Of a stretch of 64,000 nucleotides of DNA, positions 1-64,000 are shown one piece after another. This stretch comes from a virus. The notes under the pieces were generated by a model. That model saw only the letters and a program-made list of their open reading frames with translations. It ran no database searches and had not been told where the DNA came from. How positions within the stretch are numbered: position 1 is the stretch's first letter; each line of letters opens with the position of its first letter. The translations under genes were made by a program, and so were the position numbers. The stretch is from positions 1-64,000 of the IMG/VR virus record IMGVR_UViG_3300049002_000006; one strand, 5' to 3'.

Positions 1-795
1 GTCGTGTTCGGTCATGATGACTTCGCCGGTTTCTTTGTCTCGACGGACGTAGAACATCTTGCCCCCCGTGTCTTTATCGACGACCACGCCCATCGCCGGT
101 CGTAGTTCTTTCGGCGGTCTAGGCATGACCCGCCCGCCCCGCCCTGGGATCTTCTTCGTGAACGTCGGTCTCGGACTTAGGAAGCCGAACACGCCGAGGG
201 ACTTCGACGCGATCCTGGTCTCGAATTCGGCGTCGGCGTCTACGTCGTGGACGTATTCTCGGCTGTCGTATTGGACGTTGTCTGCCCTGGCCCGATACGA
301 GTAGGCGGTCGATACGCCCGTCTTGGTCAGGCCGTCGAAGAAGTGCATGAGGTCGTCAGTCAGTCGGCATTGGACGATCAGATAGCCGGGGCACGTCTGG
401 ACGTTCTGCCGCCGGAACGAGCCGTCTTTCTGGAGGACGTTGTCGGGCATCTTCGGCACGATGATTCGGTCGATCTTGAGCCCGGCGGCCTTTGCTTTCT
501 TCAGGATCTGTTGCCGGATGGCCGCGTTGTTTCGGGTGTCTACTGCGAGGACGTAGAACGGATTTGTTCGGAGCATGACGAGTGCGTCTTTCGCTTGATA
601 GAGGACTGTTCGTGCCCCCTTCGGGACAGGAAGTTTCGCCAACGCCTCTTCGAGGATCTTGCTGGCCGTCGCCGATGCTGGTTGTCTTGTGATGGTCTGA
701 ATCGCTGCCGGCTTCGTCGTGTTTTGGGTCTTCGTTTTCTTCGGCAGTGCCGACAGGAAGTCGCCGAGGATTTTGCTGGCCGTCGCGTTCATCAT
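1..795 (-). CDS. NusG/RfaH-like antitermination factor (NGN domain with insertions), runs off window start
   Basis: Own translation, open from ATG 795 to position 1. FYVLAV..IRQQILKKAKAAGLKIDRIIVP...TCPGYLIVQCRLTDDLMHFF...LGVFGFL resembles NGN motifs (WYV, VVP, FPGYVLV, GVxGF). SD GAGAGGGG upstream. Confidence 0.7.
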   Translation of the reverse strand, partial: MMNATASKILGDFLSALPKKTKTQNTTKPAAIQTITRQPASATASKILEEALAKLPVPKGARTVLYQAKDALVMLRTNPFYVLAVDTRNNAAIRQQILKKAKAAGLKIDRIIVPKMPDNVLQKDGSFRRQNVQTCPGYLIVQCRLTDDLMHFFDGLTKTGVSTAYSYRARADNVQYDSREYVHDVDADAEFETRIASKSLGVFGFLSPRPTFTKKIPGRGGRVMPRPPKELRPAMGVVVDKDTGGKMFYVRRDKETGEVIMTEHD

Positions 796-873
796 GTCAA
801 GGCCCCTCTCTCGTCGGGCGAGTCTCAATCGTTGCCGGCCCGCACGGGCGCAAAAGCTAACGATATAGTGATG

Positions 874-902
874 ATTAAATCACATTGCCCGGCCCGGGGC
901 AA
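874..902 (-). promoter_or_regulatory. sigma70-type early promoter TTGCCC-17-TTTAAT
   Basis: 17-nt spacing with TG extension, upstream of the NusG-like gene. Confidence 0.55.
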
Positions 903-975
903 GAGGCGGGCCGGGCAATTTTTAGCTATTGCAAGAGGCGGGCCGGGCAATTTTTAGCTATTGCAAGAGGCGGGC
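899..975. repeat. 32-bp tandem duplication (about 2.4 copies)
   Basis: GCAAGAGGCGGGCCGGGCAATTTTTAGCTATT at 899 and 931, partial at 963. Confidence 0.95.
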
Positions 976-1173
976 TTTCATGTCCTGTATCACTAGCTCC
1001 TCGAGCAGTTTGAACCTTTCTCTTACAACTTTTAGATACTCGTCGTCCGTTTCCATGATGCCGGTGTCTTCCCACTTACAGATGACCGTCTGGAGTTCCT
1101 CCGCTATGAGTCGGGCTAGTGCGACCATATCACCGGCTTCTGTCCTTGGCGGGTACGACGGGTCATGGTCCAT
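958..1173 (-). CDS. hypothetical early protein
   Basis: ORF in tightly packed leftward cluster. Confidence 0.5.
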   Translation of the reverse strand: MDHDPSYPPRTEAGDMVALARLIAEELQTVICKWEDTGIMETDDEYLKVVRERFKLLEELVIQDMKARLLQ

Positions 1174-1384
1174 GTTGCCTTTCGATTTCGTCTGCTTCCT
1201 GATAGGCTCGAACGATTTGCTCGTCGGTCCGCTTGTTGAGGCCCATCGCCACCCGAGTGAATGCCCACATCCGGATGGTTGTCGGCACTGCCTTGTCTCG
1301 ACCTAGCAGGACGAAAACGAACTCTTCGTCCTTTGCTTTGTTCCAACAGCTATTTAGGTCGTCGATGTTCTCTCGTTTAGTCAC
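1163..1384 (-). CDS. small conserved phage protein (SCxNKAxxxExVFVLLGRD type)
   Basis: Recognisable small phage protein motif; coupled to neighbours. Confidence 0.65.
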   Translation of the reverse strand: MTKRENIDDLNSCWNKAKDEEFVFVLLGRDKAVPTTIRMWAFTRVAMGLNKRTDEQIVRAYQEADEIERQHGP

Positions 1385-1602
1385 TTCTGCTCCTTGTGGA
1401 TTCGGGCGAGATGATTCATGACTTCGTGCAGGTCTTCCATTGTGTGGAAGTTGTCGGGCAGGAGGGCGATCTTGACGGCTTTCGTGAATGTGGTTTCCTT
1501 GCCCTTCACCTCCTTCGCCTCGTCGTAGAACTTCCTGGCCGTCCGTAGCACGGGATCTTCCTTCGGTTTGACACTACTGATCTTCTTACGGACTTTCATC
1601 AC
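1381..1602 (-). CDS. hypothetical protein
   Basis: ORF with SD, coupled stop/start. Confidence 0.6.
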   Translation of the reverse strand: MMKVRKKISSVKPKEDPVLRTARKFYDEAKEVKGKETTFTKAVKIALLPDNFHTMEDLHEVMNHLARIHKEQK

Positions 1603-1633
1603 TTCTTCCTTTTAGGTTGCGGGCGAGTGGTTT

Positions 1634-1939
1634 CTAGCCGATTTTTGCGGACATAAACATATGTCCGCAAAAACGACATATCGGTCCGGACAGGCCCTTT
1701 TCGTGAATCAAGACGTGCTTGTAGGTGGGCGAGTATTCGCACTCAGGTTCCACATAGTCCGCCCGAATCAGTTTATGGACTGTTACCTCGCAGTGTCCTT
1801 TCTTTTTTAGCACCTTACGATCGATCAGTTGGTAGCCTTCCTTCGCCTCGTCCTTCAGGAACCTGTCACAGAAGTCCTGATCACCGCTGCACTTACGGAC
1901 ATCGAACTTGTAGCCTTCTGGAGCGAATAGGTCAAGCAT
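1634..1939 (-). CDS. hypothetical protein with C-terminal CxxC
   Basis: ORF, SD AGGAG. Confidence 0.6.
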   Translation of the reverse strand: MLDLFAPEGYKFDVRKCSGDQDFCDRFLKDEAKEGYQLIDRKVLKKKGHCEVTVHKLIRADYVEPECEYSPTYKHVLIHEKGLSGPICRFCGHMFMSAKIG

Positions 1940-1952
1940 CGTGTTCTCCTGG

Positions 1953-2243
1953 TTAGGCGATCTTGGAACAAAACTCGTGGAGTTTGCCGGCCAGTCCGTC
2001 GGCGAAGCAGGCCAGTCGTGGGTCTTCGTTGATGATGGTTTGCACTTCCCAGGCTTGGGCCTCCGTGAGGTTAAAGGTCAGGTCACACTCGCCCGGCCAG
2101 GATTCGTTGAAGTCCAATCCGACTACGTTGTTGGTTACTTCGGCCTGTTCGAGGACGTCTCTCAGGTCGTCGCCGTGCCGGTATCGGTGGCCGACCCAGT
2201 CGATGGCGCTACGCTCGGGCTTCGTGAGGGTGATGGAGTGCAT
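1953..2243 (-). CDS. hypothetical protein
   Basis: ORF, TAATG coupling. Confidence 0.65.
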   Translation of the reverse strand: MHSITLTKPERSAIDWVGHRYRHGDDLRDVLEQAEVTNNVVGLDFNESWPGECDLTFNLTEAQAWEVQTIINEDPRLACFADGLAGKLHEFCSKIA

Positions 2244-2482
2244 TAGCGTCCTTTCTTGAGTTTCTTCAGGATCTTGTCCTGCTCTTTCTCAGGTAAGTTG
2301 CGAAAGGCTTTGACGGCTTCGGTGTCCTTGCCGTACATTTCCAGGTAGCAGTCGGCCGCCATGTCGATGCAGTCTTTATCGGTCAGCGGCGGCTCGCAGG
2401 TGTGGGCGTCCTGTGCCAGCACGTCAGCGGTTCGTTTTAGTGCCCTTTCGATTCTTACGGGCATTGCGATTTCGGGTGGCAT
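2243..2482 (-). CDS. hypothetical protein
   Basis: ORF in cluster. Confidence 0.6.
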   Translation of the reverse strand: MPPEIAMPVRIERALKRTADVLAQDAHTCEPPLTDKDCIDMAADCYLEMYGKDTEAVKAFRNLPEKEQDKILKKLKKGR

Positions 2483-2503
2483 CGTGTCTCTCAGGTAAGG
2501 GGA

Positions 2504-2818
2504 CTATTGAGGAATCGTGACTGTTAAGTATTTTCGGGCGAGATGACTCTTATAAGGGTATTTAGTGTATTTAATGCTCCTGGCAATGATCTCCGGGACG
2601 TTTTTTGTGATCGTAATGGCACAGCCCATGTCAGTGAGGAAATCGGACATGATGAGCAGTCTTTGCTCGTCTCGGTCGAACCATTTAATGACTAAGACGA
2701 GGCTTTTGTCTTTCTTGTACTGGACCCGATTGAACGTAGAATTATGGACGCCCCACTCGTTTTTTAGTAAGTGGATGACTCTTCGCTGGTTGGGGCTTCT
2801 TTTGTTCACGGCCGTCAC
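2504..2818 (-). CDS. hypothetical protein with IMSDFLTDxG motif (paralog of 7846-8232)
   Basis: Motif shared with two ORFs at 7.5-8.2 kb. Confidence 0.6.
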   Translation of the reverse strand: MTAVNKRSPNQRRVIHLLKNEWGVHNSTFNRVQYKKDKSLVLVIKWFDRDEQRLLIMSDFLTDMGCAITITKNVPEIIARSIKYTKYPYKSHLARKYLTVTIPQ

Positions 2819-3032
2819 TCGGAATAGGAACTATGGAGTAGGACCGGGCGAGGCGTTCGATCTGGTCTTCTTTGTGCCGGCATTCACCCCGGTAATGGAA
2901 GCCAGGACAGGAGCAGAAGACGTAGCCGGTCAGCTTGGACAGCGTTACCGTATGGACTTCACCGGGCTTGCTCTTGCTGTGGTATTTGGCGATGACTTTC
3001 ACGCCGAGCTTCGACGGCCTATCGGTCTGCAT
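2742..3032 (-). CDS. SWIM-type zinc-finger protein
   Basis: SKSKPGEVHTV...CSCPGFHYRGECRH (CxC..CxH). Confidence 0.7.
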   Translation of the reverse strand: MQTDRPSKLGVKVIAKYHSKSKPGEVHTVTLSKLTGYVFCSCPGFHYRGECRHKEDQIERLARSYSIVPIPSDGREQKKPQPAKSHPLTKKRVGRP

Positions 3033-3042
3033 AGCGCCCTCG

Positions 3043-3092
3043 CGTCTAGAATCGCGTTTAACGGCCGATCTATTGCCGGCTGTAGAAAATCA
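3043..3092. promoter_or_regulatory. conserved 50-bp intergenic element, copy 1
   Basis: 37/50 identical without gaps to 52591-52640; both precede leftward genes. Confidence 0.7.
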
Positions 3093-3181
3093 CGCCCCGG
3101 GCAAGATCGGCCCGCAAACGCCGTTTAATCGTGACTGGCGGGGCATTGTTCTCAGCCCCGCTAATTCAGGCCAGCTTTGTG

Positions 3182-3448
3182 CTACGCCCCGTGCTTCGGG
3201 ATAGGTAACCAGCCCTCTTTTTCGGTTTGGAGTTCGTGTCGCCGCTTGTTGCTCAGGTAGGCCGGTTTGCGAATACCGATGCACTTGTAGTGGACAGAAT
3301 CGTTTGTCGGCTGGTCGTAGATCACGCCGAAGGCCAGTTTGCAGGCTTCGCGAGGACCGGACGCCTTTTCACTGCGGAGGGCGATGATCTTGTCAGTCGG
3401 GACGTTGTTCTCGTCTCGGTCCAGGATTCGGATGTAGTAGTACGGCAC
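3182..3448 (-). CDS. hypothetical protein
   Basis: ORF in cluster. Confidence 0.6.
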   Translation of the reverse strand: MPYYYIRILDRDENNVPTDKIIALRSEKASGPREACKLAFGVIYDQPTNDSVHYKCIGIRKPAYLSNKRRHELQTEKEGWLPIPKHGA

Positions 3449-3451
3449 AGG

Positions 3452-3703
3452 TCATTCTTTCGTAAAGATGTCAGGGCGACAGTCTTCGGCGAATAGTTGA
3501 TCGAAGCAGGGCGAGCAGTAGCCGGAGATCAGGAGTTCTCGTTGTTCGGTTGTCAGATAGGGCATCGCCTTCTGGATGAGCATACCGTTTTGCCACTTGA
3601 CGTGGTCGATACTGCCCACTTTGAAAGGCGGTTGTTCTTCGCGGCACTTCGGGCAGCAGATGGTCAGAGTTAGTGGAACGCCGTTCATGGCTACTTGCCC
3701 CAC
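3452..3703 (-). CDS. zinc-ribbon protein
   Basis: CPKC...IQKAMPYLTxEQRELLISGYCSPC. Confidence 0.7.
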   Translation of the reverse strand: MGQVAMNGVPLTLTICCPKCREEQPPFKVGSIDHVKWQNGMLIQKAMPYLTTEQRELLISGYCSPCFDQLFAEDCRPDIFTKE

Positions 3704-4065
3704 ATTTCTAGGTCTCGGATTCGTTCGTCATGTTCGGCCCGGTCGAGTCGCGGCGTCTCTTCGAGGTCTCGTTCTTGGATGTCTTCCGGAGTATGGTCGG
3801 CGTAGTAGGCTTCGAGATCTTCGTCTGACATGCAGTCGAGGGTCTCTTTGTTCCGGATCGCCTCGTTGGCCCGGTCGTAGCTATTCGTGCCGTCATCGGT
3901 CGGACTGACATGGAGCCGGTCGATCAGCGCCTCGATAGCGGAAGCCTCGGGGTAGCCTTCGGCCGAGTGTAGATCGAAGACTTTGTGGAGTGCTTGAAGT
4001 ACGCTCTGTCGGTCTTCGTCAGTCAGAGTCGTGAGGAATAAATCGATTAATCGTTCGGCGGTCAT
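3691..4065 (-). CDS. acidic hypothetical early protein
   Basis: ATG 4065 with SD AAAGGGG, downstream of promoter. Confidence 0.65.
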   Translation of the reverse strand: MTAERLIDLFLTTLTDEDRQSVLQALHKVFDLHSAEGYPEASAIEALIDRLHVSPTDDGTNSYDRANEAIRNKETLDCMSDEDLEAYYADHTPEDIQERDLEETPRLDRAEHDERIRDLEMWGK

Positions 4066-4153
4066 CGTCAGGCCCCTTTCGAGTCTAGATCGGCCCCACG
4101 CCTCGCCAGAGAACAGCCCGGCAAGAGGCGTGAGAATTCGCCGATATCGAGAT

Positions 4154-4182
4154 ACTGTACTGTCGGCGGGCCGGCCTCGCAA
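4154..4182 (-). promoter_or_regulatory. early promoter TTGCGA-17-TACAGT
   Basis: Near-consensus hexamers, correct spacing. Confidence 0.55.
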
Positions 4183-4283
4183 CGTTATTCGCGCCTTTTT
4201 GTCGATGTTTTTTGGCCGCTTCCAGGAGCCCGTCCACTGATAATTACTGTTTCACTCGTTAGTATGATATGGCTTATACCTAC

Positions 4284-4311
4284 TTGACACGCCCACATCC
4301 TCTGTTATAAC
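4284..4311 (+). promoter_or_regulatory. promoter TTGACA-16-TATAAC for terminase genes
   Basis: Near-consensus sigma70, SD AGGAGG follows. Confidence 0.7.
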
Positions 4312-4340
4312 ATGCCCCCGCCCACTAAAAGGAGGAGGCA

Positions 4341-5138
4341 GTGTCGAAGACGAGAACCATAAAAGTCGCAGTCGTGTGGCAGGACGAGTTCTACCTGCGG
4401 GCCTATCAGTTAGCCCGCAGTGGGATGGGGAAAATGCAAATCGCCCGGGCGATCGGAGTCAGCTGGCCGACGTTCAAGAAGTGGCTGGACAGGAAGGAAG
4501 CTCTCAGGACCGCTATCAAGGACGGATCAGATCCCATCCACGAGGGCAAGCCGCAGCCCTTCCAAGACTACGTTTACGGCAACATGGACCCACACACGAA
4601 AGCAGTGTACGATAAGGTCCGGTCGTACATCGACCCGCAGACGGCTCCTAGGAATGCGGTAGTGATGCTGGAAGAGTTGATGCGGGACCAGGGCGACAAG
4701 ATGCGAAAGTCCTTATTTCTGCACTTCTACGCCAGTCACGGATTCAATCCGTCTGCCGCCTGCCACGCGGTTAATATCAAGAAGAAGACCCTAGAAAGGT
4801 GGTGCATCACCGATCAGGAGTTTTACGAGATGATGGAGGAGATGCGGTGGCATATGAAGAACTTCTGCCGGGGCCGGGCGATGGACTTGGTGGCCGCCGG
4901 GGACGCAAGTATGACCAAGTTCATGCTGAGTAATCTGGATGAGGACTTCAGGAAGACGCCGAGTACGACCAACATCAACATTCAAGGCCGGATCGAACAC
5001 GAGCATAACCTGGTGGATGTGGATAAGATTCCACTCAAGATCAGGATGCAGATGATGGACGCAATCGAGAACGAGCGAGACGGGGACGAAGACGAGATTC
5101 TGGACGCCGAATACGAGGTAAAGGCAGATGGAAATTAG
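4341..5138 (+). CDS. terS: terminase small subunit (HTH)
   Basis: N-terminal HTH (QIARAIGVSWPTFKKW), second HTH, GDASMTKFML, position before terL. Confidence 0.7.
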   Translation: MSKTRTIKVAVVWQDEFYLRAYQLARSGMGKMQIARAIGVSWPTFKKWLDRKEALRTAIKDGSDPIHEGKPQPFQDYVYGNMDPHTKAVYDKVRSYIDPQTAPRNAVVMLEELMRDQGDKMRKSLFLHFYASHGFNPSAACHAVNIKKKTLERWCITDQEFYEMMEEMRWHMKNFCRGRAMDLVAAGDASMTKFMLSNLDEDFRKTPSTTNINIQGRIEHEHNLVDVDKIPLKIRMQMMDAIENERDGDEDEILDAEYEVKADGN

Positions 5139-5168
5139 AGTGGTAGTAATCTACGAGGAGGGCGAGTC

Positions 5169-5459
5169 ATGAGTTTGGTGCGAATCGAAGCTGAATGGTT
5201 TAGAAAGGCGTTAGAGAAATCACAAGAACGGATGAAGGTACTTATAGCTCAGGAACTAAAGAAAGCAGGACTTAAGCTGATGGCTGAAGCAAAGGTGACG
5301 TACAACGAGGCTCAGCTACCTGGATCAGACTGGGTGGAGTTAGAAGGACAGTTGCCGATGACAGACGAAGGTAGAAAAATCTTGGAGGAGTGGTTAGACG
5401 AAACGTTGTCGAGCAGGAAGCAAGCCGACGAGCCGGTCATCGTGAAGGAGAAGGAATGA
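5169..5459 (+). CDS. hypothetical protein
   Basis: ORF between terS and terL, ATGA coupled. Confidence 0.55.
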   Translation: MSLVRIEAEWFRKALEKSQERMKVLIAQELKKAGLKLMAEAKVTYNEAQLPGSDWVELEGQLPMTDEGRKILEEWLDETLSSRKQADEPVIVKEKE

Positions 5460-6976
5460 ATAAGAAGATGGCCGTGGACCGGATTAAACTGATCCGTAGC
5501 ACCACGATGGAGAGCTACTCCCAATTCGTCAAATACTTCTGGCCGTGCGTCTCGGAGGAGAAACTGTGCTGGAACTGGCACATGGAGTATATGTGCAACG
5601 AGACGCAGAGAATCTACGAACGGGTGTTCAAAGGCTTGCCTAAGGAGTACGACGAGGTCACCAATATCAGTCCTGGGACTAGTAAGAGCACCGTAAAGAG
5701 TGTCATGCCCTGCGCGTGGGCATGGACTAGGATGCCCCACTTCAAGATGATCGGGGCATCCTACGCGGAAGAAGTAGCCATCGACCTGAGTATGAAGTGC
5801 CGAGGACTGGTCACACACGACCGCTTCCGAGAAATCTTTCCGGAAATCGTCTTACGAGACGATATGAACAGTAAAGGAAAGTTCGGTAATACGAAAGGTG
5901 GGTGGCGGCTGGCCGCAGGCGTCAAAGGCCGGATTATGGGTCATCATGCTCATGTGATAGTTGTGGACGACCCGCTTAGTCCAGAACAAGGTGAGTCTGA
6001 GTTAGACACGGCTACGGCCAATAGATGGATTAGTAAAACTCTTTCGACCAGAAAGATCGACAAGGCTGTCACACCAATGATCCTTGTGATGCAGAGGATT
6101 CACCATAACGACCCGACTGCTCTATTCCTCAAAAAGAAACGAGTCCGTCATACCTGCATCCCGGCCGAGATAATGGATGGCAAGATTATGGTTCATCCGG
6201 ACCACCTGCGAAAGCACTACGTAGATGGATTGATGGACCCGGTCCGGCTGAGTCGAGAAGTTTTGGATGATTACAAGGCCGAAGGAGACCGCTTCTATAG
6301 CACCCAATTCTTGCAAATGCCGGCCCCCGACGGCGGCGAGATGTTCAAGGTCGATCGGCTCATCAAGCTGACCGAGTACCCGAAGAAGTTCGACAAGCTC
6401 GTCAGGTTCTGGGACAAGGCCGGGACTAAAGGCGGCGGGGCGTACACGGTCGGAACACTCATGGGCATGGTCGAGGACAAACAAACCAGGAGTGCCCGAT
6501 ATTTTGTCCTCGACGTGGTCCGGCGGCAAGTCGATAGTTATTTCCGGGAGAAGTTGATTGAGGACACGGCCCACAGCGACGGCAGGAGTGTAATCGTCGG
6601 CGTCGAGCAGGAGCCGGGCTCAGGCGGGCTGGAGTCGGCACAGAATACGGTCGGCAGACTAGGTCCGCAACGGTTTGTGGTCAAAGTGAGTAAAGTGGAT
6701 GTGTCAACAGGCGGGAAGATCCAACGAGCCGACCCGTTCAGTTCTCAGGTAAACGGTGGGACAGTATACTACCTGCCCGATAAACCCTGGAACGATGCGT
6801 GGCTGGAAGAACTAGAGCATTTTCCGCACAGTCGTACCAAGGACCAGGTAGATAGTGCGTCCGGGGCTTTCGCCCTGTTGGCCAAGAAGAGGCGGCAGGT
6901 CGGCGGTGTCAGGATGAACAGGTCAAGGGTGTCGAGTTTCGCGGCCCGGGTAGTGCCTCAGTACGCCCCCGCGTAA
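5456..6976 (+). CDS. terL: terminase large subunit
   Basis: WNWH, Walker A-like SPGTSKS, Walker B VIVVDDP, MQR, nuclease RFWDKA...EQEPGSGG...DQVD. Confidence 0.95.
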   Translation: MNKKMAVDRIKLIRSTTMESYSQFVKYFWPCVSEEKLCWNWHMEYMCNETQRIYERVFKGLPKEYDEVTNISPGTSKSTVKSVMPCAWAWTRMPHFKMIGASYAEEVAIDLSMKCRGLVTHDRFREIFPEIVLRDDMNSKGKFGNTKGGWRLAAGVKGRIMGHHAHVIVVDDPLSPEQGESELDTATANRWISKTLSTRKIDKAVTPMILVMQRIHHNDPTALFLKKKRVRHTCIPAEIMDGKIMVHPDHLRKHYVDGLMDPVRLSREVLDDYKAEGDRFYSTQFLQMPAPDGGEMFKVDRLIKLTEYPKKFDKLVRFWDKAGTKGGGAYTVGTLMGMVEDKQTRSARYFVLDVVRRQVDSYFREKLIEDTAHSDGRSVIVGVEQEPGSGGLESAQNTVGRLGPQRFVVKVSKVDVSTGGKIQRADPFSSQVNGGTVYYLPDKPWNDAWLEELEHFPHSRTKDQVDSASGAFALLAKKRRQVGGVRMNRSRVSSFAARVVPQYAPA

Positions 6977-6990
6977 TTCGCCTTTTTCTC

Positions 6991-7019
6991 TTGCATGCCC
7001 CATATCATGCCGATAAGCT
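6991..7019 (+). promoter_or_regulatory. early promoter TTGCAT-17-TAAGCT
   Basis: Spacing and position before 7093 gene, in GGW-free window. Confidence 0.55.
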
Positions 7020-7092
7020 ATCTCTATGTCGTTGTCGGCCGACTGCCTCATCACTTCGGGGCGGGCCGACAACGAAAAAGAAGGGGCCGAAC

Positions 7093-7299
7093 ATGCAAGC
7101 GCAAGCGCCGAAGTGTCAGAAGTGCGGGGCGAATCTGATATATGTGACCGACTTCGCGGCCCCAGGCTGTGGTCAAGCCTGGCGGTGCTCCGATCAGTCG
7201 TGTGCCCGGCCGCACGTCAAGATCGGCTCGACTGTCATCGACCTGTCCGAGCATGAAGATCCGACCGAATACGAGTACGACATGGCCGACGTGATGTGA
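7093..7299 (+). CDS. small zinc-ribbon protein with own promoter and terminator
   Basis: CQKC...CSDQSC; SD AAGGGG. Confidence 0.65.
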   Translation: MQAQAPKCQKCGANLIYVTDFAAPGCGQAWRCSDQSCARPHVKIGSTVIDLSEHEDPTEYEYDMADVM

Positions 7300-7307
7300 T
7301 CCTCATT

Positions 7308-7333
7308 GCCCCGTCCGAAAGGCGGGGCTTTTT
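7308..7333 (+). terminator. intrinsic terminator
   Basis: GCCCCGTCC GAAA GGCGGGGC TTTTT. Confidence 0.8.
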
Positions 7334-7531
7334 AACCTACTCTCATAATGGTTTAGACCATGAGTCAAAGGAAACTGGAAAAGCGCAGGGCGAAAGAAAT
7401 AGAGAAACAAAGACAGGACACGCTCGCGTACCGGCGGGCCAAGCTGCAAAAGTGTTCTACAGCCCTACGGCTGGAGGATATCGCCGGAGAGCGAGTTTAC
7501 GAACGAGGAAACACAGGTCACGACTATCCGC

Positions 7532-7834
7532 GTGCATCAGGATTGGGCGAATAAAGGACTAGCGATCTATCAACAACGTGGACTAGAACTAGGTTTGTTG
7601 AAATGGACTAAAACAACGAATATCTCGACCAGGAAAATGGAAAAGATATTAATAATGGGGGGAGATGGATTGGATATAACTGTTCTCGAAAAGTTAGGGG
7701 AGTTGGCAAACAGTATAAGGAAGGAAGTATTTATGCCCCACGAAATGGTCTATGACTTGTTGACGGACAACGGTTTCGAGGCTGGTGTATCCAGACAGTA
7801 TAAGGAAGTGGTTATATTCGATGTGGTCTTATAG
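7532..7834 (+). CDS. hypothetical protein (DLLTDNGF motif)
   Basis: Motif shared with downstream ORF. Confidence 0.55.
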   Translation: MHQDWANKGLAIYQQRGLELGLLKWTKTTNISTRKMEKILIMGGDGLDITVLEKLGELANSIRKEVFMPHEMVYDLLTDNGFEAGVSRQYKEVVIFDVVL

Positions 7835-7845
7835 GAGCCGGAATA

Positions 7846-8232
7846 ATGAAACTAACTAAAGACCAGTTGAAAATATTCCGATTAAACAAGGCTAGACTGA
7901 AAGGTCTCGTCGCTCAGTATGGTTGGGTAATCAGGCAAGGGGCCGTAGGAATTAAGAAAAACGGAACACGAACCGTCATTATCGAGGTGGACTGGGAAAA
8001 CATCGCCCAAGAACTGTATGAAAACGAAATAGATAGATATAGTGATTACTTCAGTAATAGTCATGTTCTGGTCAGTCAAGCGCGGCAAAAGACAATGAAC
8101 GAATTGTACATGAGGTCACCGATCATGTCGGACTTTTTAACGGATAACGGATTTGAACACCAAGTACAAAAGAAGTCCGAATATATAGATGATAACCATC
8201 AACCAATATCCGTGGAAGTACCGCACGAATAG
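7846..8232 (+). CDS. hypothetical protein (IMSDFLTDNGF motif)
   Basis: SD AGGAG; paralog motif. Confidence 0.65.
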   Translation: MKLTKDQLKIFRLNKARLKGLVAQYGWVIRQGAVGIKKNGTRTVIIEVDWENIAQELYENEIDRYSDYFSNSHVLVSQARQKTMNELYMRSPIMSDFLTDNGFEHQVQKKSEYIDDNHQPISVEVPHE

Positions 8233-8258
8233 GACTCAAGGACTTAGGAAGAAACCAA

Positions 8259-8615
8259 ATGAAAAAGAACTTCGGATGCCTGGACTGCAAAAGCGACAGA
8301 TTCGCAATGGTCATACTGAAGGAAGAGGTTTGGCTATCAATAGCTGACAAGCACGATTTCCTTTGTCCTGTTTGTATAGAAGTCCGTCTTAAAAGGAAGC
8401 TTACCTGGAATGACTTAAAAGGGTGTGTAGTTAACCTGGACGCTTTAATGGGGATTCACTACTTAATCACTTCCAGTCCACAAGAAATCCTTACTATGTT
8501 CCAGGAATATCAAGCTCTGATGAGTTTGGAAGCCCCTCTCCTCTCGCAAAAGTCAGAAGGATTAAAGGAAAAGCCTCGAAACGCCTCGAAACGCAAAGAA
8601 ATCAACAAAAAGTGA
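8259..8615 (+). CDS. zinc-finger phage protein
   Basis: CLDC...EVWLSI...LCPVCIEVRLKRKLTWND. Confidence 0.7.
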   Translation: MKKNFGCLDCKSDRFAMVILKEEVWLSIADKHDFLCPVCIEVRLKRKLTWNDLKGCVVNLDALMGIHYLITSSPQEILTMFQEYQALMSLEAPLLSQKSEGLKEKPRNASKRKEINKK

Positions 8616-9514
8616 AAAGGAGGAGGTTTCGCCGAATTAGTAGAATAGAACACTAAATATGTTCTCCAGATGTATACTCAATATTAACAATTAGTGGTAT
8701 AACATATCAAAAACGCCGTACCCAAGTCCAACCACTAATTATTTACAGGTAACGGTAGCACAATTCCAGAGACAGGCTACCTCATTACCAATTAATTCAG
8801 CCGGCTCACTCACTTCTGGCCCAAAACAAGTCTTCAAATCCCCTGGACAATCGTTATTAACCGCCCTTTTCCTGCGATATCTCCTGGCCAGAGCACAATC
8901 TCACGCCCTAGGCATAATAACTCAGGAAACCATCGGTTAATGCATTTCCTTTCAAATACCCCTCAGGTTCAATCAAGGACGCACACTTTCCTGCTAACAG
9001 AAGGTCAATAGGACTAATGGTTGAGTGGATGTGTTACCAATAGACCAATCACACACTCCTTCCAGGTAGCTCCTGTGATATGACTGGAAGAGATTCTTAG
9101 GTCGGGCTAGAGAGTCCAGCTACCAGTCTGCGTTCACGGTTAACAGGATATACGGTTTAGGAATTCGAGGCCGATAGGTAGCATTTGGAAGAGGTTAAGG
9201 TGCCAACGGACCAGGAGGGTTCAGCGCTGGTCGAGGTAATAAGGACTTACGGTCGAGCACTTCTTGGAGGTATTTCCATAGGTCTAACCAGGTGGGTTCA
9301 ACCGAGGTTAGACCTATTCGGACTACAGGTAGTATAGGTTTAAGTAGATTAGGACTAGCGGTTTTACCGGTGGTTAAGGGTTCAACAGACCCGGAGGGTT
9401 CATTTGGTCAACAGGTAATAGGTTAACGGTCGCGGTTGATCGGACTAAAGGACTAGCGGTTTCGATAGGTTTGGAGGTTGGTCAAGGGGTTTAAGTGGTT
9501 CAGGAGGAGGTGGA
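8616..9514. other. non-coding region with polar GGW-dense tracts
   Basis: No credible ORF. WCC-rich at about 8700-9060, about 52 GGW on + at 9061-9514, repeated AGGACTA/GGTT words. Confidence 0.75.
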
Positions 9515-9566
9515 AGCAGAAAAGCGCAAAAAAGAGAAGGGCGAGAAATCGCCGTGAGTGTGAACG

Positions 9567-9597
9567 AAAAGAGCCCCGGGCGAAGTGCCCGGGGCTC
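9567..9597 (-). terminator. intrinsic terminator of island gene
   Basis: GAGCCCCGGGC ACTTC GCCCGGGGCTC TTTT on minus strand. Confidence 0.9.
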
Positions 9598-9611
9598 ACG
9601 ATATCGAGATG

Positions 9612-10142
9612 CTACGCCGTCGCCACTTCGGGCACTTTCTTGCCCTTCGCCTTGCCCTTCGGGGCTTCGGCGGCCGGCTTCGTTTCGCTCTCGGCCGCGA
9701 TTAGTTGAGAGACGATTTGCACAATCGGCCCCGCCAGTGAGTAGCCGATGGCCGTTTTGCTCACGCGGCCGTTTCGCGTCATCGTGCCGTTGTGCGGGCC
9801 AGTCGGGCGATTCGGGCCGTACTCGACACTGCCGATGCTTGCGGCCATGTCACGATCACGCACGCCAGTCAGCTTGTCGGCCGCTTCGCCGTTCGCCAGC
9901 TGAGCGCACAAAGCGCTCAGCCACACTTTGAACATGGCGTGTGTGCCAGTGCCCGCCCGCGTGCCGTAGCTGGCGAGTAGCGTGCCCTGATCGCATAGGG
10001 CGTCGTACACGCGGCGGGCCGGCGTGTTCTCGGCGGGCAGGGCGATCATAGTGCCCGGCTGACTGCTACGCCCCGGCCGCACGGGCAGGGCCGCGAGGGC
10101 AGTAGCCAGCATCTCATTCGTCGTCGTGTTCAGCTTCGTCAT
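9612..10142 (-). CDS. isolated immediate-early-like protein (176 aa) in GGW-free island
   Basis: ATG 10142, SD ACAGGGG, own promoter and terminator; Lys/Ala-rich tail. Confidence 0.8.
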   Translation of the reverse strand: MTKLNTTTNEMLATALAALPVRPGRSSQPGTMIALPAENTPARRVYDALCDQGTLLASYGTRAGTGTHAMFKVWLSALCAQLANGEAADKLTGVRDRDMAASIGSVEYGPNRPTGPHNGTMTRNGRVSKTAIGYSLAGPIVQIVSQLIAAESETKPAAEAPKGKAKGKKVPEVATA

Positions 10143-10256
10143 GTCATAGCCCCTGTCTTGTAAGTACGTCATTGTCTGCATTGTGTCGCTCGCCCGCACA
10201 CGCACGTTGCGCGGCAGACGCGAGCCGAGATGTCAGAGAGCGTACTAGACAGAGTG

Positions 10257-10285
10257 ATTAAAGGGGCCGACTAGTCTGTTGTCAA
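10257..10285 (-). promoter_or_regulatory. strong promoter TTGACA-17-TTTAAT
   Basis: Consensus -35, 5/6 -10, 17-nt spacer. Confidence 0.85.
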
Positions 10286-10307
10286 CGATATCGAGTGATT
10301 TTATCAT
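10279..10307 (+). promoter_or_regulatory. overlapping divergent promoter TTGTCA-17-TATCAT
   Basis: Both hexamers 5/6; overlaps the -35 of the leftward promoter. Confidence 0.5.
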
Positions 10308-10485
10308 CACTATTTCGAGCAATTGTTCACTAGCAGTGGTAGCGAATGTCGTGCCATACCCTCATGGTTCAATAGGACTAACGTGATTACTGCCGACAGG
10401 GGGTAATAGAGGAGGATTGGAGGACTCCCCTACTTCGTGGATGAATCTGGAGGAGGGGCATTGGCAGTGAATGGGCAACCCATCC

Positions 10486-10591
10486 CTATCGATTTTTTTA
10501 TTTTTTACCCGGTATCGATTTCTAAATTTTCGCCCGGTATTTTTTAACTACGGTTTTTATCTCCTGGTATCGATTTTTTATTTTTTTAGGT
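10486..10591. repeat. T-tract repeats (GGTATCGATTTTTTA)
   Basis: TATCGATTT at about 10488, 10513 and 10568, plus CCCGGTAT x2. Confidence 0.8.
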
Positions 10592-10606
10592 AATTTTAGA
10601 AATACC

Positions 10607-10635
10607 TTGCCGTCCAGAAAACTATCGAGTATGCT
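10607..10635 (+). promoter_or_regulatory. late-operon promoter TTGCCG-17-TATGCT with 9-bp inverted repeat over -10
   Basis: Spacing; CGAGTATGC..GCATACTCG. Confidence 0.55.
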
Positions 10636-10697
10636 ACCCGCATACTCGCAGGAAACTCATCAGACCAAATTACCTGAATTCGCCCTAGGAGAACACC

Positions 10698-11102
10698 ATG
10701 AGTGGTAAGCTGCCTGACCTGGCAAACCCCTACAAAACGCGGGCGTTCGACTACGTCGGCACGACCATCGGGGCGGAAGCCACGAACGTTATCACCGTGG
10801 CCTGCCAGCTGCAAACGAGCGACCGGCGGGACATCGCCGAGCGGGCCATGATCGAATGGTTCATCAGTGACGACGCGGCCGGCGACAGCCTGGTAGCCAC
10901 AGCCCCGGACGGCGGCGTGGCCGCCGGGGCGGACGGTTGGCTCAGCCAACTCGTTACCGGAAAACTCGGGGTCGCCGTGTGCGAGGCCGACGGGGATTTG
11001 GACATCGCCATCACCCACGCGGCCGGGGCGAAGACCGTTTACCTGGGGTTCCGGATGCCGGACGGGACTATCCGGATGTCGGCCGCTATCACCTTCGCCT
11101 AA
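10698..11102 (+). CDS. putative virion structural protein
   Basis: A/G/T/D-rich beta composition, SD AGGAG. Confidence 0.6.
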   Translation: MSGKLPDLANPYKTRAFDYVGTTIGAEATNVITVACQLQTSDRRDIAERAMIEWFISDDAAGDSLVATAPDGGVAAGADGWLSQLVTGKLGVAVCEADGDLDIAITHAAGAKTVYLGFRMPDGTIRMSAAITFA

Positions 11103-11115
11103 CGGAGCAACTTCC

Positions 11116-11487
11116 GTGCCGCAGGACCACAGAGGACTCGTATTGGGTCCTGGTTCGGTAAGAGACGAGATTCTGGAAGAAAACCGAAAGCGATTTGAGG
11201 GCGAACTCCTCAAGGCAATGAAGAAAAGGTCTGTCATGCACTACCGGAACGGACGGGAAGCGAAAAACGGGGACAAGATCGTGTCCCTCGGTAGGAGCTT
11301 CCTCATCGAAGCAGTAGGAGTTTTGTTCGACGCGACTTCGGAAGGAGGTAACCACTGCAACGGGCAGATCGCCCCGGTCAGAGGAGGTCCGGTGTCTCAC
11401 GCCTGCCTCTGTGACTGCCTACACGTGGAAGACCTGTACGCGATTCTGAAAGAGAAGGGCCTCCACAAGCGTCCGGACGGAAAGTAA
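11116..11487 (+). CDS. hypothetical protein (probable start 11236, MHYRNGREAKNGD)
   Basis: Small conserved-looking protein. Confidence 0.55.
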   Translation: MPQDHRGLVLGPGSVRDEILEENRKRFEGELLKAMKKRSVMHYRNGREAKNGDKIVSLGRSFLIEAVGVLFDATSEGGNHCNGQIAPVRGGPVSHACLCDCLHVEDLYAILKEKGLHKRPDGK

Positions 11488-11503
11488 TAAAGGAGCAACT
11501 TCG

Positions 11504-11686
11504 ATGTGGGCCGTCGTGTTCGTCGTCCTGATGATTCTGATCCCAGTGCTGTACTTCGTCCTGAGGGAACCGCCTGGTCGGAACGTGATGGTAGCGGTCA
11601 TCCTGCTATGGGTGTGCGTGGCGATCCTCGGACTATACATGTTCGGGGGGTTTTGGGAACCTAGGGCGGCAGTCCTGGTAAGGTGA
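11504..11686 (+). CDS. small 2-TM membrane protein
   Basis: Two hydrophobic stretches, SD AGGAG. Confidence 0.6.
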   Translation: MWAVVFVVLMILIPVLYFVLREPPGRNVMVAVILLWVCVAILGLYMFGGFWEPRAAVLVR

Positions 11687-11687
11687 T

Positions 11688-12059
11688 ATGACAACCAACG
11701 ACCTGATTTACGGTGAAGACAGTTTACCAGTCCTGGTCTTCACCGGGTACACGGAGTTTCTGGTAGGGGGCAAAGACAGGTCGTCTCAGTGGACTAAGGT
11801 TCGGGACGAATACATCAAGGCCAACCCGGACTGCGAATGCTGCACTAGGAAGGCCGAAACCGTTCACCACAAAAGACCGTATCACCTGTTTCCGGATCTC
11901 GAGCTCGACAAGTCGAACCTGATGAGCGTTTGCGACCACTGCCACCTGGTGTTACTACACGCCGGTGACTTTAGGTTGTGGATGGACATGCCCGATCTGG
12001 AAGCCGCCCGGCACCGGAACATCGTCAAACTCGCCAAGAAAAGGTCGGTGAAACTATGA
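11688..12059 (+). CDS. HNH endonuclease
   Basis: CECC..VHHKRP..NLMSVCDHCH. Confidence 0.85.
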   Translation: MTTNDLIYGEDSLPVLVFTGYTEFLVGGKDRSSQWTKVRDEYIKANPDCECCTRKAETVHHKRPYHLFPDLELDKSNLMSVCDHCHLVLLHAGDFRLWMDMPDLEAARHRNIVKLAKKRSVKL

Positions 12060-12409
12060 GTGACAGTCCGTACATGGACCGCGACAAGACCAGAGAGCAG
12101 TTCGACTCATATGGAGTCTACGCCTCGGAAGAGTTTCAGGCGTTCTGCGAACGGTTCGGAATCGCCTGGGGACTACATACCAAGTCCATTACGATCACGT
12201 TGCCGGCCGAAGGCATCATGACTGTCGTCCAGGAATACCATACGACGGTGAAGAAGGACGATCCGTTGTCGAATGCCGCCAGGACGAAAGTAGGCAAAGG
12301 AGCCGGACCGCGACCGGCCGACGACCCGGTGAAGGTGATTGACACGACTACTGCCCACAACAAGGAGTACAGGACGGCAATCCCTTCGGCCAGGAAGGAT
12401 TTGGACTAA
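12056..12409 (+). CDS. hypothetical protein
   Basis: ATGA coupled. Confidence 0.6.
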   Translation: MSDSPYMDRDKTREQFDSYGVYASEEFQAFCERFGIAWGLHTKSITITLPAEGIMTVVQEYHTTVKKDDPLSNAARTKVGKGAGPRPADDPVKVIDTTTAHNKEYRTAIPSARKDLD

Positions 12410-12756
12410 TGCCCAATCTGACTACCCAAACGGCCGTCATCGCCAGCGGGGTGTCCATCTCCGGGGTCATCGAAACCGGCCAGCTGACGCCGTGTGCCAT
12501 CCAACTCCCGTCGGCTTGGACGACTGCCGGGATCACGTTCGCCGTCAGTCTCGACGGGGCGACCTACGGGCCGCTCAAGAACCAGGCGGGCACGGAAGTT
12601 CTCGTCACGGCCCCGGATGCGGATGACGTAATCAATCTCGACCCGAAAGACTTCGGGGCCGTCCGGTACTTCAAGATCAGGTCGGGGACGGAAGGCTCGC
12701 CCGTGAACCAGGGTGCCGCCCGGTCGATCATCGTCTGTTCTCGGTTCGTGCCTTAA
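12409..12756 (+). CDS. putative virion structural protein
   Basis: IQLPSAWTTAGITFAVSLDG..YFKIRSGT small beta protein. Confidence 0.65.
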   Translation: MPNLTTQTAVIASGVSISGVIETGQLTPCAIQLPSAWTTAGITFAVSLDGATYGPLKNQAGTEVLVTAPDADDVINLDPKDFGAVRYFKIRSGTEGSPVNQGAARSIIVCSRFVP

Positions 12757-12777
12757 CCGGAAAGGAGAAGTGACCAA

Positions 12778-13191
12778 CTGGCCAGCTACAATAAACATAA
12801 CAACTGGGCGGAGGATATGGTCGAGGTTGCCAACATGGGCACCGACCAATTCGTCCTGGCCCTGACGGCGGCGGCGAACGCCCCGGTGGCGACCAACGCC
12901 ATCCTGGCGAATCTGACCCAAGTCAGCTACACGAACTTGTCGTCCCGTAACCTGACGACGAGTAGTAGTTCCCAGACGACCGGGACTTACACCCTTGTTA
13001 TCAACGACCTGGTGTTGACGGCCTCGGGCGGGGCCGTGGCGACTTTCCGGTACGTGGACATGTACGACGACACCCCGACCAGTCCGGCCGATCCTCTGGT
13101 CGCGTGGTGGGACTACGGCGGGAACGTGACACTGGCCGACACCGAGACCTTCACGTTCGACTGCGGGGCCAACGTTATCAGTCTATCCTAA
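12778..13191 (+). CDS. virion structural protein, probable CTG start
   Basis: SD AAAGGAG 10 nt before CTG GCC AGC TAC AAT AAA; fibre-associated composition. Confidence 0.65.
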   Translation: MASYNKHNNWAEDMVEVANMGTDQFVLALTAAANAPVATNAILANLTQVSYTNLSSRNLTTSSSSQTTGTYTLVINDLVLTASGGAVATFRYVDMYDDTPTSPADPLVAWWDYGGNVTLADTETFTFDCGANVISLS

Positions 13192-13209
13192 GGAAAGGAA
13201 CGACTCGCA

Positions 13210-13617
13210 ATGTCCAAACAACCGAACACTCTGACAGACCTTCAGTTCGACCTGCTCCGGCAGGTTCCAGAGGGATATAAGGACGTAAACCCGACTGGCG
13301 TCTACGTCATGAAAGACCCACGACTTCCGCAATTCGAGTTCCACTGGCACCCCGGCGTCCAAAAAGTGTATTGCCTCTACCTGCGGGGGTACTACAAAGA
13401 AGGGACGTGGGTCAAGTCGGGCAATCAGCGCGACTGCACGGGCGAGAAGATCGCCGAACACGTCGCCACGCACGCCATAGCGTTTTCCTTCGTGCAAACG
13501 TTCTGCCGCGGCTACATACTCGCCCTGAGTCAGAAAGCCCGGGAAACGACGAATTACGGCGGGCTCGTGCCCGAACGCATTCTCCTCTACTCACCGTTAC
13601 CAACGGAGGGCAAATAG
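13210..13617 (+). CDS. hypothetical protein
   Basis: ORF with SD. Confidence 0.6.
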   Translation: MSKQPNTLTDLQFDLLRQVPEGYKDVNPTGVYVMKDPRLPQFEFHWHPGVQKVYCLYLRGYYKEGTWVKSGNQRDCTGEKIAEHVATHAIAFSFVQTFCRGYILALSQKARETTNYGGLVPERILLYSPLPTEGK

Positions 13618-13618
13618 C

Positions 13619-13915
13619 ATGACGACCAAAGCAGCCGAAAAAGAAAAGACGCCTCCGGCCAAGAAGCAAGAGTCGGAAATCGTCCAGATGGCAAAAAAAA
13701 GGCGGGCGGAGTTGGTCAAGGAAAAGGCGGAGTTGGTCAAGAAGATGCAGCCCCACCGCGACTACTTGGACAAGGTCGCGGCCGACCAGAAGCTGAACGA
13801 GGCCAGGAAGAAGGTTAAGGAGTACAACGTCCTGATCGGACCCATCGACCAGGCCCTGGCGGACTGTGCCCGGCTGATCGGCACAGTTTCCATGTCCCAG
13901 TCGGAAGGTAAGTGA
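13619..13915 (+). CDS. basic coiled-coil protein
   Basis: ORF with SD. Confidence 0.6.
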   Translation: MTTKAAEKEKTPPAKKQESEIVQMAKKRRAELVKEKAELVKKMQPHRDYLDKVAADQKLNEARKKVKEYNVLIGPIDQALADCARLIGTVSMSQSEGK

Positions 13916-13967
13916 CTGATGGTCTATTATGTCTCGAAACAACTCCTAAACCAATTAGCGTGACTTT

Positions 13968-15206
13968 GTGGCTTGCGTATTCCGGGCACAATCGGCGGTC
14001 GTCGGTGCCGGGTCTACGAACCCGAACCCTGGGGAACCTAGCGGGACGGCGGTCGGGGACTACCTCCTCGCCCTCGCCACCATCGACAACACGGCGACGA
14101 CTTGGACCGCCCCGGCCGGGTGGACGACGTTCTCCTCGGGGACACTTGCCGGCCTGAACAACTTCAAGTGGATCATGAGCGGGATTGCCCGGGGCGGGTC
14201 GGCTGTGGCGACGGCGTGGACTCAAAATGCCGTGTCCCTGTTCTGGGAAGTTCACATCCTGTCCCTCCGCAGTAACGCCGGACTGAGTATTGCCCTGGAT
14301 GCTCAGTCCGCGGCAGGTGGGACGTGGGCTAGCGGAGTTCATTCCATTGACCCGCCTGCCGCTGTGGCAATAGCCCCGGCCTCTCTCGCGGTTTGCATGG
14401 CCGTGAACTGGAACGGGACGGTATCCGGGACCTGGACCGCCCCGGCCGGGTACACCATGCGGACCCGGAACACGAGCGGGGACGACACGGTCGGGGCCAG
14501 CAAGACCCTGTCGGCGGCCGGGTCGGAAGACCCCGGCACGTTCTCCGGGACGACTAACGTGACGGTCGGCGGGTGGGACGGGATGACGTTTATTTTGACC
14601 GAAGTCAAAGCCCCACTGCTGCCCCGTCGCCCCCGCCGCTGGTTCCGGACGGCGGGGGGGAGTTCTGGCCCCGCTGACGACCGGTTTATTACTTCCGACT
14701 GGAGTTTTTTAATGAGTCGGATCTATATGTGCCCACTGACCGGGACGATCACCAACGCCGGCGGTAACACCGACTTACTGGAAGTTTTGCCCGGGGACGA
14801 CAAGCCGGTCCGCATTCGGGGTATCTTACTCAGTCAGATAAGTGAGGTCGGGGACGCGGCCGAAGAAGGACTCCAGATCAGTGTCCAACGGTTCGCCGCC
14901 ACGGTCACGTCCGGATCAGGCGGGACGGCCGACGCCGCTGCGAACCGCGTCCCGATTGACAGTGCCGACTCGGCCGGCGGGATGACGGTCGAATTTAACA
15001 ACACGACCGTCGCCACCACGTCCGGTACGGCGAGCCCGATGGGCTATCTAGGTTGGAACGAACGGAACAGCCCTTACGATTTCTGGTTTCCGGACGAGCG
15101 ATTCTGTCCGATCATCAAACAGGGCGAGGGCGGATTCGTCCGGCAGGACACGACGGCCGCCGACGACTACACCGGGTGCTTTACCTTCTGGATCGAGGAG
15201 TTGTAA
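13968..15206 (+). CDS. two-domain virion structural protein (internal start 14712)
   Basis: WTAPAGW/WTAPAGY repeats; internal GGAG+ATG. Confidence 0.7.
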   Translation: MACVFRAQSAVVGAGSTNPNPGEPSGTAVGDYLLALATIDNTATTWTAPAGWTTFSSGTLAGLNNFKWIMSGIARGGSAVATAWTQNAVSLFWEVHILSLRSNAGLSIALDAQSAAGGTWASGVHSIDPPAAVAIAPASLAVCMAVNWNGTVSGTWTAPAGYTMRTRNTSGDDTVGASKTLSAAGSEDPGTFSGTTNVTVGGWDGMTFILTEVKAPLLPRRPRRWFRTAGGSSGPADDRFITSDWSFLMSRIYMCPLTGTITNAGGNTDLLEVLPGDDKPVRIRGILLSQISEVGDAAEEGLQISVQRFAATVTSGSGGTADAAANRVPIDSADSAGGMTVEFNNTTVATTSGTASPMGYLGWNERNSPYDFWFPDERFCPIIKQGEGGFVRQDTTAADDYTGCFTFWIEEL

Positions 15207-15487
15207 TGGCGACAATCAAGGTCGGGGGCCGCGTCAAGACGGCGGAGGGGGAAGGAATGGTCGTCACCGTCCACGATGCCAACACACTGTATCCAGGAAA
15301 GCCGTTGCACAAGAAGCAGGACACGAAGCCGGACCGTCGAGACACACACTACCTGCCGGGGGATAAAGTCTATCAGGTCGAATTAGACGACCAACCGATG
15401 CGACCTGGTCCGGCCGGGAAAATGGTCCGGACCAGGAAGGCTCCCACCTATAGTAATTTCCATGAGTCGCAGGTGGAACCGTGTTAG
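15206..15487 (+). CDS. SH3/KOW-like hypothetical protein
   Basis: IKVGGRVKTAEGEGMVV; TAATG coupling. Confidence 0.55.
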   Translation: MATIKVGGRVKTAEGEGMVVTVHDANTLYPGKPLHKKQDTKPDRRDTHYLPGDKVYQVELDDQPMRPGPAGKMVRTRKAPTYSNFHESQVEPC

Positions 15488-15822
15488 AACTTCCAGATTT
15501 GGTGCAGTGTCCGAAGGTGACTCTATCTAAAAACCTGGACTGCGTAATCGGCCGTCGAGGTGCGCTAGTTACGGCCCGGATCGGGAATGCCGACCTGAAG
15601 CCGATGGACTACGCGGAAGCCATCCGGACCGGGCAGTATCTCATCAACCAGGGCGGGGCGGCGATGCGGGCAGGTGAAATTGTGAGTCGTTTGACCTTCA
15701 GTCACCATCATCTCGAATGCCATCCGAAAGTCCTGCTCAAGATCGGACAGTGGATCATGGCGAAGGGAAGTGAGGCGAAACTGATGACTGGTGACACGCT
15801 CAAGCGCGTGTACGTGGGCTAG
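15481..15822 (+). CDS. hypothetical protein
   Basis: ORF in operon. Confidence 0.6.
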   Translation: MLELPDLVQCPKVTLSKNLDCVIGRRGALVTARIGNADLKPMDYAEAIRTGQYLINQGGAAMRAGEIVSRLTFSHHHLECHPKVLLKIGQWIMAKGSEAKLMTGDTLKRVYVG

Positions 15823-15830
15823 GAGGGATC

Positions 15831-16931
15831 GTGCCGTTCTTCGTCCGGGTTCCGTTTCGACCCCGTTGCCGCCGGCCGGTCTTGTACTCCAAGTCCGGCA
15901 TTTCCGGATCGGCCACGATGGTCGTTGGCGGCGGAACTTACAGCTACACGGGGGCCAGTGTCAACCTGGCCTACGGCAGGAAGTTGGCCGTAGGCGGAGG
16001 TGCTTATACTTACACGGGCGGAACGGTAGGGTTGGCCCACGGCTATAAGGTTCCGGTCGGCGGAGGCGCGTACACCGTCACGGGCGGGGCGATCAATTTT
16101 CTACGTACCTACGACCTGCCAGTAGACGGCGGAATTTATACCTACGTGGGGAACTTAGTAGGACTCAAAAGGGGCTACCCGTTAGTCGTCGGTGGTGGGA
16201 CTTACACTTACACAGGAAGTAATGTCGGTTTGGCTCACGGCTACAAGATTCCGGCAGGTAGCGGGACTTATTCGTACACGGGCGGAACGGTTGCACTAGT
16301 ACGTGGTCGGCCGATGGCCGTAGGTCTTGGTAGCTATTCGTACACGGGGGGCAGTGTCGGGTTGCGGCGGGGCTACCCGCTGGCCGTCAGCGGTGGTACT
16401 TACTTGTATGCTGGCTCCAGCGTCAATTTGCTGTATTCCGGGGCCGGCGACAAAGTGATGAGTGCCGACGGCGGGGCTTATGCTTACAGCGGGGGAAATG
16501 TCAATCTACGCTGGACACGGGCAAGTCTAGGCGTGGGCGGGGGCAGTTACAGTTACGCGGGGGCCATGGTCGGGCTAAAGTACGGTCGAAATCTGCCCGC
16601 AGGAGGTGGGTCGTACAGTTACGTCGGCGGTACTGTCATTTTGCGGTATGGGCACAAGACGCCGGTGACTGGCGGATCTTATGCCTATTCCGGAAGTAGT
16701 GTTGGGTTGTATTTGGGCCGGCGGGTGACAGTCGGTAACGGAGTGTATTCGTACACCGGAAGTTTGGTATCTCTCCGGGCTCAGAGGTATCTAACTGTTA
16801 CCGGCGGGGCTTACAGTTACGTCGGTGGTGATGTCGGGTTGACGTATTCAGGAGAGACGGTGTTCCCGACGCACGGCGGTGGGAAGGTGTTCGAGCCACT
16901 TATGGGATTTGGTAGAATCTGGAGGTTGTAA
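15831..16931 (+). CDS. repeat fibre protein (about 25-aa VxGGxYxYxGxxVxL repeats)
   Basis: About 13 imperfect tandem repeats. Confidence 0.8.
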   Translation: MPFFVRVPFRPRCRRPVLYSKSGISGSATMVVGGGTYSYTGASVNLAYGRKLAVGGGAYTYTGGTVGLAHGYKVPVGGGAYTVTGGAINFLRTYDLPVDGGIYTYVGNLVGLKRGYPLVVGGGTYTYTGSNVGLAHGYKIPAGSGTYSYTGGTVALVRGRPMAVGLGSYSYTGGSVGLRRGYPLAVSGGTYLYAGSSVNLLYSGAGDKVMSADGGAYAYSGGNVNLRWTRASLGVGGGSYSYAGAMVGLKYGRNLPAGGGSYSYVGGTVILRYGHKTPVTGGSYAYSGSSVGLYLGRRVTVGNGVYSYTGSLVSLRAQRYLTVTGGAYSYVGGDVGLTYSGETVFPTHGGGKVFEPLMGFGRIWRL

Positions 16932-19900
16932 GTGATTTCGTCCCGTGTCACCGATGCCCGGACCGTTCGCGGGTCTTTCCAGTCCGTAGCTACGGCCGCC
17001 CTACGGAATGCCCTCCCGACTGCTTTACGGGTCGAGGGGATGCTGGTGTACCTTCAGTCCGACCAAATCACTTATCAGTTGTTGCCGGCCCCCTGGACCG
17101 GAACGAACTCAGACTGGACCACGTTCTCGGCTCTGACTCCGTACTCGATTCCTACGTTCAGTCAATTCCGGATCGCCAACCAAGCGTCCGTAGTTGTGGC
17201 CGGAGACACGATCAGCGGGGCGAAGACGTTCACCTGGGCGACCACTAATCCGGCGAACGTGGCGGCGAACAGTCTGAGCATCCTGGACGTTACGAACGCC
17301 GTTACTCTGGCTTCTGCTCTCGCCGACGACGGGACGCAGGCGATCACCATTCCGACGCCGGTGACGCACGGGGCCGGCGGGTCACACGTCTGGCGGATTA
17401 GCGGACTAGACTCGAAGGGGAACGCCTTCACGGCCGACTTTACCGTCTCGTGGGTCGCGGCATCGAACCTGACGTACTATGTTCGACCGGACGGCAACAA
17501 CTCAAATACCGGACTAGTAGATAACGCCGGCGGAGCGTTCCTGACCCTCCAGGCCGCCGCGAACGTGGTCTCGGTTGGGGACATGATCCACGTCCGGCCC
17601 GGGAACTACGTCGGGGCCCGGCAACTGAACAAGTCCGGCACCCTGTCCGCCCCGATTATCTGGTTGTTCGACACCGGGGCGACGGTTATTTCGACCCGGC
17701 CTGGGGCTCCGACCGACGAGAAGGACGGTATGAACTTCGATGGGTGTGAGTACACGACCTTCACCGGGGCAACGCTCACACCCGACGGCAGTATCGACCG
17801 GGCCGGCATCCGCATGTCCGGATCGGGCATCCTTCGGGGCAACAGGGTCCTAAACTGTACGGTGTCGTCCGGTATTCTGGCCGGCATTTTCACGGGCGGG
17901 CAGTCCGATTTCGAGGTCGGGTACTGCACCGTCTTCGGCATCGCCGGGCCGTCGGACGGACAGGGGCACGCCTGCTACACGTCCCGGACCAGTGACAACG
18001 TTTGGATTCACGACAACGTGTTCCACGATGTTGGTGGGGACGGCATTCACACCAACGGCGGGAGCGGCGGGCCGTCCACTAACTACCTGATCGAGCGGAA
18101 CACCGTCTACCGAAGCAACCTGTCACAGGGCGGCGGGGCGTTGGACTTGGACGGGTTCGTGAACGGGGTGATTCGGAACAATGTCATCTATAATTGCTAC
18201 TCGGCCGGAATCGCCCTGTTTAACGGAGACACGCCCCAGCCGTCTACCGGAAACGTTGTTTGCAACAATTCGATTCACTTGGCGGCAACTTCCCCGGAGG
18301 CCAAGGGGGTGATCTACCTGACCGGGGCGGCGACGGGGAACAAGGTCTTCAACAACGTCGTCTGGTGTGCGAACACGGTCAATGGGGACAGCGGGCAGGG
18401 CGGGTATACAGTCCTCGTCAGCCAAGCCGCGATCAGCGGCGACGACCCGAGCCAATTCGATTACAACGCCTATGCGGACGAGGGTGACAACCAGATTGCG
18501 GTCAATACCGGTCTAGAGGCCGGTCCGGTCCGGCTGACGCTTGCCCAATGGCAGTTCAGCGGGTTCGACGCCCACGGCATCACAGTGGACGCCGACGATG
18601 CCTTCCTGGACTCGGCAACTCCGAATTTGGAGCCGAAGTCCGGAAGTGATTTGATTGATGCTGGGATTGACACGTTCGCAGGAGAGGATGCACCGGACGA
18701 TGACGTGAACGGGGCAGACCGGCCGTCCGGTACCTTGTTCGACATCGGGGCGTTTGAGTACGACGCGAATGCCGTCCATATCACGGCGACGTCCCCCGTC
18801 GGGAATTCAGTCGGAGTTAAATCCGGGGTAGTTGCTTGGACGTATGACCGGGCAATCAGTTCCGCTAGTATCGTGTTCACTCTAGTCGATGAGGACGACG
18901 TGGCAGTTGCAGGATCGGTCGGATACAACTCGGGCAGTCATGTTGCCACGTTCACCCCGACCGATCCTGACGATATTAACCCACTGACCGAGTACACTGC
19001 GACTGTGTCCGTGACGACTACTGTCGGTGGCGGACAGACGATGCCGAGGCCGGCTATTTGGTCGTTCACTACCGCGGCAGCGCCTAGTGTAGGTCCGTTT
19101 AGCCTGTTCGGGCAGTCGGTTCCGTCTATCGCGGACTTTGACGATCCGACTCCTGTCGAACTCGGTACACGGATTAAAGCGTCCTACAACGGCTACGTCA
19201 TCGGTGTTCGCTTTTATAAAGCCCTCCTGAACACGGGCACACACGCGGCCCACTTCTGGACTGTGAGCGGATCGCTTTCCGCCACTAAAAACTTCGCCGG
19301 AGAAACCTCGTCCGGTTGGCAGGAGCAAGAATTCGATACACCGATCGGAGTTACGGCCAACGTCGCGTTCATCGTCAGCTACACCTGCCCGGTCGGACAC
19401 TGGGGGGCCACCCGACCGTTCTTTACTACTGATTTCGTAAATGGTTTATTGACCGGGCCGGTGGACGATCCGGAAGGCTCCCCGAACGGCCCGTTTCACG
19501 CCTACGGCGGTTTTCCTGATACTTCCGTCGGGGCTACTTGGTACGGTGTCGATTGTCTGTTCACAGGACAAGATCCGTACCCTGACAAGACTGGGGTTAG
19601 CATCTTCTCGGCCCTGACGTGGGTGTTTGCAGACGCGGTAGATCCGGTGTCGGTGACGTTCAGTCTAGTCGATTCCGGAGACACTCCTGTAGACGGGACG
19701 TTGACGAACGACGGTCCGAAGAAGAGGTTCACTTTCACTCCGGACGACGTACTGGAACTTAGTGAGACTTACACGGCTTCGGTGTCGGGGGCCACACTGG
19801 ACGGTGGGACAATCACTCAACCGACCGAACAGACATGGTCGTTTACGACGGAAGCTGTCGCCAGCCCGGTGAATATCTTCGGAACAACAGTTCCTGGTAC

Positions 19901-20351
19901 TATCGACGCGACGGACTCCCAGCCGTTCGAGGGGGGCGTCAAGTTCCGGTCCACAGTAGGTGGGAACGCCGTCGGAGTCCGATTTTACAAGGGGCCGCTA
20001 GATACCGGGACGCACGTCGGCCGACTGTACACGGTCCTCGGCGTCCTACTCGCCGAAGTCGCGTTCACCGGAGAGTCGGCGTCCGGCTGGCAAGAGATGA
20101 ATTTCGCCAGCCCGGTCGCCCTGACGGCCGGTGTGACCTATGTCGTCAGTGTCTACCACGCCTCTGGGTTCTTCCCGATCAACGCGAACTACTTCACGGC
20201 TTCGGGGCACACCAACAATCCGTTGACGGCTTTGCAGACCGGAGTGGACGGAGGGAATGGTGTGTTCCTTGAAGGTCTAGGCGGAGGATTCCCGACGACG
20301 ACGGTGAACGGCGGCAACTACTGGTCTGACATCATCTTCCAGGTGACTTGA
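16932..20351 (+). CDS. large adhesin/depolymerase: right-handed beta-helix + Ig-like (Big_5-like) + two DUF4082-like domains
   Basis: YYVRPDGNNSNTG..FLTLQAA..GD.I.V.PG.Y; PbH repeats; DIGAFEY; ELGxRxK..GVRFYK..TGTH..E(T/S)xSGWQE twice. Confidence 0.8.
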   Translation: MISSRVTDARTVRGSFQSVATAALRNALPTALRVEGMLVYLQSDQITYQLLPAPWTGTNSDWTTFSALTPYSIPTFSQFRIANQASVVVAGDTISGAKTFTWATTNPANVAANSLSILDVTNAVTLASALADDGTQAITIPTPVTHGAGGSHVWRISGLDSKGNAFTADFTVSWVAASNLTYYVRPDGNNSNTGLVDNAGGAFLTLQAAANVVSVGDMIHVRPGNYVGARQLNKSGTLSAPIIWLFDTGATVISTRPGAPTDEKDGMNFDGCEYTTFTGATLTPDGSIDRAGIRMSGSGILRGNRVLNCTVSSGILAGIFTGGQSDFEVGYCTVFGIAGPSDGQGHACYTSRTSDNVWIHDNVFHDVGGDGIHTNGGSGGPSTNYLIERNTVYRSNLSQGGGALDLDGFVNGVIRNNVIYNCYSAGIALFNGDTPQPSTGNVVCNNSIHLAATSPEAKGVIYLTGAATGNKVFNNVVWCANTVNGDSGQGGYTVLVSQAAISGDDPSQFDYNAYADEGDNQIAVNTGLEAGPVRLTLAQWQFSGFDAHGITVDADDAFLDSATPNLEPKSGSDLIDAGIDTFAGEDAPDDDVNGADRPSGTLFDIGAFEYDANAVHITATSPVGNSVGVKSGVVAWTYDRAISSASIVFTLVDEDDVAVAGSVGYNSGSHVATFTPTDPDDINPLTEYTATVSVTTTVGGGQTMPRPAIWSFTTAAAPSVGPFSLFGQSVPSIADFDDPTPVELGTRIKASYNGYVIGVRFYKALLNTGTHAAHFWTVSGSLSATKNFAGETSSGWQEQEFDTPIGVTANVAFIVSYTCPVGHWGATRPFFTTDFVNGLLTGPVDDPEGSPNGPFHAYGGFPDTSVGATWYGVDCLFTGQDPYPDKTGVSIFSALTWVFADAVDPVSVTFSLVDSGDTPVDGTLTNDGPKKRFTFTPDDVLELSETYTASVSGATLDGGTITQPTEQTWSFTTEAVASPVNIFGTTVPGTIDATDSQPFEGGVKFRSTVGGNAVGVRFYKGPLDTGTHVGRLYTVLGVLLAEVAFTGESASGWQEMNFASPVALTAGVTYVVSVYHASGFFPINANYFTASGHTNNPLTALQTGVDGGNGVFLEGLGGGFPTTTVNGGNYWSDIIFQVT

Positions 20352-20791
20352 TGGCAAATGAGTTCCAAGTCGATTATATTCCTGGGGCAACTGTCTACTT
20401 CCTGGTTCGAGACTACCTAGGACGGATATGGTCTACTGTTGCGTCGTCGTTCGGGACGTATGCTACGGTGACCTTGGCGAATTACGACGTGTCGGCCACC
20501 GAACAAGGAACGGCAAGTGGGTATTATGTGGCCGACGCCCCGGCCGGGTTACCGAAAGGTGTGTATAACGTCGTGGCGAAGGTCCAGGCAGGAGGGTCCC
20601 CGTCTGAGGTAGACTTGACTATCGGGTTTGGGACCCTAGAATTTCCGCCGGCCTGGTTCGAATACGGCGGGCAGACGATCAAGAACGATGGGGCTGGGAC
20701 GATTGTCCGAAAAGATCGGGACGGGAATACAGTGTCGAGTCAGACGTTCACTAGTGCTTCCGGGGTGGACACCATTAACGCGGCGTCCTAA
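20348..20791 (+). CDS. putative structural protein
   Basis: Coupled ORF. Confidence 0.6.
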   Translation: MMANEFQVDYIPGATVYFLVRDYLGRIWSTVASSFGTYATVTLANYDVSATEQGTASGYYVADAPAGLPKGVYNVVAKVQAGGSPSEVDLTIGFGTLEFPPAWFEYGGQTIKNDGAGTIVRKDRDGNTVSSQTFTSASGVDTINAAS

Positions 20792-21324
20792 TGATCGACG
20801 TACTCGACTTCTTGACGGTTGCCTACCCCTTTTCTTTTGGGGCTTCCGTTGGGCCGCCGGACCAGGATGAAGGATGGATATTCGACACTCCTAAAGGAGT
20901 CCACGTTCGGGTATTTTTGCCCACGGACGAGTCTCAGTTTCTCACAGGAGAGTCGATGCCGACCGCACAATTCGCCGTAGGGACTTTGATCCTGATTAAA
21001 GGGGAAATTAAGACCTTCGGTTTTGACTATTCCAAGTTTGGGGCGGTCCGGGCCGGGGACACAATTCAGAACCCGGTCGTGTCGTTCGTCACGGGGGGCA
21101 GCGGAGTTACTGTGGGCACGGCCGAAGTGAACACCGAAGAGTTCTTCGATTTTGGCACTAGAAAGGCCATTCCCGCGAACAAGGGCGTTATTGTGGCGTT
21201 TGATGCCTCTGGCACAATAACGCCAGGGAAATACGTTGTCAGTTGCGTTGCGCAAGTAGGTGACGATCCTGCCGTGAAGATTCTTGGGAAAGTTCTAGTC
21301 ACAGACACGTCGGGGGGTATCTAG
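20791..21324 (+). CDS. putative fibre adaptor/structural protein
   Basis: Coupled ORF, beta-rich. Confidence 0.55.
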   Translation: MIDVLDFLTVAYPFSFGASVGPPDQDEGWIFDTPKGVHVRVFLPTDESQFLTGESMPTAQFAVGTLILIKGEIKTFGFDYSKFGAVRAGDTIQNPVVSFVTGGSGVTVGTAEVNTEEFFDFGTRKAIPANKGVIVAFDASGTITPGKYVVSCVAQVGDDPAVKILGKVLVTDTSGGI

Positions 21325-21340
21325 GACCACTGCAAGGTGG

Positions 21341-21424
21341 CGGCTCCGGTAGAAGTAGTTGCGAGTCCTACTTCTGGTAAGTTGATGTTGTAAGATCGGA
21401 CCTTACAACATCAAGCCGGGGCTG
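21341..21424 (+). ncRNA. candidate structured RNA (three-way junction) upstream of portal
   Basis: 9-bp closing stem enclosing 8-bp and 13-bp perfect hairpins. Confidence 0.4.
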
Positions 21425-21539
21425 ATATATTAAGGAATACTAAAATGGTTTCGTTCGACAGGTCTTGGTGGAAGGGACCGGCCCCGTGGTGGGGCGGGCT
21501 ACTGGTCGTCGCCGTAACCCTACTGTTCTGGATTTTCTC

Positions 21540-23126
21540 ATGAAGGGTATGCCAAAGGTCACTTTCGACCAGGCCGAGCGGATCCTCGATCAGAAAATCG
21601 AAGAACTCCTTCGTCACGGCAACGTCCGGAACGAATCCAGTCTGCACGGTCGGCCGTCCCGGTCCGATCTTGCTGCCACGTCTGTGGACGAAGATCCGGA
21701 AAGGGACTTGTACACGGAGTGCGGGTATCCGAGGACGATCACCGCCTTCAAGTATAAAGCCCTGATCGAACGGGAAGGACACGCCCGCCGGGCGAACGAA
21801 ATCTACCCGGACGAAACGTGGGCCGAGGAGCCCGAGATTTTCGAGTCGGACGATGAGACGGTCGAGACTCCACTGGAAAAGTCGTGGTTGGAGTACGCCG
21901 CGAAGACCAGGGCTTTGAGGTACATGTACCTCGGAGACATCGCGTCGGGCATCGGCCGGATCGGCGGACTTTTATTCGGCTTTAACGACCTATCTGGAAG
22001 CCGGAAGCCGGAAAAACCAGTTCTAGGTTTGAAGGACGACGGGACGCGAGCCCCCGGCCGCCCGCCCGAAGACCGTCAACACCTGTTCACGCGGGTGTTT
22101 GACGAGACGCTCATCCAGATCGTTGACGTTGACAACAGTTACGGGCCACGACACGGCCAGCCGACGATGTACCGGCTGACGCTCACGACACCTGACGGCA
22201 TCATCAACTCCGCGACCGAGGGCACGCAACGACCGATCAGCAAGAAGGCGGCAACGGACGAGACGCTACTAGTTCATTGGACTAGGTTCTTGCCCCTGGC
22301 CGACGGGAAGACGACACACCCGATTTTCGGCACGCCCCGACTCGAAAGCAACTATAACCGGTTGCTCGATCTTCGGAAGCTGTATTCGGCCTCGCCCGAG
22401 ATGTTCTACAACGGAGCGTTTCCTGGGTATTCTCTCGAAGCCCTGCCGGACGTGACCAGTGACGACGACATCGACGTGGAGGCGACTCAACTCCAGCTGA
22501 GTCGGTACCGGAAGAAACTGCAACGGTTTGTCATGCTCGTTGGCATGACCATGAAGCCGCTGACACCACAAATTGCCGACCCGTCTAAGCACGTCGAAGT
22601 CTTGTTGGCGGCCGTCGCTATGGCGATGGGTATTCCGCTACGAATCTTCCTGGGCTCGGAGTCAGGGCATCTGGCGTCCACACAAGACGTAGCCACATGG
22701 AACAAGCGACTGGCAAAGCGGCAGCATACCTACGTCACCCCCGAGATTATCATTCCGTACATCGAACGGATGCAACTCGTCGGGTGTCTGCCGCAGTCGA
22801 AGCAGGTCAAGGTGGCGTGGGCCGACTTAAACAGTTCGTCGGACGAGACGCAGGCGGACGTGGCGTTGAAGACCACGCAAGCCTTGTTGCAGTACGCCAA
22901 GTCCGGGGCCGAGGAATTCTTCCCGTTGCCGTTCTTCCTGGCTCACGTCCTGAAGTATAACAGGAAGTTGGTGTCGGCTATTGTCAAGGAGGCTCAGAAG
23001 CGAGGTCGGTTGAAGCTGACGAGGAAGGTTTGGGAACAAGAAAAGGCCGCTCCGATCGGCGGGACAGGGAAGAAGCAGACCGGAGCTAAGACTGGTCGCA
23101 AGAGGAATGCGACCAGTAGTAAGTGA
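21540..23126 (+). CDS. portal protein (DUF1073-like)
   Basis: YTECGYP, GQPTMY, VHWTR, FGTPRLE, GIPLRIFLGSESGHLASTQD; size. Confidence 0.85.
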   Translation: MKGMPKVTFDQAERILDQKIEELLRHGNVRNESSLHGRPSRSDLAATSVDEDPERDLYTECGYPRTITAFKYKALIEREGHARRANEIYPDETWAEEPEIFESDDETVETPLEKSWLEYAAKTRALRYMYLGDIASGIGRIGGLLFGFNDLSGSRKPEKPVLGLKDDGTRAPGRPPEDRQHLFTRVFDETLIQIVDVDNSYGPRHGQPTMYRLTLTTPDGIINSATEGTQRPISKKAATDETLLVHWTRFLPLADGKTTHPIFGTPRLESNYNRLLDLRKLYSASPEMFYNGAFPGYSLEALPDVTSDDDIDVEATQLQLSRYRKKLQRFVMLVGMTMKPLTPQIADPSKHVEVLLAAVAMAMGIPLRIFLGSESGHLASTQDVATWNKRLAKRQHTYVTPEIIIPYIERMQLVGCLPQSKQVKVAWADLNSSSDETQADVALKTTQALLQYAKSGAEEFFPLPFFLAHVLKYNRKLVSAIVKEAQKRGRLKLTRKVWEQEKAAPIGGTGKKQTGAKTGRKRNATSSK

Positions 23127-23151
23127 TCGCCTTCGCCTATCGGGAGTTAGG

Positions 23152-23802
23152 ATGTGGTGGTTTGAAACAACAGACTGGCCCGCCCGCTGGCAGTGCGGTA
23201 TTTGGCCGTGGTGGCTAGGATGGGGGACGATTTGTAGTAACCTGATGATCACGGGAGCTTACTACCTGATTCCTGGTTTGATGCTTTATTTAATCAGGAA
23301 GAAGCCGGAGCTAGTCCATAGTCACAAGAAACTGGCAATTTGGTTTGCTATGTTCGTCATCATGTGTGGAACGACTCACGCGATGGACGCTCTGTCGTAC
23401 TGGTGGCCGGCTTATCGATTTAATCTTTTGGTCCGTTTCGGAACGGCAGTCGTCTCCGTGTACACTCTGGCTTTGTTGTGGGCCAGTCGCTTATCACTCT
23501 TGAATTACTGCGGGCCGGAGGCCGTGCAGAAGTTACTAGACGAGCGCAACGAAGCTGTCCGGAAGTTACAGGCGACCAATAGGCTCCTCGAAGCGCAGGC
23601 GGCCAGAGACCACAGGCAATTACAGGAATTCGAGAAGGACTTGTCTGACGTCCGAGTTCAAGCCGTCAAATTAGAGCAAATGGACGATGACGGGTTAAGA
23701 GCCATCGGAGACCAAATCCGGAAGAAGATCCATGAGATTCGAGGGCACACTCCGATCTCCCTCGCCCACGTGATAGCCAAAGCCGGAGAAGAAATACCGT
23801 GA
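23152..23802 (+). CDS. stand-alone ethylene-receptor-type membrane sensor domain + coiled coil
   Basis: AYYLIP...FAMFVIMCGTTH aligns to ETR1 AYFSIP...FGAFIVLCGATH. Confidence 0.75.
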   Translation: MWWFETTDWPARWQCGIWPWWLGWGTICSNLMITGAYYLIPGLMLYLIRKKPELVHSHKKLAIWFAMFVIMCGTTHAMDALSYWWPAYRFNLLVRFGTAVVSVYTLALLWASRLSLLNYCGPEAVQKLLDERNEAVRKLQATNRLLEAQAARDHRQLQEFEKDLSDVRVQAVKLEQMDDDGLRAIGDQIRKKIHEIRGHTPISLAHVIAKAGEEIP

Positions 23803-24275
23803 TTACGCCTATCGTGTTCGCCGACACTGACTGGAGTACAGTCGTGACAGCAGCGGTGGCAGCTTTCTTAACTGTGGCAACTACCATAGGAGGCGGAATA
23901 GGGTGGTTGCTGAATTGGCGGTCTAAGCAGGAAGACAAAGAAAGGAAATATTCGACCGAAATGATGACCAGGTTCGAAGCCCTGGTCGGTAAGGTCGAAA
24001 GCATATCGACCGAATTTCGGACGGCAAACCGGGACATGGCCAAGGACTTCCAAGGCACGGCGACCTCTTTGGCGAAGGAGGCCAGAACGGAAAGCCGGGA
24101 AGTGATGAAGACTCTGCTGAACATCCAGAGTGAGGCGGTCGAAGCCGTCGGCGGATTGGCCACCGAGGTCAGAGCCCTCGGGATGGCCCTCAACGAGTTG
24201 AGACTGGAGTTAGACAGGAAGCAAGACAAGCACCCGTCGCTAGTGCTTCCTGCCGGGGTGACAGGAGGGAGTTGA
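23799..24275 (+). CDS. N-terminal TM + coiled-coil protein (holin/spanin-like)
   Basis: Single TM then heptad helix. Confidence 0.55.
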   Translation: MITPIVFADTDWSTVVTAAVAAFLTVATTIGGGIGWLLNWRSKQEDKERKYSTEMMTRFEALVGKVESISTEFRTANRDMAKDFQGTATSLAKEARTESREVMKTLLNIQSEAVEAVGGLATEVRALGMALNELRLELDRKQDKHPSLVLPAGVTGGS

Positions 24276-24434
24276 TGATGCCAGAAGAACTCCATAGCGG
24301 ACAGTCACTATTCTGGTATCGAGTTTTCGTGATCGTCGTCAGCCTCGCCATCGTCCAATACGTCGTCGGCCGTATTTCGACCAAAGATTCGACACGCGAA
24401 GACGTGGCCTCGTCTATGGTACGGGAAAACGAGG

Positions 24435-24851
24435 CTAGAACGTGGGCATGGTGGGTGGCGGTCCGATCTGACAATCAACAACCGTGACGAAGAATCGATA
24501 GTCGGACGTACCTCTGATTTTCCCGTCCCAAGTCCGGCCCACACACTTGCCATAGATCCAGATGATCCCAGTCAGGTCCTTCGGCTTCTCGAGGAATCGA
24601 AATACCAAGACGGCCGGTTCTGACAGTGGGCCGACGTGGACCAGAATGTCGTCGCCCGAGATGGTGTAAGTTGTTACTGCAACGACCACTCGCCGGTCGT
24701 TGTAAGCGATGGTTGCATTAGTTGGGTCAGATTTGTACGCTTGAACTAGATAATCGAATCGGACGACTGCCGGCGAATCGTCCTTAACTCCGGCACACGA
24801 GGACAACATGACGATTAAGAAGCCGGCGACGACACGGAAAAAAGAGGTCAC
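24435..24851 (-). CDS. antisense lipoprotein, OB-fold (tRNA_anti-like)
   Basis: SD AGGAGG + GTG 24851, lipobox MLSSC, LVQAYKSDPTNATIAYNDRRV. Confidence 0.7.
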   Translation of the reverse strand: MTSFFRVVAGFLIVMLSSCAGVKDDSPAVVRFDYLVQAYKSDPTNATIAYNDRRVVVAVTTYTISGDDILVHVGPLSEPAVLVFRFLEKPKDLTGIIWIYGKCVGRTWDGKIRGTSDYRFFVTVVDCQIGPPPTMPTF

Positions 24852-25038
24852 TGGGAAGCCTCCTAAGGTAAGAATCAAGACCGATGCTCCTGTCTGTTCC
24901 GGTCCTCCTCAGGGGGCCGGCGGAGTTTGGGTCCATGACGGCATTAGCTGGACCCAAAAACAAGTCCCAACAGGAAGCGGTACTTGGCGTCTGATCTGGA
25001 CGTCAGCCCACGGTTGGGATTGGGAGCCCGTCAACTAA
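24808..25038 (+). CDS. small Trp-rich protein
   Basis: SD GAGGA + ATG. Confidence 0.45.
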   Translation: MTIKKPATTRKKEVTGKPPKVRIKTDAPVCSGPPQGAGGVWVHDGISWTQKQVPTGSGTWRLIWTSAHGWDWEPVN

Positions 25039-25105
25039 TATAATCGAGATTCGCCTCAGGAACCTGTCAAAAATCTTTCGCCCTTTTAAAACGCAGGAGA
25101 TTTGA

Positions 25106-25819
25106 ATGCGACGACTCGCAATCGTTGGCATGTTCGTCCTGGTGACGGCGTGCCAAGCTGCCGACTTGAAACTGGTCGGTGAGCGGCAAGTGTCGGCGGA
25201 CAAATTCGCCGACTTCATGGTCGAAGGTCACACCGAAAACGTAGACTACTTCGTCTATCCGATCCCGCCAATGTCAGTAGAGCGGGGCGGCGGGATATCG
25301 TTCAGCCGCGATCCGAAGGTTGCCGTCTACGTCATCAAAGCGACCGTGGTAGATTTCAACGCCAAAAAGGTTTTGAAGAGTGATCTAGTTCCGGTGACAT
25401 TCGGGATTCCGATCCCACCAGGTCCTCCGGACCCACCTGAACCGCCCCCACTGCCGGAAGATCCCTTCATCAAAGGGTTGAGAGAGGAAGTTGCGAAAAT
25501 CTCTCCCGCGGAAGACAAAGCCCGGGTCACGGCTTTGTCGGAAATGTACCGGGCCGGGGCCAAAGCCGTCGAGGACAAGATCGTCAAATCATGGACCGGG
25601 CTCCGGGCAAAGTTGGGGGACGAAGCGGCCAGTCGTCAAATTTCAGGTCGTCTAGCAAACGTCCAGAAGTACATCATCGAAACCAAGCTGAGTAAGGCGA
25701 TGCCGAAAACCATCGATCCTCTGGACGACGTGTTTACGGCAGATAAAGGGAGGGCCGCTCAGCAGGTGTTGACCGAGGCGGCGGATGCTTTGGACAAGGT
25801 GGCCAGGAACGGAAAGTAA
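25106..25819 (+). CDS. exported/lipoprotein with Pro-rich linker
   Basis: Signal ending LVTAC; PPGPPDPPEPPP. Confidence 0.7.
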   Translation: MRRLAIVGMFVLVTACQAADLKLVGERQVSADKFADFMVEGHTENVDYFVYPIPPMSVERGGGISFSRDPKVAVYVIKATVVDFNAKKVLKSDLVPVTFGIPIPPGPPDPPEPPPLPEDPFIKGLREEVAKISPAEDKARVTALSEMYRAGAKAVEDKIVKSWTGLRAKLGDEAASRQISGRLANVQKYIIETKLSKAMPKTIDPLDDVFTADKGRAAQQVLTEAADALDKVARNGK

Positions 25820-25834
25820 CCAGGAGAACTCGCG

Positions 25835-26854
25835 ATGGACGAACATGAAATCTTCCGGCAGGTCGGTGGTCGCCCAATGCTTCCTGTAGGAGCCAAGTTC
25901 GCCGACTTCGCTCCCGCAGACGTTCCGTGGAACTTCGGGCTTCTGCCACAGACGCCTCCGGTCCTGGACATGATCCGGGCCACGCCGTCCTTGGCCCAAC
26001 GGTTTCCTAGACTTGTCGGGTCATGGGACGGCAAGACCGAAATCAACCTGCTTGATTCGGTTCGGAAGATTGGTGTGGACCCGATCAGTCTCGTACAGTA
26101 CCAGCCCCGCGGGACTTGTGGCGGCCGGGCGGGGAGTCTCGGCCTCGACCTGATCCAGGCTTCCGTGATCGCGTCGGGCAGGTCTGATAAGAAGACTAAG
26201 TTCCGGCGGGCCTCGCACGCGGCCGTCTACTACTTCGCCCGGCAGAAGTACGGCATGGACCGGGGCGGGAATAACGAAAACAATGACGGCGTGGCGGGCG
26301 GGGCCGTGCCCGAGATCCTAGCCGACCCCTTATTCGGTGTCGTATTCCGGGACGAGATCGGGGACACGAACTACTACGGTGAAGGGTCGGACGATCTGGC
26401 GTGTACGATTGGTGGCGGTCAAATCAGTGCGGACATGAAGAAGAAGATTCACGAATTAGGTAGCGACAACACCATCGTGAAGGTCCGGTGCAAGTCTGCG
26501 CAAGACGTGGCCGACGTCCTGTTCAATCGAGGAGTCATCGTTCAGTCCGACAGTCAGGGCTACACGATGCAGCGGGACAAGGACGGATTTTGCCGTCCTT
26601 CTGGAACGTGGGCTCATTACCAAGTTCGCGGGGGGATTATAATCCGGAACGGCCGAAAAGGGTTTGTATACTACCAGTCGTGGAACAGGGACACACCGTC
26701 GGGGGACGTGATTCCGGGTTATACCGGAAACTGCTTCGGCGTAGATTGGGACGTCGAAGACAAGCTGTGCCGGACCGGCGAAGTGGATGGACTACTGGAC
26801 CTGGCTCTGTGGGATTACGATAAAGGACCGATCGAACTCAACTGGTTATTCTAA
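25835..26854 (+). CDS. papain-like (C1) cysteine peptidase
   Basis: QPRGTCGG (Q,C), WAHYQ (H), YYQSWN. Confidence 0.7.
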   Translation: MDEHEIFRQVGGRPMLPVGAKFADFAPADVPWNFGLLPQTPPVLDMIRATPSLAQRFPRLVGSWDGKTEINLLDSVRKIGVDPISLVQYQPRGTCGGRAGSLGLDLIQASVIASGRSDKKTKFRRASHAAVYYFARQKYGMDRGGNNENNDGVAGGAVPEILADPLFGVVFRDEIGDTNYYGEGSDDLACTIGGGQISADMKKKIHELGSDNTIVKVRCKSAQDVADVLFNRGVIVQSDSQGYTMQRDKDGFCRPSGTWAHYQVRGGIIIRNGRKGFVYYQSWNRDTPSGDVIPGYTGNCFGVDWDVEDKLCRTGEVDGLLDLALWDYDKGPIELNWLF

Positions 26855-26873
26855 CTAACAAAGGAAGTGTGTC

Positions 26874-27137
26874 ATGCCAAAATTCAGAAGCAGGCCGGTC
26901 GATTTCGAGGCCGTCCAATGGAAAGGAGATATGTACGGCACGCCAGGAGTCATTCAAGAACCCAATCCGGACTATCGGCCAGGAGGGACACTACCTGATT
27001 ATAAGTATTACGTGATGACAGCCCACAAACAAAAGGTGTACTTAGAAATCGGAGATTGGGTCCGAGCCGAGCCGGATGGCAGAGGACACTACCCGATCAA
27101 GCCGGACATCTTCGTGACCATTTGTGACCCGATATAA
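26874..27137 (+). CDS. small conserved phage protein
   Basis: KFRSRPVDFEAVQW..GDWV..HYPIKPDIF. Confidence 0.75.
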   Translation: MPKFRSRPVDFEAVQWKGDMYGTPGVIQEPNPDYRPGGTLPDYKYYVMTAHKQKVYLEIGDWVRAEPDGRGHYPIKPDIFVTICDPI

Positions 27138-27150
27138 AGAGGAGTGTGCT

Positions 27151-27732
27151 ATGCGCTCGTTGTTCGTCGTTCTGGTGTTCGTTTTGCCCCTCGCCGCAGA
27201 CGACAGCCCGTGGGACTTTTCGAGGCGTGTGGACGACATAGAAAAGAAGCAGAAAGAGTTTGACCGTAAGTTAACGGATCTGAACTCGAAGGTCGATGCC
27301 ACAATGGTGTTGATCGACCAGATCAAAGCGAAGTTCGCCGAACCGATGAAAGTCGCTTCGCCTACCGAGACGGAAATCATTCCGGTCCCGAAGACCACTC
27401 TCCCTCCTGGTGTAGGAGGCGGGTGGGTGCCGATGTCGGATGGTACTTACGAGCGGACGATTAAAGTGAAGTACAATCCGGTAATGCCGACTTCGGTCAT
27501 GATCTATGGAACTCCTGTAGTCGAACCAGCCGTGCCGGTGTATGCTCAGTCTACTCCCGTTTATACTCAACCGTATGTCGGTACTTATCAGACCATTGGA
27601 GGGTACACCGTCAGTCCTTCTTGGTACGGGAGTGTGGGGGCCGACGGCGGCGGGACGTGTGTAGGCGGGGATTGCGGAAACACAACCATCAACTACGGGC
27701 GGCCCGGCTTGTTCGGCCGGTACCGGAGGTAA
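27151..27732 (+). CDS. exported protein with CxGGxC / RPGLFG tail
   Basis: Signal peptide, coiled coil, PVY repeats. Confidence 0.65.
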   Translation: MRSLFVVLVFVLPLAADDSPWDFSRRVDDIEKKQKEFDRKLTDLNSKVDATMVLIDQIKAKFAEPMKVASPTETEIIPVPKTTLPPGVGGGWVPMSDGTYERTIKVKYNPVMPTSVMIYGTPVVEPAVPVYAQSTPVYTQPYVGTYQTIGGYTVSPSWYGSVGADGGGTCVGGDCGNTTINYGRPGLFGRYRR

Positions 27733-27733
27733 C

Positions 27734-28060
27734 ATGACGACCAAGCAACTGTGTGCCAAGCTGAACGACCGGATGGAATCTGTCCCGGCAGAAGTGTGGG
27801 GGGCGATCCTTGCGGCCGTCATGAAACTGATTCAAGGGTGTAAGGACACTCCTCAAGAAGCCCTCGACTACGTCCGCGAAGCACGAGGTAACTTGCGTCA
27901 CCGGGTAGTCGTGGCGGCGATGTTTCGGCGGGCGTGGGTGAATCAAGGACTCCCTCGCCGGAAAATGGATGACGGACTAGAAGCCCTCCTCGAAGAGGCG
28001 GACTTCGTTGATGTTAAGGACGTCAAGCGCATGTTTAAGGAGGCGGCATATGAGTCCTGA
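27734..28060 (+). CDS. hypothetical protein
   Basis: ORF with SD. Confidence 0.6.
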   Translation: MTTKQLCAKLNDRMESVPAEVWGAILAAVMKLIQGCKDTPQEALDYVREARGNLRHRVVVAAMFRRAWVNQGLPRRKMDDGLEALLEEADFVDVKDVKRMFKEAAYES

Positions 28061-28511
28061 CGAATTTCTGGAAAAGTCTCTGGCCGTTCACGACGCACTG
28101 AGCAGACCGGTTGAGGACGAGGTAGTGACTATCCTCAAAGTCATGTCGGACGTGGCAGAACTGTTCCAATCCGACGAAGCCGAGTACACACCCGGCCAGC
28201 AGAAGCAGTTGGAGGTCCTCGAGAACGACGTCCACATGATCGCGGTTAAACCGGTCAGTCTGATTCACGCCAAGCGGAAGACCGTGGATCGGAAGATCGA
28301 TCCCGCCGCCGAGAAAGGTCTTTGGATGGTCTTCCGGCACGCCCTGCGGACGATGCTCGGCAAGATCAAAGTAGTCGAGCCCCCGGCCGAAGAAACGCCG
28401 GCCCCCGAGAGTGCCGAAGGAAGCGAGCCAGAAGCCGTTTTCCCGGCCGATCAGCCGCCCGACGTAGAAAGTGACGCCCCGCCCGACAGCAAGCGAAGGA
28501 GAAAGAAATAG
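28050..28511 (+). CDS. hypothetical protein
   Basis: SD AGGAGG. Confidence 0.6.
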   Translation: MSPDEFLEKSLAVHDALSRPVEDEVVTILKVMSDVAELFQSDEAEYTPGQQKQLEVLENDVHMIAVKPVSLIHAKRKTVDRKIDPAAEKGLWMVFRHALRTMLGKIKVVEPPAEETPAPESAEGSEPEAVFPADQPPDVESDAPPDSKRRRKK

Positions 28512-28522
28512 GGCCTTTGCCG

Positions 28523-28551
28523 TTGACGCTCGCCCGGCATCCGGCTATAAC
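28523..28551 (+). promoter_or_regulatory. promoter TTGACG-17-TATAAC for head genes
   Basis: Near consensus. Confidence 0.75.
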
Positions 28552-28580
28552 TTCGAGGAACATCAGACCAACCTACCTGT

Positions 28581-30008
28581 ATGAATGAACTAGTCCAATA
28601 CTCAGTGCTGAATATGGACGGCGTGAGCCGGACCGAATACTTGCACGGCCGCAAGTATTTGGTCCGGATGGCCGCCTGTGGTACCGAAGGAGTCATGGCC
28701 GGGGTCGATCCGGACGGGAACCCTATCGAGATTTTCTACCCCGAGAAAGTCTGGAAGGATACTCTGCATTCATGGTCGAACAAGCCGATCATGAACCAGC
28801 ACCCGGGCGGCGACGACATGGCCGACGACCAAACGGCCCTCGAAAAGCAGAGTATGGGGTTTTTGCTCAAGCCGAGTTACGACAACAAGTTCCGGACGGA
28901 ATGCTGGTTCGACGCAGACCGGACGCAGAAACTCGACCCGGCCATCTACAAAGCGGTCCTTAACAATCAGCCCATCGAATGCTCGACCGGGCAGAAAATG
29001 GCCATCCGGAAGGAGGACGGGGAACACAACGGAGTCCCGTACAAGTACGTCGCCGTCCGGATCAACCCGAACCATCTCGCCATTCTCACCAAGCGTCGGG
29101 GGGCGTACTCGATATCGAAAGGAGGGGGCATTAACGTCCTGAACGAAGACGGCCATTCGTTGGTCGCAGTAACCAACGAAGCGTCCTATTCCGACATCAT
29201 GCGAAATCTGGACGTGGCCCTGCGGCAGAAGTTCATGAAGCCCGGGTACGACTGGTTCGGGTGCATCTGCGACGTGTACAAGGACGGCTATCTGATCTAC
29301 AGCAGTGCCGGGAAGTTGTGGCGGCTCGATTACGAAGCGGCCGACGACGGGACCGTTACGCTGTCCGGCAAGCCGGAGGAAGTGCAACGAACGACCGTCT
29401 ATGTGACGGTGAGTAACGAGGAGGCGGTCGTGGGCATCGCCTCGGGGAAGTATCTCACACAAGCGGAGGCGGAAGAAATGGCGAAGGTACTGACTAAGGA
29501 ACAACTGATCGACACGATCATCGGGAACGGCGGGGCGTGGGAAGAGACGGATCGGGAACACCTCGGCAAGAAGAACGAAGACCAACTCAAGAAGCTCCTG
29601 CCCATCGGGGCACCGAAGACGACCGAAGTCCCGGTCCTAAACATGGCCGCCGAAGTCAAGCCCGGGACTTACATCCTGACGGCCGACCAAGCTGCCGCCC
29701 TGAGCCGGATGGCCGCCCACGAGAAGCAGGCCAAGGAGGAGATCATCACGGCGGTCATGAATATGGAAGGGAACCAGTTCAAGAAGGAGTGGCTGGAAGA
29801 GCAGAAGCTGGACGTGCTGCAAGGACTCCAGGCCCTCGCCGTCGCCCCGAAGAAGGAAGAGGAGGTCGCCGTTCTGAACCAGGCCGGCGGGGCCCTCCAA
29901 CCGAAGTATTACGGGGCCGGCGGGTATATTCCGTCCGTCCAGCCGCAAGAAATCGTTCCGCTGCCGTTGTCGGCTTCCCGAAAGAAGAAGGAAACGGCCG
30001 CGGTGTAA
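28581..30008 (+). CDS. prohead protease/scaffold (DUF2213-like)
   Basis: EGV, KPIMNQHP, ECSTG, PNHLAIL; position before capsid genes. Confidence 0.8.
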   Translation: MNELVQYSVLNMDGVSRTEYLHGRKYLVRMAACGTEGVMAGVDPDGNPIEIFYPEKVWKDTLHSWSNKPIMNQHPGGDDMADDQTALEKQSMGFLLKPSYDNKFRTECWFDADRTQKLDPAIYKAVLNNQPIECSTGQKMAIRKEDGEHNGVPYKYVAVRINPNHLAILTKRRGAYSISKGGGINVLNEDGHSLVAVTNEASYSDIMRNLDVALRQKFMKPGYDWFGCICDVYKDGYLIYSSAGKLWRLDYEAADDGTVTLSGKPEEVQRTTVYVTVSNEEAVVGIASGKYLTQAEAEEMAKVLTKEQLIDTIIGNGGAWEETDREHLGKKNEDQLKKLLPIGAPKTTEVPVLNMAAEVKPGTYILTADQAAALSRMAAHEKQAKEEIITAVMNMEGNQFKKEWLEEQKLDVLQGLQALAVAPKKEEEVAVLNQAGGALQPKYYGAGGYIPSVQPQEIVPLPLSASRKKKETAAV

Positions 30009-30047
30009 TCCAAATTCAATTCGACCAACTCTCAGGAGAAATAAGGA

Positions 30048-31004
30048 ATGAGCGCAAGCGACAACGTGATCGTGCTCCGGGGTGACATGAGCAAGCGGCA
30101 CATGGAAGCCAAAGCCGGGGAGGCGAGCATCTACCCCGGGGACCTGCTCGAAACGTACCGGGCTTCAGGAGAAGAGAAGTTCCGGAAGGCTACGGTATAC
30201 GGAGCCCGGATCGGCGAGAAGATTTTCGCCAAAGAAAACTACGTCCTCGGAAAGACGAAGGCCACGGCCTACGACAGTGGGTCGAACGTCCTGGCTCACC
30301 GGGCGACACCGGGCGACTGCATCAACGCCCGGATCCCGGCCAACGCCGCGGCCATCCTGATTGACGATTATCTGATCTCCAACGGGGATGGGACGCTTGT
30401 CAAGTCGGTGTACGGCGAAGGACAGAGTCTCGGGAACGCGGTGGCCGCTTCCACGGCCGTCACGAACACGACGACGGAAGCGGCCTTCGACAACGCGAAC
30501 GTGACCATCGCGGCGAACACGCTCCGGGCCGGTGACGTTATCCGGTTGCGTGGCCAAGGGATCGCAACCGCGACTAACTCGACCGACACTCTGACCGTTC
30601 AGGTGTATGTCGGGTCTACGTCCATCGCCACGACTGGTGCAGTGGACGTAGCCAACAACGACATCTTCCGGTACGACATCCGAGTGATCTTCCGGACCGT
30701 CGGGGCGTCCGGAACGATGGTCGTGGAAGGGACGGTGGCCCTCGGGGCGGCTGCGACCGTTACCGACAAGAACGTGTTCAAGGCTTCCACAGCCGTGGAC
30801 ACGACGGCGGCTATCGTGCTGTCGGTCAAGGCGACCTGGTCCGTGGCGAACGCGGGCAACAGTGTCCGACAAGACGTGGCAACGGTCGAGAAGTCGCAGG
30901 CGACGGGGGCGGCCGGAGACGGGATGCTGGCCCGGGCCGAGGAAGACCTTGACAACTCGGCGGTTGCCACCATTACTTGGTGTGCCGTCCGAATCCTTGA
31001 CTAA
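30048..31004 (+). CDS. head decoration/cement protein with inserted domain
   Basis: IYPGDLL..SNGDGTL; position. Confidence 0.65.
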   Translation: MSASDNVIVLRGDMSKRHMEAKAGEASIYPGDLLETYRASGEEKFRKATVYGARIGEKIFAKENYVLGKTKATAYDSGSNVLAHRATPGDCINARIPANAAAILIDDYLISNGDGTLVKSVYGEGQSLGNAVAASTAVTNTTTEAAFDNANVTIAANTLRAGDVIRLRGQGIATATNSTDTLTVQVYVGSTSIATTGAVDVANNDIFRYDIRVIFRTVGASGTMVVEGTVALGAAATVTDKNVFKASTAVDTTAAIVLSVKATWSVANAGNSVRQDVATVEKSQATGAAGDGMLARAEEDLDNSAVATITWCAVRILD

Positions 31005-31034
31005 CAAAACCAACCACAGAGGAGGAGATCAGAA

Positions 31035-32117
31035 ATGGGACAGCCGAAAGTGATGGGCGGACATTACGAGTCCAGTCACCCCATCATGTCGATGGTCCGG
31101 GACCCCGGATACTACCAGCCCTTCTTCGAGAACGGCCGGTCGTGGCGGTCGAAGATCCGGCGGGACCGGCACGGATATCCGATCGAGGACGGACAGGGCA
31201 ACATCATCGAGGACGTGGTAGTCTCGAACGAGGAGGCCCTGTACACCCGCGATCAGTGGGTCGAGTTCGAGACCGCCATTCTCGAAGTCGCCCAGGAACC
31301 GCTCGTGTTCTTTGACGACGTGGCCGGGATGGGGAAGGTCACAATCCCGGCCGGCCTCGGGAAGACGATGTACGAATATCGGAATCGGTCGTTCTCGGCG
31401 TCGGCCACTACCAGCATGGACGGCCTCCGGGAATCGAACCGCGGTCGGTTCACGGTAGATACGGCCCAGCTGCCACTACACATCTACCACGGCGAACTGT
31501 CTTTCCCGTCTCGCGACCTAGACATCGCCGCCGGGAGTGCGTTGCCGCTCGATACGGAACAGGGGCAGGACGTCACTCGGGCGATTCAGGAACTGAAAGA
31601 GGACGCGACTCTCGGCTTGTACACGCCGAATCCGGTCGGCGGTACCTCGGTCGAAGGGGCGTTGAACTTCACCGGCCGGAACACTTACACCATCCGTTCG
31701 CCAGCCACGGTCGGCTGGACGCCTAACGATTTGGTTGATGACCTGATCGGCATGAGGACGATGCTCGAGGACGACAACCAGAAGGGACCGTTCCGAGTAT
31801 GGTACGGTCGTGGTTGGTCGTCCTACCTCGACAAGGACTATTCCCAGGCGAAAGGGGATAACACCGTCCGGGCTCGCGTCCAAGCCCTCGACAACATGGG
31901 GTCTTTCAAGCAGGTGCGGCGGTTGTCTGGGTACACAATCATCATGATGGCTCCGAACTCCACGACGGCGAAGATCGTTGAGGCGTCCGGCTTCAAGACG
32001 GTGACCTGGTCTGAGCGGGGCGGAATGCTCCGTCGCTGGCTGATCTACTGGGCCGGCAACCCGCTGTTCCGGGCGGACGACGAAGGGCAGTGCGGTCTGG
32101 TCGTCGGGACGGTCTAA
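31035..32117 (+). CDS. major capsid protein (HK97 fold, encapsulin/linocin-like)
   Basis: DQW.EFE.AI, SMDG, LPL.IYH, PLDT, GPF.V.Y; size and position. Confidence 0.85.
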   Translation: MGQPKVMGGHYESSHPIMSMVRDPGYYQPFFENGRSWRSKIRRDRHGYPIEDGQGNIIEDVVVSNEEALYTRDQWVEFETAILEVAQEPLVFFDDVAGMGKVTIPAGLGKTMYEYRNRSFSASATTSMDGLRESNRGRFTVDTAQLPLHIYHGELSFPSRDLDIAAGSALPLDTEQGQDVTRAIQELKEDATLGLYTPNPVGGTSVEGALNFTGRNTYTIRSPATVGWTPNDLVDDLIGMRTMLEDDNQKGPFRVWYGRGWSSYLDKDYSQAKGDNTVRARVQALDNMGSFKQVRRLSGYTIIMMAPNSTTAKIVEASGFKTVTWSERGGMLRRWLIYWAGNPLFRADDEGQCGLVVGTV

Positions 32118-32149
32118 CTCCAACTCATCGAACGAAAGAGAACCACCAA

Positions 32150-32713
32150 ATGTCGCGTAAGACACAGAGGAAGCAGGCGGAGGTTCCGAAAGGCCCGGCC
32201 GTGCGAAAATTCCGTCTAAAGGAGAACGCCGGACGGGCCGCCGTCCGGATCGCCGAGGGTCCGAACCACGAGGGCATCAAAGTCATCGAGCCGGGGCAGG
32301 TGTACGCCACGACGCGGGACATGTGTAAGAAGGACCTGAACAAGTGGGAGGAAGTGACCCACACGAACGCGAAGCCCATCGCGTCCGAGGATATGACTCC
32401 GCTCGTTAAGGACGATCTGCCCGAGGTCGTAGACGTGCCTAACCCGCCGACGCCGATGAACCCGAAGAAGTCTCGCGTTCATCCGATCGAGATGGAGGAT
32501 ACGCCGGAAGACGATCATGTCGATCTGGAAGACACCGAGTCGAAGATCGAAACTTCCGACGAGGAAGAAGAGAGCGAGGAGTCCGAAGACGAAGAGGTCT
32601 TTGAGGCTTCCGACGAGAACGAGGACGAAGAAGAGTCTGAGGACGAGAAGGAAAAACCGAAGGCCAAGGTCAAGATGAAGACGGCACCGAAGACCAAGGC
32701 CAAGAAGAAGTAA
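32150..32713 (+). CDS. acidic/Lys-tailed protein after MCP
   Basis: E/D tract and K-rich end. Confidence 0.65.
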   Translation: MSRKTQRKQAEVPKGPAVRKFRLKENAGRAAVRIAEGPNHEGIKVIEPGQVYATTRDMCKKDLNKWEEVTHTNAKPIASEDMTPLVKDDLPEVVDVPNPPTPMNPKKSRVHPIEMEDTPEDDHVDLEDTESKIETSDEEEESEESEDEEVFEASDENEDEEESEDEKEKPKAKVKMKTAPKTKAKKK

Positions 32714-32734
32714 GTCCGTCTTGGAGGGCTTTCG

Positions 32735-33154
32735 ATGGCTCGCACGACGGCAACGCGGGTCGAGGGTATCATTGAGGTCGATCCTGATGATACCTTGACC
32801 CCGTTCATCAATTCTGCCAACCGGGTAGTTACCAGGATCTGTGAAGACACCGACGATGCCTACACGACCGACGAACTGGAAGATATCGAGTGCTGGTTGG
32901 CCGCCCACTTCTACGCCGTCCTTCGACCGGCCTTCGTCGTGGAAAGTGTAGACGTGATGACGACCAGGATCGAGTCGAAAGTGGACTTGGGGCTGTCAAA
33001 CACCAGATGGGGCATCGCCGCTATGGCGATTGACACGTTCGGGAATTTGGCAAATTGGAATAACGAGATGGTTAACAGGAAGCCGACTGACGGCAGACGG
33101 ACGCCATCTCTCAGCTGGTTGGGCATTGACCAGTCGCCCAACAACGTTCCTTGA
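32735..33154 (+). CDS. head-tail adaptor
   Basis: PFINSAN..IECWLAAHF..TRWG..D; position. Confidence 0.75.
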   Translation: MARTTATRVEGIIEVDPDDTLTPFINSANRVVTRICEDTDDAYTTDELEDIECWLAAHFYAVLRPAFVVESVDVMTTRIESKVDLGLSNTRWGIAAMAIDTFGNLANWNNEMVNRKPTDGRRTPSLSWLGIDQSPNNVP

Positions 33155-33168
33155 GAGGAGATTGACTA

Positions 33169-33528
33169 ATGGCCGCCGCGAACGATAACACACGAATCCC
33201 GCGGCGTAAACAGAAGGCCGTGTATTGGGTCGCCCAGCCCAAAGACAGCGACGGGAGAACGACGTATGCGGCCCCCGTCGAAATCGATTGCCGGTGGTCA
33301 GACGTGACAGAGGAACTCGTAGGACCGTCCGGGGCCGCTGTGACTATCAAATCGAAAGTATACCCGGACCGAGACTTAGAAAAGGACTCTGTCCTGTGGC
33401 TCGGCGGGTTGAATGATCTAACGGACTTTACAAACCCGTTTAAGAATCCGGCCGCCGCTCGCATTCAAGGATGGACTAAGATCCCAGACGCCAGGGCGAA
33501 AAGGTTTTTGAGGATTGCCTTCCTGTGA
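33169..33528 (+). CDS. head closure/joining protein
   Basis: QKAVYW..PVEIDCRW; position. Confidence 0.7.
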   Translation: MAAANDNTRIPRRKQKAVYWVAQPKDSDGRTTYAAPVEIDCRWSDVTEELVGPSGAAVTIKSKVYPDRDLEKDSVLWLGGLNDLTDFTNPFKNPAAARIQGWTKIPDARAKRFLRIAFL

Positions 33529-34016
33529 GTACGGTAATCAGGACGACCGGAATCGAAGCAACCCTCCGGGCGTTGACCGACAAGAAACGGGACACGGTCA
33601 AAGCCGTCAACGAAGGACTGCATCTGGTGGCTAGGATGATTCTGAACCGGGCGTTGTACTTGTGTCCGGTCGAGACGGGGGCCATGCGGGCGACCGGGGA
33701 AGTCGGTGAGCCGACCGGAACAGGTGTCGGACTCGGGACGAGAACGTCAGTTAGTTTCGGCGGTCAGTCCGCTCCGTACACAATTTTCGTCCATGAAAAT
33801 CTGAACGCGAGTCACCTGGCCCCGACGATTGCCAAATGGCTGGAGGTGGCCGTCATGCAAACCCGCGGCCCGGCGACTAGAGTCCTCGAGCGGGCGTTTA
33901 AGTACCAAATCGTCAGTCACGAAGAGGGGGCCGCCGACCGATTCGTTCGAGGGTCTAAAGGTTTCCGAACCGCCACTGACCGGAGGGCCGGTCCTGCCCC
34001 CAGGAGAGGTCGATGA
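33525..34016 (+). CDS. HK97 gp10-like neck protein
   Basis: CPVETGAMR..APY.IFVHE..AKWLE. Confidence 0.75.
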   Translation: MSTVIRTTGIEATLRALTDKKRDTVKAVNEGLHLVARMILNRALYLCPVETGAMRATGEVGEPTGTGVGLGTRTSVSFGGQSAPYTIFVHENLNASHLAPTIAKWLEVAVMQTRGPATRVLERAFKYQIVSHEEGAADRFVRGSKGFRTATDRRAGPAPRRGR

Positions 34017-34468
34017 TTTCCGCCTCGCCGGCCCGCGTCTTGCAATATTACCTGGTCGCCGCCGGAAAAGCCGTCCTGCCGGCCGCAGGCACGGAAGACA
34101 ACTGGCCGATCACCCGCGGCTTCCTTCCGTCCGGGGAAGAAGACCCGGACAACTACCTTGCCACCTACGACTACGGGGCAGATCAGGAATTCGGAGTCAC
34201 GAACGATTCCCGTAACGACCATCCTGCCGTCCAAGTCAGGATTCGTTCCAGAACTTATGAAGAAGGGTGGGCGAAGGCCGTCGATATACTGGAAGCATTG
34301 AAGGTGATCGCCCAAGATCAGATTTGGACTTCTGTGACGGTCTTGACCGAGACGATCCTCATTCAAGGGTGTATGATCCAGGCGGGTATCATGCACATAG
34401 GACGAGAGGAGAAGGAGACGCGGGAGAATTTCACGATCAACCTGCGGTTAACCATTTCGGAGGGGTGA
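34013..34468 (+). CDS. tail terminator
   Basis: PAVQVRIRS..FTIN; position. Confidence 0.7.
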   Translation: MISASPARVLQYYLVAAGKAVLPAAGTEDNWPITRGFLPSGEEDPDNYLATYDYGADQEFGVTNDSRNDHPAVQVRIRSRTYEEGWAKAVDILEALKVIAQDQIWTSVTVLTETILIQGCMIQAGIMHIGREEKETRENFTINLRLTISEG

Positions 34469-34469
34469 T

Positions 34470-35087
34470 ATGAGCGGAGTCTCTACGGCAGTCAGGAGCA
34501 GCATCAGTTTTCTAGGAAAGAATTTCAAACAGGCCAAGGCACAAACACCGGATCAGGTCGGCTACTACGGCGAGAAGGACTTGGCTGCGGCAAAAGTCGG
34601 GCAGTTGACGACCAGGACGGATAATGACACCGGCACGTTGACGATGGTCACCGGTCACGGGATTACGACAGGAGCCATTCTCGACGTGTACTGGGACGGC
34701 GGTTACCGGGCGAACATGGTCGTTGGGACGGTTGCCACGAATAGTGTACCGATCGACGGCGGGTCCGGAGACAACTTGCCGACCAACCTGACGGCCATCA
34801 CGGCAATGGTTCCTAGTGTCGAGACCGTCGTGATCGTCGGCAACAATCTGAACAATCTGGTCGCAGACGTGACGGACAAGACGGTCCGGGGGCTCGTGAC
34901 GTACACGGACGGATCGGATGTCGTCCAAGCCGCCTTAGAAATCGACCCGCTGATCGGGGCATATCTGTGGGAGAGTACGAGCGGGGTGACGAATCCGCTG
35001 TCCGGAGCTACGACCGCAAAGATCAAATACTCGCACGCCTCGTCGGTCGGGACCAAGAAGGTCAGGGCCGGGGCACTCCGTTCCTAA
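34470..35087 (+). CDS. tail-associated structural protein
   Basis: Position, composition. Confidence 0.55.
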   Translation: MSGVSTAVRSSISFLGKNFKQAKAQTPDQVGYYGEKDLAAAKVGQLTTRTDNDTGTLTMVTGHGITTGAILDVYWDGGYRANMVVGTVATNSVPIDGGSGDNLPTNLTAITAMVPSVETVVIVGNNLNNLVADVTDKTVRGLVTYTDGSDVVQAALEIDPLIGAYLWESTSGVTNPLSGATTAKIKYSHASSVGTKKVRAGALRS

Positions 35088-35119
35088 TTCGAACCATCTA
35101 CTAAAAGGAGGCCCCGGAC

Positions 35120-35551
35120 ATGTCTCGTCTACGCGACGGATTTAGTACCCAGATCAGCTTCGCGGAAAATCCAACGGTCAAATTTTTCGAGATTACCGTC
35201 CAGCCTCCGGGCATCGACGGCGGCGGGGCGAACGACACGACGACGATGCGGAACACAGCCCTCCGCACGATGCAGCCGAAACAGTTGAAGTCCCTGACGC
35301 CGATGACCTTCTCCGCGTCCTACGACTCGGAAGTCTTCGACGTGGACGAAGTGTTCGCGATGATTAACGTCAACCAGTTAATCACAATCCTGATGCCGGA
35401 CGGGAGTGAGTACGCCTTTTGGGGCTTCCTCAACTCGTTCATCCCCGGGGCTCATCAGGAAGGCAGTCAGCCGGTCGCGACACTCAACATCATCCCGACG
35501 AACCAAGACGACGACTACGTCGAGACGGACCCGGTCTACACGCCGGCGTAA
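35120..35551 (+). CDS. major tail tube protein
   Basis: PPGIDGG..DTTTMRN..PDGS..FWGFL. Confidence 0.75.
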   Translation: MSRLRDGFSTQISFAENPTVKFFEITVQPPGIDGGGANDTTTMRNTALRTMQPKQLKSLTPMTFSASYDSEVFDVDEVFAMINVNQLITILMPDGSEYAFWGFLNSFIPGAHQEGSQPVATLNIIPTNQDDDYVETDPVYTPA

Positions 35552-35656
35552 GTGCTGTGAGTCGTTTTCCCGAGTCGCCGAATCGTCGGCGTGTCGAAAC
35601 ATGCCGGGCGGCTTATAACGTGGGAAAACTAGCTCTAATATCAAAGGAAGCGTATC

Positions 35657-36082
35657 GTGAGTAGTGAAGTAGCAGAAGCGGCAACGCCCGAAACAGAAAC
35701 GCCTGTCCCGGCTCCTGTCGGCCTAACCAAACTCCGATTCACCGTCAGCCTCCGGGAAGAGAAGTTCGACATCGAAATCGACGGTCAGGAAAAGGAGTAC
35801 ACACTCAAACAAGTCCCGTCGAACGTATTCGCCAAGTGGCAGTCCGACACGGCCGACAGGTATCGGAAGGATAAAGACGGTCGGGTGATCGGCGGAATCA
35901 GTAAGTTCGACGGTTGGTACACGAGCCTCCTGTGCAAGGCGGTGTTCGATGAAAGTGGTCAACCGGTCGGGCAGAAGACTTTGGACACATGGCCGGCCGG
36001 AGTGATCGACGGGCTGTACGAACGGCTGGGCGAACTCCAGCTGATGACCAAGAACGCAATCGACCAAGCAAAAAAAGCATAA
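35657..36082 (+). CDS. tail assembly chaperone (G)
   Basis: Between tube and tape measure, ends at slippery site. Confidence 0.75.
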   Translation: MSSEVAEAATPETETPVPAPVGLTKLRFTVSLREEKFDIEIDGQEKEYTLKQVPSNVFAKWQSDTADRYRKDKDGRVIGGISKFDGWYTSLLCKAVFDESGQPVGQKTLDTWPAGVIDGLYERLGELQLMTKNAIDQAKKA

Positions 36083-36666
36083 CGCCGGAGTTGAGGGCCT
36101 GGTCGAAAATAGCCAAGCGGCAACACAGGTCGATATCGGAGGCGATGTGCGCGACATCGCCGACCGAGTTCGTTCAAACCGTCCAGATGATGGAGGACGA
36201 ACTCGAGGACCCGGACCTACATTGCATGTACCAGGCTCAGACGGCTTATCAGCTGTACCTGCTCCGGCGGACGGTTCAAAACGTGCTTCGCACAACTCCG
36301 GACACGACGCCCCCTTTAGGTCTTAAGGACTTCATCCTGAAGTTCTACAAGAAGACCGACGTTGTCTTGGACGAAGAGACCAAGAAGAAGGCGCTCGAAG
36401 CGTTGAAGAGGAATCTGTTCGCGGCTACCGGCTTTACCGGCAAGAAAGCGGACGACGGCGGGCGGCGGGGGACGCGCAAACGACTACCAGGTAGGGTGAT
36501 CCGTGGCAACCTTCGACAAACTGATTCAGGAACTGGAAGCGAAGACGGACAAGTTCGAGCAGGGGTACGCGGTAGCAGAAAGGTCGGTCAAGGCTTTCGG
36601 AGCGGCGGTCGAGAAGGCGATGACCCGGCTGGCGGCGGACGAAGCGAAGGCGGAGGCGGCGACTAA
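36070..36666 (+). CDS. -1 frameshift extension (GT) of tail chaperone
   Basis: A AAA AAA G at 36070-36077; -1 frame open. Confidence 0.7.
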   Translation, partial: KKSITPELRAWSKIAKRQHRSISEAMCATSPTEFVQTVQMMEDELEDPDLHCMYQAQTAYQLYLLRRTVQNVLRTTPDTTPPLGLKDFILKFYKKTDVVLDEETKKKALEALKRNLFAATGFTGKKADDGGRRGTRKRLPGRVIRGNLRQTDSGTGSEDGQVRAGVRGSRKVGQGFRSGGREGDDPAGGGRSEGGGGD

Positions 36667-39502
36667 AGGAGTTTCGGAAGCCTTAGAACGGATGAGTCAG
36701 GTCGCGGCTCGGGCCGCCGCCGTTAACACGGAACTAGGAGCCGCCGCCCAATCGGCAATGGACCGAGTCAGGTCGTCAACCGTCGGGGCAATGGCAGCAG
36801 CGTCCGCCAGTATGAGTTCGACCGCCGGCCACGCCAAGATGCTCGAGGATGCTTTACGGCAACTCGGGGCGACTGCGGACGCCACGATGGCCAAGGTTCG
36901 GGTTGCCGCTCCAGGAATCCATTATCAGTCTACGTCTACCGGAACAGGCGGTGGGGTAGTCGGTGCTCCTGGTGTTCGGTTTCCTTCGATGCCTGCGTCC
37001 GGTGGTGGGGGCGTTGCCCCTCCGGGGCTTCGATTTCCGACGGTCATGTCGGACCCTGGTCGAGGCCCGGCTATAGGGGCACCGGGCCTCAGGTGGCCGA
37101 TTCAGGAACAGCAACGGATAGTCGGGGCTCCGGGACTTCGTTGGTCTAATCAAGAACAGCCGGCCGCTTCCGAACCTTGGCGATGGAATTGGGGGGCGGC
37201 GGCCGGCGGCGGGTTCTTCGGCCGGGCGATTGGCGGAATGCCCGGCGGGATTGGCGGGGCACTAGGTGGTGGTATCTTTGGCGTCCCGGGGGCCGTCGGT
37301 GGGGCGTTGGGTGGGGCCGGACTAGATTGGCTGGTCGTCAAGCCGTTATCCATAGCAGCGGATTTGGCTTCGACGGCACTCCATAAGCTGGCCGAAGGTG
37401 TTCATTTCCTGGTCGAGAAAGTCTTCACGCTCGGTATCGAATTCGAGAAGACTAGGACTGAATTCAGCATCATGGCCGGGTCCCCTGAGAAGGGGTTGAA
37501 TCTTCTCGGCCGCATCCAAGAACTTGCCGTCAAGTCGCCATACACGACCAGAGAGTTGGCCCCGACTGGTCGGATGCTCTTGAGCATGGGCGTCGATCCG
37601 GAGGATGTTCCGTCCGTCTTGAGTCGCATCGGTGACGTGGCCGGCGGAAGTCGAGACCGGCTTAACCGGCTGACGTTGGCCTACGGCCAAGTGGTTGCGG
37701 CCGGTCGGTTTCGGGCCACCGAGCTTCGCCAGTTCACGGAAGCCGGTGTCGGTGTTTCGGATTTCGCCAGGGCGGCCGGAGTTAGTCCTCGCCGCCTGCG
37801 GGAGATGATGGAAGGCGGCGAGGCCGGGGCCGACATCGTTGGTCGGACGTTCAACCAAATCACCGGTCCGGGTGGCCGATTCTTCAACATGTCGGCCGGC
37901 GTTAACCGGACCGTCGGCGGGCAGTTGAACACTCTACAGGAGTCACTGGAGATCGCCGGGCAGAAGGCCGGGGTGAGCGCCTTCGCCAGGTATGACGTGT
38001 CCGGTCGTATTGACCGGCTGACCGCGAGCATTGAGGATATTATCAAGGCGGCCGAGAAGGGCGGACCGGCCCTGGACGAAGTAGTCAAGATGCTCGATTC
38101 TGTTTATGAGGGCGTCCAGAAATCTATCGGTAGCTCTAATTTGACCTGGGAAAGTCTGACTAGCACTTTGGCAGACTTCGGTAAGAACGATCTTCCGGGG
38201 TTGATAACCGGAATCATTGAACTGTCCGGGGCGTTCATGGAACTGACAGCCTTCTCCTTGAGGGCCGCGCGGGAGATCGCAGCCGTCGTCCTTGCCGTTC
38301 CGGATACTGTGTCCTGGGCGTATCACGGATTCAATTCCAACACGACCGGAACATATCAGAAGTCCAGGGAAGCATTTGTCAATTCGACTACTGCACTAGC
38401 GGACGCCGCAAGCCGTGGCGGTGGTTTCCTGCTGGACAGAGGACAAGGCGTTGGAGATCGGGTCGCTACGGCTTACGCCCTCGGCGGGATGCGAGGGGCC
38501 GGGCTACCGGAACCGGAACCCGGCCAGATGGTCAACGGTCGTTGGCTACCACACAGCACTGTAACGCTGGCCGGCGGTCGTACAGTATCGGCACTGTCTC
38601 CGGAAGGTAGGGCGGCGTTGCTGTCCGCCGGCATTCCTATTACCTATGGGTACTCTGCCGGCGGGCAACAGCAACTCACCAGGGCGTTACAACCTTTTGG
38701 TGTCGCGGGAGGACAAGTTCCTTTCTTGCAAAACTTCTTCGGGGCCTTCGGAGCAGTCCCTCGTCAAGGATTTGTTTCACCTAACATTCCGATAGCCCCT
38801 AACGCACCGAGATGGAGTGGAGAAGACCAGCAGCTGATTGACGCCATGAAGAAGAAGTTCCTAGAACGTGATCCGGTAACGACGCTCCTGAATCAATTCT
38901 CTCTGGCCAGCAGGTTGCAGAATCCCTTAGTTGCAAGGAACTTTAACCAACTTCTATTCGGCGAAGGATTTGTTCCGGGCATCAACCAGCAGCAAGGGAA
39001 CTTCGCCAGGGAACAGGCGATGACGGAATTCAAAAAGGATATGGGAATTCCTGTCAGTCCGTGGGAACAGTTCCAAAAATCAATGGATCAGATTAACACT
39101 GGGATAGGGGCAGATTTCACCAGTAGGTTTGCTCAAGGCTTCGGCGGCGGGATGGCCGGTACCGGCCTGACGACGGCGATGGCAGCGGCCCGCGCGGCGG
39201 CCGGGGCGCAAGGCGGGCCGCTACAGAACGCCCTCAGGATGGCTCGGGTCGGAGCCTTCGACAAGCTAACTCAGGTGCGGCCGTGGGACAGTTTACCTAC
39301 GGCCATGCAACTCGGATCGAGTCAGGCCCAGGAGACGATCAATCGGAGCATGATGATGCAGCAAGTAGGGGGCGGTGTCCAGGATCGAATAGACGAAGCC
39401 CTCCAGGAGCATAAGGAAATGCAACAGAAACAATTGAAAAAACTGGAAGACATCGAGAAAGCAATCAAGGACAGACCAGGCGTCGAAGTGGTAGGAGGGT
39501 AA
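36503..39502 (+). CDS. tape measure protein
   Basis: 999 aa A/G-rich, tape_meas motif (IGDVAGG..LAYGQV..ELRQF). Confidence 0.9.
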   Translation: MATFDKLIQELEAKTDKFEQGYAVAERSVKAFGAAVEKAMTRLAADEAKAEAATKGVSEALERMSQVAARAAAVNTELGAAAQSAMDRVRSSTVGAMAAASASMSSTAGHAKMLEDALRQLGATADATMAKVRVAAPGIHYQSTSTGTGGGVVGAPGVRFPSMPASGGGGVAPPGLRFPTVMSDPGRGPAIGAPGLRWPIQEQQRIVGAPGLRWSNQEQPAASEPWRWNWGAAAGGGFFGRAIGGMPGGIGGALGGGIFGVPGAVGGALGGAGLDWLVVKPLSIAADLASTALHKLAEGVHFLVEKVFTLGIEFEKTRTEFSIMAGSPEKGLNLLGRIQELAVKSPYTTRELAPTGRMLLSMGVDPEDVPSVLSRIGDVAGGSRDRLNRLTLAYGQVVAAGRFRATELRQFTEAGVGVSDFARAAGVSPRRLREMMEGGEAGADIVGRTFNQITGPGGRFFNMSAGVNRTVGGQLNTLQESLEIAGQKAGVSAFARYDVSGRIDRLTASIEDIIKAAEKGGPALDEVVKMLDSVYEGVQKSIGSSNLTWESLTSTLADFGKNDLPGLITGIIELSGAFMELTAFSLRAAREIAAVVLAVPDTVSWAYHGFNSNTTGTYQKSREAFVNSTTALADAASRGGGFLLDRGQGVGDRVATAYALGGMRGAGLPEPEPGQMVNGRWLPHSTVTLAGGRTVSALSPEGRAALLSAGIPITYGYSAGGQQQLTRALQPFGVAGGQVPFLQNFFGAFGAVPRQGFVSPNIPIAPNAPRWSGEDQQLIDAMKKKFLERDPVTTLLNQFSLASRLQNPLVARNFNQLLFGEGFVPGINQQQGNFAREQAMTEFKKDMGIPVSPWEQFQKSMDQINTGIGADFTSRFAQGFGGGMAGTGLTTAMAAARAAAGAQGGPLQNALRMARVGAFDKLTQVRPWDSLPTAMQLGSSQAQETINRSMMMQQVGGGVQDRIDEALQEHKEMQQKQLKKLEDIEKAIKDRPGVEVVGG

Positions 39503-39525
39503 CGTGATTTTCGACAGGAGGGAGT

Positions 39526-40551
39526 ATGCCCGCGTATCCGGATAGTCCTGTTTGGGCATTTGCCGACGAGTTGGATGTCGGCAAAAAAGGCACTCCATTC
39601 TCGGCCGGCACGGATCAAGTTCGAGAACACTTCAGGAAGTTTCGTGTCATCCTGCGAGACAAGCGAGGGGGGGACGTGGCCGCGTGTTCGGCCCCGATCA
39701 TCCCAAAACCGTATGCGTTCTATATGTCACAGGATGGGTATGAGTTTGACGAACTGGCTTTGTGCGTCAAGATCAGTGCCGAACAGGAACACCAGGACGA
39801 TTGGAAGTCGTGGATCGTTTCGTGTGACTATTCGACGGACATCCCAAAGAACGGAATTCCGAATAACTTCGGGTCTGTCGGAAACGGGCAAGGGAGGCAA
39901 CAGAATCCGGAACTAGAACCACCGACCCTCCGATGGGACTTCACAGACATCCAGAAGAACCGGCCAGGAGACTTGAATCAGGACCCGTTCCTTATGTCAA
40001 ACGGCCGTCCTATAACTGCCCCGCAGAACGTCGCCCGTGCCAGGTTGACTTATACCAGGAACGAACGGGCGTTCAGCCGGGTAGTGGCGACCAAGTATGC
40101 CAATTCGACCAACTCTCTCCCGTTCGCCGGGGTTGGGAAGTACATGGTGTCGATGCCCGGTCCGGTTGCCGAAATGCGGCAGATGGGAAAGATCAATTAC
40201 TTCCGAGTTACTTACGTTTTCATATTTCATGAAAACTGCGACGAGAAAAGACAAATCCCAATTTCTAGCGGCGGGATCAGGGCTGTTGCGGCCGTAGACA
40301 TGCGTATCGAGGACTGGCAAGGATACTATCTAGATCAGGACACGATGTTCTGGGACCCAGTCGCTTTGAAACTACGGAAAATCCTGTCTGGGATGCCAAA
40401 CAACCGGGACGGAGATCCTGTGAGTTCTCCGGTCTGCCTAGACGGGAATGGGCGTGTTCTTGATTTAGCTCTGTCCCCTCCGGTCTACCGATTTTTCTTA
40501 GAAAAGAAGAGGGTAGACTACAACCAACTCTTACTAAACGGGATCGGATAA
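39526..40551 (+). CDS. tail tip/distal tail protein
   Basis: Directly after TMP. Confidence 0.6.
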   Translation: MPAYPDSPVWAFADELDVGKKGTPFSAGTDQVREHFRKFRVILRDKRGGDVAACSAPIIPKPYAFYMSQDGYEFDELALCVKISAEQEHQDDWKSWIVSCDYSTDIPKNGIPNNFGSVGNGQGRQQNPELEPPTLRWDFTDIQKNRPGDLNQDPFLMSNGRPITAPQNVARARLTYTRNERAFSRVVATKYANSTNSLPFAGVGKYMVSMPGPVAEMRQMGKINYFRVTYVFIFHENCDEKRQIPISSGGIRAVAAVDMRIEDWQGYYLDQDTMFWDPVALKLRKILSGMPNNRDGDPVSSPVCLDGNGRVLDLALSPPVYRFFLEKKRVDYNQLLLNGIG

Positions 40552-40554
40552 CTC

Positions 40555-41055
40555 ATGGCTTCCGTTATCGAAGGGGATCTGATCGTAACTGGGAGTATCG
40601 TCCCTGCGGGTATGAACATCCCGGTAGATAGCGTCGGGGCGGCGCAAATGAACCCGGCCGACCTGCCTACTGTGGATCAGATTCACCATCTGCTGCCCGG
40701 CGTGTTTGCCGACACCTTTGCGACCACAACGGCCGCCGTCCGAAAGCTGATCTATTGTGCGAAGAACGCTGGGGTGGTTAAGGGATTCAAGGTCGGCGTT
40801 ACGGTGGCGGCTGTTGGGGATTCGACTATTACTCTCGATCTATTCAAGAACGGCACGACTGTCCTGAGCGCGGCAAAGACGGTCAATGCCGGGCACGGCA
40901 CGACGGCCCAGGACGCCTCACTGTCAGGAACGCCGGCCACGCTGATCTATGCGGCCGGCGACAGGTTCGAGGCGAGCGTGACGATCAGCGCCGGGACAGG
41001 GACGCTGCCGAAGGGGGCTTACGGGGTCGCTTTCTTCGATGAGGTGTTCATCTAA
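40555..41055 (+). CDS. tail structural protein
   Basis: DLFKNGTTVLS..AGD motif; position. Confidence 0.6.
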   Translation: MASVIEGDLIVTGSIVPAGMNIPVDSVGAAQMNPADLPTVDQIHHLLPGVFADTFATTTAAVRKLIYCAKNAGVVKGFKVGVTVAAVGDSTITLDLFKNGTTVLSAAKTVNAGHGTTAQDASLSGTPATLIYAAGDRFEASVTISAGTGTLPKGAYGVAFFDEVFI

Positions 41056-41852
41056 TGTTCGGCGACCCGGTGATGTTTAGTCCGACTATCGCCGCCCGCA
41101 TTATGCGGATGCTCGCGTGGGCGGAGCGGCAAGCGGCCAAGCCGGACTTACCTGAGTTAGAGAACCCGCCGTTCGAGGTAATGGTCAAGGTTACGAACGG
41201 GACGCCGGACGACGACGGGTTGTACGAGGCGACCTACGTCCTTCTAAATCCGATCACGATGGTCCTGGAAGAACTGGACGAATGCCTAGCTTATGGAATA
41301 AATGCCGAAACACTGACCGTAGATACGGTGTACAAAGGGTACACCGTTAGGTACATGGAAGAGGACGATCTAGACTTCCCGAGTTGGGCTGTGGTTGAAC
41401 TTATCGTGCCTGGTGGCGACAGCGGTGGGTCGGTCACGATCACCCAAGTCTCAGACTTGTTGTCGGGCAACGTCCGGGGCACGTCGGTAAACCTCACTGC
41501 GTTGTCTATCGGGCCACCCGGGATGTACCTCGTCACGGCCCACGTCGTATCGCAACTATTTGACCTGACGGCGGAAACTTACTCGTCTAACATGACCGGC
41601 ACGTTTTCTGTGACCGGTGGGACCGGGACGATTGTAAACCAAGCGACTAGTGGCCTACTCATCGCCGCGAGCGGATTCGGCGGCTCGGGCGGGGCTGCAT
41701 TCACGTTCTGGGAAATGGCTTCTCTGTCGGCCCAGGTAGAGATCACGGCCGGGACTGGCCAGGTCACGCTCCAGGTCACCGAAGCCGGAACCGGGGCCGC
41801 CAGAGTAGTGTCTTGCACGGCAACGATCAACGCTATTGGCACTTTGTATTAG
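41055..41852 (+). CDS. tail tip/fibre protein with C-terminal beta-sandwich
   Basis: PGMYLVTAHV C1q/BclA-like end. Confidence 0.55.
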   Translation: MFGDPVMFSPTIAARIMRMLAWAERQAAKPDLPELENPPFEVMVKVTNGTPDDDGLYEATYVLLNPITMVLEELDECLAYGINAETLTVDTVYKGYTVRYMEEDDLDFPSWAVVELIVPGGDSGGSVTITQVSDLLSGNVRGTSVNLTALSIGPPGMYLVTAHVVSQLFDLTAETYSSNMTGTFSVTGGTGTIVNQATSGLLIAASGFGGSGGAAFTFWEMASLSAQVEITAGTGQVTLQVTEAGTGAARVVSCTATINAIGTLY

Positions 41853-42193
41853 CGGACCGTGAAGTCGTACCAGTGAGAGGATTTTGCCCCCACCGTTCCA
41901 TACCACCCCTGTCCCTTAACGAAGAGTCCGGTGGGGGAGGTACTCCCCCACCCGGCCCCGATCCCTTCCTCGGCTCCGGACGTAGAGACCCGGACCTCGA
42001 CTACGCCGGGCTTCAGGAATGTCATCACCACGGTGTAGGTGCCCCCGAACTGCATCACGCCTACGAAGCCGAGTGGTGTCGGGGCGAGCGGAGTTGATCC
42101 GCCTCGGGCATAGAACGTGGGTACTCCTTGGGCCGAAGCGAGAGTGGGCAGGAGTAAAGCGACGGCAAGTGTAAGGAGTTTAATCGCGTGCAT
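41849..42193 (-). CDS. antisense secreted small beta protein
   Basis: Signal peptide MHAIKLLTLAVALLLPTLASA; SD AAAGG; possible promoter about 42230-42259. Confidence 0.7.
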   Translation of the reverse strand: MHAIKLLTLAVALLLPTLASAQGVPTFYARGGSTPLAPTPLGFVGVMQFGGTYTVVMTFLKPGVVEVRVSTSGAEEGIGAGWGSTSPTGLFVKGQGWYGTVGAKSSHWYDFTVR

Positions 42194-42297
42194 GGCTCGA
42201 CCTTTCATGAAGTCTCGGGCGATGAATTCAGCTTACGCCCCCGGGCCGCCAGGAGACAAGAGGGAATTTTTTCGCCCGCTTTTAAGAGGAATTCGCA

Positions 42298-42600
42298 ATG
42301 GCCGACGACAACGAAACCCCAAAGTGGGGTGTGAATTGGTTGCTAAGCCCGACCGGCATGTCTCAGGTCGGGCAACTCATCATCTTGTTGATCGCGCTGG
42401 TGAAGGCTTTCCAGAACGGCGAGAAGGCCGACAAGGCGAAGGACGCGGCTGACGACGCCCGGGGCCACGCCGCCGTAACCGCAACCAGGATCGAAGACGT
42501 GAAGAAAGACGTGCAAGAAGTTCGTGTGGACGTGGAGCAGGTGAATAAGAACCAGCAGAAAGTTCTTATGAACCAGTTGAAGCCGAAGAAGGGCGATTAA
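42298..42600 (+). CDS. TM + coiled-coil protein (holin-like)
   Basis: One TM, SD GAGGA. Confidence 0.55.
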   Translation: MADDNETPKWGVNWLLSPTGMSQVGQLIILLIALVKAFQNGEKADKAKDAADDARGHAAVTATRIEDVKKDVQEVRVDVEQVNKNQQKVLMNQLKPKKGD

Positions 42601-43157
42601 ACCTTAATCACGTTTCCGACGTGCAGCCAATCGTCATCAGAGACCACGATCAACTGCACGTCCATTTCTTCTGCTAGTTGTACCAGGAGCCCGGCAACTC
42701 TTTCCTGGTATTCGGACCCATTTACGTTCTTGAACGGTTCGTCCAAAATTAGCAGTCTCCTCTTCTTCGGACGGAGCATCATCAGGCAGGCGAGCCGCAA
42801 CCCGAAAGCGGCGACCTCGATCTGCCCGCCGGCTTTCTCCTCCGTCAAATCCGTGTACTCCTCCCCGTCCGCCGTGAACACGAATACGGCTTCCGTCTTC
42901 CCTCGCTTCTGTTCGAACCGAATCTTAAAGCCGTAGGCGTCTTCCCCGAAGACCGCTTTCAGGCATTTCGTCACGACGGCGACCAGTTGCTTGTGGACTA
43001 CTTCTTGTGTCGCCACGGCAATTGACTGGAGGAGCTTCTGCGCCGAGATGCTGTTCCTGTGTTTGGCCGTCGCCACCTTGACGGCGATATTCTCCTTCGA
43101 CCTTTCGTGTGCGGCCAGCAGGTAATCATGCTTGACACTAGTCGCGTACCGGATCAG
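42597..43157 (-). CDS. SbcC/Rad50 C-terminal half, probable CTG start
   Basis: Signature-like AGGQ, Walker B LLILDEPF, QLIVVS. Confidence 0.8.
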   Translation of the reverse strand: MIRYATSVKHDYLLAAHERSKENIAVKVATAKHRNSISAQKLLQSIAVATQEVVHKQLVAVVTKCLKAVFGEDAYGFKIRFEQKRGKTEAVFVFTADGEEYTDLTEEKAGGQIEVAAFGLRLACLMMLRPKKRRLLILDEPFKNVNGSEYQERVAGLLVQLAEEMDVQLIVVSDDDWLHVGNVIKV

Positions 43158-43441
43158 CTGGCGTAGCTCTCCAGTATCTTTAACAACTCCTGATCGGGCT
43201 CCTCTTTGGCCTTTTCCTTTTCTAGTAGTTCCTGCCACATTTGGTTGTACTTTCGGAGCCATGCTATCTCCTCGTCTTGCTGCTTCCGGAGCAGGCTTTC
43301 GGCCTCCCGGAGTTCTTTGCACCCGAAGCTTGTCCGGATGCGATTCATTCGTTCCTTGTAAACCCCGTCGGCTTCCGCCTTTTCTCTTTTCCTCTTTTCG
43401 ACGTGTCGTTCGAGTTCAGGTAGCCGGTCGAGCATAATCAT
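43154..43441 (-). CDS. coiled-coil protein of SbcCD cluster
   Basis: ATGA coupled. Confidence 0.6.
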   Translation of the reverse strand: MIMLDRLPELERHVEKRKREKAEADGVYKERMNRIRTSFGCKELREAESLLRKQQDEEIAWLRKYNQMWQELLEKEKAKEEPDQELLKILESYAS

Positions 43442-43650
43442 TCCAACCCTTCCTGAATTCCTTGGAAGTGGAAGATGTGTTCTTTTCCTACTTCTCGGCT
43501 CGCCGAGTATTTCCAGTATTGAATTGGTTTTCCTGTTGGCTGGTCGTCGCACGGCCGCATGAAGTCGTAAGTCCTTTTCGGAAAATGGAATTGTTGGCCG
43601 TCGAACGGGCCACCGACTATGTCAGTCAGCATGTCTTCCGGTTCGGTCAT
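43438..43650 (-). CDS. small protein (GGPFDG motif)
   Basis: Coupled ORF. Confidence 0.6.
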   Translation of the reverse strand: MTEPEDMLTDIVGGPFDGQQFHFPKRTYDFMRPCDDQPTGKPIQYWKYSASREVGKEHIFHFQGIQEGLE

Positions 43651-44648
43651 TTCTTTCCCTCCACGGTCGATAGAAGCTCTAAAATAAGTTTCCTGAGTGT
43701 CTTACTTTCCAGTCCTTCTACCTTTCTTTTTACCGCGTCGAAGAAGTTGGCAGTTTCGTCCTGAAGACCTGATAAGGCTTGGATGAATTCGATGGAGTCT
43801 TCTGACTCTTCCACTTCTTTCGATACCGTCTCGCTGAACACGTCTCTTGATATGTCCAGATAATGCCGCTCGACGGAGCCGTCTGACATGACCAGTCCTA
43901 CACTTGGCCGCAAGTCCTTCTCGTCCGATCGCCGCCGCATGAACCCGCCGCCGTTGAAGGCGTATTGGTATTTATCGTCTCTCAGGTGCTTGACCGTCTC
44001 GAATGGCTTGTGGTTATCTCCGATCAGGATAGTGTCATAGCCGGTCAGCTTGTCCATCAGAACCGTGACATGATCTTCTTCCTTAGCCCCCGGGTGTTTG
44101 TGACCGCCCATCCATGTGTATTTATGGACGACAGCAACGTCCAATGCTCCTTGTGATTTGTCACTCGATTTTGACCAGACAGTGCCTCCTTCGTCTAGTC
44201 CGTGTAATTCTGCTCCATATGGAAAAGCGTGCAATCGAACATGACGTCCATCTGATAGGAATACCCATCCTGGCGGTCCGTCCTCTTGCAAATGTTCAAT
44301 CGCGTCAGAGTTGCGAAGCGTCCAGTAAGCCGTTTGGTTAATATTCGCCAGGTTATGATAAGCCAGGTCGTGGTTACCTGGGATGGTCCGCATGGACCGC
44401 GGAATGGTTTCTAAGACCAGGTTGATTAGTCGGGCAGTGCTGTTCCACTTGTCGAAGATGTCACCCGTGCAGACGATGTCTGCTTTGTGTTTGTGCCGGA
44501 GGGCTGCTAGTTGTCCTAGGTAGCCGACCTGAGTGGCGAGCCAGTCCTTCTCCTCCGCCCGACACGCCGGGGCCTTCTCACTCAGGTGAAGGTCGCCGCA
44601 GGAAATGAGGACGACCTTCTTTTCATTGGCTGACCACACTTTGGACAT
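43647..44648 (-). CDS. SbcD/Mre11 metallophosphoesterase nuclease
   Basis: GDLH, GDIFD, PGNHD, GDNH. Confidence 0.9.
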   Translation of the reverse strand: MSKVWSANEKKVVLISCGDLHLSEKAPACRAEEKDWLATQVGYLGQLAALRHKHKADIVCTGDIFDKWNSTARLINLVLETIPRSMRTIPGNHDLAYHNLANINQTAYWTLRNSDAIEHLQEDGPPGWVFLSDGRHVRLHAFPYGAELHGLDEGGTVWSKSSDKSQGALDVAVVHKYTWMGGHKHPGAKEEDHVTVLMDKLTGYDTILIGDNHKPFETVKHLRDDKYQYAFNGGGFMRRRSDEKDLRPSVGLVMSDGSVERHYLDISRDVFSETVSKEVEESEDSIEFIQALSGLQDETANFFDAVKRKVEGLESKTLRKLILELLSTVEGKK

Positions 44649-45637
44649 GTCTTTATCTTCCTTTTTTCCTTACTGAGTTTCTCTTCCGCCCCTTGCACTT
44701 CTTTACCTAGCCTATTTGACCTGTTCAAGGCTTCCTTAGCTTCTTCGACCAACGATTCTAGCTCCCGTCGGTGCTCCGCTATTCTGTCTGCCTCGGCCCG
44801 GCACAACAACAGTTCGGACAGGTTAGGGACTTCCTGCTTCGCCAGCTTCTTGGCGGTCTTTGCTTCCTGGATGAGTTTTTTGAGCGCTCGGGCTGTCGTT
44901 CGGGCCGCAAACGCCCCTCGCCCTGCCACGACGACGCCAGAAGCGTCTACAATTGCTTTTCCTGCACGTTCTATCGCCCGGCGTGCCGATTTGCAGTCTG
45001 AGATTAAAGAGGCCAAGGAAACGATTTTATGCGATTTGCGGGCAAGGGCTTCGCCGGCCTTTTCGAGCCGGGCAACGTCCTTCAAGAATTCGGGCACCCA
45101 CGCTAGTGTTTCCAGCTGTTTCTCGGCGGCTTTCAACCGGGCCCGACTTACTTCTTTCTCCGTTCCGGACTTACGGACTAGCTTACCAGCTTCTTTCAGC
45201 ACCTGGTCGATAGCGTCGAGGTTAACTACCTGGTTGAGTTCTTTGCTGACTTGACCTGGAGTTTTTGTGAAGAGATAAGGTGGGTCGAGTTGGCCCTGAA
45301 AATTGGGGTCACAGGTGTTCAGAAGTTCTTGAACCTCGGCGGGAATTCCGCCTTTGCCGAGAGCGTTGAGAGACTTACCGTCGAGGATGTAAGCATTCTT
45401 TCTTTTGCCACGAACACGTCGTAAGGTACGCCCATCGACTCTTGCAGATATTCGGTAAGACTTTGCCCCTCTTTTAATAACAGAAGCTGTGGCCCGGTTG
45501 AGACAGAGGGTTTTGATAGCCCGGAGAACGGAAGACTTTCCACGACCAGTACTCCCGATGAAGACGGTGATCTTACCTAATTTGAAAGACTTGTATTTGT
45601 GTTTTTGGAAGTTCTCAATGATAAGACGGTCGATCAT
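44582..45637 (-). CDS. SbcC/Rad50 N-terminal half
   Basis: IENFQKH, Walker A GSTGRGKSS, Q-loop, coiled coil, CPKC hook. Confidence 0.85.
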   Translation of the reverse strand: MIDRLIIENFQKHKYKSFKLGKITVFIGSTGRGKSSVLRAIKTLCLNRATASVIKRGAKSYRISARVDGRTLRRVRGKRKNAYILDGKSLNALGKGGIPAEVQELLNTCDPNFQGQLDPPYLFTKTPGQVSKELNQVVNLDAIDQVLKEAGKLVRKSGTEKEVSRARLKAAEKQLETLAWVPEFLKDVARLEKAGEALARKSHKIVSLASLISDCKSARRAIERAGKAIVDASGVVVAGRGAFAARTTARALKKLIQEAKTAKKLAKQEVPNLSELLLCRAEADRIAEHRRELESLVEEAKEALNRSNRLGKEVQGAEEKLSKEKRKIKTCPKCGQPMKRRSSSFPAATFT

Positions 45638-45819
45638 TTGACTTTTTGGTAAGGACAATCGTGAGTCTCGATTTCGATCCACTTCAAAAGACCTTGTGAG
45701 CATTCGTACATCGGGGCCTTGCCGCAGTCAGGACATCTTCCAATGAATTGTTTCTTCTTCGCCTTGTCCGGACGTATCACTTCTCCGGTCGTTGATTTCG
45801 GCGGTTCCGGATGTGTCAT
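45634..45819 (-). CDS. small zinc-ribbon protein
   Basis: CPDCG; coupled. Confidence 0.5.
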   Translation of the reverse strand: MTHPEPPKSTTGEVIRPDKAKKKQFIGRCPDCGKAPMYECSQGLLKWIEIETHDCPYQKVK

Positions 45820-46091
45820 TTCGTCTCCGGTTGCGGTGTTCCTTCTTGAGATTTTCCGAGTAGTCGCAGGATGGCATTTCCGCAAGCGATCATATCCTCA
45901 GCATGGTGCTTGAGCGTTTGTCGGTTCGGTTCGTCCATTACGGTTTGGGCAGACGTGGTACAGGCTGCGGCCGATTCCCCGATTCTGATTCGGTCTTTGG
46001 CGGCTCGGCCCAACGACATCATTTCTGACAGGATGCGATCCGTCCGTCCAATCGTCAGATCGAAATTTCGTTGAAGTTCATCCATCATCAT
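45816..46091 (-). CDS. hypothetical protein
   Basis: Coupled ORF. Confidence 0.55.
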   Translation of the reverse strand: MMMDELQRNFDLTIGRTDRILSEMMSLGRAAKDRIRIGESAAACTTSAQTVMDEPNRQTLKHHAEDMIACGNAILRLLGKSQEGTPQPETK

Positions 46092-46702
46092 AGTCCGTGT
46101 TGGGCGAGCGTGCGAATGTGGTCCGGCGTGACGTTGGCCAAAAACTTCCTGAGAGTCGTTCCGACAATTAACTCCCGAACCTTCACCGTCTTGTTGTTTT
46201 GCTTCTCCCGGAAGATCGTATCAACGGTGAAGAACGGGGCCGGCGGGTGCTGAAACGCCCCGACGTTGACGAGCCCGAGCATGAGCAGGTGCGGGTAGAA
46301 CACGATAGGAACTCGTCCGTTGGCCTGGTAGATCAGCATCCAGGAATGTGATCCGGAGTTCTTGTGGCCTTCCCGGGCTTGTTGCAGGAACGCCTCGACC
46401 ACGGTCTGTCCTTGCCGCTTCGTCTTGTTGACCAAATCGTTCAACTTGAAGTTCGGGTAGCCCCGCTTGGCTTCGATGGACAGCAAGTCGATTAGAGGTT
46501 GGGCGTCCGGCCGAATGGCACAAATGTCGCCGCAGTGGAGGTTGGCCTTCTGCATCCTCTTTCGCCGCATTGTGGACCTGGCTCCGCTCGCCGACGTCCT
46601 CCAGAAGATTGGTTCCTCGTGTCGATCTCCTGTCCACCAGAATGTGAAAACTCGACAGAGCGATCTCTCGAAGGTACTCCCTTTTGCGTGACCTCGCGGC
46701 AT
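46088..46702 (-). CDS. Holliday junction resolvase (PD-(D/E)xK)
   Basis: KGSTFER..FWRT.ASGA..GDI..SIEAK. Confidence 0.8.
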   Translation of the reverse strand: MPRGHAKGSTFERSLCRVFTFWWTGDRHEEPIFWRTSASGARSTMRRKRMQKANLHCGDICAIRPDAQPLIDLLSIEAKRGYPNFKLNDLVNKTKRQGQTVVEAFLQQAREGHKNSGSHSWMLIYQANGRVPIVFYPHLLMLGLVNVGAFQHPPAPFFTVDTIFREKQNNKTVKVRELIVGTTLRKFLANVTPDHIRTLAQHGL

Positions 46703-46711
46703 TTTATTCTT

Positions 46712-47605
46712 TTACTCGAAGATGGATTGTTTGGCGTTCTTCCTTTGTGGCAGCAAGGACTTCATACCGTACCGGTCGCATAGTTTCCTGAAAGCCATCT
46801 TATCGAGTTTCGTCGGTCCGTCAACGATGCTCCGTTTGAAGTCATGGAGTGGAAAACCCTCGAACGGGATAGTCACCAGTCGCTTGAACAGCTTGAACTC
46901 CTCGGACTTGAAGAAGGCCCGGATCTTTTCAATCTTTACCGACCCGGGCTTTAGTTGGTTGCTGTAGAACAGACACGCGGTCGCTTCACCGATGCCCTTG
47001 CACCCTGGGATGTTGTCGGACGAGCATCCGGCCAGGGCTTTGACGGATTTCCACCTGACGGGCAGGACTCCTTTGGACGAGATGAAAGAGGATGCCGTGA
47101 CCATCTGTTCCTTGCTCGGGTGCCAGACCCCAACGTGGCCGTCGGCGAGTAATTGGTACATGTCCTCGTCGCCGCTGACGACCACAGCCTCGTCTAGTGG
47201 GTCCATCATTTTGCAGAATGCCCCGATCACGTCGTCGGCCTCGAACCCGTCATAGGCGTAGATGTTTTCGTAGCCGAGATTCGGCAGGATCTGTCTTCTC
47301 AGGGTCGTTGTTGTCGCCCGGACCTCTTCAAGCTGTTGAGTTAGTTCCGGATCGGCCTCGGCCCGGTCGCGGCGGGCTTGCTTGTACCCTGGGTAGATGT
47401 CGAGCCGCTTCGGCTTGCCGTGGTCGAAACAGAATACGAAGCGGTTGCTATTGAACTTCCTTTCTAGCGTTTGCAGGTCTCGCAGGAAGCCGAACATGAC
47501 ACCGGTCTTGACGTGTTCGTACTCCAACCCTTTCATGGCGTGATACGCACGGTAGGACAAATAGTTCACGTCCAGCAGAAGCCATACCTTTTTACTTCTG
47601 CTCAT
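46712..47605 (-). CDS. 5'-3' exonuclease/flap nuclease
   Basis: LLLD, YPGYK..R, EADDVI, SGDED, GCSSDNIPG..GIGE. Confidence 0.9.
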   Translation of the reverse strand: MSRSKKVWLLLDVNYLSYRAYHAMKGLEYEHVKTGVMFGFLRDLQTLERKFNSNRFVFCFDHGKPKRLDIYPGYKQARRDRAEADPELTQQLEEVRATTTTLRRQILPNLGYENIYAYDGFEADDVIGAFCKMMDPLDEAVVVSGDEDMYQLLADGHVGVWHPSKEQMVTASSFISSKGVLPVRWKSVKALAGCSSDNIPGCKGIGEATACLFYSNQLKPGSVKIEKIRAFFKSEEFKLFKRLVTIPFEGFPLHDFKRSIVDGPTKLDKMAFRKLCDRYGMKSLLPQRKNAKQSIFE

Positions 47606-47850
47606 GCTCCACTTCCTTTCATTCGCGTACCGGCAACCCTAGGTATAGGTTCTTCCGGCTTGAGGCAGATGACCAGAGTTGGCGGGCCGGCGAACTTCTT
47701 TTTACCGTCCACCTCTTCGACTAACGGAATAATGTTCCGTTCCGTTATCGTCAACCGACGGCCGTCGGGCAGGACGAATACGACTGGTGAATTGGCTGCC
47801 AGGTCTTTAGTCACGATCTGTCGGAACTCGGCAGCGGTTAAGATGCTCAT
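47602..47850 (-). CDS. hypothetical protein
   Basis: ATGA coupled. Confidence 0.55.
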   Translation of the reverse strand: MSILTAAEFRQIVTKDLAANSPVVFVLPDGRRLTITERNIIPLVEEVDGKKKFAGPPTLVICLKPEEPIPRVAGTRMKGSGA

Positions 47851-48611
47851 GGTCCCTCCCGTCCGTTGTCCACGAACGCCTTGTAGGTGATAGGCCATCC
47901 TTGTTTCAAGAAGTCTTCGACCATCCGAGCGGCGACCTCTATCTCGTGCAGTGGATAGCTGACGTGATTGGCCGTCTCGTCGTGCGTTCGGAGTGACAGG
48001 AAGGCCATCAGTGACCGTGGGTTGCATGTTACCCAGCAGGACGAGTAGATGCCGACGGGTAGGCAGTCGCGGGCGAGACCAGGGTCGAAACCCATGGACA
48101 GGTTATCCTCATAAATTCGGTAGCTGTGTTCGTAAGACGATTTTAGATTCTCGACCAACTGTCCATACTGTCTTTCGGTTTGTCCGTTGTCAGTGCTACC
48201 TAATAGTTCTTTTCGTTGTTCGATGGTCAAGAACTTCGGCCGCCCAGGTTTCCAGGAATCGACTTTGAACATCGCACGATCTTTGGACGGAACATAGAAG
48301 ACAGGATCGAGTTGCTTGTAACGCCCGCTCTCTTCGTTATAACTAAATCCAATTCGGTGCCGGTGCCACTCTCGCCACACGAATATTGGAGCATGGACGA
48401 AGAACGTGATGGCAGAATGCTCAAATACCGAACCGTGTCTGTGCTTCATCACGTAATTAATGAGTCCTGGAACCTTAGTCGGGTCGGCTTTTGCTTTTGT
48501 TAAAGCCTCTGCCCCGTTTGTGCTGACCCAGGCCGCTCCGGCGATGATGGCGTCCTCACCCATCGACTGGATGATTTTGACAGTAATTTCGGAAGTCAGT
48601 TTAATTTCCAT
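47847..48611 (-). CDS. thyX: flavin-dependent thymidylate synthase
   Basis: HGSVFEH, RHRIGFSYNEESGRY. Confidence 0.95.
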   Translation of the reverse strand: MEIKLTSEITVKIIQSMGEDAIIAGAAWVSTNGAEALTKAKADPTKVPGLINYVMKHRHGSVFEHSAITFFVHAPIFVWREWHRHRIGFSYNEESGRYKQLDPVFYVPSKDRAMFKVDSWKPGRPKFLTIEQRKELLGSTDNGQTERQYGQLVENLKSSYEHSYRIYEDNLSMGFDPGLARDCLPVGIYSSCWVTCNPRSLMAFLSLRTHDETANHVSYPLHEIEVAARMVEDFLKQGWPITYKAFVDNGREGP

Positions 48612-48873
48612 TTGATTCTTCCTGTTCTACTATGTGAATAGCTCGATCCAATGCGACACGAGCTTCCTTCAGGTCTTGTAGCTTGTTTCCCTTGCCACGA
48701 ATTCCGGCACACAAGACCTTTTTGGCGCAATGGTCAAGGGCCGGACTGGCAGTCGGGAATGCTTTCAGCACGCTATATACGTCTACTGTAATTGACGCAT
48801 GATCGTCCGGAAGGCATGAGAATATCGTCCTGTGGTATTTACTCTTTCCGTGGTCGTTCGGTTGTTCAGCCAT
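48601..48873 (-). CDS. DUF3310-like protein
   Basis: VDVYSVL.AF..H..KK.LCAG.RG..QDLKEA. Confidence 0.65.
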   Translation of the reverse strand: MAEQPNDHGKSKYHRTIFSCLPDDHASITVDVYSVLKAFPTASPALDHCAKKVLCAGIRGKGNKLQDLKEARVALDRAIHIVEQEESNGN

Positions 48874-49957
48874 ATCGATTTTTCCTTTTTACGATACACT
48901 GGTCTTCGATATCCCTCCAGGTCTTCGCTACGATTTGCTGGAGTTCGTCTTCTCTGCCTTGGAACTGGATCATTTCGACTAAGTCTTCCTTCGAACCTTT
49001 CGGAAAGTCGAACTCGGGGGCGATGACCTGATTCTCAGTGCCTTTCCAGTGTCCCTCGTCAATCAAGTAATTAATCATCCCGCCAATGTCGTCCACTCCG
49101 GCCGAATGATAGATCGGGATTTCCACCTGCCGCTTGCGGCCCGTCAACCTATTCTTCTTGACCTTGACGACGGCCCGAATGCCCAACTCCCGGAACTTGC
49201 CGTTGACCTTGCCGGGCGTCTTGATCGTCTCTTTCGTTCCGGTCCAGATGACTGTATGAGCGTAGAACTTCAACGCCTTTCCACCACTTACGGACTTCTT
49301 GTTGTCACCCATGAGCATCGGACTACCGCCTACCACGTCATGGAGTTGGGCGATGATGATGAGGATAGACTTGGACTTGGCGATTTGAGTGGTGGCTAAC
49401 ACCCGCAACCGGTTGGCGTTCATCTTCGCCTTAGCCGTCCCGTAACTGCCGGCCGCTTCTTCTTGTTCGCGACGGGCCTTCCTCTGTTTCTTGATCTTGG
49501 CGGCGTCCTCTCTCGGCAGCAGAGCGTCCATCGAGTCGAGGACTTTAATGAACGGACGACCGTCCTCAATATCCTCGTCCGTGCTGTCGTAGAAATCGTC
49601 CAGGAAAGACGAGTGGCGTTCCTCCACTCGCTTCGCCAAACTCGGGAAGAGTCGGCGAATGTCCATCAGGGCCGTACCGTATTCCGGGTCATCGTAGATT
49701 AGCCGGTAGTTTTTGAATTCAGGGTTGATACTCGCCTCGGCCAGAATGGAGCGAGCTATGACGCTCTTTCCCGAGTCTGAATCGCCGGCCGCGAGTAAGT
49801 ACGTGCCTTTGGCGATGCCCCCCGAAGGAGAGCCGCTGAGGGCCATGTTAAGGCAGGTCGAAGACGTTGACAGCAAGTCTTTGTCTTTGAGTTTTGAAGG
49901 ACGGTTTTTAACCTGCGGGGCCAGGAGTTGTTTACGAATCGTTTTGGTCTGAATCAT
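48866..49957 (-). CDS. RecA/UvsX-like recombinase
   Basis: GDSDSGKS, LDSMDAL, SGGKALKFYA, VKKNR. Confidence 0.9.
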   Translation of the reverse strand: MIQTKTIRKQLLAPQVKNRPSKLKDKDLLSTSSTCLNMALSGSPSGGIAKGTYLLAAGDSDSGKSVIARSILAEASINPEFKNYRLIYDDPEYGTALMDIRRLFPSLAKRVEERHSSFLDDFYDSTDEDIEDGRPFIKVLDSMDALLPREDAAKIKKQRKARREQEEAAGSYGTAKAKMNANRLRVLATTQIAKSKSILIIIAQLHDVVGGSPMLMGDNKKSVSGGKALKFYAHTVIWTGTKETIKTPGKVNGKFRELGIRAVVKVKKNRLTGRKRQVEIPIYHSAGVDDIGGMINYLIDEGHWKGTENQVIAPEFDFPKGSKEDLVEMIQFQGREDELQQIVAKTWRDIEDQCIVKRKNRYG

Positions 49958-50013
49958 GGTGACTCTAGAAGTGGAGCGAAGGGTCCCTCAATTTGAGGGA
50001 CCCTTCTAGATGA

Positions 50014-50412
50014 CTACCGAATCTTCTTCACACCGCCCGCACCGGACGATCCGGACTTCGCCCGCGCGGCCGCAGTCATACCTGACACGACACCTTCCGG
50101 CGGCGGAGGGGTTTCCTCTTCCCGGATGTCAAAGAAGCTGACGCCGAGATTGGTCGCCGGCAGCGGGGCCTCGAAACTCGGGGCCGTGATGGAAAAACCC
50201 ATCGACATCGTGGACTGTCCGTCCGCCCCGTACACGGTCACGTTGAACGACAAGGACGTGAACGGCTCGACCCGCTCGATGGTAAACTCGGACATCTCCG
50301 ACGGCAGTTCCCAGCTACTCGGGACGCCGTTGACCGTGTAGTCCAGGACCTGCTTCGTGACTTCGCCCGTCAGGGACCTGTTCCAAGTCAGCTTGGCCGA
50401 TGCTACCTTCAT
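50014..50412 (-). CDS. FN3-like beta protein
   Basis: KLTW..YTV..VTVY..PATNL. Confidence 0.55.
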   Translation of the reverse strand: MKVASAKLTWNRSLTGEVTKQVLDYTVNGVPSSWELPSEMSEFTIERVEPFTSLSFNVTVYGADGQSTMSMGFSITAPSFEAPLPATNLGVSFFDIREEETPPPPEGVVSGMTAAARAKSGSSGAGGVKKIR

Positions 50413-50439
50413 ACCACAACCCTCTTAGTGTTTTGGGCG

Positions 50440-50473
50440 AAAACGGCTAGACAGGAATCGCACCTGCCTAGCC
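50440..50473 (-). terminator. intrinsic terminator after SSB
   Basis: CGGCTAGGCAGG..CCTGTCTAGCCG TTTT. Confidence 0.7.
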
Positions 50474-50482
50474 GGGGACTAA

Positions 50483-51895
50483 CTACTTCTTCACGACCTT
50501 CTTTTTCTTGGTCGGGGCCGGCTCTTCGACCTTCTTCACTTTCTTCTTGGGCTTCTTCTCTTCTTCCTCTTCGACCTCTTCCTCGTCATCGAAGGACGGG
50601 CCGTCGTCTTCCATATCGAGGTCGTCGTCCTCGGTGTCTTCCGAAGCAGCGTCGTCCTCGTCCTCTTCTGGGAATGGCGAATCATCTTCTTCCTCGGCCT
50701 CTTCTTCGACTTCTTCCTCTTCGATCAGTTTGGTCAGGTCCTCCAGGCGAAGCTGGAGTGTCTTGCCCTTGCTCTTGCCCTCCGTGACCTTGACCGTCGC
50801 AACGCCCTTCTTGACCTCCTTGACGATGCCCTTACCGCCCTTAGAGACCTCCCACTCGACCTCGTCCTTCGGTTCGAGTTCTACTTCTTCGGACTCCTCG
50901 TCCGAATCATCCTCGGTTTCCTCTTCGCTGTCGTCAGTGTCTTCGGACTCTTCACTTTCTTCCTCGTCCTCGGAATCCCCACTATCAGCGTCTTCGTCCG
51001 AATCTGCTTCGCTGTCGTCATCGGCTTCCTCCTCTTCTTCGATTTCTTCCTCTACCTCTTCGTCGTCTTTCGGCTTCTTCTTTTTGTCGGCTTTCTTGTC
51101 CTTCTTTCCGTCAGCGGGCTTGTCTTCCTGGCCCTTCTTCGGTGTGGCCAGGAACAGATCCATCAACTCATCATACTCCAAAGCCCCTTGTTCGACCAGA
51201 TCATCGAGACACGGAGCGGTTTTGTACAGCTTCATGTCCAGGTCGTTCCGTTCCGCCGTTTCGATCTTGTCGGCCCGCAGGTAGGTAATCGATCCTCCGT
51301 CCGATGCGAAACTGTCTTTCACGAACCGGACCTTGAGTGTCCGACCTCCCTTCGGATGGAAGAACTTGTGGATCGGCGAATCCTCATCGGCCGATTCAAG
51401 TTCCGTCTTGAGCAGGGCTCCGAAGGACTTGTAATGAGCCGAGTCGAACAACTGGAGGCCGGCTTCTTTGTTCTGTCGGTCCCGGACGAGAAAAGCTTGC
51501 TGCACCTTGGGCTCTTGCTCCTTCAGAACGGCTTCGGAAACCCCGCTCCGGCGGGCCTTGGCAACCTCCTCACACACCGGACACGGCTTACCGAAGTTTT
51601 CCTTGAGGCAGACGACCTTTCTCTTCCTAGGTCCTACGTTCTTGTGGATCATGTACGTCCGCTCGAAGTGCCACGACCCTTCGTCGGCCTTCGGGTTGCC
51701 CTTACCGACCTTGAACGCGATGAAGTCGAGTTGGTAGACTTTCGCCTCTTTCGGTCGGAATACTGACATGCCTTCCGGGACCGCGATTGCCGGCGGCGAG
51801 GAGTCGTCGTACTGACTGGCCCACTTCTTGGTGTCTGTGAAGTTCATCACTTCTTCGGTCTTCTGGACTTTCTTCTTGTCGGCCATGCGAATCAT
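50483..51895 (-). CDS. gp32-like single-stranded DNA-binding protein with long acidic tail
   Basis: H..VG..C..FGKPCPVCE zinc motif; D/E-rich C-terminus. Confidence 0.75.
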   Translation of the reverse strand: MIRMADKKKVQKTEEVMNFTDTKKWASQYDDSSPPAIAVPEGMSVFRPKEAKVYQLDFIAFKVGKGNPKADEGSWHFERTYMIHKNVGPRKRKVVCLKENFGKPCPVCEEVAKARRSGVSEAVLKEQEPKVQQAFLVRDRQNKEAGLQLFDSAHYKSFGALLKTELESADEDSPIHKFFHPKGGRTLKVRFVKDSFASDGGSITYLRADKIETAERNDLDMKLYKTAPCLDDLVEQGALEYDELMDLFLATPKKGQEDKPADGKKDKKADKKKKPKDDEEVEEEIEEEEEADDDSEADSDEDADSGDSEDEEESEESEDTDDSEEETEDDSDEESEEVELEPKDEVEWEVSKGGKGIVKEVKKGVATVKVTEGKSKGKTLQLRLEDLTKLIEEEEVEEEAEEEDDSPFPEEDEDDAASEDTEDDDLDMEDDGPSFDDEEEVEEEEEKKPKKKVKKVEEPAPTKKKKVVKK

Positions 51896-52077
51896 TCCTT
51901 ATGGTCGGGCGATTTTAGGACCTTGTTGAGTTCCCGGTAATAAGACAGACGAGTCCCGAACCAGGCTTGGGCGATTGCCGACGTTACGGCGTATACGAGG
52001 ACGTATACGCTGATGACTCCGGCACACAATCCTGCCAATGACAGGACGGCAGCTAGAGCGTATTCCCAGGTCGTCAT
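51892..52077 (-). CDS. small membrane protein
   Basis: Hydrophobic, coupled. Confidence 0.55.
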   Translation of the reverse strand: MTTWEYALAAVLSLAGLCAGVISVYVLVYAVTSAIAQAWFGTRLSYYRELNKVLKSPDHKE

Positions 52078-52577
52078 TCCTCCATCCTGCCTTTCAGGTA
52101 CAGCTTCTTTTCCTTTTTGGTTTCGAGCCTCCTTTTCACTTTCCGGTCCTCTGACGAGTTTTGGGCAACTCTCACACGCGGTTCGGCAAAGTAGTCTCTG
52201 GCCTCTAACTTCACCAGATTTTCCAGGGCGGTCTTTCTTTGCTCGAACCCGTTCACTAGTGCTTCCAACATTTCGACTTTGTATTTTGCCTGGTTGTAGG
52301 CTTTTGTGGCCACTCGGACGCGTTTGTCTCTGGCGACGGCCGCTTCCGCCGTCTTCTCGGTCAACTTAGGAAGACGGTATCTAGTTGTCGGATTAGAATA
52401 CACGTCCAGTGTCACGTCGGCCCTGACCACTTCTAAAGCCGCCTTTCTCTCGTCCCTCCGAAACTTGGCCAGGGCTAACTGGACCGCTGCATTATGGAAC
52501 TGCTCTGCCTGGTCGAGCCATTCTTCGTCTAATTTATTCTGGTCAATCGCCAGAGGCGATGTTAGTTGTTCGGCCAT
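52074..52577 (-). CDS. UvsY-like recombination mediator
   Basis: ID..KLDEEW..KLTE....A..FEQRK.ALENLV helical pattern; context. Confidence 0.6.
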   Translation of the reverse strand: MAEQLTSPLAIDQNKLDEEWLDQAEQFHNAAVQLALAKFRRDERKAALEVVRADVTLDVYSNPTTRYRLPKLTEKTAEAAVARDKRVRVATKAYNQAKYKVEMLEALVNGFEQRKTALENLVKLEARDYFAEPRVRVAQNSSEDRKVKRRLETKKEKKLYLKGRMEE

Positions 52578-52590
52578 ACGTTTCCTTTAA

Positions 52591-52640
52591 CGTCTAGAAC
52601 GGCTTTAAACGGCCGATCATACGTCGGCCGGGCAAAATCA
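52591..52640. promoter_or_regulatory. conserved 50-bp intergenic element, copy 2
   Basis: 37/50 identity to 3043-3092. Confidence 0.7.
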
Positions 52641-52682
52641 TTGTCGCCGTAGCAAAGGCCGGGAAATCGACGTATACGCAAT

Positions 52683-53645
52683 CTATTTGCCCTTGCTCGA
52701 AAGGGCTTGCGATGCCTCAAAGGCTGCAAGAACGAGACCGGCTTTGGCCGTGTCGAACAGATTGAACTGAAAAAACCTCATGATTAGAGCCGCTTTGCCC
52801 GATGAATGATCCGCTTTCAAACAGATAGTCGAGGCGATGGTCATAACCGCCCGGCGAATGCCTTCCGGATCTTCATCGAACTTCTGGACTACAGGAGCGA
52901 CGTTCGGCCACGTCGGAATGATCTTGTCCCAGCCCATTAGTCTACGGAACAGAGCGAAGGCGTTGGAGTTTTCTTCTTCTATGGTAATGACTGAAGATTG
53001 TTCTTTGCTCGGAAGTTCTCGGACTTTATCGAGAATGACCAGAGCCTGCCGGGCCGACCCTCTACTGGCTTCCGCAATTTGCTTTAGCACGTCTTCGGAC
53101 ACTTTTGCCTTTTCGGCCTTGACCACCTTCTTCATCAAAGACACCAGATCGTCCTGACTGATCGACTGAAATCGAACCGTCGTGCATCTGGTTTTGATAG
53201 CGTCGATCACCTTAGACGGATCGGACGCGGCCAGGAAAAAGTAAACTCCTTTCGGAGTGTCTTCTAGAATCTTTAGGATGGCTTGCTGGGCGAAGCCGGC
53301 TTTCGACCACGCCTGAATCTCGTCCAGGTAATAGATTTTCGTTTTTCCGACTAACGGCTTCATGCCCATCTGCCGTTCGATCTTCCTGATCGTATCGATA
53401 GGACTGTCCACAATGGCGCAGTTGAGTTCCGTGTAGGCCGATTCAGAACATCCTAACATCTTTTTCAGAATCCTAGCTACCGTAGTCTTTCCAGTTCCGC
53501 TTGGGCCGGTGAGTAGAATTACTTGCGGTATTCGATTCTTGTTCGCCATAGACTGGAGGGCTTTCACGGCGGCCTGTTGGCCGGTCAATTCTGCCAAGGT
53601 CTTGGGCCGGTGCTTATGATATAGTCCGCCGGCTTCTTCTGCCAT
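52683..53645 (-). CDS. clamp loader AAA+ (DnaX/RFC-like)
   Basis: KHRP, GPSGTGKTT, LDE, LKILED, TRC, GSARQA. Confidence 0.9.
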   Translation of the reverse strand: MAEEAGGLYHKHRPKTLAELTGQQAAVKALQSMANKNRIPQVILLTGPSGTGKTTVARILKKMLGCSESAYTELNCAIVDSPIDTIRKIERQMGMKPLVGKTKIYYLDEIQAWSKAGFAQQAILKILEDTPKGVYFFLAASDPSKVIDAIKTRCTTVRFQSISQDDLVSLMKKVVKAEKAKVSEDVLKQIAEASRGSARQALVILDKVRELPSKEQSSVITIEEENSNAFALFRRLMGWDKIIPTWPNVAPVVQKFDEDPEGIRRAVMTIASTICLKADHSSGKAALIMRFFQFNLFDTAKAGLVLAAFEASQALSSKGK

Positions 53646-53833
53646 TACTTATGCTCCTTTGTCCAGTCCTTCTTATCGGTGAATACGAACACCGAATACT
53701 GACACTGCTTACACCTGGCCGCCTTGTCTAGTTCCGATTCGTTCGTGGCGTGACACGACGGACACGTCCAAGTGAATAGCCAGGTCTCTAACTCACGGTC
53801 GTAGCACCGGATTTGACCTTCGACACGTTTCAC
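53645..53833 (-). CDS. small zinc-ribbon protein
   Basis: CPSC..CKQC; GTGA coupled. Confidence 0.6.
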   Translation of the reverse strand: MKRVEGQIRCYDRELETWLFTWTCPSCHATNESELDKAARCKQCQYSVFVFTDKKDWTKEHK

Positions 53834-54126
53834 GGCCAGTCCTTGTAAAAGACGCCCCCGGCCTTCGTCGTCGGCTCGACAATCTCCAGGGCCGCCATGC
53901 CGGGCAAGTCGCGGAGAACGGCCCATATCTCACTCGGCTTGATCTTGTCGGCCGTGTCGCGCTCGACTTGTGCTAGTATCCGGAAAGTGTCGATGATGTC
54001 GGCATCCGGAATCATCTTGACTAAGTCGATCCAGGACGCCCGATTGACGTTCCGCCAGACCCGCATTTCGTACCCGAGGGCCTTGTACGGTCGAATGGTT
54101 TCGTAGGCGTCACCTTCGTGCTTCAC
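53830..54126 (-). CDS. hypothetical protein
   Basis: GTGA coupled. Confidence 0.55.
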   Translation of the reverse strand: MKHEGDAYETIRPYKALGYEMRVWRNVNRASWIDLVKMIPDADIIDTFRILAQVERDTADKIKPSEIWAVLRDLPGMAALEIVEPTTKAGGVFYKDWP

Positions 54127-54521
54127 TCCGGTTCCGGTACGGCGTAAGTCTTGCAGGACACTTTGGACTCTTGGGCCATCCGGATCATCTTTCCGGTGCT
54201 CTTGCACTTTCCATTCGTGAACGCCACTAGGTAGTCCGCTCGGCATATCATTTCCTCGTTCCGTTGTTTGGCCGGGTAGTCCTCGGCCGTGTGCCAGACT
54301 TGGACTAGATACCAGTTCCGCCCCGCCCACTTCATGACTAGTTTGTTCGTGCCGACACTCGACCGGATCATGATAATTGGGTCGGCCAGTTTCGACAGGG
54401 CGTGATCCAGTTTCTGTCTCAGGTAGCTGTACGTCGGCCCCGGCTCCTGGCTAATTACTATTACCTTCTTTCTCGTCTCTTCCGGCCACCTGATTGTCGG
54501 TGGTGAAGGTCTTTCGTTCAT
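54123..54521 (-). CDS. SLOG/DUF2493-like protein
   Basis: RNEEM..AD.LVAF..G..STG.MIRMA. Confidence 0.65.
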   Translation of the reverse strand: MNERPSPPTIRWPEETRKKVIVISQEPGPTYSYLRQKLDHALSKLADPIIMIRSSVGTNKLVMKWAGRNWYLVQVWHTAEDYPAKQRNEEMICRADYLVAFTNGKCKSTGKMIRMAQESKVSCKTYAVPEPE

Positions 54522-54705
54522 TGTCTTTACCGGTTTCTAGTGCGAGTTCCAATAGAGGGATGATACTTTCTTTTCCGCACGTCTCGACAATGTGAACTCC
54601 TTCTAGTCCGAATACTAGAGCGATGACAACGTGTTCTTCGATCGCTTCTTTGTCCAGGTCTTTAATCAAAGCTGACAGGGCTTTTGTGTATTCCTGATTT
54701 TTCAC
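54451..54705 (-). CDS. hypothetical protein
   Basis: GTGA coupled to pol. Confidence 0.5.
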   Translation of the reverse strand: MKNQEYTKALSALIKDLDKEAIEEHVVIALVFGLEGVHIVETCGKESIIPLLELALETGKDNERKTFTTDNQVAGRDEKEGNSN

Positions 54706-56111
54706 GCCGCGATCTCCATGGGGGCCTTCTCGTGCCACGACCTGCCCCGGGGGGCCACGTCCGCCTCGATTTCTAACGGGACGATAATCCAGCTGAAATG
54801 TTTACGGACTTCTTCGACCATTACTTTGTGACAGATCGCCAGCAGCTTCTTAACTTCGTCCTTGTGACAGTCGAACAGAATGGAATCGTGAATCTCTCCG
54901 ACCATCAAGCACCGTTTCAGCCCGGCCTTCTCTAACTCTTCCAGAATTCTGGGCATCGACCACAGGGCTAGATGGAAGGCCGACCCCTGGACCGGGATGT
55001 TGATGACTTGGTTGCGACGCATCGGGCTGTCACAACGAAACCCTGTCAGCAGGTCGAAGTAGCCACGTTCCAGATATTTATTATACCATTCCTTCTTCCA
55101 TTTCGAGTAGACGGCGAAGCGTTCGTTCCAGAACTTCTTCTCCACTTGCTTGATATGGTATTCAAACGTGCCGGGCCGCGGGTCGCAATCTTCGAGGCAC
55201 GCCCCCATAGATTTGATTCCGTTGCGAGCCAGGTGCTTTTCTAGAGGCACACCGCTATTGGTCGTGAGTTTGAGCTGGTCGATGGCGTGCCAAAGTGCTT
55301 TGGCACAGTCCACATAATAGCTTCCGTAGAACTGTGGGAAGACGTACTTGTTTTTTGCGCAATATCTGGAATCTTTGCTAACTTCTTCCTTACTAAGCAG
55401 GTAGCACTCCATCGCCATGTCTCGGTGCATATCCGTCGTCTTGTCTTTGATGTATTTCAACAGGACCGGGTCCTTGTTGTAGCACGCCGAGACCTTGACC
55501 TCGATTCCGCCGTAATCGACTTCAACGATACAGTGATCCGGATGGCGTGGCTTGTAGCATCGCCGAACCATCTCGGCCAGTTTCTTATTTCTTACCGGCT
55601 GGTTCTGGAAGTTAGGCCGGCTACATCCGGACCTGTGGCTGAGAGACAAATTGAGACTGTAGCCCGGATGCACGAACCCGTCGATCATTTCCCGCTTCAA
55701 GCCGTCGAGGTAAGTGGACTTGATCTTTAGGAGCTTTCGCAGGTCCTGGTATTTTTTCAGGAAAGGTAAGTCCGACGAGTCGAGTCTCGACAAGACCTCT
55801 TCTGTCATCTTCGGCTGGCCCGTCTTCGTCAACTCTCTCTGGTCGATCTTAAATCCGAGGACGCCGTACAGGAGCTTACCGAATTGGGGCAGGCTGTTCA
55901 GGTTGGCCTTCTGCCCGAAGCGCTTCTTCCATTCTAACCAGACAGGACTTCCTTTCAGAATGGCTTGCCTGATTTCAATCTTGTGGGCCATGCCCTTGAT
56001 CGCTGATTCCAGGTAGTCCACGTCTACGGCGACTCCATTAAACTCTATCTCGGCGAGAGCCCGTTGCCCACGATACAGGAGCTTGATCGCTTCTTTAGTA
56101 TTCGGTTTCAC
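54702..56111 (-). CDS. family A DNA polymerase, polymerase domain only
   Basis: PNFQNQP, motif A DYGGIE, motif B R..AK..F..FYG, QG, motif C IHDS. Confidence 0.9.
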   Translation of the reverse strand: MKPNTKEAIKLLYRGQRALAEIEFNGVAVDVDYLESAIKGMAHKIEIRQAILKGSPVWLEWKKRFGQKANLNSLPQFGKLLYGVLGFKIDQRELTKTGQPKMTEEVLSRLDSSDLPFLKKYQDLRKLLKIKSTYLDGLKREMIDGFVHPGYSLNLSLSHRSGCSRPNFQNQPVRNKKLAEMVRRCYKPRHPDHCIVEVDYGGIEVKVSACYNKDPVLLKYIKDKTTDMHRDMAMECYLLSKEEVSKDSRYCAKNKYVFPQFYGSYYVDCAKALWHAIDQLKLTTNSGVPLEKHLARNGIKSMGACLEDCDPRPGTFEYHIKQVEKKFWNERFAVYSKWKKEWYNKYLERGYFDLLTGFRCDSPMRRNQVINIPVQGSAFHLALWSMPRILEELEKAGLKRCLMVGEIHDSILFDCHKDEVKKLLAICHKVMVEEVRKHFSWIIVPLEIEADVAPRGRSWHEKAPMEIAA

Positions 56112-56734
56112 GAGAGTCGATTCCTGTGAAGGTGTTTATAGGTCTCGACCGCCGCTTTGATTTCGTTCCACTCCTTCGCAGACAGGGTCCTTCCTGTTTT
56201 CTGACTGCCCTGACGGTTGTTACCGCTTTTCGCGGTAAGTTCTATAAAGACCCGGTCGGACAGCATCTTGTCGATGTTCGCCACGAATCCGTTCGTGTTA
56301 TACGTGTTGAGGAATGTCTGCACGTCTGACATCTTTGCCATATTCGGAATACCGGACCTGGCCCGGATGTATGCCGGGTTATCAAGGATCTTGGTGACGA
56401 TCATCATGTCGATGGTGTCTGACGGGTTGTGTTCCTTTATGTTCTGCTTGACCTCACCGTTCGTCCTCTTGCCCTTGTCCGTCAAGGCGTACACTTTTGG
56501 CCGGACCTTATCCAGAAATCCTTGGTTGTGAAGTCCTCTTTCCCCCATGACGTAAGACAGGACTTTATTATTGTCAGGATGTTCTTCTTCGTATCCGCGA
56601 AGACCTAGCAGTTTTTTGTTGTGCTGCCAGCTAGTCACTACCAGTTGCTCGGCGGTGAACGTGAGTAGCCCTTGACTGGTCAGGAGTTTTGCAGCCGACA
56701 GGATGTTTTGCTTGATGGTAGTCGAGTCAGACAC
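56108..56734 (-). CDS. winged-helix-like hypothetical protein
   Basis: LGLRGY..HPD..YALT.KG. Confidence 0.55.
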   Translation of the reverse strand: MSDSTTIKQNILSAAKLLTSQGLLTFTAEQLVVTSWQHNKKLLGLRGYEEEHPDNNKVLSYVMGERGLHNQGFLDKVRPKVYALTDKGKRTNGEVKQNIKEHNPSDTIDMMIVTKILDNPAYIRARSGIPNMAKMSDVQTFLNTYNTNGFVANIDKMLSDRVFIELTAKSGNNRQGSQKTGRTLSAKEWNEIKAAVETYKHLHRNRLS

Positions 56735-56737
56735 TTA

Positions 56738-57310
56738 TCAGCCTCCGTTTTCCTTGAGGACTTCTTCTTGGATGCGATTCAGGTACACTGTCGGACCTAT
56801 TCGCCTTTGGCAGTTTAGAACGTGGTTATGATCCGGAGCCTGCCATCCTTCTGGTTTGAGATACTTCCCTGTCTCAGGGTTGATGATCGCCTTGCCATCC
56901 GGGAACTTGGAGTTGTTTGCCCGGCAGACTTCGGCCAGGTGGGGCAGGTCCGGAACGCCGCAGGCGACCAGGGCTCCGGTGGCGACGTAAATCAGGTCAC
57001 ATGCCCCGTCGATGATCTCTTCCAGAGTGTGCCATTCGTTATCAATACCATCATGGGACAATAGTTCGTAGTTGGGCTGACACGGCACTTCCTCCGGATC
57101 GCCCTTCATCGGCATAACTAGGAAGCCTAATGCGTGAATAGTTTCCATGGTTTCTTCAAGGATCAGTTGGGCGGACAGCCGCCGGATAGCTTCATCCGGA
57201 ACGCCCGGCATGGCCCGGATCGCCTGCCGCGGATCGTACTTAACGGCGACTCCTTTCGTGAAAAGATTCGAGAGGGCGACCTGGCTGAGCAGCGGATGAG
57301 TCTTCATCAT
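56738..57310 (-). CDS. MazG-like NTP pyrophosphohydrolase
   Basis: LILEE..E, DG.CDLIYV..G, EV..AN.SK, KP.GW..PD. Confidence 0.8.
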   Translation of the reverse strand: MMKTHPLLSQVALSNLFTKGVAVKYDPRQAIRAMPGVPDEAIRRLSAQLILEETMETIHALGFLVMPMKGDPEEVPCQPNYELLSHDGIDNEWHTLEEIIDGACDLIYVATGALVACGVPDLPHLAEVCRANNSKFPDGKAIINPETGKYLKPEGWQAPDHNHVLNCQRRIGPTVYLNRIQEEVLKENGG

Positions 57311-57624
57311 GTTCCTTTCTTGACTACTCGGTACCGAACCTTAGCACAGTTGTCATGGTGTAGGCGAGTCTTTTGGAAGGCTTTGATCCACTTCTGGACC
57401 TTGTTAGCAGCGTCCAGATACGCCCGACTCGGCCGCATGTCCTTTTCTTGCCCCGGCCGGTACGTAGACCAGATCAGGTCTCGGAGTTCTTTCGGGAGTT
57501 GGAACCAGTGAGCGGCACAGCCCCACTTGGCCGGAGGCACTTGTTGCTTGCAGCCGGGCCAATGACAGCTGTGAGGCCGGTCCTGCTTCTGCCTTTGGAC
57601 ATAATCAGCCTTCCGATTCGCCAT
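57307..57624 (-). CDS. conserved Cys/His phage protein
   Basis: CHWPGC..VPPAKWGC..HW. Confidence 0.7.
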   Translation of the reverse strand: MANRKADYVQRQKQDRPHSCHWPGCKQQVPPAKWGCAAHWFQLPKELRDLIWSTYRPGQEKDMRPSRAYLDAANKVQKWIKAFQKTRLHHDNCAKVRYRVVKKGT

Positions 57625-57725
57625 CTTCCGGCTCCTGATTGTTTGTATTCTAGGCGGACGAGGGAACGAAGAGGCGGGGCGGTTATTTTCTGGACGTTTA
57701 TAACCGCCCCTGGAACGACTGCCCA

Positions 57726-58349
57726 TCAGCCGTCGTACTCTTCGTCTTGATCTTCCTGATCTTCCTCGTCGTCGTCCTCTTCTGACCTGCGAATCCTTTC
57801 CTTCGCCGCTAGGACCTTTTTGTCAGGGCCGATCACTTCGTGAGGGACGAACGGAGTCTCTTCCGAGACGATTTCGAGTTTCGACACCGTGATATTCAGG
57901 AATTCGACCTCAATCGAGACGAGTGCCCCGTTCGGGACGTCTTTCGGACTAAGCCCCCAATGGGCTAGGCCAGCCTCGCAGATGGTCTTCTCCACCTCCG
58001 GATTGACGTACTTGCCTAATTCTACGGTCGGCTTAGTCCCGGAGCAGTAGACGGTTCCGAACCAGTCTTTTCTCTTGATCTGACCAGGAGTCCTTCTCGA
58101 CAGAGGTTCCAACCGCCAGAAGTAGAACTTCTTCCTGATCCGTTTCGGTTCTTCCGGCGGCTGATCGTGTTCGTGTGTCTGAGCCGCCGGAGCTTTGACG
58201 TGAGTTCCGTTTCTTTGGACGAAAAGCGTCGAGTGTCCGTTTACTTCGGAAGCGACAGTTAGCGCTCTGGCCGCTAGGACCTTGAACGCTTCTCGTTCCT
58301 GTTCAGTTAAGGGAGCTTTCATATCGCGACTGAAAGTCAGTTGATCCAT
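57726..58349 (-). CDS. hypothetical protein
   Basis: SD GAGGA. Confidence 0.6.
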   Translation of the reverse strand: MDQLTFSRDMKAPLTEQEREAFKVLAARALTVASEVNGHSTLFVQRNGTHVKAPAAQTHEHDQPPEEPKRIRKKFYFWRLEPLSRRTPGQIKRKDWFGTVYCSGTKPTVELGKYVNPEVEKTICEAGLAHWGLSPKDVPNGALVSIEVEFLNITVSKLEIVSEETPFVPHEVIGPDKKVLAAKERIRRSEEDDDEEDQEDQDEEYDG

Positions 58350-58380
58350 TGTTTAATCCTCCTTTCTTTTGGTATTTGAA

Positions 58381-58728
58381 TCAGGCCCCAGGAGGCAGTT
58401 CCGTACCAGGAGTCGGAACGTCTTGTTGATCGCCGGCCTTCGCCAAAGGAACAGTTGTCTCTGCCCCTAGCGTGGCAGGAACTTCCGTCGGGACCGGAGG
58501 CGTCACGCTCGCCCTGGCCTGGTCCATCATTGCCGAGAACTTCGCCTCTAGCCGGTTGAAGCATAGCCCGATGTCCTTCACCTTACCCTCGGCCCGGTTG
58601 CTATACAAGCTTTGGGCGATGCCGACGAACTCCTGGCCTGTCCGATAGTTGCCGAACAGCTTTCGCAGGGTATCTACTTCCTTCTGCACGACTTCCAACG
58701 ATTCGATACTGACGGTTGCGTTAATCAT
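58381..58728 (-). CDS. hypothetical protein
   Basis: ATGA coupled. Confidence 0.55.
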   Translation of the reverse strand: MINATVSIESLEVVQKEVDTLRKLFGNYRTGQEFVGIAQSLYSNRAEGKVKDIGLCFNRLEAKFSAMMDQARASVTPPVPTEVPATLGAETTVPLAKAGDQQDVPTPGTELPPGA

Positions 58729-59945
58729 CCGATCTCCTTGAGTTGTTCCTTAGCGACGTGCCACGTCAATAAGGAATCTAGGGCGTTATAACGGAGGACC
58801 GTACTCAGGTCGCATTCCGTTATTCGGTTGAGCCCCGGCCCGGATTCGTCTTTCGGTACCAGGTACGGGGCTACTGTATCGTTGTATTGTGGTTGCCCTA
58901 GTTTCACGAACGCCTGGAATTTCAGGCCACTAACCCCGCGTCTATGGTCTAGGGCGTGGGCGACTAGCATTCCGTCATGTCTCCAGTTGTTGACGAACTT
59001 GCCCCATTGAAACCTGGTCCATAAATCTTCGTGTTTCGTGTTCCAACCGATCTTCGGGCGAGGCCCTAAAACGATTTCCTTCGCGGCTTCGATCACGGGG
59101 CCGACGAAAGGGCAAGCGACAGACGAAAGGCCGTCGGAAACGCTTATAGAGAAGATGCGGCTATGGACGTGCGGCACTAAAGAGCAAGTCTCATAGTCGA
59201 AGGATAAAGACCGTTTATTCGCGTGCATCTTTCGTAGTAATGCCGCCCCTTCGGTCGGGGCTATTTCGACCACGCATCTAGCGTCCAAGTCATCGACTGG
59301 TTCTTTATGTGGCCGTCCGTTTAACTCGAAAGCCGCTTTCAGGTGCTTGTCGAATAGAATACCTTCTATCGGTTTGTTCTCGTCTTCGTTCCGGTTGACA
59401 TGACTCGGATGAAACGTCGGGCAGACCCAAGTGTTCGGCTTCCGGCAAGGAATCTTCCAGCCGGCCCACTTCGTGATGCCCCCGACGTCCTTATCGAACA
59501 GCCAACCGATTACCGACTCGACGGCCCTGGCCCCGAGGACGATAATTGTTGACGGCTTTAACTCCTTGATCGTATTGGTCACGTTCGGACGACACCATTC
59601 GATCATTTCGTCCTTGGTGATCTTATTCCGTGGCGGCCTGCACCAAAGACTGTTGATGGTCCAGCAATCCCGCTCCAGGTCGATTTTTAGCTTCCTGAGA
59701 GTCTTATGGAGTCTGGCCCCGGCCGGGGCTCCTGGAAAGAACGGCCGCCCGTGCAAGTCTTCCTGTTCTCCGGGGGCCTCGCCGACGATCAGGACACCCC
59801 GCTTGCCCTTACCGAAGACCTTCATCTTCGGCGTCCGACACCCGCTCTTGTCGAGCCGGCACATGGAGCACTTCGGGCTGATCGGGTCCGGCGGCCGAAA
59901 CATCTCTAAGGCGGTCCGCGAGAACAGAGGACTTTCTAACATCAC
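58725..59945 (-). CDS. family-4 uracil-DNA glycosylase fused to PolA 3'-5' exonuclease domain
   Basis: CxxC, GEAPG..ED, CRPP.N, HPS; ExoI FDYET, ExoII WNTKHED, ExoIII YNALD. Confidence 0.85.
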   Translation of the reverse strand: MMLESPLFSRTALEMFRPPDPISPKCSMCRLDKSGCRTPKMKVFGKGKRGVLIVGEAPGEQEDLHGRPFFPGAPAGARLHKTLRKLKIDLERDCWTINSLWCRPPRNKITKDEMIEWCRPNVTNTIKELKPSTIIVLGARAVESVIGWLFDKDVGGITKWAGWKIPCRKPNTWVCPTFHPSHVNRNEDENKPIEGILFDKHLKAAFELNGRPHKEPVDDLDARCVVEIAPTEGAALLRKMHANKRSLSFDYETCSLVPHVHSRIFSISVSDGLSSVACPFVGPVIEAAKEIVLGPRPKIGWNTKHEDLWTRFQWGKFVNNWRHDGMLVAHALDHRRGVSGLKFQAFVKLGQPQYNDTVAPYLVPKDESGPGLNRITECDLSTVLRYNALDSLLTWHVAKEQLKEIG

Positions 59946-60133
59946 TGTTCCTTGCTAGGCGGGCCGTCGTACAGACAAATATTTCCGGAATCTTTCCATT
60001 GTTTAACTATTCGGTCGAAGTCTTTTTCGCAGTCGGCGAACGCCCGAAGGCTGATCTGCCCTCTGGCGAGGAAGGCACCGTCTACGAACACGACGATTCG
60101 CTTGACGGTACCTATTGTGATCGGAACTTCCAT
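59942..60133 (-). CDS. hypothetical protein
   Basis: Coupled ORF. Confidence 0.5.
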   Translation of the reverse strand: MEVPITIGTVKRIVVFVDGAFLARGQISLRAFADCEKDFDRIVKQWKDSGNICLYDGPPSKEQ

Positions 60134-61179
60134 TAGTCCTCCAGACTTTCGGTTTCCGCCTTCTTGTAGTCGTACAAGCCGGCGACGTAGGTAAACTTCC
60201 CACCGTCTACGATGATCCGGCGTTCCGGACTGACTTGACAGTCCGTGTGTCGTTTGACGAGTTCGATCAGGAGTTTCGGGGACACGGCAAACTTGAGTGG
60301 CTTTCCAATATACTTAACCTTCTTGAACTCGGTATGCTTCCCGTTCGGCCCGTGCCCAACGATTTTGAGGGCGTCGTTGGTTAGTTCGACCACTACGATG
60401 TTGTCGTCATTCTCGTCCGAGAACACTTGGGCCCGGTCGGCAGCGTCGCCTAGTCCCGGAGGCAAAACCGTCGGCACGCCCGTGACCTGAAGGGCTTTGT
60501 CCATGTCCTTAATGAATTCTGAGATCCACTTCTTCACACTATATACCAACTTCGATCTGGTGTAGAAGTGAACGAAGTTTTCGTCCTCGGCAATGTAGAC
60601 AGGGGCAATGACTTGGACGTGCTTGACCGACTCTCCTCGGACCATAAACGGCTCCTTCACGCCCGTTTGGAGCCTATATCGAGTAAGTTGCACACTGTCA
60701 CAGGACTCAATATGCTTCGGGGTGATATGGACGCAGACCGTGTAGAACATCGACACGTCCTTACCTACGCAGGTCATGGCGATGCCGATTGCGTCCGTGA
60801 AATCAGTATGGATTCGATTCCAGTCTTCTTTCTTCGGCAGCTTGATCTTATCTACCGGAAGCAGGATCTCGCGGGCCGCCGGGAGTTCAGTCTTTCTTCC
60901 TTTACCTTTGATCACCAGATCGTTCCCGGACAGGCCCACGTCGATTTCTTCGTCCGGGAGTTTCGATAGAATCCGGAGTAGTGGGTCGGCTTGTACAGCA
61001 CACACTAGGTCCTTTGGTAGGCCGCTTGGCGTTCGGCAAGCCACTTCCTCGTTGTAGGTGTAAATCCAACCGTTCTGAAATATGAAGTGCGTCGATTGCT
61101 CCACGATCGGCTGGTGCGAAAGCCCCGGCTTAACTTCGTCCAGTCGTTGCAGCAGGTATTCACGGTTGATTCGGGCCAT
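60133..61179 (-). CDS. DnaN-like sliding clamp
   Basis: About 348 aa beta-clamp pattern (L..V.PGL..I.EQS..F.F; A..LL.IL.KLP.EEI); clamp loader present. Confidence 0.7.
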   Translation of the reverse strand: MARINREYLLQRLDEVKPGLSHQPIVEQSTHFIFQNGWIYTYNEEVACRTPSGLPKDLVCAVQADPLLRILSKLPDEEIDVGLSGNDLVIKGKGRKTELPAAREILLPVDKIKLPKKEDWNRIHTDFTDAIGIAMTCVGKDVSMFYTVCVHITPKHIESCDSVQLTRYRLQTGVKEPFMVRGESVKHVQVIAPVYIAEDENFVHFYTRSKLVYSVKKWISEFIKDMDKALQVTGVPTVLPPGLGDAADRAQVFSDENDDNIVVVELTNDALKIVGHGPNGKHTEFKKVKYIGKPLKFAVSPKLLIELVKRHTDCQVSPERRIIVDGGKFTYVAGLYDYKKAETESLED

Positions 61180-61349
61180 TACTTGTTGTCCTCGGCAAGT
61201 GAGTCGATACAGGTCGAAATCAGCCGACGCCGGGTAAAGTCTTCCTCGAGATTGAGAACGACTGTGTAGGCGTTCATCAACTCTTCGTACCTGCGTTGTT
61301 CTTCGTGTTGCTGGCGAGCCCATTCTTCGTTTGTTGCTGGCTTCGACAT
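61179..61349 (-). CDS. small hypothetical protein
   Basis: SD AAGGAG; TAATG coupling. Confidence 0.5.
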   Translation of the reverse strand: MSKPATNEEWARQQHEEQRRYEELMNAYTVVLNLEEDFTRRRLISTCIDSLAEDNK

Positions 61350-61510
61350 TCGCTGGCTCCTTTCTTCCATCGGTACTTGATAGCTCGTTTCAACCGGGCG
61401 TTGATCTTCTTCTTCCGCATGTAGCAGCACACGTACCAGCTGAGCATGATTGGTGGGTCTTTTAGACCCGTTTCGGCAATCTCTGAACCGCCGCTCAGAT
61501 ATACGATCAT
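61277..61510 (-). CDS. small protein resembling N-terminal strands of DpdA/TGT-like barrels
   Basis: MIVYLSG...IMLSWY. Confidence 0.45.
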   Translation of the reverse strand: MIVYLSGGSEIAETGLKDPPIMLSWYVCCYMRKKKINARLKRAIKYRWKKGASECRSQQQTKNGLASNTKNNAGTKS

Positions 61511-61752
61511 GTTTTCGTGATTTCTTTAAAGTGATTCGTTCTGAGCCAGTACACGAAGTCCTCAAATAGTGTCATCAGCTTTGGATCTTTGAAACAGAAG
61601 CTCGCAAGCTCTCGCATTGTCTCAGTAGGTCCGCCGTCATGCTTCCATGGAAAATCGTAATCGACGGTTAGACCAAAGTCTAAAATCATCTGGTTCGACT
61701 TGTTCATATGGGCGATTAATGCCTCGAATTTTTCGTTTTTTGGTCGGCTCAT
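61507..61752 (-). CDS. hypothetical protein
   Basis: ATGA coupled. Confidence 0.55.
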   Translation of the reverse strand: MSRPKNEKFEALIAHMNKSNQMILDFGLTVDYDFPWKHDGGPTETMRELASFCFKDPKLMTLFEDFVYWLRTNHFKEITKT

Positions 61753-62690
61753 TGGAATATCCTTCCGTAATTAGTTTTCGGTTTGAAGGCCCACGGCCAT
61801 TTAGGCAACCATTCACACAGCTTCTCGAAGAACCTGGCGTTCGCCAGGGCTCGCGGGTTGTACGTCGATAACGCCCCAGGAACTTTCACCGTTCCGTCTT
61901 TGTTGAAAGTCCCGAGCGGCACGTCGATGATCTTCAACCACTCTAAGACTATTGCCCTTGCCCCGGAAGTCAGATGGTAGAAATGCTTCCAGTTCTTGCC
62001 GATTGTTTTACTCCGGTGACTCATGCCGATCTGGTATGGGGCCACGCCGAACGTAAACGCCCCGTTCCGCTTGTGTGGCACGAACAGGCTCCCGAAGCCG
62101 GCCGCTTTCGCCCACGACGAGGAATCGACGCTATAAAAAGGGTAGCGAATCATCAAGTCGTAGGACGTGACTGCGAACCCGTGTGTTTTGATCCTCGGCT
62201 TTCGGTCCGGAAAGCTACACAGCCTGTCGAACACCGAATCAGTCCATTTCTTGTACGATTGCTTGGTCGAGTCCTGTCCCATGCCACCGATACCAATGAA
62301 GTCGTACCCGGCCTCTATGTGCTTGTCGAGCCACTTTAACGGAGTCTTATCGTGTATGACAGGAACAGGACTGAGCCCGTGCTTCTCTTCTAAATACTTG
62401 AGTGACTTCCAGCTTAGTTCCGGATTGAAGATTACGTCCACAGTGACGTAGAAGTCGATGCCCTGACCGTATCTTTTCAGGAAGGCCGCGTACTGATCCA
62501 GGTACGCCTTGAACTCGGAAGTTTTGAACCAGTCGTACCGGGCTTGCCCTTTTCCTAGGACGTGCATGTTGAACAGACTATGCGCTCCTGAGTCCAGAAA
62601 TAAAGAACCACACGTTGATTTGGAGTGATCGACGTAGACACGGTTCAAACTCATGAACTTTCTTTTCAACCCTAATCGACCGGAGCCCAT
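61749..62690 (-). CDS. DpdA/TGT-like 7-deazaguanine DNA transglycosylase
   Basis: LFLDSGAHS, YV.VDVI, PVPVIH, IGIGG, KTHGFA, SVDSSSW; beside QueD-like gene. Confidence 0.75.
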   Translation of the reverse strand: MGSGRLGLKRKFMSLNRVYVDHSKSTCGSLFLDSGAHSLFNMHVLGKGQARYDWFKTSEFKAYLDQYAAFLKRYGQGIDFYVTVDVIFNPELSWKSLKYLEEKHGLSPVPVIHDKTPLKWLDKHIEAGYDFIGIGGMGQDSTKQSYKKWTDSVFDRLCSFPDRKPRIKTHGFAVTSYDLMIRYPFYSVDSSSWAKAAGFGSLFVPHKRNGAFTFGVAPYQIGMSHRSKTIGKNWKHFYHLTSGARAIVLEWLKIIDVPLGTFNKDGTVKVPGALSTYNPRALANARFFEKLCEWLPKWPWAFKPKTNYGRIFQ

Positions 62691-62691
62691 G

Positions 62692-63870
62692 TCAACTCTC
62701 CGGGTATAGCGGTTCGAGGACGTAGTTCGTCAGGCCCATTACGTTTGTCATCCGTTTCCAGGTGTCGTCGTATCGTTTGTGAATCCAAGACCTTTTCTTG
62801 ATGCTGGCCGGTCCGAAAGATACAATATCTAGTGCGACCAGGACACTAGACACAGCGTCCCCGACTGACCAAGGATTGTACATGAACACACCGTCCTTCT
62901 CATAGTTCAAGGTCTCGGGGAAGGACCTGAACTTAGGATAGATTGGGTAGCATCCGGCTACCGATGCTTCGAGAAGGGTAAAACTGACCCAGTCTTGCAG
63001 GGCACAGTTGAACTGGATCTTTGACTCGCATAAGGTCGCGTAGTATTGCTCCTTCGTCTGATTTTCCCGGAGTTCTACTACACCGTCGGCCAGGGCTTGG
63101 TTGAGCAGGGTCAGAAGGTGCTTGCCGTTACTTCTGATCTTCCGAGCAGAGGTTGTTACGACGAAGTTCACGTCCGGCCTGAACTTTTTGACCTCCCTGG
63201 CGACTTGCAGGAAGAACTCCGGCTGCTTCTCGACGTCCCACCGTGACGAGAACACGACTTGATTCTTGCGACTGACGGCTCCGGCATATCCGAGGACTGG
63301 AAATCCCTTCGTCTCGTTGACGTACCCAGCAGGCATCCGATCCATAACTTCGGTCGAGTCAAACGGCAAGCCGACTACATGGATTTTGTCTTCATCGACT
63401 TCGTACTCCTCAATCATAAGGTTTTTAAGGAGGGAATTGGCTACAAACACTCCTTCACACAGGTCGAGAACCATGTTCTCATAAGTCCACATCCACACAT
63501 CCATCTTCGCCGTGAAGTCATATTCGTCTACCGACTGTGCCCACCAGTAGCAGTAGATTTTCGGCTTGATCCCGAGTTGATGGAAGGTGTACGGTAGGGC
63601 CTCGATTCCAGGTGTCCACGCGTCGTCTATCAGGATCACGTCCTTGTCTGTTAACTTCCAGTCTAGCAGCTGACTGATTTGTCTAAAGGAGTTCCCAGTT
63701 CTGGCATACGGATTTACGACTTGCCCGATGCCTACCGAGCCTTCTTGCTGAATAGTTCCTTCTATCTCCTGGAACAGAATACCTGCTTTCCGCCAGTTGT
63801 TGTGATACCAGAGTCGTAACTGGTCCGTATATCTTTCCTTGTACCCTTCGAGCGGCAGGTGAAAAAGCAT
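62692..63870 (-). CDS. GT-B (GT4-like) glycosyltransferase
   Basis: VVFSSRWDVEKQPEFF..ALQDWVSFTLLEA..G..P.YP..SFPE. Confidence 0.8.
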   Translation of the reverse strand: MLFHLPLEGYKERYTDQLRLWYHNNWRKAGILFQEIEGTIQQEGSVGIGQVVNPYARTGNSFRQISQLLDWKLTDKDVILIDDAWTPGIEALPYTFHQLGIKPKIYCYWWAQSVDEYDFTAKMDVWMWTYENMVLDLCEGVFVANSLLKNLMIEEYEVDEDKIHVVGLPFDSTEVMDRMPAGYVNETKGFPVLGYAGAVSRKNQVVFSSRWDVEKQPEFFLQVAREVKKFRPDVNFVVTTSARKIRSNGKHLLTLLNQALADGVVELRENQTKEQYYATLCESKIQFNCALQDWVSFTLLEASVAGCYPIYPKFRSFPETLNYEKDGVFMYNPWSVGDAVSSVLVALDIVSFGPASIKKRSWIHKRYDDTWKRMTNVMGLTNYVLEPLYPES

Positions 63871-63872
63871 AG

Positions 63873-64000
63873 TTATACCTTACTCAGAGGAAGATAAATG
63901 GCCCCGTTCTCGTCGTCCTCGTTCACGGTCACGGAACCAACTGTGAATCCGGTACTTGCGAGGAAAGCGGCGGTATTTCTGGCGATCATTTCACACGATT
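63873..64000 (-). CDS. QueD-like (6-pyruvoyl-tetrahydropterin synthase-like) C-terminus, partial
   Basis: Own translation SCEMIA...VTVNEDDENGAIY. Confidence 0.65.
   Translation of the reverse strand, partial: SCEMIARNTAAFLASTGFTVGSVTVNEDDENGAIYLPLSKV

Follow-up and report, generated by a model that had tools for sequence, protein, structure and literature searches.

Hypermodification of phage DNA is regarded as a protection from restriction and CRISPR; to our knowledge, its cost to the phage's own gene expression has hardly been studied. In T4, modification covers the entire genome, and Alc stops transcription of unmodified cytosine DNA. The phage described here resembles that case in that DNA modification may decide what host RNA polymerase can transcribe, but differs in that the mark would be site-specific and seems to be excluded from short stretches of one strand. 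In the transcription bubble, it is the non-template strand that lies exposed; RfaH reads ops, and Bacillus NusG reads TTNTTT. RfaH-ops and NusG-dependent or sigma-70-dependent promoter-proximal pausing resemble what we propose for our locus in that their signals are read on the non-template strand near promoters, and a NusG paralogue is encoded here. Those signals, however, are present elements of 6–12 nt, whereas here a 3-nt word is absent. The strand-biased Type III restriction sites of T7 are likewise an asymmetric word found in one orientation only, but restriction avoidance of that kind concerns 5–6 bp words and a genome-wide bias, in contrast to the 3-nt word and the local, promoter-tied gradient found here. 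Among analogues at the level of RNA, T4 RegB cleaves early transcripts at GGAG, and toxins of the MazF type cut 3-nt words. RegB recalls the present case through a GGA-containing word in early-message leaders and ribosome-binding sites; its GGAG sites, however, are present for shut-off, whereas our phage avoids the word, GGU included, and has also purged it from DNA that is not transcribed into the message.

Motif-specific insertion of 7-deazaguanine by DpdA in phages CAjan and iggy takes place on one strand, at motifs of 2–3 nt: GA and GGC in CAjan and GA in iggy, according to the accessible text of the two reports, which makes no mention of motif-free early regions (PMC7544227, PMC10484667). 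The present phage is similar in having a DpdA-like gene that adjoins FolE, QueD and QueE-like genes, together with a short G-containing word. It differs in that GGW (W, A or T) is not a reported motif, in the lack of QueC and the presence of DpdL-type and glycosyltransferase-like genes, and in that its modification is predicted from the gene set. In phage phiST, a DpdL-type pathway with a DpdA3 enzyme is linked to complete G replacement, according to the accessible text of that report (PMC10516641). Complete replacement leaves no motif, and this precedent therefore counts against a site-specific reading of GGW. The literature that we searched, including the accessible text of the DpdA papers, contains no description of a purge such as the one we report here.

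The non-template strand of predicted early units is depleted of GGW

The DNA comes from an uncultured soil phage with a record of ~82 kb, of which one stretch of 64,000 nt is the window considered here. Among sequencing runs, this stretch was matched only in the source soil metagenome, as contigs, and in no RNA run. Searches of the 64,000-nt window, and of its first 12 kb separately, revealed no tRNA or Rfam family.

Between positions 216 and 982, the + strand carries 18 GGA and 9 GGT and neither TCC nor ACC (27 GGW versus 0 WCC), a recount identical to that of the initial annotation. Because the NusG-like gene in this tract is encoded on the − strand, it is the coding, non-template strand that is without GGW and the template strand that bears it. 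The WCC sites that bound this 770-bp WCC-free run lie on the + strand at 213 and 983, and the mean gap between the 2846 such sites is 30.9 bp. The same bias, also reported earlier for 3423–4220, is present there at 31 GGW versus 3 WCC (2 TCC, 1 ACC) on the + strand. The rightward gene at 7093–7299, which had been described as a mirror image, agrees in direction (2 GGW and 6 WCC on the + strand) but not in strength: its z score of −1.9 makes the rightward mirror weak when taken alone.

Genome-wide, GGW is common (5941 sites, both strands counted) and the purge is local, unlike the avoidance of a word on both strands across the genome that is expected for a restriction site. Inside genes, the purge is limited to one strand. 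The five longest windows in which neither strand has the word all contain the start of a gene, preceded by promoter-like DNA. The features of the first ~10 kb are collected in Table 1.

Table 1. Features associated with GGW depletion in the first ~10 kb of the window
Feature	Position	Strand	Description and basis
NusG-like gene, N-terminal 265 codons	1–795	−	Crosses the record origin to 81732; ~360 codons in total
770-bp GGW-free run	213–983	− (non-template, coding)	Leader, predicted promoter and first 583 nt of the NusG-like gene; longest-gap scan and counts
Window without GGW or WCC, both strands	768–983	.	NusG-like promoter and 5' leader; among the genome's five longest such windows
Shine-Dalgarno AGGGGCC, GGA-free variant	801–807	−	5 nt before the ATGATG start of the NusG-like gene
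Predicted sigma-70-like promoter of the NusG-like gene	874–902	−	TTGCCC (902–897), 17-nt spacer, TTTAAT (879–874), preceded by TG; by eye
~32-nt unit, ~2.4 copies	885–977	.	G+C-rich hairpins followed by T-runs, by eye; terminator-like site 902–885 (−) in scan
Remainder of leftward operon, fading depletion	958–3448	−	Per-gene nulls, distance profile
Small SWIM-like zinc-finger ORF	2742–3032	−	Start lies within 3024–3199
Both-strand-free window	3024–3199	.	Hairpin, promoter-like GTGATTTTCT word, start of SWIM-like ORF
Start of leftward early operon	3421–4221	−	3 coding-strand GGW in ~800 nt; both strands free at 4060–4221
Shine-Dalgarno AGGGGCC of leftward operon	4077–4071	−	ATG at 4065
Predicted promoter of leftward operon	4154–4182	−	TTGCGA, 17 nt, TACAGT
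Both-strand-free window	6949–7147	.	Predicted rightward promoter, leader hairpin, Shine-Dalgarno AAGGGGCC
Predicted rightward promoter	6991–7019	+	TTGCAT 6991–6996, 17 nt, TAAGCT 7014–7019
Cysteine-rich gene, 68 codons	7093–7299	+	Terminator 7308–7328; coding GGW 2 versus 5.3 expected, z −1.9, weak
826-bp island without GGW or WCC, both strands	9512–10338	.	Encloses one leftward transcription unit
Transcription unit	within 9512–10338	−	Predicted promoter TTGACA-17-TTTAAT 10285–10257, 176-codon gene, terminator 9597–9571

The promoters are consensus-like matches, and both they and the early class are predictions; the consensus scan accepts only −10 hexamers with A as their second base and therefore does not list the promoter of the NusG-like gene. 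The first coding-strand GGW of the NusG-like gene occurs at nt 581, and all 7 of its sites lie in the 3' half. The sequence AGGGGC[CT] is found upstream of six gene starts, five of which belong to GGW-depleted genes. Early-type units have terminator-like hairpins downstream, and the repeat at 885–977 looks like a terminator for the upstream leftward operon and for opposing transcription.

The deficit persists under codon control and is specific to the word

Codon nulls were computed with 400 simulations per gene for the 117 genes of our own heuristic gene caller. In the NusG-like gene, 7 GGW are observed where 37.1 are expected from genome codon usage (z −8.0) and 24.9 from permutation of synonymous codons within the gene (z −5.7), whereas its template strand holds more GGW than expected (52 versus 36.2). 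Deficits are also found in the genes at 3691–4182 (−) (2 versus 19.4, z −5.4), 3452–3703 (−) (1 versus 8.1, z −3.9) and 6991–7299 (+) (2 versus 7.2, z −2.4). The initial annotation had named loss of the bias under amino-acid and codon control as the result that would speak against it; the bias stays. Neither amino-acid nor codon usage explains it, and the deficit is kept by selection. The observed/expected ratio is 0.19 in the NusG-like gene and 0.20 in the first three leftward genes, as against 0.93 in 49 − strand genes at 42597–79026 (1216 versus 1311 GGW, z −4.1). The view that replication genes on the same strand are unbiased is thus nearly right, with a slight deficit remaining.

In an unbiased ranking of trinucleotides, the two lowest places are taken by GGA and GGT in four of five depleted genes; in 6991–7299, GGA ranks first and GGT falls outside the eight lowest. 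When six genes are pooled, GGW is reduced to 19 versus 94.3 expected (z −11.3). By contrast, GGG (43 versus 50.4, z −1.2), AGG[CG] (21 versus 27.9, z −1.8) and GAGG[CG] (5 versus 7.5, z −1.1) are not depleted, and GGC is in excess (107 versus 70.5). Shine-Dalgarno-like words without GGW therefore show no depletion, contrary to what avoidance of internal Shine-Dalgarno sequences leads one to expect. The purge affects all three reading frames, and every glycine codon of the NusG-like gene (24 of 24) is GGC or GGG. It also extends into amino-acid choice, and so into protein sequence: GGW that no synonymous change could avoid occurs once in the 1060 codons of the depleted class, whereas the rate in the remaining 111 genes predicts 15.8 (P = 2e-6).

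Depletion is graded from predicted promoters

Just downstream of both predicted early promoters, non-template GGW is close to absent; it regains its normal level over ~2 kb. Downstream of the leftward promoter, the counts per successive 200 nt are 0, 2, 1, 2, 2, 2, 3, 3, 3, 5, 4, 10, 8, 6, 9 and 8; the promoter of the NusG-like gene then resets them to 0, 0, 0, 2, 3, 2, 3, 4, 3, 7, 7 and 10. The resulting sawtooth runs across gene borders. Within the leftward operon, the observed/expected ratio rises from 0.20 in the first three genes (3182–4182) through 0.51 in the middle three (1953–2818) to 0.99 in the last four (958–1939). The gradient and the codon nulls agree with the earlier description of the bias as strand-specific and promoter-proximal.

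The purge is conserved among related phages

The DNA of the phage under study (G000) has no match among cultured phages, and its large terminase has relatives in IMG/VR only at 30% identity or less. Alignment of DpdA led us to three related phages of 77–80 kb (G001–G003); these four GGW-purging genomes, with terminases 50–54% identical, are each other's closest relatives. The syntenic NusG-like genes of G001–G003 are depleted of GGW more weakly than that of G000 (z −4.3, −2.0 and −2.8), with GGW-free runs of 354, 190 and 223 nt at their 5' ends, and all three genomes have islands syntenic to the one at 9512–10338. Among 326 word classes ranked by their most extreme both-strand gap, GGW comes first in G000 and G002, second in G001 and fourth in G003. 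The purge is thus conserved among related phages, across relatives of 44–64% G+C.

Twelve more distant DpdA phages have no GGW-free island, and in them GGW places lower than 100th among the 326 word classes. Homologues of the DpdA, DpdL-like and glycosyltransferase genes of G000 occur in G004 and several others, which have no island, so the gene set alone does not predict the pattern. A comparison of gene content yielded no genes exclusive to the GGW-purging genomes besides structural neighbours. In CAjan, the control with a known motif, there is no zone free of GA/GGC; gaps on both strands average 8 bp and do not exceed 79 bp, a maximum that is not significant. The motif scan also returned an "ACM-free" stretch of 1051 bp in G009, which we rejected as a low-complexity false positive in a serine-rich repeat.

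The phage encodes a NusG paralogue and a 7-deazaguanine gene set

Taken alone, the NusG-like protein of G000 scores below the cut-off for the Pfam NGN family (PF02357; E = 0.0019, 19.1 bits, cut-off 22.2), whereas its syntenic orthologues score 34.7, 29.4 and 20.9 bits, the first two above the cut-off. A profile of the four proteins matches solved NusG chains at E = 3.4e-13, with the NGN domain at profile positions 143–197. Profile and orthologue scores together assign an N-terminal NGN domain of the NusG/Spt5 family. Positions 244–311, to which only the three orthologues contribute, match full-length NusG as well as NusG chains that consist of KOW alone (E = 1.3e-4 to 5e-3 for the latter); the C-terminal 137 residues of the G000 protein give only weak SH3-like Pfam hits and resemble KOW by eye. 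Searched alone, the G000 protein has no relatives in IMG/VR, nor in a set of 5.8 billion proteins at near lengths.

The phage also encodes a DpdA-like protein, the TGT-like DNA transglycosylase of phage modification systems, which matches phrog_887 at E = 2.7e-39 and annotated phage DpdA/TGT genes at ~30% identity (tblastn); it has no Pfam or NCBIfam match. The precursor pathway is represented by FolE (Pfam, E = 2.8e-65), QueD/PTPS (E = 6.2e-33) and a QueE-like protein of the QueE-type radical SAM group (E = 1.5e-22, below curated cut-offs). QueC (PF06508), which is needed for preQ0, was not found in the 82-kb record, although control genomes were positive. A protein with the motif LxxxHRHxF, described as DpdL-type in the accessible text of its report (PMC10516641), occurs instead, along with the glycosyltransferase-like gene, so the predicted base is not preQ0. 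This gene set provides a possible source for the strand-borne mark that the initial annotation supposed to impede host RNA polymerase in one orientation, an interpretation that is thus supported in part. A search for T7-type RNA polymerase families gave no match, with the control equally silent.

Discussion

It is extremely unlikely that the purge is a side effect of amino-acid composition or codon usage, of selection against internal Shine-Dalgarno-like words, or of a foreign origin of the genes. Glycine codon choice (GGC and GGG only) does cover part of the deficit, but the deficit stays when genes have their own synonymous codons permuted (z −5.7, −3.8 and −2.8), true Shine-Dalgarno sequences are changed to avoid GGA (AGGGGCC) while similar words without GGW are undepleted, the sawtooth ignores gene borders, and the pattern is kept in relatives of 44–64% G+C. 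The word could instead be read in RNA, with GGA/GGU as the target of a site-specific endoribonuclease of host or phage, or of an RNA-binding repressor, that the first messages avoid. This would suit the purge of the message strand, 5' leader and ribosome-binding site (AGGGGCC) included, as well as its occurrence in all three reading frames. Promoter and leader DNA, however, is GGW-free also on the strand absent from the message, which counts toward reading at the level of DNA, and the 826-bp unit is free on both strands. Moreover, the NusG-like gene retains its 7 sites in the 3' half, whereas nuclease cleavage at any point of the cistron would still inactivate it, and no RNase gene was found among the 54 distinct G000 proteins or ORFs scanned with Pfam, PHROGs or NCBIfam, out of 117 genes and a few ORFs. 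We regard a reader of RNA as unlikely.

Two further proposals place the reader on DNA. The NusG paralogue might itself recognize non-template GGW, such that early units avoid the word and their polymerases stay factor-free and terminable, with no modification needed. The paralogue's own gene is the most strongly purged, terminator-like hairpins close early-type units, and the NGN family is present in all four purging genomes (in G000 below the cut-off, through the four-protein profile) and in none of seven other DpdA phages tested. But the four genomes are mutual closest relatives (TerL 50–54%), so this co-occurrence may reflect a single inherited event; a 145-kb phage with a distant NusG-like gene shows no purge; a 3-nt word is much shorter than known non-template recognition elements; and the purging of both strands at promoters would go unexplained. 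We give this proposal, too, a small chance. The same strand and gradient data would also fit another strand-aware reader, either a host defence or repair enzyme acting on the single-stranded non-template word, modified or unmodified, while early genes are heavily transcribed, or a shut-off factor of the phage that targets GGW when unmodified, much as T4 Alc acts on cytosine DNA. No candidate gene was found for it, the both-strand purge of ~100 bp on each side of the start site is left unaccounted for, and incoming DNA would already be modified, so that a factor directed against unmodified DNA gives early genes no cause to avoid GGW. We consider such a reader quite improbable.

The explanation that we tentatively prefer, while holding it somewhat short of probable, is that 7-deazaguanine is inserted at GGW and that early units transcribed by host polymerase do not tolerate this motif on their non-template strand. 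The phage DpdA-like transglycosylase would insert a 7-deazaguanine-type base at GGW after replication, on one strand only. With its Watson-Crick face unaltered, the modified base would remain readable as template; in the non-template strand or the promoter duplex, it may disturb the contacts that unassisted host holoenzyme makes through sigma, core or elongation factors that touch that strand. Selection would then strip GG(A/T) from the non-template strand of units first read by host sigma-70-type RNA polymerase, and clear it from both strands of early promoter and leader DNA. A purge that is strongest just past the promoter and fades over ~2 kb is expected if each site has a polar cost downstream. 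Later transcription, aided by the NusG paralogue and a sigma-like protein, may tolerate the mark. The existence, strand, gradient and conservation of the purge are shown, as is its effect on amino-acid choice; we infer both that RNA polymerase is the reader of GGW and that GGW is modified. The polarity is unexpected a priori, since template GGW is tolerated and non-template GGW purged, and we are aware of no case in which a 7-deazaguanine on the non-template strand has been shown to affect a bacterial RNA polymerase.

A broader and rather unlikely extension is that the phage's own site-specific guanine modification forms a transcription code that distinguishes the strands. Units destined for naive host polymerase would lack the modifiable word on their non-template strand and promoters, and the rest of the genome, along with GGW-dense polar tracts in late-operon spacers, would become readable only after the NusG paralogue and the sigma-like factor have reprogrammed the polymerase. 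If this were so, the target motif of DpdA could be read straight from the genome sequence.

Our data suggest that early transcription involves a strand-by-strand reading of some feature of the DNA, for which the modified guanine of the phage itself is the leading candidate. A graded, one-strand purge that shapes proteins and ribosome-binding sites indicates that hypermodification has a cost for the expression of the phage's own genes, and points to the strand concerned. Should GGW prove to be the target of DpdA, the specificity of such enzymes would be predictable from sequence alone in uncultured phages, and defined templates would allow tests of the role that non-template base chemistry has in bacterial transcription.

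GGW Is Purged from the Message Strand beyond the Demands of Codon Usage

Between 216 and 982, the + strand carries 18 GGA and 9 GGT but no TCC or ACC (WCC, the complement of GGW), and between 3423 and 4220 it carries 31 GGW and 3 WCC; both sets of counts agree exactly with those of the initial annotation. The run without WCC is bounded by sites at 213 and 983 and spans 770 bp, where the mean gap is 31 bp. The NusG-like gene, which occupies 1-795 and continues across the record origin as far as 81732, lies on the - strand, and GGW is therefore missing from its coding (non-template) strand in 216-982, the template strand being rich in it.

The bias persists under the control proposed for it, that of codon and amino acid usage. 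For each of 117 genes from a simple codon-score caller, 400 simulations were run under each of two nulls, in which codons were resampled from genome-wide usage for the same protein or the gene's own synonymous codons were permuted. The NusG-like gene contains 7 GGW, versus 37.1 expected from genome usage (z = −8.0) and 24.9 from permutation (z = −5.7). Genes 3691-4182 (2 versus 19.4 expected, z = −5.4) and 3452-3703 (1 versus 8.1, z = −3.9) are also depleted, and gene 9612-10205 lacks both GGW (20.3 expected) and WCC (18.1 expected). Same-strand replication-side genes, said at the outset to be unbiased, have a GGW ratio of 0.93 (n = 49) versus 0.19 in the NusG-like gene; the claim of a mirrored bias in the rightward gene 7093-7299 survives as a weak tendency (z = −1.9).

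An unbiased ranking of all trinucleotides places GGA and GGT as the two most depleted in four of five depleted genes, the exception being 6991-7299, where GGA ranks first and GGT falls outside the eight lowest. Pooled over six genes, GGW occurs 19 times versus 94.3 expected (z = −11.3), GGC rises to 107 versus 70.5 expected, and GGG, AGG[CG] and GAGG[CG] are unchanged. The absence of depletion in these last three, together with the rewriting of true sites as AGGGGC[CT], shows that the cause is not avoidance of words resembling Shine-Dalgarno sites; AGGGGC[CT] is the ribosome-binding site at six gene starts, five of them of depleted genes. The NusG-like gene encodes each of its 24 glycines with GGC or GGG, and GGW first appears on its coding strand at nucleotide 581. 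GGW that synonymous change could not avoid (e.g., Trp or Met before certain residues) is also scarce, at 1 per 1060 depleted-class codons versus 15.8 expected (P = 2e-6), so the proteins themselves have been shaped by the ban.

The Purge Decays from Predicted Promoters

Non-template GGW, tallied in 200-nt bins leftward from 4300, follows a sawtooth. The leftward operon gives 0, 2, 1, 2, 2, 2, 3, 3, 3, 5, 4, 10, 8, 6, 9 and 8, and the count is reset at the NusG-like promoter to give 0, 0, 0, 2, 3, 2, 3, 4, 3, 7, 7 and 10. The corresponding GGW ratios are 0.20, 0.51 and 0.99 for successive operon segments; the NusG-like gene drops back to 0.19, and the following six genes reach 0.75.

The five longest windows free of GGW on both strands each contain, as read by eye, a gene start and upstream promoter-like DNA. 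A consensus promoter scan lists none of these five predicted early-type promoters; its two nearby hits, at 4284-4313 (+) and 10279-10307 (+), are those of the opposing rightward units. In four of the five, the stretch without GGW on either strand stops within 5-54 nt of the start codon, so that promoter and leader lack the word on both strands, whereas the coding part lacks it only on the message strand. Selection acts at the nucleotide level: it is specific to the message strand within genes, purges both strands of promoters and decays in a polar manner away from them.

Non-coding tracts at 8950-9510, 10338-10480 and 5139-5389 are GGW-rich and WCC-poor on the + strand (67 versus 29 in 8616-9611; 16 versus 1 in 5139-5389), so rightward late transcription meets a non-template strand dense in the word. 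Among the relatives described below, only G003 hints at such a tract beside its island. A small ORF missed by the gene caller, 2742-3032 (-), starts just within a both-strand-free window and has a CxC...CxH (SWIM-like) cysteine pattern.

Coordinates of GGW-free regions and the deazaguanine gene cluster
Feature	Genome	Coordinates	GGW rank	Remarks
Longest both-strand-free window (island)	G000 (studied phage)	9512-10338	1	826 bp gap
Both-strand-free window	G000	768-983
Both-strand-free window	G000	6949-7147
Both-strand-free window	G000	3024-3199
Both-strand-free window	G000	4060-4221
Island	G001	15750-17009	2	463 bp gap, inside ~1.15-kb island with 2-3 sites
Island	G002	45983-46778	1	795 bp gap
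Island	G003	34140-34807	4	even GG/CC missing over 234 bp
Deazaguanine cluster	G000	window 61749-64000; genome 63873-67007		DpdL-type QueD paralogue, glycosyltransferase-like gene; without QueC

Genome Layout

The record, from a soil metagenome, is 82,146 bases long, the window being its first 64 kb. Its ends repeat 127 bases, equal to a common assembler word length, and the repeat probably marks a circular assembly, not true genome ends. Terminase and structural genes lie on the + strand from 4341 on. On the - strand, leftward from 4182 over the origin to ~42.6 kb, small unknown genes are followed by the NusG-like gene and then by replication and nucleotide-metabolism genes (family A polymerase, clamp loader, RecA-like, ThyX, UDG-like, SNF2 helicase, Toprim and DnaB-like proteins).

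A sigma-like protein of 168 residues is encoded outside the window (genome 79023-79529; phrog_351, E = 2.6e-07, a weak match), and its gene is moderately depleted of GGW (14 versus 25.6 expected, z = −3.3). The leftward operon opens with a highly acidic protein (3691-4065, -; 124 residues when read from the ATG at 4065) that gave no match in a family search and might be an anti-restriction protein of the DNA-mimic type. Between this operon and the NusG-like promoter, a ~32-nt unit is repeated ~2.4 times (885-977), with G+C-rich hairpins then T-runs legible on both strands. The leaders of the NusG-like gene (820-850) and gene 70103-70588 (genome 70600-70650) share the hairpin word TTGCGCCCGT...CGGGCCGG, in both ~40-50 nt upstream of an AGGGGCC ribosome-binding site.

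The Purge Is Conserved in Related Phages

No close relatives were found among cultured phages or when the NusG-like and terminase proteins were used directly as queries. The DpdA-like protein has many homologues (45-63% identity) on ~80-kb contigs; their alignment led to 76 IMG/VR loci, and 15 whole records were taken for comparison. In each genome, the longest gap free on both strands was determined for 326 classes of short word. GGW ranks high in G000 and the related phages G001-G003, and beyond 100 in the remaining 12 genomes scanned. A gap for another word in the more distant G009 was dismissed as a serine-rich repeat.

The islands are syntenic in all four genomes, flanked by the large terminase and the next structural gene, a homologue of gene 10698-11102. 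Their products in G000, G001 and G002 are 148-176 residues long with lysine-rich tails and have no mutual similarity detectable by BLASTP; no convincing ORF was seen in the G003 island. The NusG-like gene is at a syntenic position in G001-G003 (Pfam NGN, 20.9, 34.7 and 29.4 bits), and a profile of the four NusG-like proteins matches solved NusG over NGN and KOW (E = 3.4e-13). Coding-strand GGW in these genes has z-scores of −4.3, −2.0 and −2.8 (150 simulations), and the 5′ GGW-free runs span −103 to +251, −87 to +103 and +8 to +231, compared with −189 to +581 in G000. The sawtooth recurs in G001 in a shorter form. The purge is thus conserved among phages whose G+C content ranges from 44% to 64%, and it is strongest in G000.

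A Proposed DNA-Level Reader of GGW

The phage encodes FolE, QueD, a QueE-like radical-SAM protein, a DpdA-like transglycosylase, a glycosyltransferase-like protein (weak match) and a QueD paralogue of DpdL type, in which LRNWHRHIF carries the LxxxHRHxF signature assigned to DpdL (PMC10516641). QueC was not found in the record. Rather than preQ0, this gene content may yield 7-deazaguanine or a base derived further from it.

Known DpdA enzymes work post-replicatively on G-words of 2-3 nt, GA and GGC in phage CAjan and GA in phage iggy (PMC7544227, PMC10484667). A putative base exchange on one strand would most simply explain how so short a word carries a strand-specific signal, and for this reason we rank DpdA modification first. 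Several findings speak against this link. CAjan has no GA/GGC-free zone despite its known motif, and G004 and others among the more distant phages carry homologues of these DpdA, DpdL-like and glycosyltransferase genes, yet lack any island free of GGW. Purge and NGN gene also occur together, the gene being detected in G001-G003 and in none of seven other DpdA phages tested; the NGN of G000 itself is below the cut-off alone and is otherwise supported through the family profile. Because G000-G003 are each other's nearest relatives, the combination may have been inherited only once. No purge accompanies a distant NusG-like gene in another phage. A reader of GGW in RNA would account for the purge on the message strand, but leaves unexplained both the clean opposite strand at promoters and the island clean on both strands.

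In the mechanism proposed here, the reader would act on DNA while unassisted host polymerase transcribes, and a mark on the non-template strand or in a promoter would be costly. The gradient fits a polar cost, in which a promoter-near site harms everything downstream, and fits a reader present only in early elongation. Phage factors would later make transcription tolerant of the mark.

Follow-up and report, generated by a model that had tools for sequence, protein, structure and literature searches.

The genome of an uncultured soil phage (82,146 bp), which carries enzymes for swapping guanine for a modified base, contains five stretches that are free of GGW (GGA or GGT) on both strands and that cover the control regions of five genes. 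Most likely, these regions are kept free of GGW so that their DNA stays ordinary. In the complete reading, to which we assign a probability of roughly 55%, the DpdA-like enzyme of the phage targets GGW, or a sequence with GGW as its core, and the control regions of the five units, being GGW-free, remain unmodified. The window analysed comprises positions 1 to 64,000 of the IMG/VR record IMGVR_UViG_3300049002_000006, and the features discussed are collected in Table 1.

Results

GGW-free islands and their statistical evaluation

An earlier note on this DNA, made from its letters alone, had pointed to four windows lacking GGW. Indeed, no GGA, GGT, TCC or ACC occurs in any of them (W1 to W4 in Table 1), and the flanking GGW/WCC sites are 215, 175, 161 and 198 bp apart, respectively. 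When all GGW-free stretches of at least 150 bp were listed, as the note had suggested, five gaps were found genome-wide, namely these four and one of 826 bp at 9512-10338 (W5). The sixth-largest gap measures 120 bp, at a genome-wide density of one GGW/WCC site per 13.8 bp.

Simulated third-order Markov genomes gave maximal gaps of 155 bp in 30 runs and of 165 bp in 40 further runs. The 161-bp gap is by itself borderline against these simulations; the five gaps of at least 150 bp are jointly not due to chance. Shuffling the letters of the windows never resulted in zero sites (0 of 2000 mononucleotide and 0 of 500 dinucleotide shuffles), and their GC content of 55-61% represents ordinary composition. 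Over the 1560 bp of the five islands, 65.6 GGA/TCC and 49.4 GGT/ACC were expected and none of either was observed, while no other trinucleotide was depleted to nearly the same degree. In an unbiased scan of 1271 strand-symmetric IUPAC 2- to 4-mers, GGW ranked first (51), followed by its sub-motif GGA (27.5). Shuffles, simulations and motif rank thus reject chance for the set of five. It is both strands that lack the motif, and trinucleotides other than GGA and GGT are present; the constraint therefore acts on double-stranded DNA. Intergenic DNA is not generally poor in GGW; the stretch 8616-9611 has 96 sites against 72 expected.

The layout is the same in each island: upstream DNA is followed by the leader, the ribosome-binding site and the start codon with the first codons of a single gene. 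The GGW-free DNA upstream of the start codon extends over 141-195 nt in the five island genes and over at most 27 nt in the other 123 genes.

Table 1. Positions of islands, genes and candidate signals in the window.
Feature	Position	Strand	Remarks
Island W1	771..982	.	whole intergenic region upstream of gene 247-795 and its first 8-9 codons
Island W2	3027..3198	.	upstream of gene 2742-3032
Island W3	4063..4220	.	head of leftward gene arm, divergent region facing terS
Island W4	6952..7146	.	last codons of terL, intergenic DNA, first 18 codons of gene 7093-7299
Island W5	9515..10337	.	contains a complete gene and divergent promoter-like sites
W1 gene	247..795	-	182 aa; no family match; 187 nt upstream of start codon GGW-free
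W2 gene	2742..3032	-	96 aa; no family match; 166 nt upstream GGW-free
W3 gene	3691..4065	-	124 aa; no family match; 155 nt upstream GGW-free
W4 gene	7093..7299	+	68 aa, cysteine-rich; no family match; 141 nt upstream GGW-free
W5 gene	9612..10142	-	176 aa from this ATG; 189 aa if start at 10181
Shine-Dalgarno GAGAGGGG	803..810	-	gene 247-795
Shine-Dalgarno GAGGG	3037..3041	-	gene 2742-3032
Shine-Dalgarno AAAGGGG	4073..4079	-	gene 3691-4065
Shine-Dalgarno AAGGGG	7081..7086	+	gene 7093-7299
Hairpin/inverted repeat, W4 leader	7029..7075	+	very stable, -36.8 kcal/mol, z = -4.59; ends just before the Shine-Dalgarno sequence
Candidate promoter, W1	874..902	-	TTGCCC, 17 nt, TTTAAT; PWM 11.0, above 95th percentile; overlaps the 23-nt W1/W5 element
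Candidate promoter, W3	4154..4182	-	TTGCGA, 17 nt, TACAGT; PWM 7.6, within chance
Promoter proposed earlier, W4	6991..7019	+	TTGCAT, 17 nt, TAAGCT; PWM 6.6, within chance
Best sigma-70 consensus match of the region	4284..4313	+	TTGACA, TAACAT; 10/12; upstream of terS
Promoter-like site, W5	10279..10307	+	TTGTCA, 17 nt, TATCAT; 10/12; faces structural gene block
Divergent pair GATCGGCC-N11-TTCTAG/TTTAAT, W2	3063..3112	.	conserved motif; arms 42 bp apart
DpdA-like guanine transglycosylase	61749..62690	-	phrog_887 match, 2.7e-39

Genes and leaders of the islands

The W5 gene lies entirely within its island and has no GGW site, against 37.3 ± 4.5 across 5000 synonymous recodings. Its product has one relative on record (67% identical, encoded on a 2.4-kb contig), and that of the W2 gene a weak one in a related genome, G001 (35% identity). 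The genes served by the four small windows have coding DNA rich in GGW. A PHROG search with the island genes of this phage and of two relatives (G001 and G002, see below) matched no family, and a near-identity search of positions 5000-12000 against phage records gave no match. Among sequencing runs, a single one, probably from the source sample, contained the phage, and no RNA run was listed.

No match was obtained in tRNA and Rfam scans of the 64-kb window, and the leaders are therefore not explained by a known riboswitch or RNA family. The stability of the W4 hairpin was reached by none of 200 shuffles. W1 and W5 share a 23-nt element (861-883 and 10295-10317, 91% complementary). W5 is bordered on one side by a 900-bp non-coding stretch (8616-9511) and on the other by an AT-rich stretch with three TATCGATTTTTT repeats (10487-10588). 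The left flank of W5 is dense in GGW (12-16 sites per 100 bp at a mean of 7.2), a feature absent from the relatives.

Shine-Dalgarno sequences

The claim of the earlier note that the genes behind the windows use GGGG-type Shine-Dalgarno sequences was borne out and extends to W5, which has CAGGGG: none of the five island genes has GGA or GGT at -20 to -4, where these occur in 113 of the 128 called genes, including 42 of 42 in the late block. For these late genes mostly AGGAG had been stated; GGAG is present in 24 of the 42 and AGGAG itself in 15. The GGGG-type sequences are accounted for by GGW being barred from the islands.

Promoter-like sites

Three of the four windows had been said to contain a sigma-70-like promoter. 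This was not borne out as stated: a consensus scan returned none in any of the four, and with a heuristic position weight matrix (PWM; threshold 9.6, the 95th percentile of random segments) only W1 scored above chance. The best scores of W1, W3 and W4 are those in Table 1 and that of W2 is 4.1. The best consensus match of the region, upstream of terS, is not part of any island, and its spacer contains TCC. A second, conserved class of promoter-like elements (GATCGGCC-N11-TTCTAG) is located in shorter GGW-poor gaps; the ribosome-binding sites there contain GGA, and one of these elements has ACC between its arms. The single hint at early timing is the location of the island units, which lead the small-gene arm and precede a candidate phage sigma gene.

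The DpdA-like enzyme and preQ0 genes

The DpdA-like protein is 30-34% identical to characterised enzymes, with 34% identity over 188 aa (E 4e-28) to the DpdA of iggy. In a tblastn search, 190 phage records were matched, all below 60% identity, many of which are annotated as queuine tRNA-ribosyltransferase or DpdA. Searches against Pfam, NCBIfam and PDB sequences, the latter also with a profile, gave no match. An AlphaFold2 model (pLDDT 89.1) was submitted to Foldseek; tRNA-guanine transglycosylases (TGTs) make up 49 of the 50 listed hits and all of the first 45, at E values of only 4.5e-3 or weaker. Alignment of the model with VIA-align gave Z scores of 13.0-13.6 to TGTs and of 13.1 to DpdA (7ui4; rmsd 4.2 Å, 227 residues). 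The predicted structure thus confirms a TGT/DpdA fold.

Genes for preQ0 synthesis are found at genome positions 64351-67007, encoding FolE (2.8e-65), a QueD-like (6.2e-33) and a QueE-like protein (phrog_2076, 1.9e-47). No QueC was recognised, and the 283-aa ORF between FolE and QueE matches nothing. The DpdA-like gene is adjoined by that of a 392-aa GT4-like protein, the Pfam matches of which are below threshold.

Islands in related phages

Relatives surfaced only through the DpdA alignment search. Single-protein locus searches for close relatives gave matches of only 26-30% with TerL among viral contigs, none with TerL among metagenome contigs and none with DpdA among viral contigs. Three genomes, G001, G002 and G003 (GC 50, 44 and 64%), encode a TerL that is 52-57% identical to that of this phage. 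Their GGW gaps (463, 373 and 314 bp in G001, 795 bp in G002, 382 bp in G003) each exceed all gaps in 40 simulations per genome. In all four genomes, including the one studied here, the largest island has terL on one side and the homologue of gene 10698 on the other. The ORFs of this island show no detectable similarity among the four. The island-headed genes of G001 likewise have GGW-free ribosome-binding sites.

A more distant genome with another phage backbone and a DpdA homologue (G013) has an island of 2493 bp with 2 GG/CC against 230 expected. Complete ORFs are present within the large islands of G001 (three to four), G002 (one) and G013 (at least two). Eight further records whose DpdA belongs to the same clade (G004-G010, G012, G014; 36-50% identity) show no GGW island; two of them are only 65-66% complete.

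A DpdA tree of 14 genomes left 7 of 11 inner branches unresolved, grouped G000, G001 and G003 (92/88), did not place G002, and joined G013 with the island-free G014. Genomes with and without islands were not separated in it, and its resolution is too low to judge whether islands go with DpdA clade. A DpdA homologue is encoded by all island genomes examined, but also by every genome examined. Apparent islands for other motifs in two loci of relatives (L013 and L057) turned out to be tandem repeats and were rejected.

Discussion

The following mechanism is proposed. After replication, the DpdA-like enzyme would exchange guanine for a 7-deazaguanine derivative at GGW, or at a target of which GGW is the core. 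If one G is exchanged per site, about 13% of all guanines would be marked, as calculated from the site counts; this is of the same order as the share of about 16.5% given for iggy in the available text (PMC10484667). Five transcription units would escape, since their upstream DNA, promoter or operator, leader, the DNA encoding the ribosome-binding site and the first codons are free of GGW on both strands. The islands would thereby be ordinary DNA within a marked genome, in the incoming DNA as well. Major-groove readers and helix-opening proteins could there work unhindered; these would be the holoenzyme of the host RNA polymerase and regulators, from phage or host, binding to the inverted repeats. 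The GGGG ribosome-binding sites would be a by-product: GGAG is impossible without GGA, and replacing its A by G would maintain a wobble pairing with the 16S tail. Three elements of this scheme are inferred: GGW as the modified motif, a disturbance of initiation or regulator binding by the modification, and an early timing of the units. Against the proposal count the missing QueC, the island-free records with a DpdA of this clade, the lack of a GA-free island in CAjan, a DpdA tree in which genomes with and without islands are mixed, the promoter-like elements that tolerate GGW sites, and the chance-level promoter matches of W3 and W4.

According to the earlier note, promoter and initially transcribed DNA must stay unmodified in the incoming virion genome. 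Control DNA kept free of modification is well supported by the absence of GGW from both strands, the short, G-centred motif, the DpdA-like gene, the layout of the islands, the relatives and iggy; early sigma-70 promoters within the islands are not established, the best match being outside and the largest island containing a complete gene and a promoter-like site that faces the structural genes.

Two characterised systems allow comparison. According to the available text of the respective papers, the experimentally known motif of the iggy DpdA is GA (PMC10484667), those of the CAjan enzyme are GA and GGC (PMC7544227), and GGT/GGTT are possible secondary motifs (PMC10484667, PMC7544227). The phage studied here resembles both in having a DpdA homologue adjoining FolE, QueD and QueE and a short motif that starts with G; it differs in that GGW, as deduced here, is the primary motif in neither paper (PMC10484667, PMC7544227; available text). 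The iggy genome has four GA/TC-free gaps of 152-171 bp, the maximum in 60 simulations being 117; its GA-free gaps include 3179-3286, 27694-27854, 39300-39456, 42700-42870 and 60074-60225. No GA-free island occurs in the CAjan genome, where the largest gap is 81 bp. A term search of the available text of the two papers found no mention of promoters, transcription or motif-free regions, and "intergenic" occurs zero times in that on iggy. Such islands are likewise undescribed in the full-text literature searched.

A physical reason to keep promoters unmodified is provided by in vitro work. As far as the available text states, templates containing 7-vinyl-, 7-ethynyl- or 7-phenyl-7-deazaguanine almost abolished transcription by bacterial RNA polymerase, and the loss with bulky 7-substituents was seen with the E. 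coli and B. subtilis enzymes, probably at initiation (PMC4838386). These substituents were synthetic and every G was replaced, including that in the -35 element, which would not occur in this phage; neither a natural phage system nor a motif-free island is described in that text (PMC4838386).

The islands might serve another end. GGW would be modified, and the islands would keep the first-needed genes and start regions readable under host attack on modified DNA, by a modification-dependent nuclease or a base-excising glycosylase; a need of the polymerase for unmodified DNA would not be the reason. We regard this as unlikely. The largest islands (W5 and those of G001, G002 and G013) do contain complete genes with their own signals, and the available part of a preprint describes antiviral DNA glycosylases targeting modified phage bases. 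However, the four small windows consist of control DNA and a few codons only and, their genes being full of GGW, coding DNA would not be spared. Moreover, the island genes matched none of the anti-defence families.

Quite unlikely, too, is an avoidance of GGW unrelated to DpdA, in which a protein of phage or host that reads unmodified GGW is kept off: a nickase or nuclease that cuts frequently, a protein that coats DNA, or a further modification enzyme, for instance the glycosyltransferase-like neighbour. DpdA is not directly tied to GGW, the GT4-like protein is encoded beside it, and islands are missing in relatives with similar DpdA. Yet we know of no GGW reader of that kind, which counts against this explanation, and the island motif of iggy is the measured DpdA motif, which favours DpdA. 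That all island genomes encode a DpdA homologue is a weak point on the same side, as all examined genomes do.

Only a slight probability attaches to functions outside transcription that need unmodified DNA, such as a replication origin, a packaging site or a recombination site. The location of W5 between its non-coding and AT-rich neighbours would suit such a function, as would the adjacency of W3 to terS, but the five islands are separate and each ends at a start codon with the ribosome-binding site included; this arrangement suits gene control more than it suits one origin or pac site. Chance, local composition or repeats have virtually no probability: one simulation set reaches 161 bp and tandem repeats did produce the false islands for other motifs in relatives, but no shuffle of any window is free of sites, GGW heads the motif ranking at ordinary GC, the islands are without repeat structure except for a 32-bp tandem repeat in W1, and the pattern is kept in genomes of 44-64% GC.

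Control regions that would stay unmodified for lack of the target of the phage's own enzyme have partial parallels. In restriction-site avoidance, selection strips a short word from both DNA strands of phage genomes. Here, GGW has a normal frequency genome-wide and is lacking in just a few control regions; the word is the presumed modification target of the phage itself and not the cutting site of a host enzyme. In animal promoter CpG islands, control regions likewise escape a genome-wide mark, but the target dinucleotide is kept and protected from the enzyme, whereas here the target word itself has been deleted from the sequence.

If the reading preferred here is true, a hypermodifying phage has to leave its own control DNA unmarked, a point relevant to the transcription of modified genomes upon entry, and a new DpdA specificity, GGW, is predicted. 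More tentatively, at somewhat less than an even chance, DpdA phages may commonly omit the target word of their own enzyme from control regions and some whole genes, creating unmodified regulatory islands from which the motif can be read in the genome: GGW in this clade, GG in G013 and GA in iggy. The target motif of uncharacterised DpdA enzymes would then be predictable from sequence alone. In motif scans, TA-containing motifs frequently take the lead, for reasons unrelated to GGW islands.

Islands free of GGW

The source record (82,146 bp, 55% GC, 127-bp terminal repeat, rated complete), whose first 64 kb make up the window, contains 5941 GGW/WCC sites (GGW, GGA or GGT; WCC, its reverse strand), one per 13.8 bp. 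The earlier note had described four windows without this motif on both strands, and GGA, GGT, TCC and ACC are indeed all absent from 771–982, 3027–3198, 4063–4220 and 6952–7146. When all gaps of at least 150 bp in the whole genome were listed, only five were returned (826, 215, 198, 175 and 161 bp; the next is 120 bp), namely these four windows and a large island at about 9512–10338. The largest gap in third-order Markov simulations was 155 bp in 30 runs and 165 bp in 40 more; the smallest window is borderline when taken alone, and the set of five is far outside chance. The base composition of the windows is unremarkable (55–61% GC), and when each window's own letters were shuffled, none of 2000 mononucleotide or 500 dinucleotide shuffles was free of sites. 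Over the five islands (1560 bp) 65.6 GGA/TCC and 49.4 GGT/ACC sites were expected and none of either was present, with GGC and GGG over-represented. The motif was not hand-picked: GGW scored highest (51) among 1271 strand-symmetric IUPAC words of two to four letters, followed by its sub-motif GGA (27.5).

GCGC is scarce genome-wide (62 vs. 183 expected; O/E 0.34), and 9 of the 62 copies nonetheless lie inside the five islands. This avoidance is absent from a relative, G001 (276 vs. 295 expected).

Relation to genes and coding DNA

Leftward genes run from 4065 to 1 and continue over the record ends into a leftward block (82146 to 42600) carrying replication and guanine-modification genes, and the rightward arm (4341 to about 42600) holds terS, terL and the virion genes. 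Every island terminates at, or slightly inside, the start of a single gene. The GGW/WCC-free distance upstream of the start codon is 141–195 nt in these five genes (see table) and at most 27 nt in the other 123 called genes. A general poverty of GGW in non-coding DNA was ruled out, as 8616–9611 contains 96 sites vs. 72 expected. The four small windows overlap too little coding sequence for a verdict, with 1.2 and 0.5 sites expected. The gene within the 826-bp island contains no GGW/WCC site, compared with 37.3 ± 4.5 in 5000 synonymous recodings; selection here acts on the DNA and not on the protein.

The large island is adjoined by 900 bp without a called gene (8616–9511; 31–53% GC per 100 bp). 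Here plus-strand WCC prevails at 8700–8900 and then GGW at about 9100–9511, with 9–14 per 100 bp, and repeats such as AGGACTAGCGGTTT occur. No counterpart of this GGW-dense flank was found in the relatives. An AT-rich segment (10487–10588; 28% GC) with three TATCGATTTTTT-type repeats, lying past the large island and before the first virion gene, resembles an origin or a group of protein-binding repeats.

The following table collects the features of the island genes, elements and gaps.

Island genes, intergenic elements and motif-free gaps in this phage, its relatives and phage iggy
Feature	Positions	Details
Genes with 141–195 nt GGW-free upstream	247–795 (-), 2742–3032 (-), 3691–4065 (-), 7093–7299 (+), 9612–10142 (-)	
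Shine-Dalgarno sequences of island genes		GAGAGGGG, GAGGG, AAAGGGG, AAGGGG, CAGGGG
GATCGGCC-N11, outward-facing pairs (genome)	3070/3105, 67044/67079, 73531/73566, 75281/75316	42 bp apart
GATCGGCC-N11, single copies (genome)	52618, 64266	
GATCGGCC-N11, motif within window	3063–3112, 4088–4095	
G001 GGW gaps		463, 373, 314 bp, adjacent; also 192, 189, 180 bp
G002 GGW gaps		795 and 192 bp
G003 GGW gaps		382, 149, 112 bp, adjacent
iggy (MN029011.1) GA/TC-free gaps	60074–60225, 3179–3286, 27694–27854, 39300–39456, 42700–42870	108–171 bp

Ribosome-binding sites

GGA or GGT occurs at -20 to -4 in 113 of 128 genes. The late block contributes all of its 42 genes to this count, 15 of them with AGGAG and 24 with GGAG. 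None of the five island genes has either triplet there, which bears out the contrast drawn previously between GGGG-type Shine-Dalgarno sequences at these genes and the mostly AGGAG sites of late genes. Since any GGAG includes a GGA, the GGGG-type sites are read as a consequence of the GGW ban and not as an independent signal.

Promoter-like and other control elements

The proposal of a sigma70-like promoter in three of the windows is the weak part of the earlier note and was not confirmed in that form. A consensus scan gave no match in the four, and with a heuristic position weight matrix (PWM) only the matches in 771–982 (11.0) and the large island (15.4) scored above 9.6, the 95th percentile for random segments; the promoter proposed in 6952–7146 (TTGCAT-17-TAAGCT) scored 6.6. 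The best upstream PWM matches of the island genes ranked 1, 5, 30, 48 and 96 among 128. Only two 10-of-12 matches to the sigma-70 consensus were found. One (4284–4313; TTGACA, TAACAT; near-consensus) is upstream of terS, just outside island 4063–4220 and with TCC in its spacer; the other (10279–10307) is inside the large island and directed toward the virion genes. The label "early sigma-70 promoters" is not established; its sole basis is a position heading the small-gene arm.

A very stable inverted repeat (7029–7075; -36.8 kcal/mol, z = -4.59) immediately precedes the ribosome-binding site in 6952–7146. CTCTTGC, with 16 copies in the whole genome, occurs five times in islands (three in 771–982, one each in 4063–4220 and 6952–7146), always in gene orientation, and a similar word is present in the matching island of G001. 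A second class of element consists of GATCGGCC, 11 nt and a -10-like hexamer (TTCTAG, TTTAAT, TTTAAC or GATAAT). All ten copies are intergenic and each lies in a GGW-poor gap of 57–175 bp; several have GGA in the following ribosome-binding site and one has ACC between the arms. These may be a phage-specific class of promoter or operator. A candidate small sigma factor is encoded beyond the window (genome 79023–79529), with weak matches (phrog_351, 2.6e-7; Pfam Sigma70_r2, 0.0039, below threshold) and homologues in G001 and G002 (30%) and a 22% match in G004; the GATCGGCC-N11 elements may be its promoters.

Several other repeats were seen. Island 771–982 includes an exact 32-bp tandem duplication (899–962; GCAAGAGGCGGGCCGGGCAATTTTTAGCTATT) and shares with the large island a 23-nt element, GTGATTT[A/T]ATCATCACTAT..TCG, at 861–883 and, inverted, 10295–10317. 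GATATCGAG has three copies inside islands and five in the genome (0.5 expected).

Modification genes and the likely role of the islands

The product of 61749–62690 hits phrog_887 (2.7e-39) and shares 34% identity with DpdA, the DNA guanine transglycosylase of phage iggy. Its predicted model (pLDDT 89.1) aligns at Z of about 13 with tRNA-guanine transglycosylases and the DNA preQ0 insertase DpdA (7ui4). FolE, QueE-like and QueD-like genes lie at genome 64351–67007; no QueC was recognised. A 392-aa ORF flanking DpdA (62692–63870) has weak glycosyltransferase matches (GT4, 1.1e-4, below threshold) and could further modify the base or DNA.

The most economical reading takes GGW to be the target of DpdA and the islands to be control DNA that stays unmarked. 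Mark-free control DNA has a physical rationale: according to PMC4838386, in vitro templates with 7-vinyl-, 7-ethynyl- or 7-phenyl-7-deazaguanine almost abolish transcription by the E. coli and B. subtilis polymerases, probably at initiation, and unsubstituted 7-deazaguanine is tolerated. Among the main rivals, the islands might instead be a safe harbour, protecting against defences that attack modified DNA, GGW might be read by something other than DpdA, or the islands might serve as origin or in packaging.

Relatives and reference phages

DpdA homologues numbered 735 at E ≤1e-10, mainly metagenomic; an alignment of 33 led to 73 IMG/VR loci, and 13 whole records were examined. The closest by TerL (G001, G002 and G003; 52–57% identity; 50, 44 and 64% GC) all have GGW-free islands, with five, one and two gaps, respectively, above the maximum of 40 simulations, and GGW ranks 5th, 1st and 12th among 565 motifs. 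Island-headed genes of G001 likewise use GGW-free ribosome-binding sites, e.g. GAGGGCGC. In this phage and the three relatives alike, the large island has terL on one side and the homologue of gene 10698 on the other, and no tblastn similarity was found between the ORFs inside these islands.

Among the other records, G004 and G005 showed no GGW gap above their own simulations, and G006–G010, G012 and G014 none with a locally expected count above about 10 (G006 and G010 being only 65–66% complete). Apparent islands for other motifs in two relatives (L013:11144–11607 and L057:1493–3200) were rejected as long tandem repeat arrays adjoining DpdA (33-bp units; GGTCTC-type hexamers), which a naive scan mistakes for stretches free of a motif. 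G013 (91 kb; DpdA 37% identical; different backbone, no TerL match to the phage) has an island of 2493 bp joined across the record ends (88760–91004 and 1–279), with 2 GG/CC vs. 230 expected. It contains two or more ORFs, along with arrays of GCATGCGCAC-type repeats. Resolution of the DpdA tree was too low for a test of a link between DpdA clade and islands.

CAjan, a phage with motifs GA and GGC, has no GA-free island, and "promoter" and "transcription" are absent from the searched passages of the iggy and CAjan papers (PMC10484667, PMC7544227). Iggy carries dPreQ0 at almost all GA sites (PMC10484667). Its GA/TC-free gaps reach 171, 161, 157 and 152 bp vs. a maximum of 117 in 60 simulations, with locally expected counts of 14.6–18.1, the highest among ten dinucleotide classes. 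Three gaps fall within small or low-complexity annotated genes; two are intergenic in whole or in part, and one of these heads the leftward arm.

Follow-up and report, generated by a model that had tools for sequence, protein, structure and literature searches.

A GGW-dense, strand-polar non-coding tract between convergent transcription units of a tailed phage, and its possible part in a two-way termination spacer

Between two convergent transcription units of a tailed-phage genome lies a tract of 454 bp in which almost every GG doublet of the + strand is followed by A or T (GGW). This tract is a real, statistically extreme and strand-polar non-coding feature. It occupies part of an untranslated gap of about 1 kb (8616-9611), which we tentatively consider to be a two-way termination or insulation spacer of Rho-type composition, with the stopping of transcription as its main role; we hold this reading to be possible, at somewhat less than an even chance. 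The phage genome is a circular assembly of 82,146 bases with a 127-bp end overlap, its DNA probably originating from a soil metagenome, and the window referred to below is the whole stretch analysed, the first 64 kb of that assembly.

The genome is that of a tailed phage with a TerS gene at 4341-5138, a TerL gene at 5390-6976 and a portal gene at 21465-23126. The rightward packaging operon ends with a + strand gene whose stop is at 8615, and the next gene, the only leftward one of its block, has its stop codon at 9612. This leftward gene belongs to an island in which GGW and its complement WCC are absent, and which forms a self-contained unit of promoter, gene and terminator. No tRNA or tmRNA was found at the locus. 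The main elements are the following.

9061..9514, + strand: GGW-dense non-coding tract, made of isolated GG doublets with A or T next
9515..10337, no strand assigned: island without GGW or WCC, delimited by word counts
9571..9597, - strand: intrinsic terminator of the island gene, an 11-bp stem followed by TTTTCGTT
9612..10142, - strand: island gene encoding 176 aa, placed by the homologue search in an orphan family of three
10285-10257, - strand: leftward promoter, TTGACA-17-TTTAAT, recognised by eye and lying back to back with the next element
10279..10307, + strand: sigma-70-like rightward promoter, TTGTCA-17-TATCAT
10338..10480, + strand: right flank with mild GGW enrichment and GGAGGA-type words, from window counts

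The first-pass annotation of this DNA had described 9061-9514 as hyper-dense in GGW and nearly devoid of GGC, and the counts bear this out, with 52 GGW, 11 WCC and 2 GGC on the + strand. The tract is the GGW maximum of the genome, in which windows of 454 bp hold 17.7 ± 5.6 copies on average and no more than 33 outside the locus. Mononucleotide shuffles of the tract yielded 25.0 ± 3.3 GGW (largest 37, n = 2000) and dinucleotide shuffles 31.0 ± 3.0 (largest 41, n = 2000). Since the observed number lies above every shuffle, composition does not explain the enrichment. The base that follows GG is T in 35 cases, A in 17, G in 7 and C in 2, for a genome-wide share of A or T of 48% (binomial p 3e-9). 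The words that carry the enrichment are GGT (35 copies, 4.2-fold), AGG (3.7-fold), GGTT (7.8-fold) and AGGT (7.0-fold), and the 17 copies of GGA amount to an enrichment of just 1.7-fold.

The same annotation had taken the tract to be non-coding, and this too stands. The six frames of 8616-9611 contain 13-24 stops each, and their longest open run is 81 codons. A hidden coding frame was also considered for this interval and rejected, reading through any single stop type opening no credible frame. Within the tract, ATG occurs once for 5.4 expected at the genome rate, the stop codons TAG (16) and TAA (11) are enriched, and Shine-Dalgarno-like words (AGGT, GAGG, GGAGG) are numerous. Simple tandem duplication does not account for the density either: TRF reported no array, and masking of the repeated words, which contain 18 of the 52 GGW, left 34 copies in 324 bp, that is 105 per kb. 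The spacing of the doublets had been thought close to the helical repeat, and this idea was not sustained. Of 55 spacings, 14 measure 8 bp, the most common value, and no helical periodicity is apparent, the autocorrelation reaching 5 at lag 10 (4.8 expected) and 2 at lag 11 (5.8 expected), and the best Fourier power, 4.0, falling on a period of 8. As a separate observation, much of the tract (240 of 454 nt) has the potential for two-tetrad G-quadruplexes, and a coding window near 36.9 kb equals it (247).

The strand polarity of the gap can be viewed from the RNA. C>G bubbles were sought across the genome in 78-nt windows, as is done for Rho terminators, and two long bubbles were found to fill the space between the two stop codons.

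8626..9030, + strand: C>G bubble on the rightward RNA, candidate Rho-loading region (area 4601, 328 consecutive windows)
9049..9638, - strand: C>G bubble on the leftward RNA, running through the tract (area 8391, 513 consecutive windows)

The rightward bubble sets in 11 nt past the stop codon at 8615, with a C-G excess of 12-17 per 78 nt. For + RNA its area ranks third; the two bubbles that exceed it are situated in the 43-82 kb block of leftward genes, where + RNA would be antisense. The leftward bubble begins at the stop codon of the island gene; its area ranks second for - RNA, its peak is the highest (36%), and the C-G excess of 28 per 78 nt that it reaches at 9412-9574 is the genome maximum. 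Runs of the type (YC-N9-13)x6 have 21 starts on the - RNA of 9061-9570 and one on the + RNA of 8616-9060. For the leftward RNA of the tract, the minimum free energy is -93.8 kcal/mol, weaker than all of 80 sampled strands of equal length (-151.2 ± 20.1, weakest -95.9). The + RNA of the left-hand part, with -83.4 kcal/mol for 384 nt, is weakly folded in absolute terms.

The gap thus presents what characterizes rut regions, namely a C>G bubble of at least 78 nt, spaced YC dimers with at least four in a row, and untranslated, weakly structured RNA. In the passages of Nadiras et al. 2018 (PMC6144790) devoted to these features, the C>G bubble, YC dimers and weak structure are the main predictors of Rho-dependent termination, and Rho-dependent termination occurred in vitro on every tested template whose C>G bubble exceeded 78 bp. 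The same passages count G-rich motifs of the non-template strand against Rho-dependent termination, and describe C>G bubbles as common, many of them not being terminators.

We infer from these sequence features that Rho could act on the RNAs of 8616-9611. An incoming transcript whose translation has ended would cross a long, C-rich, G-poor and weakly folded stretch of its own RNA, corresponding to 8626-9030 for the rightward RNA and to 9638-9049, GGW tract included, for the leftward one. The host termination factor Rho would load on such RNA, and for the leftward gene this loading region would back up the strong intrinsic terminator. The GGW layer comes on top of this skew, with the G's of the tract almost all placed in GG followed by A or T, a word that the island and the early promoters exclude.

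Termination in both directions agrees with the convergent layout and with the finding of no + strand intrinsic terminator in 8400-10800. Both bubbles begin at stop codons and abut at 9030/9049, and the tract cannot be translated in any of the six frames. Several observations nevertheless weigh against this reading. The skew leaves the GG-then-W rule unexplained, a Rho back-up of 500 nt looks redundant behind the strong intrinsic terminator of the island gene, the RNA of the left bubble folds better than its shuffles (z -3.1), and neither the repeated modules nor the perfect 12-bp hairpin described below would have a role.

Three earlier proposals on the locus can be reconsidered in this light. 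Maximally modified blocks had been suggested to act as transcription insulators; the position between convergent units and the terminator-like RNA features favour the insulator and do not show modification to be its agent, the evidence being of an RNA-level, Rho-type kind. The idea of maximal modification draws on two points alone, the DpdA, FolE and QueD homologues of the phage and the mirror-image lack of GGW in the island. A polarity switch had been placed near 9060, and a switch is indeed present at 9030-9060, although the meeting of two bubbles started by stop codons is its simpler cause. The opposite bias announced for 8700-9060 survives as a C-rich + strand (105 C, 56 G) but not as richness in WCC, the 17 copies there being reached by 13.7% of genome windows. 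Likewise, the right flank at 10338-10480 is mildly rich in GGW (11 copies, top 2.3% of windows) but not exceptional.

The switch had also been regarded as a candidate terminus or origin, and nothing was found in favour of this. The assembly is circular, no DnaA box occurs in 8600-10700 (the whole window has 7 for 8.3 expected), and the phage possesses a replisome of its own, encoded at 44-79 kb, which is 35-70 kb from the GGW locus. What the locus does possess is a set of repeated words. Those previously noticed were all recovered, AGGACTAGCGGTT(T) at 9351 and 9449, GGAGGGTTCA at 9214 and 9393, and GGTGGGTTCA at 9291, and they are accompanied by a degenerate 20-nt module and an inverted repeat.

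9003..9022, + strand: module copy 1, the reference, of the GGTnAnnAGGACTAnnGGTT type with three GG steps 8 bp apart (direct-repeat family D1, as are the copies up to 9461)
9138..9157, + strand: module copy 2, 70% identity to the reference
9235..9254, + strand: module copy 3, 70% identity to the reference
9344..9363, + strand: module copy 4, 70% identity to the reference
9434..9461, + strand: module copies 5 and 6, overlapping (starts 9434/9442), 70% and 75% identity
10367-10386, + strand: further copy of the 20-nt module, in the right flank
9278..9317, no strand assigned: perfect 12-bp inverted repeat whose 16-nt loop bears GGTGGGTTCA

On the left side, the module starts are about 90-135 bp apart. 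An iteron-like array could be seen in these six or seven degenerate modules, which flank the island gene. A protein of the phage would bind them, perhaps the lysine-tailed product of the island gene, in the service of replication, packaging or autoregulation, much as iteron arrays surround plasmid rep genes or as a packaging site has arms; GGW richness would then be a by-product of the binding motif. We judge this reading unlikely, even though several features of the locus speak for it. In the alignment of the modules, conservation is highest at the GG steps, 6 of the 10 genome occurrences of three GGW at 8-bp steps (both strands) fall inside the locus, and so do 3 of the 4 occurrences of GGnGGGTTCA. 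A T-rich repeat region lies at 10480-10600, and a 28-nt direct repeat brackets the tract and the island (8956-9022 and 10356-10386). Parallels exist as well, P1 pac and E. coli oriC being dense in Dam (GATC) sites and P1 repA being flanked by iterons. On the other hand, two thirds of the GGW, 34 of 52, do not belong to the repeated words. In terms of an iteron-type origin, the T-rich repeat region is present, but the repeats are just 70-75% alike, DnaA boxes are missing from the locus, no initiator was recognised, and the replication genes are remote. The island protein is without a recognisable DNA-binding fold: neither Pfam nor PHROG gave a match, Foldseek of its AlphaFold model against the PDB returned nothing at E<=0.001, and the model, mostly helical, has a low-confidence pLDDT of 59.5. 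As for packaging, pac sites are usually found within the terminase small-subunit gene, and the TerS gene is 4 kb away.

The composition of the tract could also reflect a G-rich non-coding RNA of the + strand, built of units of about 100 nt and acting in a guide-like manner or as a sponge, or else derived from the 3'-UTR of the packaging operon. Units of this size, several to one side and a single one to the other side of a small gene, are reminiscent of the arrangement in VIPR, which in the available text of its description consists of one vrRNA upstream and three downstream (10.64898/2026.04.26.720920). The scarcity of start codons, the enrichment in stops and the many Shine-Dalgarno-like words would suit an RNA of this kind, and the inverted repeat at 9278-9317 forms one very stable hairpin (-22.2 kcal/mol, shuffles -9.6 ± 2.6, 0 of 300 equally stable). 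We nonetheless regard such an RNA as quite unlikely. Its fold on the + strand is not better than that of shuffles (z -1.8), no + promoter was found just upstream of the tract, and no RAMP-like protein, of RRM fold in VIPR, was recognised beside it in the Pfam and PHROG searches or in the low-confidence model of the island protein. GG doublets are spaced by 5 in only 1 of 55 cases, and no Rfam family rose above threshold, the single sub-threshold match falling on the terminator hairpin.

Specific versions of this RNA were each considered and rejected. A VIPR vrRNA array was discarded, YNNGG or NNNGG tandem repeats of at least four units being absent from either strand of 8600-10700. A sponge of the CsrB/RsmZ type was set aside given the weak enrichment of the CsrA word GGA against that of GGT and the Rfam result. 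A structured + RNA formed of three loop-conserved hairpins was not retained, one candidate of the three (9278-9317) beating its shuffles and the other GGnGGGTTCA sites (9207-9232, 9386-9409) folding no better than theirs.

Two-way termination, the reading that we favour, leaves the GG-then-W rule to be considered on its own. The word pattern earlier attributed to an unmodified island was recovered exactly: GGA, GGT, TCC and ACC are all absent between 9512 and 10338 (826 bp). The ratio of W to S after GG passes from 52:9 to 0:9 at the 9512/9515 border (Fisher p 7.5e-7), the word going from packed to absent within three bases, and this flip sits inside the single leftward C>G bubble. In the left bubble, the base before CC is W 15 times and S 15 times, without preference. 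Because one bubble lacks the rule and the other contains the flip, the word bias is separate from the skew. The GGW rule is therefore a layer of its own, which mirrors the ban in the island.

Avoidance of GGW is not confined to the island. Two-strand gaps free of GGW occur at 768-983, 3024-3199, 4060-4221 and 6949-7147, and one-strand gaps at 213-983, 3852-4221 and 70299-70741, on the message strand of leftward genes. These zones coincide with promoter-proximal or early-promoter zones of this phage. In the other early genes, the message strand alone is purged of GGW, and the template strand keeps a normal density.

Phages with 7-deazaguanine modify guanine at short words, and this modification is thought to serve solely as protection against host nucleases. 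The present phage encodes a DpdA-like protein (61749-62690; PHROG 887, E 2.7e-39; tblastn matches in 190 phage records), which has 33% identity over 60% of its length to the CAjan protein. Of the preQ0 pathway, a scan of 10 genes revealed FolE (E 2.8e-65) and QueD (E 6.2e-33) and neither QueE nor QueC. Judging by the avoidance of the word, GGW may be the 7-deazaguanine target of the phage DpdA and, as a DpdA is present, a modification word is the simplest link; the GGW rule is probably tied to guanine modification by the phage. Among the passages bearing on target motifs, those of PMC10484667 present phage DpdA enzymes as motif-specific and near-saturating, with GA modified at 97% of sites by that of iggy, and GA and GGC as the CAjan motifs; the corresponding passages of PMC7544227 also give GA and GGC for CAjan.

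The density of modified bases could then be the function in itself. The tract would be a strand-specific cis element with about one 7-deazaguanine derivative per 9 nt of the + strand. It could serve as a barrier or boundary, specific to one strand, that confines what acts on the island, be it transcription, a DNA-binding protein or a nuclease, or as a switch distinguishing packaged, modified DNA from freshly replicated, unmodified DNA. We consider this reading unlikely. In its favour, one trinucleotide is banned in the island and maximal beside it, with a knife-edge border, and its enrichment survives the masking of repeated words. The presence of DpdA, FolE and QueD, the specificity of the published enzymes in the passages cited above, and the other GGW-free zones that mark early promoters are in keeping with it. 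Against it, GGW is proposed as the target just from its avoidance, and the right flank is weakly enriched. The templates of other early genes keep a normal GGW density, so that a modified G seemingly does not block transcription. In CAjan, analysed as a control with known motifs, the largest two-strand gap is 79 bp, there is no motif-free island, and the maximal z of 2.8-3.1 is found in coding DNA without any dense tract; such an architecture is thus not general.

The border between the two regions is also one of base composition, the GC content rising sharply from 0.49 (tract) to 0.61 (island). A GC-rich island cassette could have been inserted into a pre-existing non-coding region rich in GGW and have split it, in which case both flanks would be leftovers without function. 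The direct repeat that brackets the tract and the island (D11 and D1) and the self-contained nature of the island unit would fit such an insertion. This history appears very unlikely to us, since it moves the question and leaves the GGW richness of the older region unexplained; neutral DNA should moreover drift toward the average density, and the enrichment is far beyond that of shuffles.

Relatives of the locus were sought in several collections. The island protein has two homologues, P0003 (67% identity) and P0004 (38%), and an atlas search with it gave nothing usable. Megablast and blastn of the locus against 50,697 phage records returned no useful relative, the lone match being 80 nt of the low-complexity tail of the island gene, in Xylella phage Bacata. 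Scans of IMG/VR, JGI metagenomes and GTDB genomes seeded with the island protein found no relative, and none came from using the neighbouring genes or the early NusG-like gene as queries against IMG/VR. The TerL search produced 4 loci at 26-30% identity, too distant for use, and a best cultured match at 35%. A DNA pattern of two modules had no match in GTDB genomes and a single one in IMG/VR, which was dismissed as due to chance since it falls within coding sequence of an unrelated low-GC phage, in a repetitive stretch of Gly/Val type. Among sequencing runs, the soil metagenome was the only one to contain the stretch, and no RNA dataset was listed as containing it. At 80% likeness, three runs yielded one contig of 82,002 bases and scattered chance pieces of 35-50 nt, with no variants, joints or read ends.

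The significance of the tract differs according to its role. As a mere Rho-type buffer, it would be a clean and unusually strong two-way terminator between convergent phage genes, and an ordinary result. Should GGW be the word on which DpdA acts, no other DNA of the genome would be as heavily modified as the + strand of the tract. The word is distributed in three grades, absent from early promoters and one early gene, ordinary in most genes, and packed on one strand of one non-coding buffer; were it modified, the chemistry of the phage's DNA would convey positional information and add a new layer to gene control. The limit between hyper-modified and unmodified stretches might in itself be recognised, be it as an insulator, as a roadblock or as a switch between packaged and freshly replicated states, and no cis-regulatory element before the tract would have been defined by how densely a hypermodified base is placed.

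Among known systems, the clusters of Dam sites in oriC and P1 pac resemble the tract: a word targeted by a DNA-modifying enzyme is several-fold enriched in them, and whether they are active is governed by its modification state. They differ in that GATC is palindromic and marked on both strands, whereas GGW is asymmetric and enriched on one strand, and the origin or pac features of such sites were not found at the GGW locus. VIPR arrays, in the available text of their two descriptions (10.64898/2026.04.26.720920, 10.64898/2026.04.26.720927), are likewise phage-borne, G-doublet-rich, non-coding arrays of one strand, placed in long intergenic DNA by a small gene and made of units of about 100 nt; however, their defining pentanucleotide repeat is absent here and no RAMP protein was recognised. 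The DpdA systems of CAjan and iggy share with the present phage a DpdA homologue and a short G-containing word patterned along the genome, but GGW is not among the published DpdA motifs, and the passages searched in the two papers (PMC7544227, PMC10484667) contain no mention of motif-free or motif-dense tracts. Finally, rut regions have in common with the gap a long uninterrupted C>G skew, spaced YC dimers, weak structure and an onset right after stop codons. Here, in contrast, two such stretches abut head to head, one of them behind a strong intrinsic terminator, and whereas a rut region needs no strict GG-then-A/T rule on its complementary strand, the tract has one.

The short word GGAGGAGG lies on the plus strand at 8619 and 9503, at either end of the non-coding gap between convergent transcription units, and again at 10449, in the mildly GGW-enriched right flank of the island devoid of GGW and WCC; none of these three copies is followed by a usable start codon. 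A fourth plus-strand copy is found at 4331, directly ahead of the terminase small-subunit gene, and the minus strand carries one further copy at 71112. Another word, GATATCGAG, occurs five times genome-wide when both strands are counted, and three of these copies (4143, 9600 and 10287) fall within GGW-free zones, near promoters or a terminator.

The GGW-dense tract and the island together are also flanked by a direct repeat roughly 28 nt long, at 8956-9022 and 10356-10386. It reads ATACCC(C)TCA-GGTTCAAT ... AGGACTAA, the left copy holding a 36-nt insert, and could represent the old boundary of a cassette insertion or of a duplication. Further downstream, one more feature precedes the late genes:

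10480-10600: T-rich stretch past the island and ahead of the late operon, which starts at 10698

Within this stretch, three units of the form TATCGATTT(T) / CCCGGTATCGATTT were found.

Three leftward early genes, with minus-strand starts at about 795, 4065 and 10142, have a similar start region in common, for which sequence inspection gave the pattern AGGGGC-(2-3 nt)-TGAC-(A/G)-ATG, whose ribosome site is of the GGGG type, avoiding GGW. The first of these genes (1-795, minus strand) matched the NusG NGN domain only below threshold (E 0.0019, 19.1 bits, for a cut-off of 22.2 bits) and crosses the contig junction. Since the contig ends overlap exactly over 127 bases (1-127 and 82020-82146), the assembly is circular, and coordinate 1 is therefore arbitrary.

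Elsewhere in the genome, the DNA polymerase gene is split or interrupted. Two separate open reading frames (54702-56111 and 58725-59945), about 2.6 kb apart, both match the PHROG profile phrog_17 and span different parts of it.

For comparison, we turned to Escherichia phage CAjan, a control phage with a known DpdA modification motif. With its published GA/GGC motif, a motif count revealed no motif-dense non-coding tract in the CAjan genome and no motif-free island was found, the largest two-strand gap measuring 79 bp.
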